From Candidatus Hadarchaeales archaeon (GTDB lineage: Archaea > Hadarchaeota > Hadarchaeia > Hadarchaeales > Hadarchaeaceae), in the NCBI GenBank assembly GCA_038851565.1, contig JAWCKV010000013.1, positions 1 through 22,273 of the forward strand: 22,273 nucleotides of DNA. The letters are read 5' to 3'. The notes under the pieces were generated by a model. The model did no database searches. It worked only from the letters and a program-made list of their open reading frames with translations, and had not been told where the DNA came from. The position numbers and the translations under genes are program-made. The first letter of the stretch is position 1. Each line of letters opens with the position of its first letter. Below are positions 1-22,273 of this stretch, piece after piece.

Positions 1-357
1 TACGATGAGATAATGCGCCTTTCCTTCCTCGGGCCCTTTGAGGACATCCCGCTCGAGCATGGCCTTTTCAGGTCGGCTGGCGCGTTGTGGCTGGAGCGTG
101 GCGTGAGGGAGCTTAGAAAGTTCGGCAGGGGCATCGTTATCACCTCGGCGAGCATGAAAAACATCAACGAGGAGACGCTGAGCAACATATGGACGCTTGT
201 TCATCTTGGAAGTCGTGATCCGTCAGAGGTTGAGGCGGCCCGGATATTTTTCGGCGATGACTCGAAGAGGATACTGGAAACGGGAGAGGGCAGGGCCCTC
301 GTGCTGAGCCCCCACTGCAATTATGGGCTGCCCTTTCTGGTCAGGCTGGATCGATGA
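1..357 (+). CDS. 3'-terminal fragment (gene begins upstream of the window) of a HerA/DUF87-like ATPase C-terminal region
   Basis: The frame is open from base 1 (Y-D-E-I-M...). The tail GRGIVITSAS..ETLSN..TLVHLGSRDP.E....GEGRALVLSP....GLPFLVRL resembles the conserved HerA/FtsK-like C-terminus (ITQRP...LSQCNT.I.LRL.NP.D...GEAIV.G...P.LVRI). Only about 118 aa are visible. Confidence 0.45.
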   Translation, partial: YDEIMRLSFLGPFEDIPLEHGLFRSAGALWLERGVRELRKFGRGIVITSASMKNINEETLSNIWTLVHLGSRDPSEVEAARIFFGDDSKRILETGEGRALVLSPHCNYGLPFLVRLDR

Positions 358-385
358 TCGCCCTGGCTCCCGGAGGCGGACTGTT

Positions 386-1651
386 TCACGTTTCGGGGCA
401 GTCGGGCTTCCAGGGAGCCATGGTCAGGATCTTTCGGACTATGTCGGGATAGGTGGCGATGAACCTGAGCTCATCCGCAACCAGCGGCTTCTGGTTGTGG
501 ACGTTCGCGTATCTGACGAGCTCCAGAATTTCAGTTGCGGTCTTCTCGTCCTTGAACTCTATCTCCAGCTTCTCGTACACGTTTCTGAATCCCTTTATGC
601 CTGAGTACTCACCGACGGTTATCTGGCGTCCCGTCTCTATTATCTCCGGCTCCCCCCTGCCGAGCTCCTCGAAGTCGTAGAGCTCGTAGTTCCTCCTGTC
701 CTTCAGTGCGCCGTCAGCATGTATTCCGGACTCGTGGGCGAACGCGTTTGCGCCCACGCCTGGCTGATTTATCGGGATCGGAACGTCGAAGGCGTATGCG
801 GCGTACTTGCAGATCTTCCATGCCATCTTCAGGTTTATCCTCTCATCGAGCTTGTACTTGCCCCCGATCCCGCTCCCGTATTTGAGGGCAAGGATCACAC
901 CAACGAGGTCAGCGTTCCCCGCCCTTTCGCCCATGCCGTTCACGCACGTGTTTATGTATGCATCGACGCCCGCATCGTTCGCCCCCATGGCGCCGCACAC
1001 GGAGCTCGCAACCGCCATCCCCAGGTCGTTGTGGCAGTGTATCTCGATTGGCATCTTCGTGGCCTCGGCCAGCCTCTTGACCCTCTCATATATGGAGAAG
1101 GGGCTGTCATAACCGAGCGTGTCGCAGTACCTGAGCCTGTCAGCCCCGGCATCCCTCGCCGCATTCGTGAACTCTATTAGGTAGTCCATTCTTGTCCTCG
1201 ACGCGTCCTCTGCGTTCACCCCCACGGTCTCCGCCCCAAGTTCCTTCGCTAGTTTCACTGCGCCCACCGTCTCCTCTATAACTCTTCTGTGATCCAGCTT
1301 ACCCTGGAACTTGTGCATTATCATCTGATCTGAGGTCGATATGGAGACGTTGAGGTGCTTTATCTCCGGAACAAGCTCGAACGTGAGCCTGACGTCCTTC
1401 TCGATCGCCCTCAGCCATCCCCCGAGCCTCATGTCCCCGAAGGCGCCCATCCTGTGCAGCTCGAGGTTTGCGTTCAGGTAGTTAGTTTCGTGACGGGTTA
1501 TGGGGAAACCGAACTCCGACTGAAATATTCCCATCTTGCTGAGGTACAGATTTATCATGGTCTTCTGAAGCTTGGAGAGGCATATTCGCGATGTTTGGAC
1601 CCCGTCCCTGTTCGTGACATCTATTATGGATATCTTCGGCACATCGCTCAC
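386..1651 (-). CDS. DRE-TIM metallolyase family 2-oxoacid:acetyl-CoA condensing enzyme (isopropylmalate/homocitrate/citramalate/Re-citrate synthase-like) with no LeuA regulatory domain
   Basis: 421 aa. The N-terminus has IIDVTNRDGVQT, a variant of DTTLRDGEQ. The HxH metal motif HCHNDLGMAVASS and GMGERAGNADL are present. At about 420 aa it matches the short homocitrate/citramalate/Re-citrate synthase subgroup. It starts with GTG, and its GTGA overlaps the upstream aminotransferase stop codon. Confidence 0.85.
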   Translation of the reverse strand: MSDVPKISIIDVTNRDGVQTSRICLSKLQKTMINLYLSKMGIFQSEFGFPITRHETNYLNANLELHRMGAFGDMRLGGWLRAIEKDVRLTFELVPEIKHLNVSISTSDQMIMHKFQGKLDHRRVIEETVGAVKLAKELGAETVGVNAEDASRTRMDYLIEFTNAARDAGADRLRYCDTLGYDSPFSIYERVKRLAEATKMPIEIHCHNDLGMAVASSVCGAMGANDAGVDAYINTCVNGMGERAGNADLVGVILALKYGSGIGGKYKLDERINLKMAWKICKYAAYAFDVPIPINQPGVGANAFAHESGIHADGALKDRRNYELYDFEELGRGEPEIIETGRQITVGEYSGIKGFRNVYEKLEIEFKDEKTATEILELVRYANVHNQKPLVADELRFIATYPDIVRKILTMAPWKPDCPET

Positions 1652-2844
1652 CTCAGTTTCTTCAGGAACTCCTCGAGCCTGTTCATTCCCTCCTCTATCT
1701 CCCCCATCGACGCCGCAAAGGAGATCCTCACCGCCCCATCGTCCCCGAAGGCTGCCCCTGGCACCACCGCCACACCCGCCTGCGCCAGCAGCTCCTCGCA
1801 GAAGGCGCAGGAGCCGTCCAGCGTCCTTCCGTTTGCGGTCCTCCCGATGAGCTCGGAGATGTCCGGAAAGGCGTAGAATGCTCCCTGAGGCGGAACCAGC
1901 TTTATCCCCTCCATCGCATTCAGTCTTTTTACTATATAGTCCCTTCTCCTCTCAAATTCATTTCTCATGGTTTCCACGCTTTTCTGGTCCCCGGTCAGGG
2001 CCTCAACTGCCGCCTTCTGACAGAATGAGGTGGGATTGGAAGTGGAGTGGCCCTGGAGGTCGTCCATCGCTCCTATTATCTCAGCAGGTCCCGCCGCGTA
2101 GCCTATCCTCCACCCCGTCATCGAGTAAGTCTTTGATACGCCGTTGACCGTTATTGTGAGCTCTTTCAGCTCCGGGCTGAGGGAGGCGAAGCTGATGTGC
2201 CTGAGTCCATCGTATATCAGCTTCTCGTATATCTCGTCCGATAAGCAGTATATGCTGTGCTCTGCCACCACCTCTCCGATCGCCTTCATCTCATCCCTGG
2301 AGTAGACAGCTCCGGTCGGATTGCATGGGGAGTTCAGGATGATCAGCTTGGTCCTTCTGGTGATTGAGGATCTCAGGTCCCCTGCGGTCAGCTTGAGCCC
2401 TGTGTTCTTGGTCTCAACGAGCACGGGTTTGGCTCCCACCATCTTCACCATCTCAGGATAGCTGGTCCAGTAAGGGGAGGGAATTATGACCTCGTCCCCT
2501 TCGTCGCACATCGCGAGGAGGACGTTGTATATCGAGTGCTTCGCGCCGCAGGACACGATTACCTCATCCGGGCTGTAGTCTAGGCCGTTCTCCCTTTTCA
2601 GCTTCTCACATATCGCCCGCTTCAGCTCGGGTATGCCTCCCGTCGCCGTGTATTTTGTGAAACCGGAGTCAAGGGACCTCTTCGCGGCCTCCTTGATGTT
2701 TGCGGGCGTGTCGAAGTCCGGCTCCCCGGCGCTCAGGTTTATCACGCTCACGCCTCCGGCGCGAAGCTCCTTTGCCCTTGCGGATATCCCCAACGTCATC
2801 GAGGGGGATATGGAGAGGGCCCTCTTTGAGAGCGGAGCCTTCAT
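1648..2844 (-). CDS. class-I PLP-dependent aminotransferase, aspartate aminotransferase-like
   Basis: 398 aa. It has the SKTYSMTGWRIGY PLP-lysine motif, the NSPCNPTG motif and an N-terminal LSKRALSISPSMTLGI typical of AspAT. Its ATGA overlaps the purC stop codon. Confidence 0.9.
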   Translation of the reverse strand: MKAPLSKRALSISPSMTLGISARAKELRAGGVSVINLSAGEPDFDTPANIKEAAKRSLDSGFTKYTATGGIPELKRAICEKLKRENGLDYSPDEVIVSCGAKHSIYNVLLAMCDEGDEVIIPSPYWTSYPEMVKMVGAKPVLVETKNTGLKLTAGDLRSSITRRTKLIILNSPCNPTGAVYSRDEMKAIGEVVAEHSIYCLSDEIYEKLIYDGLRHISFASLSPELKELTITVNGVSKTYSMTGWRIGYAAGPAEIIGAMDDLQGHSTSNPTSFCQKAAVEALTGDQKSVETMRNEFERRRDYIVKRLNAMEGIKLVPPQGAFYAFPDISELIGRTANGRTLDGSCAFCEELLAQAGVAVVPGAAFGDDGAVRISFAASMGEIEEGMNRLEEFLKKLR

Positions 2845-3725
2845 GGTATTTCCTCACCCGTTAATCTTCTCAGCGCCTCTATATACTTCCTGCTCGTGGC
2901 CAGCACAACCTCTTCCGGCAGGCTGGGTGCGGGCGGGCACTTGTTCCACCCAATGCTTTCCAGGTAATCCCTGGCGTACTGCTTGTCGTAGCTGATCTGT
3001 GCCCTTCCTGGTGAGTACTGGTCAGCTGGCCAGAACCTCGAGGAGTCCGGCGTCAGTAGCTCATCGATCAGCATCAGCTTTCCATTATGCAGTCCAAACT
3101 CGAACTTCGTGTCAGCTATTATGATCCCTCTCTTTTCGGCGTATTTGGAAGCCGCCGTGTACACCTCAAGGCTCTTCTCCCTTACTCTTTCGGCCAGATC
3201 CCCACCTATGGTACGCGCGACCTCCTCGTATGTCATGTTGACATCGTGTCCCTCTCCGGCCTTCGTGGTGGGCGTGAATATGGGCTCGGGCAGGCGGTCC
3301 GACTCGGAGAGGCCGGAGGGAAGTCTTATTCCGCACACCGTCCCCTTCTCCCTGTACTCCTTCCAGGCGGAGCCAGAGATGTATCCTCTGACAACGCACT
3401 CAACGGGCAGTGGCTTCGTCTTCCTGACTATCATAGATCGGTTCCTCAACACCTCGTGGGCCCTGAGTTCCTCGGGAAACTCGTCGAAGTTGCAGGTAAT
3501 AACGTGGTTTGGCACTATTCTCTCCGTGAACTTGAACCAGAAGCACGATATCCTAGTTAACACCTCCCCCTTGTACGGTATCCCGTTCGGCAGGACGACA
3601 TCGAAGCACGATATTCTGTCGGTGGCAACCATGAGCAGCCTGTCCCCTAGGTCGTACATGTCCCTCACCTTCCCCCTCTTGAATAGGCGCAGTCCGGGCA
3701 GGTCCGTGGAAAGGACAACTTTCAT
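2841..3725 (-). CDS. purC: phosphoribosylaminoimidazole-succinocarboxamide (SAICAR) synthetase
   Basis: 294 aa. The N-terminal motif GKVRDMYDLGDRLLMVATDRISCFD is present and the overall architecture is PurC-like. Its ATGA overlaps the PEPCK stop codon. Confidence 0.93.
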   Translation of the reverse strand: MKVVLSTDLPGLRLFKRGKVRDMYDLGDRLLMVATDRISCFDVVLPNGIPYKGEVLTRISCFWFKFTERIVPNHVITCNFDEFPEELRAHEVLRNRSMIVRKTKPLPVECVVRGYISGSAWKEYREKGTVCGIRLPSGLSESDRLPEPIFTPTTKAGEGHDVNMTYEEVARTIGGDLAERVREKSLEVYTAASKYAEKRGIIIADTKFEFGLHNGKLMLIDELLTPDSSRFWPADQYSPGRAQISYDKQYARDYLESIGWNKCPPAPSLPEEVVLATSRKYIEALRRLTGEEIP

Positions 3726-5608
3726 TTTATCACCGGGAGGTCGAGCGGATTGATATAGTCCCCGAATTTCTCCTTTGCGGCGAGTAGACGCTTCCTCTGT
3801 CCTTCCAGCACCTCGTAGAGCCTTCTTGGAGCTTCTGGCACCTGCTCTGAAAAGAACTTTGTGACCCTCTTCAGCTTTGCGAGGTTCTCAGGAACCCTTA
3901 TCGTGAAGTTCCTCACGTATTCCTCTTCCGTGTAATCCACTTCGCGCACCTCTCTGAACAGCTTCCTTAGGTCCTCGTAAAGCGGTATCAGTCCGGTGGG
4001 GGACTCCGCAGCCTTAACGTCCCCGTGAACCCTCAGCTCCATCCACCTTATCCACACCCTCTTGTCCCTCCTGTCGTTCACAAATTTCCCCGTCTTCAGG
4101 TCCCTGAGGAAGTAGTTTACGCCGAATACCTTCGGCTTTTTCTCGAGCCTTTTTCCGAACTCTATGTAGTTCTCTATGTATTTCCCCAGCGGAATTGACA
4201 CGAAGTCCTGAATGCTCATTATGTTTATCTCATATTTTCCCTCGGCCTCTGTTAGCGCGAACGTCGTCTCCGTCTCAAGTGCCGCCCCGTACGCTATTAT
4301 CCCGTGATCCCAGTCGAATCCCTGCTGGACCGGAGCGTAGGCCCTCGCGTCCCTGCAGCCGTATATTATGCCCTCTATCTCTACCCCTTTCGGGTTGTCA
4401 AGCTCAGGGTCGCAGTTCCTCAGCGCCTTCAGGCTAACAGTGTACCTGGCGTTCTTGGAGGCGGGAAGGGTCTTCTCTCCGTTTTCATCTGTCTTTCCCT
4501 CCCACCATTTTCCTGTGTGGTTTATTCCTTCCTTGGGAAGCTCGCATCCCATGCCCAGCCAGTATGGCCTGCCGTCTTTAACGAGTACGTTTGAGAATAT
4601 CACCTCTCCCGGCGTGGTGAGAACCTCCCATATCAGTGGATCGTCCACAGGGTTGACGTCCTGGATTATCCCGAATATTCCGGCTTCTGCGTTCACCGCC
4701 CTGCACGCGCCGTCGATGATCCTCAAATACGCTATGTCGTCGGCCATTATTGAGTTTCCCGGGGCCATGGCAGTAGAGGTCTTGCCGCATGCGCTCGGAA
4801 AAGCTCCCGCGAGGTGCGTCCTTCTTCCACCGGGCCCTGGCACCGCCGTGATCATCATGTGCTCTGCAAGCCAGCCCTCTCTAGCTGCCTTCCTTATCGC
4901 CAGCCTGAGGGCAAGCTTCTTGAACCCTATGCTGTTTCCGGCGTACTGGGTGTTGACGCTGTAGACCGTGTTGGTGATATAGTCAATGTATATCCGCTTC
5001 TTACCCGGCTCGGCGCTGACCATGTTCTCATCCAGCGTGCCGGCCGAGTGAAGCACCTTGAACAGCTCTCCCTCCCTAAGGTGTCTGAACATCTCATATG
5101 CTCTCCTGTAGAGCAGGTCAACGGAATGTGCAACGTACCAGGAGTCAGTACACTCCATGCACGGTATCGTGAATGGAGAGTTGAGCGGACCTAGGGAGAG
5201 CAGGCGGACGATCATGGTTCTGCCCCTCATGGAATCCCTGAGAAGGCCCCTAATCTCCTCCAGCCCCTCCTCCCTCCCCATCTGTTTCAGCGCCGGGCTG
5301 AGATAATCTCCCTCGGGCACTAGATATTTTGTCACCTCGCGGTCCCGTCCTTGGTCCTTCGGGCCGTCGAAGTGGTATGTGTGACCCGGGACCGCCAGCG
5401 GCTTTTCCTCTCCGGTGAGCAGAGCCTGTTCTCTTATGTACCTCACGTCGTCCGGGGAATCCGTGCATATGAATACCGAATCCGGATTGCAGAGCTCCGC
5501 GGAATCCGCGATGAACTCGTGTACCTCTGGGTTCGGTATGGCGAGCAGCTTCTCGCGCTCTCGCCTCTCCATCCGCTCATAGAGCCTTTTCAGCGCGTTT
5601 TTCGGCAT
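3722..5608 (-). CDS. pckG: GTP-dependent phosphoenolpyruvate carboxykinase
   Basis: 628 aa. It carries the kinase-1a P-loop FPSACGKTSTAM diagnostic of GTP-PEPCK and is full length, comparable to archaeal and eukaryotic GTP-PEPCKs. A TATA-like element lies about 25-35 nt upstream on the minus strand. Confidence 0.93.
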   Translation of the reverse strand: MPKNALKRLYERMERREREKLLAIPNPEVHEFIADSAELCNPDSVFICTDSPDDVRYIREQALLTGEEKPLAVPGHTYHFDGPKDQGRDREVTKYLVPEGDYLSPALKQMGREEGLEEIRGLLRDSMRGRTMIVRLLSLGPLNSPFTIPCMECTDSWYVAHSVDLLYRRAYEMFRHLREGELFKVLHSAGTLDENMVSAEPGKKRIYIDYITNTVYSVNTQYAGNSIGFKKLALRLAIRKAAREGWLAEHMMITAVPGPGGRRTHLAGAFPSACGKTSTAMAPGNSIMADDIAYLRIIDGACRAVNAEAGIFGIIQDVNPVDDPLIWEVLTTPGEVIFSNVLVKDGRPYWLGMGCELPKEGINHTGKWWEGKTDENGEKTLPASKNARYTVSLKALRNCDPELDNPKGVEIEGIIYGCRDARAYAPVQQGFDWDHGIIAYGAALETETTFALTEAEGKYEINIMSIQDFVSIPLGKYIENYIEFGKRLEKKPKVFGVNYFLRDLKTGKFVNDRRDKRVWIRWMELRVHGDVKAAESPTGLIPLYEDLRKLFREVREVDYTEEEYVRNFTIRVPENLAKLKRVTKFFSEQVPEAPRRLYEVLEGQRKRLLAAKEKFGDYINPLDLPVIK

Positions 5609-5630
5609 GTTTCCCCTTTTCTCTAAAAAG

Positions 5631-5642
5631 TTAAATTTATAA
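5631..5642. promoter_or_regulatory. AT-rich TATA-box-like element (TTAAATTTATAA) in the divergent pckG/lrp intergenic region, possibly bidirectional
   Basis: This is the only strongly AT-rich stretch in the 67-nt gap between the two divergent start codons at 5608 and 5676. The purine-rich stretch ctctaaaaag directly upstream on the + strand is BRE-like. Confidence 0.45.
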
Positions 5643-5648
5643 GTGTTT

Positions 5649-5670
5649 CTGTTAACAAAATGTTAAACAG
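5649..5670. promoter_or_regulatory. imperfect inverted/direct repeat CTGTTAAC-aaaa-TGTTAAACAG between the TATA element and the lrp start; candidate Lrp-type operator
   Basis: The half-sites ctgttaac and gttaaacag are near reverse complements with one extra T. The repeat is AT-rich and ends 5 nt upstream of the lrp ATG. Confidence 0.35.
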
Positions 5671-5675
5671 GGAAA

Positions 5676-6149
5676 ATGGACGAGATAGAGGCAAAAATAG
5701 CGCTGCAGTTGCTGAGGGATGCGAGACAGCCCATAAAGGACATAGCTAGGAAGGTTGGGGTCACCAGACAGACGGCTGCCAAAAAGATGGCGAGCCTTCA
5801 GGAGTCCGGAATCATAAGGGGATTTGTTGCGAGGATGGATCGCGGAAGGCTGGGCCTGGGCACAATGGCATATATATTCTTGGAAGAGGATCCGAGCGCG
5901 AGGCTCAGGGAGGAGACAGAGAGGACGGTTAGGGGGTGGCCGGAGGTCAGCGCCTTTCACAGGATATTTGGCAGGCACAGCTCCATACTGGAGGTCCTGG
6001 TCAGAAACGACGCAGAGCTGAAGAGGCTCGTGAAGAGGCTTCACAGGCTGAAGGGGGTCAAGGGCACCGAGACGTTCATAGTTCACAGCACCGTAAAGGA
6101 TGATCCGGAGTCCCCAGTTGCCGATGCGATCATGCGGGAGTTCAGGTGA
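5676..6149 (+). CDS. lrp: Lrp/AsnC-family transcriptional regulator
   Basis: 157 aa. The N-terminal HTH (LDEIEAKIALQLLRDARQPIKDIARKVGVTRQTAAKKMASLQESGII) is followed by a RAM-type C-terminal domain. Confidence 0.9.
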   Translation: MDEIEAKIALQLLRDARQPIKDIARKVGVTRQTAAKKMASLQESGIIRGFVARMDRGRLGLGTMAYIFLEEDPSARLREETERTVRGWPEVSAFHRIFGRHSSILEVLVRNDAELKRLVKRLHRLKGVKGTETFIVHSTVKDDPESPVADAIMREFR

Positions 6150-6909
6150 GGTCCCCGCAGGCGCAGAATACCTCGTGCACTATGTCGTAGAGCTCACGCA
6201 TCCCCTCTCCCGTCTTTGCGCTGGTTTTGACCAGCCTGGCGGCGGGGAGAAGCCTCGGCAGGATCCCCGCGATGTCGATGGCAAGGTCCGCCATTGCCCC
6301 CTTTATCTCCTCCTCAGCTCGTTTTCTGAGGAAGCTCTCATCAGAGGCCATTCGGTCTATGTCGTTCACCGCGTCCCCTATGAGGTCCACTTTGTTCAGC
6401 ACGCTGATGGTCGGCACCCCGAGCCTGAGCCCTATGGAGAGCCCGAGCAGTCCCGTGAAGACGAACCCGGCCGCGCTCCTGCACACCTCGGCATCGGTCA
6501 GGAAGAGGGAAATGGTTGTCCCTTCGATCAATCTGGTCATCTCTGGCCCGCCGTGGAAGAGGAAGACCTCCATCTGCCCGGGCGTGTCCAGGAGCCTGAT
6601 GTCCCCGCCGACCCTGTTTATGCCTCTGGAGATCTCGGAGACATTTTGTTTCAGCAGTTCAGATGCCCGCACCATCGCTCCATTCGGTCCGAGGCCCTCC
6701 TCACGCATTATTCTGTCCACGGTGAAGTGCTCACGGATGTCGAAGTGGGGGGTAAAGGGCGTGAATTCGCATCCCGGATCGAGGTTAATAAACCTCACCT
6801 CGCGCCCCATGTTCTCCGCCATCCACCTTCCAAAACAAGCAGTGAGGGCGCTCTTGCCGGCTCCGGCCGTTCCAAGGAGGACTATGTTGAGGGGAGGCAT
6901 ACATTCCAT
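6142..6909 (-). CDS. GPN-loop GTPase (Npa3/XAB1/PAB0955 family)
   Basis: It has the P-loop NIVLLGTAGAGKSAL, the diagnostic EEGLGPNGAM GPN motif, LLDTPGQME and NKVDL. The computed ORF runs on to 7290, but a homologous N-terminus begins at Met 6909 (MECMPP) or 6900 (MPPLNIV). The longer ORF overlaps the neighbouring membrane-protein gene in another frame and is a GC-rich artefact. The gene converges on lrp with an 8-nt overlap. Confidence 0.85.
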   Translation of the reverse strand: MECMPPLNIVLLGTAGAGKSALTACFGRWMAENMGREVRFINLDPGCEFTPFTPHFDIREHFTVDRIMREEGLGPNGAMVRASELLKQNVSEISRGINRVGGDIRLLDTPGQMEVFLFHGGPEMTRLIEGTTISLFLTDAEVCRSAAGFVFTGLLGLSIGLRLGVPTISVLNKVDLIGDAVNDIDRMASDESFLRKRAEEEIKGAMADLAIDIAGILPRLLPAARLVKTSAKTGEGMRELYDIVHEVFCACGDLT

Positions 6910-6947
6910 CTTGTCGGCCAGTCGAATAAGTTTTGTTGATGGTCCGC

Positions 6948-7304
6948 TCACTTGCCGGGTTTCTTCTGCATGGCGAGTCCGGCGAGGATGGCGATTGCCC
7001 CCATCGCTGCGAAGAGGGCCACGAGGGCGGCCGCGATTGAGATCCTCCACCACAGGATGAGGAACAGGCCGGATGCAAACAGAACCGCGCTCCAGCCCGC
7101 GACGAGGGAGGCCCCCATCCCACGTTCTTTTGGGACGGAGCGCTTGAGCGCCGCCATGATGAGAAGCCAAGCGCCGTTCAAAATGAGCAGAGCCGGAATG
7201 ATCTCGCACAGGGATATGGCCCCAACATGGTAGGCGAACGCGGACAGCGCACAGGTCAGCAGAAAAACTCCGAGCGATATGGTCCCCCAAGCCCTTTTTG
7301 CCAT
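6948..7304 (-). CDS. small integral membrane protein, about 4 predicted TM helices, unknown function
   Basis: 118 aa with four hydrophobic stretches of about 20 aa separated by short charged loops (KRSVPKERG; QKKPGK at the C-terminus). A divergent TATA-like element lies at 7331-7345. Confidence 0.5.
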   Translation of the reverse strand: MAKRAWGTISLGVFLLTCALSAFAYHVGAISLCEIIPALLILNGAWLLIMAALKRSVPKERGMGASLVAGWSAVLFASGLFLILWWRISIAAALVALFAAMGAIAILAGLAMQKKPGK

Positions 7305-7330
7305 GTTCCCATCAGTCCATCTGCGAATCC

Positions 7331-7345
7331 TTTTTTAAATATCTG
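7331..7345. promoter_or_regulatory. TATA-like element TTTTTTAAATATCTG, about 30 nt upstream of the 7370 ATG; GGGAGGAG ribosome-binding site at 7358-7365
   Basis: The element is AT-rich within GC-rich DNA and is spaced correctly for an archaeal promoter. A strong SD-like GGAGG lies 5 nt before the ATG. Confidence 0.45.
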
Positions 7346-7369
7346 CCTAGCATAATACGGGAGGAGAAA

Positions 7370-7942
7370 ATGGTCCTGTTCGGGAGGATAAATCCAATCA
7401 ACGCAAAGGTCTCCGTGCTCCTGGACAAGCCCACTTTTCTTGAAGGGGAAAACATAACCGGGCGAGTCAACGTCGAGTCCGACGAGGCGGTCAAGGTCGA
7501 TGAGATAAGACTTGAGATAAGGGCGACCGAGACCTATCTCACGACAAGGATGGTTCACGATCGTTACGGAGCCCACCCGACGACGGTCCGGGAAACAAGG
7601 ACCGTTCACTCGGAGAATGTTCGGATTTCCCCCGGGTTTGACATGCCGAAGGGATTCAAGGACCAGTTCCCGTTCAGCGTTTCCATCCCCCCTCTCAGGC
7701 CGACGATGCCCAACGGCGTGATCGAAAGGAGGATAAAGGGCGTGGTCGCCGTGAAGGGGCGTCCGGACAAGACCCATGAGATCACCGTGAATGTCTCGTA
7801 TGCTCCACAGGTCGGTGCCGCTCCAGCGCCTGCGCAGGTGGTTGTGAAGGAGATAGTAAAGGTGCCTTGCAAGTACTGCGGCGCTCTCATCCCCGTTGAG
7901 TCCGAAAGGTGTCCGAATTGCGGTGCCAAGTTTTCAAGGTAA
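7370..7942 (+). CDS. SpoOM-like (arrestin-N-like fold) protein with C-terminal zinc ribbon
   Basis: 190 aa. The N-terminus MVLFGRINPINAKVSVLLDKPTFLEGENITGRVNVESDEAVKVDEIRLEI matches the Spo0M-family consensus (..GIGGAKVDTVLD...Y.PGE.V.G.V.I.GG...I..I.L.L). The C-terminus CKYCGALIPVESERCPNCGAKF is a CxxC-x10-CxxC zinc ribbon. The start is moved from the 7298 ORF start to 7370 because of the RBS/TATA and the homolog N-terminus. Confidence 0.7.
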   Translation: MVLFGRINPINAKVSVLLDKPTFLEGENITGRVNVESDEAVKVDEIRLEIRATETYLTTRMVHDRYGAHPTTVRETRTVHSENVRISPGFDMPKGFKDQFPFSVSIPPLRPTMPNGVIERRIKGVVAVKGRPDKTHEITVNVSYAPQVGAAPAPAQVVVKEIVKVPCKYCGALIPVESERCPNCGAKFSR

Positions 7943-7991
7943 GGTCTAAATAGTATGCCTAGATAATGGGACACGTAAGAGATGAGAACGG

Positions 7992-8522
7992 ATGAAATCC
8001 CCCCTGAAAAAAGTTGAGAGCGAAAAGGCTCTTCTGGAGAGGATCTCTCTCGCCATCCCCGGCTTCAGGGGTTACAAGCAGAAGGAGATGAGGAGGGAGG
8101 CCGACAGGCTCATAAGGGACCACATCTATCGGAAGCTCTCCAGCGCGAAGTCCGACCTCCGCGAGGTGCTGAGGCAGCTCGCCGCCAACAGGATCACCGG
8201 CATCATGGCAGAGCTCGACAGGGTGATCGCGAAGCTCGACAGGGTTGCCGAGCTCATACATCACGCTCCGCACGGGTATGCAGGGTTCTTCAATGCAGTG
8301 AAGGTAGATGAGGAGGATCTGGAAAGGATGATGGAGTTTGACCTGAAGATGGTGGATGGTACAAATGAGATCGAGGCCATGGCGAGGGGACTCAAGGAGG
8401 AGGCCGTGAAGAAGAACTTTGAGGCCATCGGTGACGGGATTGGCGAGCTGGAGAGGAAGGTGGACGGGCTGGAGGGTCTATTTAGCGGGAGGACTGAGGT
8501 CATAATGGGAGTTGAGCTCTGA
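7992..8522 (+). CDS. hypothetical coiled-coil protein with basic N-terminal half and acidic C-terminal half
   Basis: 176 aa with heptad-like charged/hydrophobic patterning (LLERISLAI, ITGIMAELDRVIAKLDRVAELI, IGELERKVDGLEGLF). Its TGATG stop/start overlaps the next gene, so the two are translationally coupled. Confidence 0.6.
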   Translation: MKSPLKKVESEKALLERISLAIPGFRGYKQKEMRREADRLIRDHIYRKLSSAKSDLREVLRQLAANRITGIMAELDRVIAKLDRVAELIHHAPHGYAGFFNAVKVDEEDLERMMEFDLKMVDGTNEIEAMARGLKEEAVKKNFEAIGDGIGELERKVDGLEGLFSGRTEVIMGVEL

Positions 8523-9520
8523 TGCCGCAGGTTATCGAGTGGACCGCCTATCAGCCCGGGAAGATAGTGTGGAAGTATCCCGATGAGAACATCACCTGGG
8601 GAGCCCAGCTGATCGTGAAGGAGATGGAGGCGGCGGTTTTCTTCAGGGATGGAAAGGCATACGATGTGTTCGGCCCGGGCAGGCACACGATCACGACCCA
8701 GAACCTGCCCCTCCTGACAAAGGTCCTCACGCGGCTGGCTGGGTATAAGGAAACCCCGTTCAAGGCGATGGTCATATTCGTCTCGACAAAGCAGTTCGAC
8801 GGGAAGTTCGGGCTGAGGGCCCAGACCACGGAGCTCGCGCCCCTGATGGCCCACGGCACGTTCTGGTTCAAGATAGAGAGTCCACAGCTCTTCGTTACGG
8901 AGGTCGTGGGCGGGCAGGGCGCGTATCACACGGTCGACGTGAACGAGTTTCTCCGGGGGTTTGTCAACGAGAAGGTGATCGACGAGCTGTCCCAGTACGA
9001 CCTTGCCACCGTATTCACCCGGCTGGATGAAACCTCGATGACGGTAAAGGCGCACCTCATCGATGCCTTCAGGAGGCTGGGCATCGAGCTGGTCGACATG
9101 AAGTTCGAGGGCATTGACACCGAGCCGCAGTACAGGGAGAGGCTCTTCTGGATAAAGTCCGGCGCTGCGGCTCCCACTGAGGTCCTGAGGATGGAGACGG
9201 TGAAGGAATCCGCCAAGGAGCTGGGAAAGTCGCCGGGGGCCGGGCTCGGAGCGGGGATGATGATAATACCTCCGATGTTTCAGCAGCCCGCGCAGCCGGC
9301 CGGAGCCCCGGCTGCAGCGCTGGTCATCTGTCCCGGCTGCGGCGCTCGAATTCCATCCAGCGCGAAGTTCTGCCCGGAGTGCGGGAGCCAGATCTCCCCA
9401 AGGGGAACGATGAAGTGCCCAAAATGCGGCGAGGAAATTCCTTCCACCTCAAAGTTCTGCCCTGCTTGCGGTAAAAGTCTAACCGGTTCAGGAGGGAGGA
9501 GGGTCACCAGGCAACGGTAG
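8522..9520 (+). CDS. SPFH/Band-7 superfamily protein of the Band_7_1/COG4260 (B. subtilis YdjI-like) type with C-terminal double zinc ribbon
   Basis: 332 aa. VIEWTAYQPGKIVWKYP...FFRDGKAYDVFGPGRHTITTQN...RAQTTE...AHGTFWFKIESP matches the YdjI/COG4260 N-terminal pattern (VVEWEEF...I.YKW; GTF.FKV). A Pro/Ala/Gly linker precedes CPGCGARIPSSAKFCPECGSQI...KCPKCGEEIPSTSKFCPACGKS, which is two CxxC-x9-CxxC ribbons. Confidence 0.8.
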   Translation: MPQVIEWTAYQPGKIVWKYPDENITWGAQLIVKEMEAAVFFRDGKAYDVFGPGRHTITTQNLPLLTKVLTRLAGYKETPFKAMVIFVSTKQFDGKFGLRAQTTELAPLMAHGTFWFKIESPQLFVTEVVGGQGAYHTVDVNEFLRGFVNEKVIDELSQYDLATVFTRLDETSMTVKAHLIDAFRRLGIELVDMKFEGIDTEPQYRERLFWIKSGAAAPTEVLRMETVKESAKELGKSPGAGLGAGMMIIPPMFQQPAQPAGAPAAALVICPGCGARIPSSAKFCPECGSQISPRGTMKCPKCGEEIPSTSKFCPACGKSLTGSGGRRVTRQR

Positions 9521-9561
9521 GAAGTGGTTTCCTGGTAACCGAAAACACAAGAAACAGGCTC

Positions 9562-10080
9562 ATGAGGGCCGGTTTGGCATTTTTCGCGATAGGCCTTGGC
9601 CTGCCGATCGTCACGATTTTGGTGGCCGTGATGGTCGGCTTCGTCGATGAGTCCATAATGCTCAACATCATGAACACGATGGAGAGAAATGCTGGTCTGC
9701 TTGTTCCAGCGTGCGGTGGGCTGGTCTTGTTGGGCGTTGTCCTGATGGCTGCGACCTGGAGCGTGCTTAAGCCGACGTTCCCGAGGGGGCTGGCGAAGAG
9801 GATAAAGGACTACGCTGTTCCCGCGCTGGAGTCGAAGGGCAGAGTTTCCCTTCAGGAGATTGCCGAAAATGTTGGGGCGGATGTGCCGGATGTGGAGTCC
9901 TGTCTGCGCGGGGGTTACGGTTACCAGGGCATGCTTTCCATGGGCTACTTTGATGAGAAAGTTAAACTGGAAGGAGGGTGGCTGGCAAAATCCGTCCCGC
10001 TTAAATGCCCATACTGCGGAATAGACCTGCCCGAGGGAGCTAAAAAGTGCCCCAACTGCGGAGCGGCGGTTAAGAAGTAG
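9562..10080 (+). CDS. two-TM membrane protein with winged-helix-like cytoplasmic segment and C-terminal zinc ribbon
   Basis: 172 aa. Two hydrophobic helices span residues 5-30 and 45-70. GRVSLQEIAENVGADVPDVESCLR is HTH-like. The C-terminus CPYCGIDLPEGAKKCPNCGAAV is a CxxC-x9-CxxC ribbon. Confidence 0.65.
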   Translation: MRAGLAFFAIGLGLPIVTILVAVMVGFVDESIMLNIMNTMERNAGLLVPACGGLVLLGVVLMAATWSVLKPTFPRGLAKRIKDYAVPALESKGRVSLQEIAENVGADVPDVESCLRGGYGYQGMLSMGYFDEKVKLEGGWLAKSVPLKCPYCGIDLPEGAKKCPNCGAAVKK

Positions 10081-10081
10081 A

Positions 10082-11716
10082 TTAACCGGCACGGGCAGGA
10101 ACAAGTTTCTTCGTCATGTAGGGCCCCTCTCTCCGGTAACCAGATCTTCTGTAATAGTTTCTCGTTCCAATGCCAGCGAGCACGGCCACCTTGCTGGCAT
10201 CCAGACATTCTCTCGAAATTCTCTCGGCCTCCTGCAGCAGGCGCTCTCCCCAGCCGCGGTGTTGCCATGCTTCATTTCCGGCTTCGTCGCCCACCTTCAC
10301 GAGCGGACCATATACGTGGAGTTCCCTCACAACTGTAGTTCTCTCGGATGAGATCTCCCGCCTGTGGGCCCCTTGGGAGGGATACCTGAGCCTGAGCAGC
10401 GCGATGATGATGTCGCGTTCGATGTCCTCGAATGACAGAAATATCTCCTCTCCTCCCGATGCCGAATACCTCCTCTCGACAAGTTCGATGTTTTCCTCCC
10501 CTGGCGTGACCCCCTCCCTGTACCGCACGTGCCCCACCTCTCTGCACCTGATGCACCTGCACCTTCTCCCGCTCTCCCTCAGCTTTTTCCGGACGATCTC
10601 CCTGAGGTCGCCGCGCCTGATTCCGCCCGCTATCAGATGTGCGGGTATGTCGCGCTGGATTCTCTGGATCCTGACCCAGGGCGGTGTCATCGCCTTTATC
10701 TCGGCTATCAGTTCAACAAGCTGTTCGAGCGGGTAGGGAGAGTACTCTCCCCTCCCCCACATCCCGTGAAGCTCTGTGTTTGGCATGACCAGGGTCGGAT
10801 ATATCTTGATGGCGTCTGGCCTGAACCTCTCATCCTCAAAGAGGGTCCTGAACATATAGAGGTCCCTTTGCCAGCTGGAGCCGGGGAGGTTCAGCATCAT
10901 GTGTGCCACAATCGCCAGTCCAGAGTCCCTTGCTATCCTCATGGCATCCGCCACATCGTTCACCGTGTGTCCCCTTCCGATCCGGACATAGATCTCGTCA
11001 TCGAGCGCCTGCACCCCCAGCTCCACCCGCGTGGCCCCGAGCCTCAGCATGAGGTCCACGTGGGGCTCCCTGCACCAGTCCGGGCGCGTCTCAAACGTTA
11101 TGTCGCTTATGTGTATGCGTGATCCCTCGGCAGTCCTCATTGCTTCCTCCAGGTCCCCGGAGCGAGAGCCCGTGATGGCGTTCAGGCAGCCTAGCATGAA
11201 CTCCTCCAGGTAGTCCTCGGGATATGCTGTTATCGTCCCTCCGAAGACCACCAGTTCGACCTTGTCCACCTCATGTCCGATCGCCCTGAGTTGCTCGATG
11301 CGTGACCTTACCTGGAGGTATGGATCGAAGTTGTGCTGCAGCGCACGCATGGCGGCCGGCTCCCTTCCCGTATAGCTCTGGGGCGTCCCCTGTGTGGGGC
11401 CGCCCGGGCAGTAGATGCATGGGCGCTCCTTGGGACACGGGTGCGGTCTGGGCATCACGGTTATGACGGAAACTCCTGATATGGAGCGGACGGGCTTCAG
11501 CCTGAGCAGTCCCGCAATTGCCTTCCTCTCCTCATGTCCGGCCGCAGCGAGGATCTCCGAGTTGCGGGGAACCCTGGTGAGGCTAAATTTTCTGCACGCC
11601 TCAATCTTCGCCCTGGCCAGCTCCGCGCGGTCCTTTATTTTACCTGCGGACATGGCCTTCAGTATCTCCTTGCACGCATCCCTGAGGTCCTCCATGGTAC
11701 CAATGATCTTTATCAC
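10082..11716 (-). CDS. elp3: Elp3-family tRNA uridine(34) modification enzyme (radical SAM plus GNAT acetyltransferase domains)
   Basis: 544 aa. It has the radical-SAM cysteine cluster PCPKERPCIYCPGGP...QSYTGREP, a C-terminal GNAT-like domain, and the typical archaeal Elp3 length. The gene converges on the previous gene with a 1-nt spacer. Confidence 0.9.
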   Translation of the reverse strand: MIKIIGTMEDLRDACKEILKAMSAGKIKDRAELARAKIEACRKFSLTRVPRNSEILAAAGHEERKAIAGLLRLKPVRSISGVSVITVMPRPHPCPKERPCIYCPGGPTQGTPQSYTGREPAAMRALQHNFDPYLQVRSRIEQLRAIGHEVDKVELVVFGGTITAYPEDYLEEFMLGCLNAITGSRSGDLEEAMRTAEGSRIHISDITFETRPDWCREPHVDLMLRLGATRVELGVQALDDEIYVRIGRGHTVNDVADAMRIARDSGLAIVAHMMLNLPGSSWQRDLYMFRTLFEDERFRPDAIKIYPTLVMPNTELHGMWGRGEYSPYPLEQLVELIAEIKAMTPPWVRIQRIQRDIPAHLIAGGIRRGDLREIVRKKLRESGRRCRCIRCREVGHVRYREGVTPGEENIELVERRYSASGGEEIFLSFEDIERDIIIALLRLRYPSQGAHRREISSERTTVVRELHVYGPLVKVGDEAGNEAWQHRGWGERLLQEAERISRECLDASKVAVLAGIGTRNYYRRSGYRREGPYMTKKLVPARAG

Positions 11717-11767
11717 GCGGCGATATTAACGGGCTCGGACAACAGTTTAAGTCTCTCTTTCCCATAG

Positions 11768-13951
11768 TTGAACGCTGGTGTGAGCTTGAGGGTGCGCGAT
11801 GTCTGTAAAAAATATGGTTTGCCCGTGAAGATCGCGGAGGTGCTTGAGGCCCGCGGAATAGATGAGCTCTACCCCCCGCAGAGGGAGGCCGTGGGGAGGG
11901 GAGCGCTGGAGGGGAAAAACTTGGTGATGGCCATACCCACAGCTGCGGGCAAGACCCTGGTGGCGGAGCTGTGTATGCTCAGGAGCATCCTCCTGTGGGG
12001 AGGAAGGTGTATATACGTGGTTCCCCTGAGGGCTCTGGCAAGCGAGAAGTGGGAGGATTTCAGGGAGAAGTACGGGGAGCTGGGGATAAGGGTGGGCCTG
12101 AGCACGGGGGACTACGACATCGCTGATCCAAGGCTCGCCGAGTATCACATACTCGTTGCCACGTCAGAGAAGGTGGACTCCCTTCTCCGTCACCGGGCTA
12201 AGTGGCTCGCGGAGGCCACATCGGTGGTTGTGCTCGATGAGGTCCATCTCATCGACGATCCCGGCCGAGGCCCCACCCTGGAGGTTTTGACTGCGAGGCT
12301 CAGGCAGGTCAACCCTAGGCTTCAGATACTCGCGCTCTCTGCGACGATAAGGAACGCGGACGAGCTCGCGGAGTGGCTGGGGGCAGAGCTCGTCAAAAGC
12401 GACTGGAGGCCGGTGCCGCTGAGGAAGGGCGTATGCTGCAGGGGGGAGGTCACATTCGACGATGGCACAGTTCAGAGGGTAAAGGTCGAATCTGGAGATC
12501 CGCTCAGCTCGCTTGCCCTTGAAACGGTGCAGGAGGGAGGACAGGCCCTCGTGTTCGTCAACACGAGAAAATCCGCACAGGCAGCCGCCCAGCTCCTCTC
12601 AGGATATATGGGACCTATTCTCTCTCCGGAGGATCGCGCAAAGCTGCAGGAGGTGGCACAGGGCATAGAGAGGGCACTGGGGGAGCCCACTCGCACCTGC
12701 AGGGAGCTGGCGGAGTGCGTGAGGAAGGGCGTGGCGTTCCATCACGCTGGGCTTCACCACCTGCAGAGGAAGGCGGTGGAGGATTCGTTCAGGAAAAACC
12801 TCCTCAAGGTCGTATGCGCGACGCCAACCCTCGCGATGGGCCTCAACCTACCCTCAAGGAGGACGATTATACGGGATTATCGGCGGTACGTCGAGCCATA
12901 CGGCATGACCTTCATCCCTGTCCTTGAGTTTCATCAGCTCTGCGGACGCGCGGGCAGGCCCCAGTACGACAGGTACGGGGAGGCAGTTGTGATAGCCCAC
13001 AGCAGGGGGGAGATGGAGACGATATTCGAGGAGTTCATAAACGCGGAGCCGGAGCGCATAATTTCGAAGCTTGGCACCGAGCCTGCCCTCAGGTCCCATG
13101 TGCTGGCATCGATCGCAGCGGGCTATGCTGCCACTGAGGAGGATCTCATGGATTTTCTGGGAAAGACGTTCTTCGCGTATCAGTTCAGCGCGGTCAGCGT
13201 GGAGCGCGTGGTCAGCGAGGTCCTGGACTTCCTGATGAGGGAGGACATGGTCAGGAGGGAGGACAGGACGCTGATCGCGACTCGGTTTGGGGAGCTCGTT
13301 TCCAAGCTGTACATAGACCCACTTTCCGGCGTCGTGCTCAGGGACGGCCTCAGGACAGCCGCTGGCGAGAGGCCCAGCGACATGGGGCTTCTTCACCTCA
13401 TTTGTCACACCCCCGACATGTCTCCCCTGTACCTGAGGGAGAGCGAGTACTCCGACATGGAACTGGCCTACCTCAACCTTGCAGATCAGCTGCTCACCCC
13501 GATTCCCGATCCCAGGCGTGAGCCGGATAAGTTTGAGAGCTTTCTGGCGGAGCTGAAGACCGCCCAGATGATCAGGATGTGGATTGAGGAGGTGAGGGAG
13601 GAGGCCATCCACGAGCAGTTTGGCGTGGGAGCCGGAGATGTGAGGAGGATCGCCGAGACAGCGGAGTGGCTTCTCTACGCTGCCCATGAGCTCGCGAGCC
13701 TCTTCAGGTGCCGAGGTGCTCTCGCTCCCCTCAGGAACCTGCGCGAGAGGGTAAGGCACGGTGTGAAGGAGGAGCTGCTTGAGCTTGTGAGCCTGCGCGG
13801 CATAGGGCGCGTGAGGGGAAGGAGCCTGTACAGGGCGGGCTACAGGAGCCTGAAGGACATTGCGCGCGCCTCCGAGGAGGATCTGGCAAGAGTGCCGTAC
13901 ATAGGACCGGAGATAGCGCGGAGCATCAAGCGACAGGCGAGCGGTGTGTAA
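11768..13951 (+). CDS. hel308: Hel308/Hjm (Ski2-like) ATP-dependent DNA helicase
   Basis: It has ELYPPQREA (Q-motif), Walker A AIPTAAGKTLVAE, a DEVH box VVLDEVHLIDD, and a C-terminal HhH domain LVSLRGIGRVRGRSLYRAG...VPYIGPEIARSI. It uses a non-ATG start: TTG 11768 is the longest ORF, but GTG 11780 or TTG 11786 fits the MRVDEL-type homolog N-termini better. Confidence 0.88.
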   Translation: MNAGVSLRVRDVCKKYGLPVKIAEVLEARGIDELYPPQREAVGRGALEGKNLVMAIPTAAGKTLVAELCMLRSILLWGGRCIYVVPLRALASEKWEDFREKYGELGIRVGLSTGDYDIADPRLAEYHILVATSEKVDSLLRHRAKWLAEATSVVVLDEVHLIDDPGRGPTLEVLTARLRQVNPRLQILALSATIRNADELAEWLGAELVKSDWRPVPLRKGVCCRGEVTFDDGTVQRVKVESGDPLSSLALETVQEGGQALVFVNTRKSAQAAAQLLSGYMGPILSPEDRAKLQEVAQGIERALGEPTRTCRELAECVRKGVAFHHAGLHHLQRKAVEDSFRKNLLKVVCATPTLAMGLNLPSRRTIIRDYRRYVEPYGMTFIPVLEFHQLCGRAGRPQYDRYGEAVVIAHSRGEMETIFEEFINAEPERIISKLGTEPALRSHVLASIAAGYAATEEDLMDFLGKTFFAYQFSAVSVERVVSEVLDFLMREDMVRREDRTLIATRFGELVSKLYIDPLSGVVLRDGLRTAAGERPSDMGLLHLICHTPDMSPLYLRESEYSDMELAYLNLADQLLTPIPDPRREPDKFESFLAELKTAQMIRMWIEEVREEAIHEQFGVGAGDVRRIAETAEWLLYAAHELASLFRCRGALAPLRNLRERVRHGVKEELLELVSLRGIGRVRGRSLYRAGYRSLKDIARASEEDLARVPYIGPEIARSIKRQASGV

Positions 13952-14020
13952 CTCCTGAAAGAGGCAGCGCCGGCTACGGTATCGATTTAAGGAGTTTGGG
14001 AGATTGATTATGGGAATTCC

Positions 14021-14599
14021 TTGTGCCCTGAGGCTCGCGTGAGAGGAAAGAGAGGGCCCGTGGAGTTGGATGGGTATTTTACGCCCGGGAGGCTTGTTTT
14101 CGTCGCCCTGATTCCCGCAAGGAAATACCCTGAGTTCATGAACAGCATAGCGAGGTTTATCTCAAGTAGGTGGAATAAGATATGCATGGTTTCACTGACC
14201 AAGCCCTATTCAACTCTGGTTGACTCCTTCAAACGGTTGGGCATTGACCCGAAAAAGTTCTTCATCGTGGACGCAATTTCTCAGACTGCAGGAGGAGCAG
14301 AGAGGGCGGAGAACGTCGTCTTCGTCTCGAGTCCAGCTGCGATAACGGAGCTGGGCATCAAGGTAGGAGAGACTCTGAGGAGGGAGAAGCCGGACTTTCT
14401 CATTCTTGACTCCATATCTGTCATGCTGATATACGTGCCGGAGCAGGAGGTTCTGAAGTTCATACACATGCTTGTTTCCAGATTCCGCGCCAGCGGAATA
14501 TGCTCGCTTTTCACGGTTCTTCTGGAGGACACTGAAACGAGGGTGGTGAGGAACATATGCATGTTCGCAGATGCGGTTATAGACCTGGGGGAGGGGTGA
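14021..14599 (+). CDS. KaiC/RecA-superfamily paralog lacking the Walker A P-loop (probable pseudo-ATPase partner of the downstream KaiC-like protein)
   Basis: The C-terminal two-thirds align with the adjacent KaiC-like protein (FLILDSISVMLIYV vs FIVIDSISAIESAF; SLFTVLLEDTE vs SFLITETEDAP). At the P-loop position the sequence reads VFVALIPARKYPEF instead of GxxGxGKT. The start is uncertain: TTG 14021, GTG 14039/14060 or ATG 14138. Confidence 0.6.
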   Translation: MCPEARVRGKRGPVELDGYFTPGRLVFVALIPARKYPEFMNSIARFISSRWNKICMVSLTKPYSTLVDSFKRLGIDPKKFFIVDAISQTAGGAERAENVVFVSSPAAITELGIKVGETLRREKPDFLILDSISVMLIYVPEQEVLKFIHMLVSRFRASGICSLFTVLLEDTETRVVRNICMFADAVIDLGEG

Positions 14600-14600
14600 A

Positions 14601-14610
14601 TATATATTAT
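14601..14610. promoter_or_regulatory. TATA-like element TATATATTAT about 40 nt upstream of the KaiC-like gene; GGAGGG ribosome-binding site at 14633-14638
   Basis: This is an AT-rich island immediately after the upstream stop codon. An SD-like GGAGGG lies 8 nt before the ATG at 14647. Confidence 0.45.
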
Positions 14611-14646
14611 CTTAGTGAGGCAACTCTATCATGGAGGGCGGAATAG

Positions 14647-15468
14647 ATGCCCAGGGCCCCCAAGAAGGCCAAGAAGGTGTCTCAGGAACCTGAGTTCATA
14701 AAGATCGGAATACCCGGTTTCGACGATCTTTTTGCAAGGGGCATCCCGCGAGGAACAAACATCCTCATAGCGGGAGGTCCGGGGACTGGAAAGACGATAT
14801 TCTGTCTTCAGGCCCTCTACAACTCCGCGAGGGCCGGCCACGATTGCGTTTACATCACAATGGAGGAATCCGTGGAGAGATTGAGGGCACACATGGAGGA
14901 TTTTGGGTGGTCCACGAAGGTGGTGGAGCAGGGCAGAGGCAGGATTAAGATGAGGGTAGACGATGCAGGGCATATATTCGTGATGAAACATGATCCAATA
15001 CGCGTTGCGAGGTCCGTCGAGGCCATGTTGGCGAAGGTCACGGGGGACCTCTCGATAGACATAGAGGCGATTCCAGGGCTCGTCCCGAGGGGGTTGCGCC
15101 CGTACTTCATCGTTATAGATTCAATTTCTGCCATCGAGTCTGCCTTCGTCGGGAGACCAGAGAGCTACAGGATATACATAGAGCAGCTATTCAGGATGCT
15201 GGAGGAGCTCGGGAGCACATCCTTCCTCATAACGGAGACCGAGGACGCCCCGGTGAGGTTTTCTCGCTCAGGCGTTGAGGAGTTCCTCGCCGATGGGGTG
15301 ATAGTCCTGTATAACATGAAGGTCGGCGACACGAGGGTCAGGGCGATAGAGATTCTGAAGTTCAGGGGAGCCAAGCACGAGCGGAAACTGGTTCCCATGG
15401 AGATCACCGATAAGGGAATTGCGATATTCCCGAAGGAGAGGGTCTACGGAGTGGAGGGACTGAGATGA
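14647..15468 (+). CDS. single-domain KaiC-like RecA-superfamily ATPase (archaeal signal-transduction KaiC homolog)
   Basis: 273 aa. It has the motif GIPGFDDLFARGIPRGTNILIAGGPGTGKT (Walker A), Walker B FIVIDSIS, and the KaiC-type C-terminus ILKFRGAKHERKLVPMEITDKGIAIFP. Its ATGA overlaps the next gene. Confidence 0.9.
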   Translation: MPRAPKKAKKVSQEPEFIKIGIPGFDDLFARGIPRGTNILIAGGPGTGKTIFCLQALYNSARAGHDCVYITMEESVERLRAHMEDFGWSTKVVEQGRGRIKMRVDDAGHIFVMKHDPIRVARSVEAMLAKVTGDLSIDIEAIPGLVPRGLRPYFIVIDSISAIESAFVGRPESYRIYIEQLFRMLEELGSTSFLITETEDAPVRFSRSGVEEFLADGVIVLYNMKVGDTRVRAIEILKFRGAKHERKLVPMEITDKGIAIFPKERVYGVEGLR

Positions 15469-17831
15469 GGGAGTTCAAAGTTGGGCTGAGCACACGCAGG
15501 GCTTTCAAGATCGCTATCCTGCCGGGTCTCATCGCGGTTCTCCTCGGAGCATCGGCGGGATTTGCAGGCGCGGGAAACTGGTCGGTGGCATACGACACGC
15601 CCGAGGGGGGTGTGTACTGCCTTGCGGTATACAATGGGAAGCTTTTCGCGGGCACCGGTACGGATGGCAAAATATACGTTTACGATGGAAATAGTTGGGA
15701 GGTTAGCTACGATTCTTATCAGGAGACCATCATGGCGTTTGCGGTCTACGATGGCAAGCTGTATGCGGCCGGAGAGCCTAATGAATCCATATTTGTTTAC
15801 GACGGGGAGGAATGGACCGAGATGGAGGAGGTCCCCGGGGATCCGGTGTTATGCTTTGGGATATACGGGGGAAAACTTTACGCGGGCACGCAGAGCGGCG
15901 TTTTCGTTTATGAAGGCGGCACCTGGTCTCAGGTTCTGGAATACGGAATGGCGTCATTCGCGGTATACAATAACAAGCTCTACGCAGGGTCATGCGATTC
16001 AGGGGCGGTTTACTCTTTTGACGGGAACTATTGGGTCTTGGTCCACGATCTGATCCAACCCAACGCCATACTATCCTTGACGACGTACCGGGACAGGCTT
16101 TACATCGGCACAAGCGACAGCGGAGCAATATACGTCTCCAACGGGGAGACCTATGCCTTGAGCCATGATGTGCTGGAGCCGTACGTTTATTCGCTGGCGG
16201 TCTATTCTGACAAGCTTTACGCTGGGACAGGGCCCACCGGGTGCATATACAGCTATAACGGAACGGTGTGGGAGCTTAACTTCGACACGCCCGAATCCGA
16301 CATCTTCTCGCTTGCGGTTTACGGAACGAGGCTGTACGCCGGAACCTGGCAGGAGGGGAAGATCTACTGTCTCACGGATTTTGACTTCTCTCTGAGCGCT
16401 TCTTCGGACAACCTTGAGCTCGCACAGAATTCAGTTTCAACAACCGTTTCGGTCTCTCTGGTGTCTCAGGTGACGGAGACCGTAACGCTGAGCGGGGCGT
16501 GGGTGGGAAACGCGCCGACCGGGGTGAGTGCAATGTTCAGCATGACCTCAGGCACTCCTCCCTTCACAAGCACCCTTACTTTCACCAAGAGCGCCAGCGC
16601 GGGAGGTGGTAACTTCACCTACAGGGTCACGGCGTCAGGCGGCGGTCTGACACGAACAAAAGACATCTCCATAAACGTGATCGCGCCTCCATCTTCTCCA
16701 TCGCTGCTCTCCCCGGAGAACGGTGTCACGATAGACACCATCACCCCAACGTTTGACTGGTCCGATGTCTCAGGAACGGATTCCTACACCCTTGAGGTCG
16801 CCACGGACAACGCGTTCACCAACGTTATACTGACAAAGATCACGGCCGAATCAATCGCCACGCTTTCACAGAGCGAGGCGCTGTCATTCGGAACTACCTA
16901 TTACTGGAGAGTCAGGGGATCGAACTCAGCCGGACAGGGGGGCTGGTCGTCGGTGTGGAAATTCATCCCGCTGCTCACAGCTCCAAAGGTATCTGGTTTC
17001 ATGATGGCCGGAGGTGCAACTTTTACAAAGTCCACAACGATCCAGCTTACAATCACCGCCCAGAACGCATCACACATGTCTTTTTCCACCGACATGGCTA
17101 CGTGGACTGACTGGGAGCCATATCAAAGCAACATACCTTACACGCTCTCCGGTCCTGATGGTCTGAAGACTGTATATGTAAGGGTGAAGGACAGTGGGGG
17201 AAACGTGAGCCCGACCATGGCGGGCTCAATAACGCTGGACCAGACTTCTCCGCTGTCACAAAAGGACCTTGTTGGAGACCTCGGTCCTGAAGGATACAGG
17301 GGCTCCGTTGTCATAACTCTCTCAGCAATCGATGCGACCTCTGGTGTAGATAGGATAGTCTACAGAGTTGACGGAGGCGAGTGGAAATCGGCCAGCGCGC
17401 GCGAGGTATCATTTCCGATAACCTCCGGAGGCACACACACCGTGGAGTACTACTCCGTGGACATGGCCGGCAACGAGGAAACGGTCAGGTCATTTGAAGT
17501 AAAGGTACACGTCCCGGGAGCCATCCCAGAATACGTCTGGGTCATACCCGGTGTGGCGGCTGTGGCCGGAGTGGCGGTGTTTTATGCCACAAGAGGCATG
17601 AGGCTCAGGCGCAGGCTTGCCTCGATAAAAATCGAGAAGGAGGAACTCGCAAAAATGAAAAAGGAGGCGGAGACGAAGTTCTACAAGGAGGCCACGATGT
17701 CGCGCGAGACCTTTGACTCGCTCATGGCCGAGTACAGAAGGAAAATGGCTGAGCTGGAAAAGGAGGAAGGGCTGCTCCGCAGAAAAATAGGAAAAAAGGC
17801 AAAAAGCGCCGGGATGAGTGGTAAACGATGA
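15465..17831 (+). CDS. type-I membrane surface protein: signal peptide, 7-blade Kelch-like beta-propeller, four Ig-like/FN3-like domains, TM helix, cytoplasmic coiled-coil tail
   Basis: 788 aa. The N-terminal hydrophobic signal is AFKIAILPGLIAVLLGASAGFAGA. Seven repeats of about 45 aa follow the pattern (S/A)xAVYxxKLYAGTxxxGxIYVYDGxxW. The tandem beta-sandwich-like modules of about 95 aa include YYWRVRGSNSAGQGGWSSVWKF (FN3-like) and ITLSAIDATSGVDRIVYRVDGGEW...GTHTVEYYSVDMAGNEE (Big-like). The TM helix is VWVIPGVAAVAGVAVFYA, followed by the charged tail RLRRRLASIKIEKEELAKMKKEAE... Confidence 0.85.
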   Translation: MREFKVGLSTRRAFKIAILPGLIAVLLGASAGFAGAGNWSVAYDTPEGGVYCLAVYNGKLFAGTGTDGKIYVYDGNSWEVSYDSYQETIMAFAVYDGKLYAAGEPNESIFVYDGEEWTEMEEVPGDPVLCFGIYGGKLYAGTQSGVFVYEGGTWSQVLEYGMASFAVYNNKLYAGSCDSGAVYSFDGNYWVLVHDLIQPNAILSLTTYRDRLYIGTSDSGAIYVSNGETYALSHDVLEPYVYSLAVYSDKLYAGTGPTGCIYSYNGTVWELNFDTPESDIFSLAVYGTRLYAGTWQEGKIYCLTDFDFSLSASSDNLELAQNSVSTTVSVSLVSQVTETVTLSGAWVGNAPTGVSAMFSMTSGTPPFTSTLTFTKSASAGGGNFTYRVTASGGGLTRTKDISINVIAPPSSPSLLSPENGVTIDTITPTFDWSDVSGTDSYTLEVATDNAFTNVILTKITAESIATLSQSEALSFGTTYYWRVRGSNSAGQGGWSSVWKFIPLLTAPKVSGFMMAGGATFTKSTTIQLTITAQNASHMSFSTDMATWTDWEPYQSNIPYTLSGPDGLKTVYVRVKDSGGNVSPTMAGSITLDQTSPLSQKDLVGDLGPEGYRGSVVITLSAIDATSGVDRIVYRVDGGEWKSASAREVSFPITSGGTHTVEYYSVDMAGNEETVRSFEVKVHVPGAIPEYVWVIPGVAAVAGVAVFYATRGMRLRRRLASIKIEKEELAKMKKEAETKFYKEATMSRETFDSLMAEYRRKMAELEKEEGLLRRKIGKKAKSAGMSGKR
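15600..16390 (+). repeat. seven tandem protein-level repeats of about 45 aa (Kelch-type propeller blades) within the surface-protein gene
   Basis: Reading the translation gives the repeats CLAVYNGKLFAGTGTDGKIYVYDGNSW, FAVYDGKLYAAGEPNESIFVYDGEEW, FGIYGGKLYAGTQSGVFVYEGGTW, FAVYNNKLYAGSCDSGAVYSFDGNYW, LTTYRDRLYIGTSDSGAIYVSNGETY, LAVYSDKLYAGTGPTGCIYSYNGTVW and LAVYGTRLYAGTWQEGKIYCLTDF. DNA-level identity between units is only moderate. Confidence 0.75.
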
Positions 17832-18196
17832 AGCGGATCATGATAGTCGACGACGAGCCAGGCGTGAGGACATCGGTCAGGTTCCTTCTGGAGGCCAACG
17901 GCTTCAGCGTCGTTGAGGCCTCGGGAGGTCATCAGGCTCTGGAGATCCTGAAGAGGGAGAAGGTTGATCTTGTCCTGATAGACTTCCTCATGCCTGAAAT
18001 GAGCGGAAGGGAACTGGCCGAGAGGATAAGGGGGGATCCGAAGCTGAGGGACCTCAAGCTCGTCTTCCTCACAGTTGCCACTCTGGGCGAGGCCGGAAAG
18101 GAGGAATTGAAGAAGCTCAACATACTTGATTACATCACGAAACCTTACGACAACCGGGACTTAGTAAGCAGAATCACCAGGGTGCTGAGCAAGTAG
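17828..18196 (+). CDS. stand-alone CheY-like response-regulator receiver domain
   Basis: 122 aa with MIVDDEP (acidic pocket), LVLIDFLMP (phospho-acceptor Asp), FLT and TKP, the canonical receiver residues. Its ATGA overlaps the upstream gene. Confidence 0.9.
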   Translation: MKRIMIVDDEPGVRTSVRFLLEANGFSVVEASGGHQALEILKREKVDLVLIDFLMPEMSGRELAERIRGDPKLRDLKLVFLTVATLGEAGKEELKKLNILDYITKPYDNRDLVSRITRVLSK

Positions 18197-18231
18197 GACC
18201 GTCCCAAACCCATCGCGGTTCCGCACACTGC

Positions 18232-18264
18232 GACTATTTTTTATCTCAAGGAGATATACATAAA
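18232..18264 (+). promoter_or_regulatory. oligo-T tract (TTTTTT at 18237-18242; candidate archaeal terminator for the receiver gene and/or TATA-like box) followed by ATATACATAAAA upstream of the FIST gene
   Basis: This is the only AT-rich stretch in the 73-nt gap. The T6 run is followed by an AAGGAG SD-like motif and an ATG at 18270. Confidence 0.35.
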
Positions 18265-18269
18265 ACTGA

Positions 18270-19613
18270 ATGTCGGGCCGCATCAAGTTGATTGTTGTCG
18301 TGGCTCTCTGCGCAATCGTCGCCGCACTGGCCGTCTCAGTTTCAGCCCCTCCTCTGTCCACCATCCAGACAATTCCTCCCCCTGAGAGGCTGCAGGGGTC
18401 GCGCGGAGTCTTCTCCTGTGCCGGTTATGGCTGGAGCACAAATGGAGACCCATTCGAGGCGGTCAGTGAGGCTGCTGAAAAGGTAAGGGAGGTCATGGGC
18501 GAAAACGAGCCGGGGTTCCTGTTTCTTTTCTGCTCATCCAGATACGATGAAGACGCCGTTCTCCAGGAGACCCGGCGCCAGTTCCCTGGAGCAAAGGTAT
18601 ATGGAGGGACATCATCGCTTGGGGTCATGACTTCAGCCGGCTTCCACCTCTCGGACAACGGCTCTCTGGTCATTATGGGAATCCACTCCTCCAGGATCAC
18701 CTTAGGAGTGGGACATGCCAGTTTCGATGAGCTCCCGCCTGAGAACGCGGGGGAGGTCGCGGTGAGGAGGGCGATGGAGGACGCGGGAAGAGAAGGAGAA
18801 ATGCCGGCAATCATCCTTGTGACGATGGCGCCGGGAAATGAGGAGGCCGTGCTGAGCGGCATAGCGGGCGTAGTCGGTGAAAACGTTCCGGTGTTCGGAG
18901 GGAGCTCCGCAGATGACGATCTCAGCGGAAAGTGGAAGCAGTTTGCGAACGACACGGTTCTGAGCAACGGAGTCGCACTGGCTGCCGTGTTCACGGACCT
19001 GTGCACCTGCTATCACTACGCCACCGTGTACGAGGTCACGGAACGCGAAGGCACGATCACGAGCGCCCAGGGCAGGACCATATATGAAATCGACGGACTG
19101 CCAGCAGCCGAGGTCTATAACTCCTGGACCGGGGGACTCATCAGCGAAAAGCTGGAGAACGGCGGGTCGATAATAGTGGAGGCATCTTACTGGCCGCTGG
19201 CAAAGGTGGTGAGAGGCCCTATCGGAAGAACGTTCCGGGTGTCGATGCATCCGGTATACGTGGAGAACGGTGCGATAACGGTCTATGCCGAAGTGGAAAA
19301 CGGCATGAAAGTATCACTTCTGCACGGCAGCTGGGAGCTTCTGCTGAATCAGTCGGGCAGGACCGCGAAGAAGGCGTCAGAGATGTGTACGGGCCGTGGG
19401 ATCTTCGCGATATTCACCCACTGTGCGGGAACGATGATGGCGATACCCGAGGACGAAAGGCCGAAGATACCGCTGCTGGTTGCGCAGGGTATCGGCGAGA
19501 CGCCGTTCATCGGAGCCTTCACCTTTGGAGAGCAGGGCTTCGTGGAGGACGTTGGAAACGTCCACGGAAATCTGACTGACTGGATATTATTCTTCTCAGA
19601 GGAGGTGCCCTGA
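18270..19613 (+). CDS. FIST-domain (FIST_N plus FIST_C) sensor protein with N-terminal signal peptide or signal anchor
   Basis: 447 aa. The N-terminal hydrophobic segment is [27 protein letters not shown]-like features are [12 protein letters not shown]...[21 protein letters not shown]-like features are [16 protein letters not shown]...[28 protein letters not shown]. Confidence 0.8.
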
Positions 19614-19614
19614 C

Positions 19615-21123
19615 TTGGCCGGGCTTCGGGTTCATTGGCCCAGAAGTATCGTTTACAGGATAGGCCTCGTCGGGCTTCTGCTGACGGCTCTCGGCTCTGC
19701 GCTCGGAGGATATCTGTACACTGAGTTCCAAACCCGCATCATGGAGCGTGAGCTCACCGATAGGACCCTTACCATAGCCGAAGTTGCGGCCAGGAGCATA
19801 AACACAGGTTACCTCTCGGGCTCGTGGCCCTTCGAGACGCTTTCCTCGGTGGAAGGCTGCGAGGATGTGGAGTTCTGGTGGATCGTCAGGCCCGACGGGA
19901 CCATACAGATTGCAAGCGACGAAACGCTCTGGGGGCACAGGATTGAGAATTTCACCCCGCCGGAGGAGGAAAAGGTCCGGATACGCGACTACGTTTTTGG
20001 CAGCAGCGAAATTAAACTCATAAGCTACCCGCTGAGCATAAAGGACAACGGAGAGCCATGGTGCTTCTGCCTTGGCATGTCCAAGGACTTCGCTGCGAGA
20101 GCCGCTGAGAGCGTTGCGGCCTCTGCCGCCACCGTTTTCACGATCGTGTCATGTCTGCTGGGCACCATCATCGTCTTTTGGTCCCGCAGGTTCGCGCGTC
20201 CCCTGGAGAAGATAAAGCTGGCGATGAAGAGCGCCTCTGAGGGCAACCTCGCCGTCAGCACAGGCGTTACCTCCCAGGACGAGGTTGGGGAGCTCGCGTC
20301 CTCGTGCGACAGGATGATAGCTGGGCTAAAGGAGTACGTGGAGAGGGCGAAACGTGATTCCCTTGAGCTGGGAAGGCGGCAGGCCGAGCTGGAGAGGCTG
20401 AGGTCAATCGACAAGATGAAGGATGATTTTCTCTTCATGACCTCGCACGGGATGAAGACCCCTCTGACTCCGGTGCTTTCCCTGGCGCAGCAGATGCTGG
20501 ACGGCGGGCTCGGCCAGATCACCGAAAGGCAGAGGGAGGCCCTGAAAATAATAGTTCGGGAAGCACAGCGTTTGCAAGTAGATATAGAGGATATCCTGAC
20601 CGCAGCCAGGATGGAGACGGGAGAGCTGGGACTATACAGGGAGCCCGTTCACCTGAAGGAGCTGATCGAGGACACGGTGAAACAGATGGAAACGGCCGCC
20701 TCCCAGAGGAAAATAACGGTGACCGCAGATGTGGGTGAGCTACCGGTGCTCGAGATAGACAGAAGGAGAGTACTCCAAGCTCTCAACCATCTGATCGACA
20801 ACGCCATAAAGTACTCACCTGAGGGGAGCAGGGTTGAAGTTATGGCCAGGGTTGAGGGAGACCACGTCCTGATCAGCGTCCGGGATCAGGGAAAGGGGAT
20901 CTCCAAAGAGGACATGCCCAAGCTCTTCACGAAGTTCTTCCGTGCAGACCCGACGATCGTTGGCTCCGGGCTCGGGCTCTACATAGTTAAGAAAATAGTT
21001 GAGGCGCACGGCGGGAGGATATGGTGCGAGAGCGAGCCGGGCAGAGGCTCAACGTTTTCGTTCACCCTGCCGCTCGGCAGAAACTCCAATCCGTCGTCGG
21101 AAAAACAGGCGTCCGTTGAATAA
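19615..21123 (+). CDS. sensor histidine kinase: two TM helices flanking an extracytoplasmic domain of about 150 aa, HAMP-like linker, DHp and HATPase_c
   Basis: 502 aa. TM1 is [20 protein letters not shown] and TM2 is [18 protein letters not shown]. The H-box is [18 protein letters not shown], the N-box is [12 protein letters not shown], the G1 box is DQGKGI and the G2 box is [21 protein letters not shown]. It starts at TTG 19615, right after the FIST stop codon, with a GAGGAGG RBS about 10 nt upstream. Confidence 0.88.
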
Positions 21124-21160
21124 ACTTTTATGCAAAGAGGCTAACGTATCGGCTGATGTG

Positions 21161-22273
21161 ATGATGGAATCAAGAGGGGTAAGCGTTCCAATCGTAGTTG
21201 CCGCAATACTCATTGTCGCAATCGCACTCGGTGCCGGGTACTTTCTGATTTTTTCCGTCAAGCCGGCTGCGGAAAATCAGCCTGGTCCGCCAGTTCCCGA
21301 CAATCAGCCCGGAGGCCAGGGACCATCTGGTCCGCAGGTCGGTCCGGGCGGGATAACGGTCGAGTTCACCGGGGCCGCATACAGGACTACCGGCGGAGAA
21401 ACTTCAGGCTGGTTCCACACGGGTCAGGATGCGGATATCATGCTCTCGGGGATAGACTTCAACAACACCGGCGGGCCTCTCCTGTTTAATCACCCGTCTG
21501 GGATAGCAACCGACGGTCAGCGGCTTTTCCTCGCCGACACATTCAACAACAGGGTGCTCGTCTGGAACACCCTGCCTGCCGGAAACGTGCCGCCAGACCT
21601 CGTGCTCGGGCAACCGGACTTCACGTCAAATAACCCCGGCACCGGCAGAAACCAGCTCAACTGGCCTTTCGGCGTTGCCACGGACGGGACACATTTAGTG
21701 GTTGCAGACGTCAACAACGCCCGCATTCTCATATGGAACAGCATGCCTGCCCAGAACGCTGCCCCTGCGGACATCGTGCTCGAGGGCGGAGGGTCATACT
21801 GGACACCACGGGGGGAGAGCGATCTGCCGGGAGGGTCCTGGTGCGTGTGGACCAACGGCCAAAAGCTGGTGGTGAGCAACACATGGGCAGGAGGATCTGT
21901 ACTGATCTGGAACACATTTCCCACGCGGGACAACCAGCGGGCGGATATAGTGCTCACTGGAGGTGGAGACATGGGGACGCCAAGGCACATAACCAGCGAT
22001 GGCAACTGTCTGATAGTTGGAGATCACAACGCCAGCGTAGAGGGAGAACACAGCCACGGATCCTTCTTCTGGAGCACATTCCCCACCACCGATGATCAAC
22101 CCTATGACTTCTTCATGTCAAAGGGATTCGGCTGGCTGCGGGGAGCATTTCTAAGCGATGGGAAACTCCTGCTCCTCGGTGGAGAACGCCCGGAGCTGAG
22201 GATATGGAACTCGTTTCCGCAGAGCAAAGATGATGAGGCAGACACGGTGCTTGAGCTCAGAAGCGCCCAGCTC
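21161..22273 (+). CDS. signal-anchored extracytoplasmic NHL-repeat beta-propeller protein; 5' part only, continues beyond the window end
   Basis: This ORF is not in the supplied track because it has no in-window stop. I translated it by hand as MMESRGVSVPIVVAAILIVAIALGAGYFLIF (TM), then a Pro/Gly-rich linker, then repeats FNHPSGIATDGQRLFLADTFNNRVLVWN, LNWPFGVATDGTHLVVADVNNARILIWN, VLIWNTFPTRDNQRADIVL, LRIWNSFPQSKDDEADTVL. This NHL-like pattern is P.G.A.D...L.VAD..N.R...W. Confidence 0.7.
   Translation, partial: MMESRGVSVPIVVAAILIVAIALGAGYFLIFSVKPAAENQPGPPVPDNQPGGQGPSGPQVGPGGITVEFTGAAYRTTGGETSGWFHTGQDADIMLSGIDFNNTGGPLLFNHPSGIATDGQRLFLADTFNNRVLVWNTLPAGNVPPDLVLGQPDFTSNNPGTGRNQLNWPFGVATDGTHLVVADVNNARILIWNSMPAQNAAPADIVLEGGGSYWTPRGESDLPGGSWCVWTNGQKLVVSNTWAGGSVLIWNTFPTRDNQRADIVLTGGGDMGTPRHITSDGNCLIVGDHNASVEGEHSHGSFFWSTFPTTDDQPYDFFMSKGFGWLRGAFLSDGKLLLLGGERPELRIWNSFPQSKDDEADTVLELRSAQL

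Follow-up and report, generated by a model that had tools for sequence, protein, structure and literature searches.

The locus discussed here lies within a 22,273-nucleotide stretch of DNA from a Hadarchaeales archaeon, hereafter the window, in which the ORF calls place four genes of the + strand, g1, g2, g3 and g4, between positions 7370 and 10080. As an earlier sequence-only reading had proposed, these genes are inserted between a GPN-loop GTPase gene (ATP_bind_1, 1e-44 in the domain search) and the gene of Elp3. The four genes of that reading were borne out, but a fifth one, gTM (6948-7304, - strand), located between the GTPase gene and g1 and coding for a protein of 118 aa with four predicted TM helices, had been overlooked. 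The g1 gene (7370-7942, +) codes for 190 aa, consisting of an arrestin/Spo0M-like lobe, a Pro/Ala linker and a single C-terminal zinc ribbon; its start at ATG 7370 is backed by an alignment with five orthologues, and the upstream TTG 7298 corresponds to an over-extension. The g2 gene (7992-8522, +) codes for a protein of 176 aa predicted to form an all-helical bundle, and is joined to g3 by a TGATG stop/start overlap (8520-8524, +), already pointed out in the initial reading and seen directly in the sequence. The 332-aa product of g3 (8522-9520, +) belongs to the Band_7_1 (YdjI/SamI) type of SPFH proteins; it is soluble, and its low-complexity linker leads to a double zinc ribbon at the C-terminus. 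Finally, g4 (9562-10080, +; 172 aa; start at TTG 9574 in the NCBI annotation) combines two TM helices with a probable winged-helix region (residues ~85-135), followed by a single zinc ribbon at the C-terminus.

The 65 bp that separate the divergent gTM and g1 genes (7305-7369, unstranded) probably correspond to a bidirectional archaeal promoter serving both of them. The spacer contains a central A/T-rich, TATA-like element, TTTTTTAAATAT, at 7331-7342, about 33 nt from the start codons of both genes, together with a GGAGGAG motif at 7360-7366. A central TTTTTAAA / CTTTATA element is kept in the gTM-g1 spacers, 55-75 bp long, of seven related loci (L007, L008, L009, L094, L095, L096 and L099).

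Four zinc ribbons are distributed among three of the proteins, namely CKYC-x10-CPNC in g1 (DNA 7868-7921, +), CPGC-x10-CPEC (9329-9382, +) and CPKC-x10-CPAC (9416-9469, +) in g3, and CPYC-x10-CPNC in g4 (10006-10059, +). The three ribbon-ended proteins had been recognized beforehand, but with a CxxC-x9/10-CxxC spacing and with no mention of the second ribbon of g3, whereas all four ribbons are x10-spaced. Of the ribbon models, Zn_Ribbon_1 (PF13240) fits each of the three proteins best, with 58.6 bits for g3 (4e-16, in two stretches, beside a DZR match at 1e-12), 29.9 bits for g4 (4.5e-7) and 21.5 bits for g1, the latter value falling just below the cut-off of 25. A derivation of the ribbons from different families, which would have told against the initial reading, is not borne out, all of them fitting a single family (PF13240/DZR) and sharing the pattern CxxCGxx[IL]Pxxxx.CPxCG. 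At non-cysteine positions, their mutual identity reaches 32-47%, versus a mean of 15-23% to background ribbons, in a comparison of short segments with a background of seven ribbons. Because a search for CxxC-x8-12-CxxC motifs in the six frames of the whole 22 kb window retrieves the ribbons of g1, g3 and g4 and no others, they are not a chance feature of this DNA.

The SPFH protein g3 matches Band_7_1 (PF13421) over residues 16-200 with 2.1e-30 and 106.4 bits (cut-off 24), well above the score of the generic Band_7 family (PF01145; 1.1e-18, 68.4 bits). A Kyte-Doolittle scan finds no TM segment, and the SPFH domain is followed by a Gly/Ala/Pro/Met-rich stretch (residues 236-267) and then by the two ribbons, a double ribbon that also occurs in 86 of 95 g3 homologues. 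BLASTP aligns residues 1-321 of g3 with residues 8-323 of YdjI from Bacillus subtilis (sequence taken from locus L090), at 4e-18 and 23% identity. With these properties g3, soluble and better described by PF13421 than by Band_7, differs from an ordinary stomatin and is assigned to the true YdjI/SamI-type Band_7_1 SPFH proteins, as the sequence-only reading had anticipated.

The partner protein g2 displays the charge asymmetry noticed at the outset, a basic N-terminus and an acidic C-terminus, with net charges of +8 and -10 for the two halves of its 176 residues. Two motifs, IPG[FY]xGYKxKExRRExD and HAxxGY[AS]GFF, are invariant within its family. The AF2 model (pLDDT 88, pTM 0.83) predicts helices at residues 4-21, 31-65, 72-90, 96-102, 107-139 and 143-165, organized in what is predicted to be a generic compact helical bundle; this fold yields no clue to function. 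No Pfam family matches g2 at E<=0.1, and a comparison of its profile with YdjH gave a probability of 0.15%.

The all-helical nature of g2, its basic N-terminus and its acidic C-terminus would suit a membrane-repair system of the PspA/ESCRT-III kind, in which g2 would act as a PspA-type coiled-coil effector polymerizing on damaged membrane and g3 as its recruiter, in the manner of YdjI for PspA. The gene order lends some credit to the idea, g2 being directly upstream of the YdjI-like gene in the same way as pspA leads the ydjGHI operon of B. subtilis, where YdjI is required for PspA foci (PMC8581546). Moreover, one g2 family member carries a fused DUF4178, which has been reported in polyamine operons linked to PspA (PMC11237479). 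The direct comparisons point the other way. Alignment with B. subtilis PspA by hhalign gives a probability of 0.1%; PspA, Vipp1 and ESCRT-III are all absent from the matches of a g2 profile search against the PDB; and g2 shows neither PspA_IM30/Snf7 similarity nor the ESCRT-III fold, i.e., a long alpha1-alpha2 hairpin with packing helices. No PspA_IM30 or Snf7 domain occurs in any of the window ORFs scanned, phmmer with B. subtilis PspA matches none of 89 g2 loci within ~5-6 kb, and PspA is equally absent from the Pfam-annotated neighbourhoods of related loci. The PspA-type candidacy of g2, put forward in the sequence-only reading, is not supported, nor is the idea of a PspA system encoded here, and membrane repair of this kind appears a quite improbable function for the module. 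Of the PspA/YdjI-like envelope-stress candidate formerly proposed, the YdjI-type nature of g3 subsists, but g2 is not PspA-like and the related loci are devoid of a PspA gene.

The arrestin-like protein g1, named 'sporulation protein' at NCBI, matches Arrestin_N (PF00339; 2.5e-7, 31.2 bits, cut-off 24.9), Spo0M (PF07070; 2.7e-7, 30.9 bits, cut-off 23) and Arrestin_C (3.2e-6, 28.0 bits, cut-off 27.7) with its N-terminal 140 residues. The Spo0M-like arrestin-fold protein with a ribbon described beforehand is supported by these above-threshold Pfam matches and by the single ribbon, but g1 contains only one beta-sandwich lobe of ~130 residues (~11-142), the rest consisting of linker and ribbon, and covers positions 12-134 of the 213-position Spo0M profile (123/213). 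Neither a two-lobed arrestin architecture nor a full-length Spo0M match was found with Pfam. It differs from the known Spo0M/arrestin-fold proteins by this single lobe, by the added C-terminal ribbon and by an obligatory place next to gTM and the SPFH pair, its orthologues (53-83% identity) being always neighbours of gTM and g2-g3. An alignment of g1 by hhalign with YdjG-like proteins is limited to the ribbon. Among the 89 g2 loci, g1 is absent from those of Bathyarchaeia and Chloroflexi, and it is regarded as an accessory specific to Hadarchaeota. In two loci (L091, L096) g1 is separated from g2 by unrelated genes of the opposite strand, so its affiliation may be with gTM and not with the g2-g3 pair.

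Conservation across genomes makes it possible to distinguish a core from its accessories. Wherever a locus contains both the g2 gene and a Band_7_1 SPFH gene, the two are neighbours (95 of 95 loci, in Hadarchaeota, Bathyarchaeia, Methanocella, Thermoproteota and Chloroflexi); 87 of these loci show a spacing between -1 and +7 nt, a tight arrangement which, like the TGATG overlap of the window, indicates that both genes are mostly translationally coupled. The g2-g3 pair is the invariant core, conserved everywhere, to which gTM is added in archaea. The gTM protein, in which a hydrophobicity scan identifies four hydrophobic segments, matches no family in Pfam, NCBIfam or PADLOC; its homologues, 112-125 aa in length, share conserved GxF, GxWxxxLA and GxxWxL motifs and a P.KYE loop. 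Two different gene arrangements are seen: all Hadarchaeota loci have gTM divergent from g1, and in ~47 loci of Bathyarchaeia it lies directly downstream of the SPFH gene and shares its strand. In archaea gTM travels with the g2-g3 pair, and it counts as the fifth member of the module, a conserved one. The slot upstream of g2 is filled by lineage-specific ribbon-bearing accessories, g1 in Hadarchaeota and a YdjG homologue in Bathyarchaeia (57 loci; match to YDJG_BACSU, whose identity as YdjG was confirmed, at 1e-12 by BLASTP). Accordingly, the four-gene module first described holds in so far as at least 15 Hadarchaeota loci keep g1, g2 and g3 together, with g4 present in about half of those long enough to include it, but these four genes do not form an evolutionary unit, the core being g2 and g3, with g1 restricted to a lineage and g4 variable.

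The same data bear on the trivial explanation that four independent small genes came together by chance, their ribbons being simply the commonest terminal motif of archaeal proteins. Ribbons of the PF13240 type are indeed very common, g1 and g4 are restricted by lineage, and g4 lacks any detectable homologue in a large word-indexed search. A chance assembly is nevertheless hard to reconcile with the association of g2 and g3 in 95/95 archaeal and bacterial loci with overlapping or nearly touching stop and start codons, with a gTM linkage that survives rearrangement, and with the confinement of every CxxC-x10-CxxC motif of the 22-kb window to g1, g3 and g4. This explanation, very improbable as a whole, is already largely refuted for g2, g3 and gTM.

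The g4 protein possesses the two TM segments and the zinc ribbon attributed to it in the sequence-only reading, the former as two hydrophobic segments in the hydrophobicity scan. Its middle region gives sub-threshold matches only, to PCI (5e-4, for Chloroflexi members), FeoC (0.01), MarR (0.01 in Pfam, 0.05 in the PDB) and Z-alpha (0.4). All of them point to winged-helix families, and residues ~85-135 probably form a winged-helix domain. A word-indexed search of a 5.8-billion-protein database retrieved nothing except g4 itself. In local searches, L007, L091 (two copies), L095, L096 and L098 proved to have orthologues downstream of g3, so that, with the window, g4-type proteins stand beside the pair in six Hadarchaeota loci, about half of those extending far enough; they are missing from others (L004, L094). 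Proteins of the same architecture are found directly upstream of g2 in Chloroflexi (L003, L005, L006) and, with one small gene between, in the bacterial metagenome contig L089, i.e., in four of the six bacterial loci read in detail. On this distribution, g4 is considered a variable, optional accessory that recurs in bacteria. In two other Chloroflexi loci (L087, L088), devoid of a g4-type protein, the SPFH protein itself bears a C-terminal HTH_17 domain.

This distribution suggests a possible alternative, a membrane-tethered signalling or transcription switch, whose DNA- or RNA-binding output would be the winged helix and ribbon of g4 or, in some Chloroflexi, the HTH_17 domain fused to the SPFH protein. 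The SPFH/g2 complex would hold the output module at the membrane and free or activate it upon envelope stress, following the logic of PspA-PspF or SamI-SamGH. The recurrence of g4-type proteins next to the pair in both archaea and bacteria, the HTH_17 of the SPFH protein in L087 and L088, where they are absent, and the ability of zinc ribbons to bind nucleic acids (PMC3581485) are all consistent with such a switch, as is the finding that a membrane sensor is held back by SamI, whose loss has transcriptome-wide effects (bioRxiv 10.64898/2026.02.06.704340). However, the winged-helix assignment of g4 relies on sub-threshold matches, winged-helix domains are often protein-protein modules (PCI, ESCRT-II), the Bathyarchaeia, which represent the largest group, have no g4-type or HTH component, and neither a target operator nor a regulated gene is evident. 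A switch of this kind is, on balance, rather unlikely.

An anti-virus or other conflict system, with an SPFH protein and ribbon-bearing sensors as its parts, deserves consideration in view of the variable accessory genes, of the unrelated genes interposed between g1 and g2 in some relatives, and of the many PHROG families matched, through the ribbon only. Yet none of the five proteins matches any PADLOC family at E<=0.01, a set of 2.9 million viral contigs yields no g2 relatives, and the Pfam search reveals no predicted nuclease, NTPase or toxin-like effector in the module. The housekeeping synteny is conserved across divergent Hadarchaeota, the PEPCK-to-Hel308 order being kept in a relative whose g2 is just 53% identical to that of the window. 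The module is chromosomal and cellular, neither a mobile nor a defence element, and a conflict role is the least probable of the explanations considered.

Among known systems, the pspA-ydjGHI operon of B. subtilis (samGHI; L090) is one of the closest. In both loci the Band_7_1 SPFH protein is soluble and ends, after a low-complexity linker, in a C-terminal zinc ribbon, both cluster the SPFH gene with ribbon-bearing and membrane-integral partner genes, and the Bathyarchaeia version of the module contains a true YdjG homologue. The Bacillus YdjI is likewise soluble, has a low-complexity region as well as a zinc finger, and requires YdjG and YdjH to reach the membrane (PMC8581546), while SamI restrains SamGH and plays a developmental role that is independent of PspA (bioRxiv 10.64898/2026.02.06.704340). 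In contrast, the window operon lacks pspA, ydjG and ydjH, three of the four Bacillus genes: neither the window nor the Hadarchaeota loci contain a YdjG-type protein (zinc ribbons plus NTF2-like domain), and no TPM_phosphatase match indicative of the TPM-domain protein YdjH occurs in the window. An arrestin-like ribbon protein stands in place of YdjG, the membrane components are a 4-TM protein and a 2TM-winged-helix-ribbon protein, the SPFH ribbon is double instead of single, and g2, an obligatory partner in the module, is missing from the Bacillus locus. The cluster can be regarded, by analogy, as a PspA-less archaeal cousin of the YdjGHI/SamGHI membrane-stress system.

The SPFH-NfeD operons (stomatin PH1511/PH1510, QmcA-YbbJ, FloT-YuaF; PMC2636767, PMC4208085) similarly consist of a two-gene cassette of an SPFH protein and a dedicated small partner, plus a membrane component, and their pairing is kept across prokaryotes. 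Canonical SPFH proteins, however, possess an N-terminal TM segment of their own and end in a long coiled coil, whereas g3 is soluble, and the partner NfeD, a membrane protein, adopts an OB fold whereas g2 is a soluble helical bundle with no NfeD match at E<=0.1. Compared by description, the methanogen 'Meth_adaptin' ESCRT-type loci (PMC10936438) resemble the module in placing an archaeal SPFH protein with zinc ribbons beside ribbon-bearing, adaptor-like beta-sandwich proteins, the adaptor being an adaptin appendage there and the arrestin-like lobe of g1 here; they are centred on Vps4 and ESCRT-III, whereas neither an AAA ATPase nor an ESCRT-III gene was seen in the window.

Taken together, the module probably represents a chromosomal YdjI/SamI-type SPFH scaffold working at the cytoplasmic face of the membrane, its most likely function being that of a membrane-docked SPFH scaffold or stress-sensing complex. 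In such a scaffold, g3 would oligomerize like other SPFH proteins and, because it has no TM segment, would be recruited by integral partners, gTM and/or g4 bringing it to the membrane as YdjG and YdjH do for YdjI in B. subtilis. Docking or assembly would fall to the short cytoplasmic ribbons of g3, g1 and g4, whose C-terminal position is taken in bacterial relatives by SHOCT or HTH modules; no domain is fused to SHOCT more often than PF13421 (PMC3581485), and the C-terminal module is thus shown to be interchangeable. Made in a fixed ratio with g3, g2 would bind the SPFH oligomer through a single conserved aromatic/basic apical patch, as its regulatory or effector subunit, and the complex would monitor or stabilize the membrane, or a client membrane protein, with no PspA encoded at the locus. 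The contact between g2 and g3, the docking by ribbons and the anchoring by gTM and g4 are inferred from the order of the genes and by analogy with Bacillus. A nucleic-acid or signalling output, which the scaffold model leaves unexplained, is hinted at by the winged-helix module of g4 and the HTH_17 fusions in L087 and L088.

The g2 protein extends far beyond this locus. Among named families it matches NCBIfam NF047596, the LIMLP_15305 family of Leptospira, which has a length of 175 aa and aligns nearly end to end with g2 (6e-14), and which also matches the Chloroflexi homologue (1e-7); the g2 score of 52 bits lies far under the family cut-off of 210, so that g2 is a distant relative rather than a member. 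The sole paper found for LIMLP_15305 just lists the locus tag (PMC7567364), and no published description of the g2 family was found. At E<=1e-3 this family comprises 2141 clusters (50% identity level); members were found in at least 581 species genomes. In this respect, the module reveals a widespread and apparently undescribed family of partner proteins, represented here by g2.

In the window, a contig of a Candidatus Hadarchaeales archaeon MAG, the interval between the gene for a GPN-loop GTPase (6142-6909, - strand; ATP_bind_1, 1e-44) and the Elp3 gene (10082-11716, - strand) contains a run of four + strand genes, designated g1 (7370-7942, its start at 7370 fixed by aligning five orthologues), g2 (7992-8522), g3 (8522-9520) and g4 (9562-10080). 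The name given to g2 in the source record carries the locus tag QW567_02360, and the g2 and g3 genes overlap by a TGATG readable in the sequence at 8520-8524. The sequence-only reading described a four-gene module with zinc ribbons, and all of the elements it had observed are present at 7370-10080, as judged from Pfam, charge, TM and six-frame motif scans. The four + strand genes stand, with two corrections: the ribbon of g3 is double, and a fifth gene, gTM (6948-7304, - strand), a 118-aa ORF with four TM helices, joins the module. All four ribbons are of the CxxC-x10-CxxC type, with the pattern CxxCGxx[IL]P....CPxCG, and the six-frame scan of the 22-kb window detected no other CxxC-x8-12-CxxC motif. 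Around 10078-10084, the stop of g4 (ending at 10080) and that of the convergent elp3 gene (10082) are located one base apart, and in L004, a related locus devoid of g4, the SPFH gene and elp3 are separated by 20 nt, so that g4 either is wedged in or was lost, almost without spacer and without any visible terminator. Further along the window, a + strand cluster at 14021-21123, which looks like a signaling module, comprises a KaiC-like/DUF7504 protein (14021-14599), a full KaiC-like ATPase (14647-15468), a 788-aa protein with a faint Ig-like match only (15465-17831), a FIST-domain protein (18270-19613) and a HAMP-HisKA histidine kinase (19615-21123), all encoded on the + strand.

The g3 protein belongs to the Band_7_1 family (PF13421, 2e-30), is devoid of any hydrophobic segment, and ends in a low-complexity linker followed by the two ribbons. 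It aligns over its full length, ribbon included, with YdjI from Bacillus subtilis (4e-18), the reference being the gene of the pspA-ydjGHI locus (L090), which consists of pspA, ydjG, ydjH with a TPM domain, and ydjI with Band_7_1 plus a ribbon. On account of this alignment g3 is a YdjI/SamI-type SPFH protein, as the sequence-only reading had claimed. Sequence comparison of g3 with solved structures gave ribbon matches only, and no SPFH. Depending on the locus, the C-terminal module of the SPFH protein consists of a double ribbon (86 of the 95 loci), of HTH_17 in the Chloroflexi loci L087 (5569-6621) and L088 (5622-6653), or of a SHOCT/GvpG-like helix in the Chloroflexi locus L003 (6622-7662), a variation that agrees with the known fusion pattern of SHOCT, whose most frequent fusion partner is PF13421 (PMC3581485).

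To collect related loci, homologues of g2 were taken from a protein database and eight neighborhoods were read with their precomputed Pfam matches; the g2-family alignment was scanned against one genome per species, with matches in at least 581 species from which the best 80 loci were retained, and the g1 alignment was scanned against metagenomes. Full-length g1 orthologues, 53-83% identical, occur in 12 of the 38 metagenome loci returned, and two further loci contain divergent (37-38%) or partial relatives. The ORFs from all collected loci were searched with the proteins of the window. Wherever both genes occur (95 of 95 loci), g2 and the Band_7_1 gene are direct neighbors with a shared orientation, with a gap of -1 to +7 nt in 87 of them, in a distribution that spans Hadarchaeota, Bathyarchaeia (the majority), Methanocella, Thermoproteota and Chloroflexi. 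What accompanies these SPFH proteins throughout is a helical protein of the g2 type, about 175 aa long and so far undescribed. Four contigs filed as bacterial MAGs (L015, L023, L053 and L086; Krumholzibacteriaceae, Nitrospirales, Bacteroidales and "bacterium") display a typical Bathyarchaeia operon, with a g2 36-48% identical to that of the window, as in Bathyarchaeia, and are probably binning contaminants rather than bacterial carriers.

The g2 protein, whose N-terminal half has a net charge of +8 and whose C-terminal half one of -10, matched no family in Pfam. At 50% identity, an exhaustive HMMER search gathered 2141 clusters with E<=1e-3, of which 1308 reach E<=1e-10, almost all members being 170-180 aa long. 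Some 340-435 aa are reached by P0234, P0248, P0274, P0302 and P0344, of which one is a fusion with DUF4178, a domain known from PspA-linked polyamine operons, and the others carry long disordered Pro/Gly/Ser/Thr-rich tails. The sole library model touching the family is NCBIfam NF047596 (the Leptospira LIMLP_15305 family), with a match of 6e-14 that lies far below the cut-off. No published function was found in the literature for the LIMLP_15305 family, nor anything functional on LIMLP_15305, COG4260 or Band_7_1, nor a paper describing the g2 family. The invariant residues of the family, E16, P23, G24, G27, Y28, R34, R35, D38, R42, A92, G95, Y96, G98, F99, L110, D117 and R167, map to the loops after helices 1 and 3 and to the starts of helices 2 and 4. 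The invariant loops bear the motifs PG[FY]xGY and GY[AS]GFF. An AF2 model built from the single sequence (pLDDT 77) was superseded by an alignment-based model. Because the invariant loops share one end of the up-down bundle, we infer that g2 would expose a single conserved aromatic/basic patch at its apex. The ligand of this putative patch seems more likely to be a protein, the SPFH domain, than a lipid, since the patch is invariant across ether-lipid and ester-lipid organisms.

With respect to the Bacillus system, an identity of g2 with PspA was rejected (hhalign probability of 0.1%, no Pfam PspA_IM30 or Snf7), as was an identity with YdjH (hhalign, 0.15%), and the g2 profile yielded weak coiled-coil noise only against PDB sequences. 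A gene for PspA is absent from all 89 g2 loci. According to these alignments and PspA-less loci, the module shares YdjI with the Bacillus operon, and in Bathyarchaeia YdjG too, but not PspA or YdjH; in addition, it possesses an obligatory component, g2, which Bacillus lacks. That g2 acts as a PspA-like effector is contradicted on homology and seems improbable even when an analogous function is included. The YdjI/SamI protein of B. subtilis is the only soluble Band_7_1 SPFH system studied, and has been interpreted via its PspA link. YdjI is a soluble protein that the membrane proteins YdjG and YdjH recruit, and that forms foci and affects membrane fluidity (PMC8581546); SamI, predicted to form a higher-order oligomer, restrains SamGH signaling independently of PspA (bioRxiv 10.64898/2026.02.06.704340).

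The gTM gene is divergent from g1 in every Hadarchaeota locus, and in approximately 47 Bathyarchaeia loci it directly follows the SPFH gene in the same orientation. Its alignment reveals conserved polar and aromatic positions, beyond plain hydrophobicity, and a conserved P.KYE loop. The persistence of the linkage through rearrangement is strong evidence that gTM shares a function with the module, and the idea that the genes are mere chance neighbors, refuted for g2, g3 and gTM, has very little left in its favor. The g1 protein, labeled "sporulation protein" at NCBI, scores above the Pfam cut-offs for Arrestin_N, Spo0M and Arrestin_C, and consists of a single lobe of about 130 residues followed by one ribbon; it is confined to Hadarchaeota, always beside gTM, from which it is separated by a spacer of 55-75 bp with a conserved central TTTTTAAA-like element. 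Unrelated opposite-strand genes interrupt the g1-g2 junction in two loci: in L091, the closest metagenomic relative (g1 83% identical to that of the window), a 445-aa Pro/Trp-rich anchored protein with C2H2-like motifs (4588-5925, - strand), and in L096 a 309-aa protein with several zinc ribbons (1928-2857, - strand). As the inserted genes differ, the junction tolerates insertions, and as they split g1 from g2 on the opposite strand, the transcription units are probably gTM<->g1 and g2-g3(-g4). In one Hadarchaeota metagenomic contig (L100), a second g1-like paralogue without zinc ribbon (2218-2721) separates gTM from the g1 that bears the ribbon.

The position upstream of g2 is taken, in 57 Bathyarchaeia loci, by a 250-aa protein with an N-terminal ribbon, which matches B. 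subtilis YdjG at 1e-12 (query YDJG_BACSU, "PspA localization factor YdjG", by exact look-up). A homology of g1 with this protein was rejected, and the two genes are analogous in position, not homologous, because only their ribbons align. In 50 Bathyarchaeia loci, e.g., L010 (3762-5171), the YdjG-like gene is immediately preceded by a conserved gene for a 470-aa FAD-dependent protein (FAD-depend_C, GIDA, HI0933-like).

The g4 protein consists of two TM segments and one ribbon. Orthologues are found downstream of g3 in L007, L091, L095, L096 and L098, and are absent from L004 and L094; in L091 the SPFH gene is followed by two tandem copies (7479-8093 and 8137-8568). In the Chloroflexi loci L003, L005 and L006, the gene directly before g2 encodes a protein of this architecture (2 TM, winged-helix-like region, C-terminal ribbon) and is itself preceded by one for a DUF2207 membrane protein; in the bacterial metagenome contig L089, such a gene lies upstream of g2 with one small gene between. 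By BLASTP, g4 and the L003 protein match at 1e-4. A search of a 5.8-billion-protein database returned g4 itself alone, and the orthologues were recovered solely by searching the collected loci locally with phmmer and HMMs. Both g4 and the HTH_17 fusions of the SPFH protein would suit a membrane-tethered winged-helix/HTH signaling switch, but Bathyarchaeia are without any such part, which leaves this explanation unlikely. A defense system is scarcely credible: PADLOC gives no match, viral relatives are lacking, and the housekeeping synteny is stable. A defense or viral origin was rejected, as neither PADLOC nor PHROGs nor a scan of viral contigs spoke for one.

The gene content, the g2-g3 coupling, the linkage of gTM, the family assignments and the homology to YdjI and YdjG being established, the overall picture of an SPFH scaffold (g3) docked at the membrane, with g2 as regulatory or effector subunit and the ribbons as docking elements, is considered somewhat better than an even proposition; greater confidence is attached to a YdjI-type SPFH module with g2 as its dedicated partner, and less to the roles of the individual parts. 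The g3 protein would oligomerize below the membrane, docked by gTM and, where present, by g4, and the ribbons of g3, g1 and g4, and of YdjG in Bathyarchaeia, may serve as docking or assembly elements. The g2 protein would bind the SPFH oligomer at a fixed stoichiometry, as a regulatory or effector subunit, and g1 could be an adaptor of the arrestin type, directed at a client or at gTM. A bolder proposal, which we regard as rather doubtful, is that g2 and Band_7_1 form an ancient self-sufficient two-protein membrane machine common to Archaea and Bacteria, in which g2 would contribute in trans what is missing from soluble SPFH proteins (either an SPFH cage's helical wall or cap, or a non-ESCRT-III membrane-binding effector), PspA being a later Firmicutes-specific addition; in Hadarchaeota, a common zinc-ribbon docking code would couple this machine to two further proteins, an adaptor with an arrestin fold and a membrane protein with a winged helix. 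Such a coupling would be the prokaryotic equivalent of the way in which arrestin-type adaptors and SPFH/flotillin proteins cooperate in eukaryotes to sort membrane proteins.

The classification of prokaryotic SPFH proteins includes soluble subfamilies for which no members are documented and no operon partner is named (PMC2636767). In the Psp surveys, band-7+ZnR is mentioned for the pspA-ydjGHI setting of Firmicutes alone (PMC11237479; bioRxiv 10.1101/2021.02.15.431232), and an ESCRT survey noted SPFH+CC+ZnR proteins only in methanogen adaptin loci (PMC10936438). The g2 family, its 4-TM partner, and the arrestin-ribbon and 2TM-winged-helix-ribbon accessories are described in none of the papers searched. 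Since a complete lack of Psp proteins is reported for over half of the genomes of archaea (bioRxiv 10.1101/2021.02.15.431232), the module is a candidate archaeal envelope-surveillance system. The result is mostly the definition, well supported by comparative genomics, of an SPFH partner that is widespread but unstudied; the mechanism is still inferred. The locus and its approximately 100 relatives extend over two domains of life, PspA being absent from all loci examined, and define a small set of interchangeable candidate docking parts, namely the zinc ribbons, the SHOCT/HTH tails, the 4-TM protein, the 2TM-winged-helix-ribbon protein, YdjG and the arrestin-like lobe. These loci give a testable handle on how SPFH proteins devoid of TM segments reach the membrane, and on what they do without PspA.

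What the first reader, a model, noticed from the sequence alone, without database searches (positions are those of the whole stretch)
14021..22273. Co-directional cluster coupling a KaiC-like ATPase pair to a multi-component cell-surface sensing apparatus
Seven consecutive + strand genes are tightly packed with ATGA overlaps at 15465 and 17828, a TGA-c-TTG junction at 19613/19615, and only short gaps elsewhere. They encode a Walker-A-less KaiC paralog, an intact KaiC-like ATPase, a 788-aa extracellular Kelch-propeller/Ig-FN3 protein with a cytoplasmic coiled-coil tail, a CheY-like receiver, a signal-anchored FIST protein, a sensor histidine kinase with an extracytoplasmic domain of about 150 aa, and a signal-anchored NHL propeller. 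So four different extracytoplasmic ligand-binding or protein-binding modules sit beside three cytoplasmic signalling components. Archaeal KaiC-like ATPases have been proposed as signal-transduction hubs. I do not recognise this particular wiring to two propeller surface proteins plus FIST plus a two-component pair as a described system. It could be an outside-in surface-recognition pathway for attachment, cell-cell contact or polymer sensing.
Basis: partly seen in the sequence, partly recalled or inferred. Interest (0 to 1): 0.7.

Follow-up and report, generated by a model that had tools for sequence, protein, structure and literature searches.

The report
KaiC-coupled surface receptor signalling cluster
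In Hadarchaeota archaea, an active and an inactive KaiC-type ATPase sit next to a cell-surface protein with a conserved intracellular tail, usually beside a two-component system, which makes this a plausible, untested route for outside signals to reach an archaeal KaiC signalling hub.

Summary
Seven co-directional genes lie at the stated coordinates, the ATGA overlaps and the TGA-c-TTG junction are real, and the domain calls are right. One correction: the propeller is a generic seven-bladed fold, not Kelch.

The window is a whole contig of a Hadarchaeales MAG. Six of the seven genes are conserved neighbours:
- Three other lineages carry all six genes (iKaiC, KaiC, surface protein, receiver, FIST, histidine kinase). 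In two of them the iKaiC gene has moved to the far end of the cluster.
- Across 23 informative loci, a KaiC gene of this subfamily lies a short distance upstream (0-3.5 kb) of the surface-protein gene in 22.

The constant element is a roughly 70-residue cytoplasmic helical tail after the membrane span. No Pfam or NCBIfam model matches it. It occurs on proteins with many different ectodomains. An orthologous stand-alone receiver and a histidine kinase with variable input recur nearby in several arrangements. FIST occurs in 4 loci. The NHL gene occurs only here.

I read this as a lineage-specific KaiC/iKaiC signalling module with a receptor-like membrane partner, integrated with a NosP-like RR-FIST-HK unit. 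KaiC-receiver linkage is already known from fusions, so this is a new variant of a known kind. The mechanism is inferred, not shown.

The parts
14021..14599 (+). g1: inactivated KaiC paralogue (iKaiC, DUF7504 type), 192 aa. It has no Walker A and no catalytic Glu pair, but keeps a Walker-B-like hhhhDSIS.
   Evidence: Pfam DUF7504 1.8e-9 and KaiC 3e-6. The motif alignment with 15 orthologues shows the same losses in all. Orthologues lie in 15 loci next to the KaiC.
14647..15468 (+). g2: single-domain KaiC-like ATPase, 273 aa, with intact Walker A (GGPGTGKT), EE and Walker B. A subfamily-specific insertion spans about residues 90-150.
   Evidence: Pfam KaiC 3.3e-55. PDB sequence hits to KaiC CI and to PH0186/PH0284. 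AF2 pLDDT 84, and the best Foldseek hit is 2zts (PH0186). 40 invariant columns in 38 homologues.
15465..17831 (+). g3: type-I membrane protein, 788 aa. It has a signal peptide, a seven-bladed beta-propeller (residues 38-304), four Ig/FN3-like beta-sandwich domains (308-682), a TM helix and a cytoplasmic tail.
17592..17828 (+). Conserved cytoplasmic tail of g3 (residues 710-788): two long helices with the motif RRL..I..EK.EL..LK.EA..KYFK.GSISR.TYD.L...Y..R.AELEKEE. This is the element that tracks KaiC.
   Evidence: Invariant columns in A1. No Pfam family matches. The tail profile hits 27 ORFs in fetched loci. There are 42 cluster representatives among 1.84e9 proteins, always C-terminal after a TM and on diverse ectodomains.
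17828..18196 (+). g4: stand-alone CheY-like receiver, 122 aa, with all phospho-acceptor pocket residues and no output domain. Its start overlaps the g3 stop (ATGA).
   Evidence: Pfam Response_reg 1.6e-25. Orthologues at 52-69% identity (at least 130 bits) sit closest to the KaiC/iKaiC genes in 9 loci, in three different arrangements.
18270..19613 (+). g5: membrane-anchored or secreted FIST protein, 447 aa. The FIST_N + FIST_C domains are predicted to lie outside the cell.
   Evidence: Pfam FIST 1.8e-29 and FIST_C 2.3e-14. Weak NosP match, 63 bits against a cutoff of 450. The N-terminal hydrophobic segment is conserved in the L005 and L006 orthologues. Orthologues occur only in L098, L005 and L006.
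19615..21123 (+). g6: sensor histidine kinase, 502 aa: TM, an extracytoplasmic loop of about 130 aa, TM, HAMP, HisKA, HATPase_c. It has a TTG start with a GGAGGTG Shine-Dalgarno sequence.
   Evidence: Pfam, hydropathy, sequence, and the same 502-aa product in NCBI. Full-length orthologues occur in L098, L005 and L006. At other loci only the kinase core is shared.
21161..22273 (+). g7: signal-anchored NHL-repeat protein, cut by the end of the contig. It is adjacent but not shown to belong to the module.
   Evidence: Pfam NHL 2e-7, 31 bits. N-terminal hydrophobic segment. No homologue in any of the related loci.
18197..18269 (+). 73-nt spacer between g4 and g5, with a stem-loop plus TATTTTTTAT. 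It could be an oligo-T terminator or a TATA-like promoter element, so it may be a sub-operon boundary.
   Evidence: In L006 the FIST TTG start directly abuts the RR stop, so the boundary is not conserved.

Best explanation
This is a conserved, Hadarchaeota-restricted signalling module built around a single-domain KaiC-like ATPase (g2) and a catalytically dead paralogue (g1).

Shown:
- The KaiC gene lies on the same strand upstream of, and is often translationally coupled to, a gene for a type-I membrane protein.
- The ectodomain of that protein varies, but its roughly 70-residue cytoplasmic helical tail is constant.
- One orthologous stand-alone receiver (g4) and a histidine kinase with variable input recur next to these genes.
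- In this variant the kinase (g6) comes with a membrane-anchored FIST protein (g5), in the RR-FIST-HK order of nosRPK operons.

Inferred mechanism:
- The tail of g3 docks the KaiC/iKaiC assembly at the membrane, so that binding or clustering of the ectodomain (propeller plus Ig stalk, here most like glycan-sensing ectodomains) changes KaiC ATPase or oligomeric state.
- In parallel, FIST acts outside the cell as an auxiliary sensor that tunes g6 autophosphorylation.
- g6 phosphorylates the output-less receiver g4.
- Phospho-g4 acts on KaiC/iKaiC, as the published REC-(i)KaiC fusions imply.
- KaiC therefore integrates two extracellular inputs. The downstream output is not encoded in the cluster.

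The NHL gene is probably a bystander.
For: Neighbourhood conservation:
- iKaiC-KaiC-g3-RR-FIST-HK occurs in L098 at 68% identity.
- KaiC-g3-RR-FIST-HK-iKaiC occurs in L005 and L006, so the two-component genes sit between KaiC and iKaiC.
- iKaiC-KaiC-g3 occurs with a divergent or convergent orthologous RR and an HK in L001, L002 and L089.
- KaiC-iKaiC-HK-RR occurs without g3 in L100.
- RR-HK-RR-iKaiC lies divergent from KaiC plus a 424-aa tail-bearing protein in L101.
- KaiC, iKaiC (minus strand) and a 961-aa tail protein occur in L102.
- Tally: KaiC on the same strand upstream of the tail-bearing gene (0-3.5 kb, directly adjacent in most; one copy is only a fragment) in 22 of 23 informative loci.

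Tail:
- 13 invariant columns within 75 residues.
- Modelled as two helices, pLDDT 70-87.
- Found on proteins of 375-1420 aa with MG2, Big_13, YtkA, NPCBM_assoc, DUF2341, LamG, LTD or beta-helix ectodomains.

Other support:
- Catalytic motifs are intact in KaiC and lost in iKaiC across all orthologues.
- The ATGA overlaps suggest coupled translation.
- Precedents: iKaiC-REC and KaiC-REC fusions (PMC5847659); NosP binds and controls its neighbouring HK (PMC12570481); the KaiC-like CirA and a two-component system act in one pathway in Haloferax (PMC13464002).
- Ectodomain fold hits include Bacteroides hybrid two-component sensor domains BT4673 and BT4663.
Against: - No physical interaction was tested. 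Multimer modelling was not available.
- Gene order alone cannot give the direction of signalling.
- Some loci with ample flanks have KaiC plus the tail protein but no RR or HK within reach (L013, L014). L003 and L004 also lack them, but their upstream flank is short.
- L011 keeps a conserved tail with no adjacent KaiC.
- Propeller/Ig ectodomains are equally typical of adhesins.
- The fold matches to sensor ectodomains have low TM-scores (0.2-0.3) and are generic for seven-bladed propellers.
- No ligand is predictable for g3, FIST or the HK loop.
- The key comparative paper (Makarova et al. 2017, mBio) could not be read here, so part of this may already be catalogued.
- All sequences come from MAGs or metagenomes, and there are no expression data.
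Confidence: 0.55

Rival explanations
1. Inside-out or structural reading. g3-family proteins are adhesins or envelope components. The KaiC/iKaiC pair, under two-component control, regulates their display, clustering or turnover from the cytoplasmic side, rather than receiving a signal from them.
For: - Ectodomains are of adhesin or carbohydrate-binding types and vary widely, as expected for surface proteins under diversifying selection.
- Other large Ig-type surface proteins lie nearby in L005, L006, L100 and L101.
- KaiC-like ArlH is a known accessory of a surface machine (NCBIfam ArlH/FlaH weak hits).
- In Haloferax, loss of the two-component regulator QarA changes expression of surface beta-propeller proteins.
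Against: - The tail is short, with no enzymatic or sorting motif.
- No secretion or assembly genes (ArlI/J-like, sortase, glycosylation) lie in any of the loci.
- The same gene-order data fit both directions, so this reading is not excluded.
Confidence: 0.22
2. Juxtaposition of independent units: an iKaiC-KaiC-g3 unit, a NosP-like RR-FIST-HK two-component unit and an NHL surface protein happen to be adjacent and do not work together.
For: - The core triad occurs without any two-component genes in L003, L004, L013 and L014.
- A 73-nt spacer with a T-run separates g4 from g5.
- RR-FIST-HK is a self-sufficient operon type in bacteria.
- The NHL gene is unique to this contig.
Against: - The receiver overlaps the g3 stop codon, not the FIST-HK side.
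- The same orthologous receiver is the RR nearest to KaiC/iKaiC in 9 loci with three different arrangements.
- In L005 and L006 the iKaiC gene follows the HK, so the two-component genes are nested inside the KaiC pair.
- KaiC-iKaiC-HK-RR recurs without g3.
- REC-(i)KaiC fusions exist.
- For the NHL gene alone, this rival is probably right.
Confidence: 0.15
3. A timing or clock-like KaiC system, or an anti-phage or mobile-element cassette.
For: - g2 is homologous to KaiC CI.
- KaiC clock output uses an HK/RR pair (SasA/RpaA; established knowledge).
- There are weak PADLOC hits to generic ATPase, REC and HATPase models.
Against: - g2 is single-domain and scores 133 bits against the 408-bit cutoff of the KaiC equivalog.
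- There are no KaiA or KaiB genes.
- PADLOC gives no system-specific hit.
- The flanks are housekeeping genes and syntenic with L008.
- There are no tRNA genes or Rfam RNA families in the window, no flanking repeats in the repeat scan of 13900-22273, and no integrase or transposase domain among the window ORFs scanned against Pfam.
Confidence: 0.03

Closest known systems
Archaeal KaiC-like ATPase signalling hubs with inactivated paralogues (Makarova, Galperin & Koonin 2017, as cited in PMC5847659), including iKaiC-REC, KaiC-REC, REC-DUF835 and MEDS-REC fusions
   Same: A single-domain KaiC-like ATPase is paired with an inactivated KaiC-family protein, and both are linked to receiver domains and histidine kinases. 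Here the linkage is by operon rather than by fusion.
   Different: - The partner here is a type-I membrane protein family defined by a conserved cytoplasmic tail that no Pfam or NCBIfam model matches.
- The family is confined to Hadarchaeota as far as the scans reach.
- I could not read the 2017 paper, so whether it lists this neighbourhood is untested.
NosP-NosK-NosR (nosRPK) systems of bacteria: FIST auxiliary sensor, histidine kinase, response regulator
   Same: The gene order is the same: RR, FIST, HK. The FIST protein is a separate polypeptide next to its kinase, and NosP is shown to bind and control its kinase (PMC12570481).
   Different: - Here FIST carries an N-terminal anchor and should lie outside the cell.
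- The kinase has two TM helices and an extracytoplasmic loop.
- The RR has no output domain.
- The NosP equivalog score is far below cutoff (63 against 450).
- Heme or NO binding is unknown.
Cyanobacterial KaiC with its two-component input and output (SasA/RpaA, CikA)
   Same: A KaiC-fold hexameric ATPase communicates with a histidine kinase and a response regulator.
   Different: - g2 has a single domain, not two.
- There is no KaiA or KaiB.
- The HK has no KaiB-like domain.
- There is no evidence of oscillation.
Periplasmic sensor domains of Bacteroides hybrid two-component systems (BT4663, BT4673)
   Different: - Those have two propellers and a kinase/receiver/AraC output fused in the same chain.
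- g3 has one propeller, four beta-sandwich domains and only a 75-residue tail.
- The similarity is at the level of a generic seven-bladed propeller.
Haloferax volcanii CirA (KaiC-like) and the QarA two-component pathway; ArlH of the archaellum
   Same: Single-domain archaeal KaiC-like ATPases with experimentally supported regulatory roles. CirA and a two-component system affect the same behaviour.
   Different: - Those genes are not clustered with each other or with a tail-bearing membrane protein.
- Orthology to g2 was not established.

Membership tests
KaiC/RecA-superfamily ATPase (Pfam PF06745) | Walker A, catalytic Glu pair, Walker B, KaiC-CI-like fold | tested here: met
   g2 has GGPGTGKT, MEES and IDSIS. 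Pfam 187 bits. The motifs are conserved in orthologues. Foldseek best hits are PH0186 and KaiC CI.
Bona fide circadian KaiC | Two tandem KaiC domains, equivalog-level score, KaiB/KaiA partners | tested here: not met
   g2 is a single domain of 273 aa. It scores 133.5 bits against the 408 cutoff of NF006799 and 108.6 against 546 for TIGR02655. No Kai partner lies in the cluster.
Inactivated KaiC (iKaiC; DUF7504/DUF7090) | KaiC-family homology with loss of the P-loop and catalytic residues | tested here: met
   g1 matches DUF7504 at 38.8 bits (cutoff 27) and KaiC at 27.1 bits. Walker A and EE are replaced in all 15 orthologues.
Two-component system | HisKA with phospho-acceptor His plus HATPase_c in the kinase; receiver with the acidic pocket, Thr and Lys | tested here: met
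   g6 has HAMP, HisKA and HATPase_c with SHGMKTP. g4 matches Response_reg at 89.9 bits with D8/D9/D52/T82/K105 (sequence). Phosphotransfer itself was not tested.
NosP-type FIST sensor | FIST_N + FIST_C protein encoded beside its kinase | tested here: met
   Pfam FIST 103.5 bits and FIST_C 54.1 bits. It is 1 nt from the HK start. The same pairing occurs in L098, L005 and L006.
NosP-type FIST sensor | Equivalog-level similarity to NosP; cytoplasmic heme protein | tested here: not met
   NF041558 scores 63.2 bits against a cutoff of 450. The conserved N-terminal hydrophobic anchor predicts an extracytoplasmic location. Heme binding cannot be tested with these tools.
Kelch beta-propeller | Kelch repeat profile match; usually six blades | tested here: not met
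NHL-repeat propeller | NHL repeat profile match above gathering score; complete six-bladed domain | tested here: inconclusive
   PF01436 scores 31.2 bits against a cutoff of 20, but the gene runs off the contig, so the blade count and C-terminus are unknown.
Hybrid two-component sensor (Bacteroides HTCS) | Propeller/Y_Y_Y ectodomain fused to HisKA-HATPase-REC-AraC in one chain | tested here: not met
   g3 has only a 75-residue helical tail after the TM.
Known anti-phage defence systems (PADLOC) | System-specific protein models | tested here: not met
   Only weak generic hits, at most 33 bits.

The most novel reading that the evidence does not exclude
The conserved C-terminal tail defines a previously unnamed family of archaeal single-pass receptors. 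They would signal by directly recruiting and regulating a KaiC/iKaiC ATPase complex. This resembles a receptor plus associated cytoplasmic enzyme more than a bacterial sensor kinase. Ectodomains would be interchangeable, and a dedicated stand-alone receiver would couple the same KaiC hub to histidine kinases.
Probability: 0.3. Interest if true: 0.75.

Novelty: new variant of a known kind. Interest (0 to 1): 0.5.

Why it matters
KaiC-like ATPases are the most expanded putative signalling proteins in archaea, yet almost nothing is known about what feeds signals into them. This module offers a concrete, testable candidate for a transmembrane input. It is a small tail motif on surface proteins with swappable ectodomains, always encoded next to one KaiC subfamily and its dead paralogue, with a dedicated receiver linking it to classical two-component sensing.

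If the tail-KaiC contact is real, it would give a minimal system (tail peptide, KaiC, iKaiC, receiver, kinase) for dissecting how archaeal KaiC hubs work. It would also say something about the surface sensing of Hadarchaeota, an uncultured subsurface lineage.

If the contact is not real, the cluster is still a well-conserved lineage-specific neighbourhood worth an annotation.

Tried and rejected
- **Makarova et al. 2017 (mBio)** could not be retrieved by DOI, PMC id or title words. Comparison with it rests on citing papers and on memory.
- **Profile search of the 69-aa tail with the search for homologous proteins** returned one fragment and not even the query's own family. This is probably a failure of the word prefilter. 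The exhaustive phmmer search replaced it.
- **Genome-collection scan with the full-length g3 alignment** was dominated by unrelated Ig/FN3 proteins of bacteria and Thermoplasmatota. None of these carries the tail or a neighbouring KaiC.
- **Kelch assignment** was rejected.
- **Pfam family for the tail**: nothing credible even at E up to 10 (DUF724 at 19 bits, coiled-coil noise). From memory the motif looks SHOCT-like, but it was not detected.
- **Defence system** was rejected.
- **RNA elements and tRNAs**: none.
- **DNA repeats in the region** only reflect the propeller blades.
- **The sigma-70 promoter scan** is not informative for an archaeon.
- **Multimer modelling of tail-KaiC** is not possible with the tools.
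- **Neighbourhoods of the more distant tail variants** (P0253, P0260, P0261, P0270, P0273, P0278) could not be fetched, because the look-ups were exhausted.

Full report
**What is there**

The window is an entire 22,273-bp contig of a 'Candidatus Hadarchaeales archaeon' MAG. g3 is NCBI MEM2874861.1 and the histidine kinase is MEM2874864.1.

Positions 1-13951 carry housekeeping genes: an HMGL-like enzyme, an aminotransferase, SAICAR synthase, PEPCK, AsnC, a GPN-loop GTPase, an SPFH/zinc-ribbon protein, Elp3 and a Hel308-type helicase. There are no tRNA genes and no Rfam families.

- The two ATGA overlaps (15465-15468 and 17828-17831) and the TGA-c-TTG junction (19611-19617) were read directly.
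- A GGAGGTG lies 8 nt before the TTG start of the kinase. NCBI calls the same 502-aa product.

**Domain calls**

| Gene | Result |
|---|---|
| g1 | Matches DUF7504 and, partially, KaiC. Lacks Walker A and the catalytic Glu pair. |
| g2 | Intact single-domain KaiC-like ATPase: Pfam 3e-55; closest solved relatives are KaiC CI and Pyrococcus PH0186/PH0284; AF2 pLDDT 84. |
| g3 | Signal peptide, seven-bladed propeller (38-304), four beta-sandwich domains (308-682), TM helix, two long cytoplasmic helices (701-741, 747-782). AF2 with 11 orthologues, pLDDT 82. |
| g4 | Canonical stand-alone receiver. |
| g5 | FIST_N + FIST_C behind an N-terminal hydrophobic anchor. |
| g6 | TM, loop of about 130 aa, TM, HAMP, HisKA, HATPase_c. 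|
| g7 | N-terminal anchor, Pro/Gly linker and NHL repeats; cut by the contig end. |

**Neighbourhood conservation**

Full-length g3 orthologues (39-85% identity) exist only in Hadarchaeota MAGs and related metagenome contigs.

| Locus | Arrangement |
|---|---|
| L098 (68% identity) | iKaiC-KaiC-g3-RR-FIST-HK, the same order as the window |
| L005 and L006/L007 (50-54%) | KaiC-g3-RR-FIST-HK-iKaiC; the dead paralogue has moved to the far end, so the two-component genes are nested within the KaiC pair |
| L001 | iKaiC-KaiC-g3, with the orthologous receiver divergent directly upstream and an SBP-fused kinase beyond |
| L002 | The triad followed by a convergent HK and the orthologous receiver |
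| L089 | Two paralogous modules on one contig |
| L003, L004 | The triad, then RuBisCO, with no two-component genes in the available flanks |
| L013, L014 | KaiC plus a g3 relative with another N-terminal domain, and no iKaiC or two-component genes in reach |
| L016, L096 | HK-KaiC, then a minus-strand KaiC-like gene with a degenerate P-loop, then a g3 relative |
| L011 | Syntenic with L002 (TIM, MFS) but lacks iKaiC, KaiC and the propeller part of g3, as if all three were deleted together |

**The tail**

In the alignment of 11 orthologues, the 75 cytoplasmic residues contain 13 invariant columns. No Pfam or NCBIfam model covers them.

- A profile of the tail finds 27 ORFs in the fetched loci.
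- An exhaustive phmmer search of 1.84 billion cluster representatives finds only 42 proteins.
- In nearly all full-length hits the tail sits at or near the extreme C-terminus, directly after a hydrophobic segment. The proteins are 375-1420 aa long.
- Their ectodomains differ: MG2, Ig_Rha78A_N, Big_13, YtkA, NPCBM_assoc, DUF2341, Laminin_G_3, LTD and beta-helix.
- Tail-bearing proteins with other ectodomains also follow a KaiC of the g2 subfamily: L101 (424 aa), the second module in L089 (429 aa) and L102 (961 aa, with a minus-strand iKaiC in between).

**Tallies over non-redundant loci**

| Feature | Count |
|---|---|
| KaiC on the same strand upstream of the tail-protein gene (directly adjacent in most; up to 3.5 kb away in L016 and L096; a fragment in L015) | 22 of 23 informative loci |
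| DUF7504-type iKaiC | 15 loci, plus 3 with another Walker-A-less KaiC paralogue |
| g4-orthologous receiver (at least 130 bits) | 9 loci |
| Histidine kinase | 12 loci |
| FIST | 4 loci |
| NHL | the window only |

The g2 subfamily is larger than the g3 family (more than 120 proteins above 50% identity). It also occurs as KaiC-iKaiC-HK-RR without a tail protein (L100).

**Interpretation**

Shown:
- A conserved module made of KaiC, at least one inactivated KaiC and a tail-bearing type-I membrane protein.
- One receiver orthologue and kinases of variable input (membrane-loop, SBP-fused, multi-TM, cytoplasmic) recurrently attached to it.

Inferred:
- The tail docks the KaiC/iKaiC complex.
- The receiver, which has no output domain, acts on KaiC/iKaiC.
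- KaiC integrates a g3-dependent input and a kinase-dependent input.

The inference draws on:
- the translational coupling;
- the pattern of a variable ectodomain on a constant tail, which is typical of receptors;
- published REC-(i)KaiC fusions (PMC5847659);
- the demonstrated NosP-to-kinase control in nosRPK operons, which have the same RR-FIST-HK order (PMC12570481);
- genetic evidence that a KaiC-like protein and a two-component system act in one pathway in Haloferax (PMC13464002).

In this variant FIST is predicted to be extracytoplasmic, because its N-terminal anchor is conserved. It would therefore meet the kinase's outer loop rather than its cytoplasmic part.

**Rivals**

- *Inside-out control of an adhesin by KaiC.* Gene order cannot separate this from the receptor model.
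- *Mere juxtaposition.* Several results argue against it: the receiver overlaps g3, the two-component genes are nested between KaiC and iKaiC in L005 and L006, and the same receiver orthologue recurs in three arrangements. For the NHL gene alone, juxtaposition is the likeliest reading.
- *Clock or defence.* Both lack their defining features.

**Novelty**

The general idea is published: KaiC and iKaiC act as archaeal signalling hubs linked to receivers. So is the RR-FIST-HK operon type.

What appears new:
- the tail-defined membrane protein family and its strict linkage to one KaiC subfamily in Hadarchaeota;
- the dedicated receiver;
- the externally anchored FIST.

I could not read Makarova et al. 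2017, so prior description of a similar neighbourhood cannot be excluded. I rate this a new variant of a known kind, of moderate interest. The mechanism is untested.

Noticed in passing
window 18270-18350; L005 8466-8620; L006 7118-7280: The FIST protein and its orthologues all start with a hydrophobic anchor or signal segment, which would place a FIST domain outside the cell. The JGI gene calls start downstream and hide this. In L006 the TTG start directly abuts the receiver's stop codon.
   Followed up: partly
L011 8005-11428, compared with L002 1726-7334: In the same TIM-MFS synteny, L011 has only a 505-aa g3 remnant (Ig domains, TM, tail), with no propeller, KaiC or iKaiC. It looks like a joint deletion, but it could also be a MAG assembly artefact.
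   Followed up: partly
L089 4946-8941 and 14681-18328: One 18-kb metagenome contig carries two paralogous KaiC / tail-protein / iKaiC modules. One has a full propeller protein and the other a 429-aa protein that lacks the propeller.
   Followed up: partly
L004 4526-5254; L089 9180-9947; L016 8303-9049; L096 2735-3535: Additional KaiC-like ORFs with degenerate or missing Walker A motifs lie next to g3 relatives, either downstream of g3 or on the minus strand between KaiC and g3. Some modules therefore hold two different inactivated paralogues.
   Followed up: partly
window 7256-10080: A block of four ORFs lies between the GPN-loop GTPase and Elp3: two with no Pfam match, an SPFH/Band7 protein with a double zinc ribbon, and a zinc-ribbon protein. 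The block is absent from the otherwise syntenic contig L008.
   Followed up: no
window 14914-15096 (g2 residues about 90-150): The g2 KaiC subfamily has a conserved insertion relative to KaiC CI. It is modelled as a three-stranded beta-meander, a helix and a disordered loop. It could be a partner-binding surface.
   Followed up: no
window 14600-14609 and 18236-18245: AT-rich elements (ATATATATTA and TATTTTTTAT) lie 25-40 nt upstream of the g2 and g5 starts. They could be archaeal TATA boxes, and the second could instead be an oligo-T terminator. This hints at internal promoters within the cluster.
   Followed up: no
P0253, P0260, P0261, P0270, P0273, P0278: More distant proteins carry a related motif (..KYF/Y..G.MSR..Y....Y..R.AE.E), some with two matched stretches. 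The tail may belong to a wider, undescribed family beyond Hadarchaeota. Their genomic context could not be fetched.
   Followed up: no
L100 3226-5595: Two tandem HisKA_7TM + DUF835 genes lie just upstream of a g2-type KaiC-iKaiC-HK-RR cassette. DUF835 is classed as an iKaiC domain in PMC5847659.
   Followed up: no
L015 5762-11512: In this Hadarchaeota MAG the KaiC is reduced to a 103-aa C-terminal ORF fused behind the HK reading frame, and the g3 relative is split into two ORFs. This is either a decaying copy or assembly errors.
   Followed up: no
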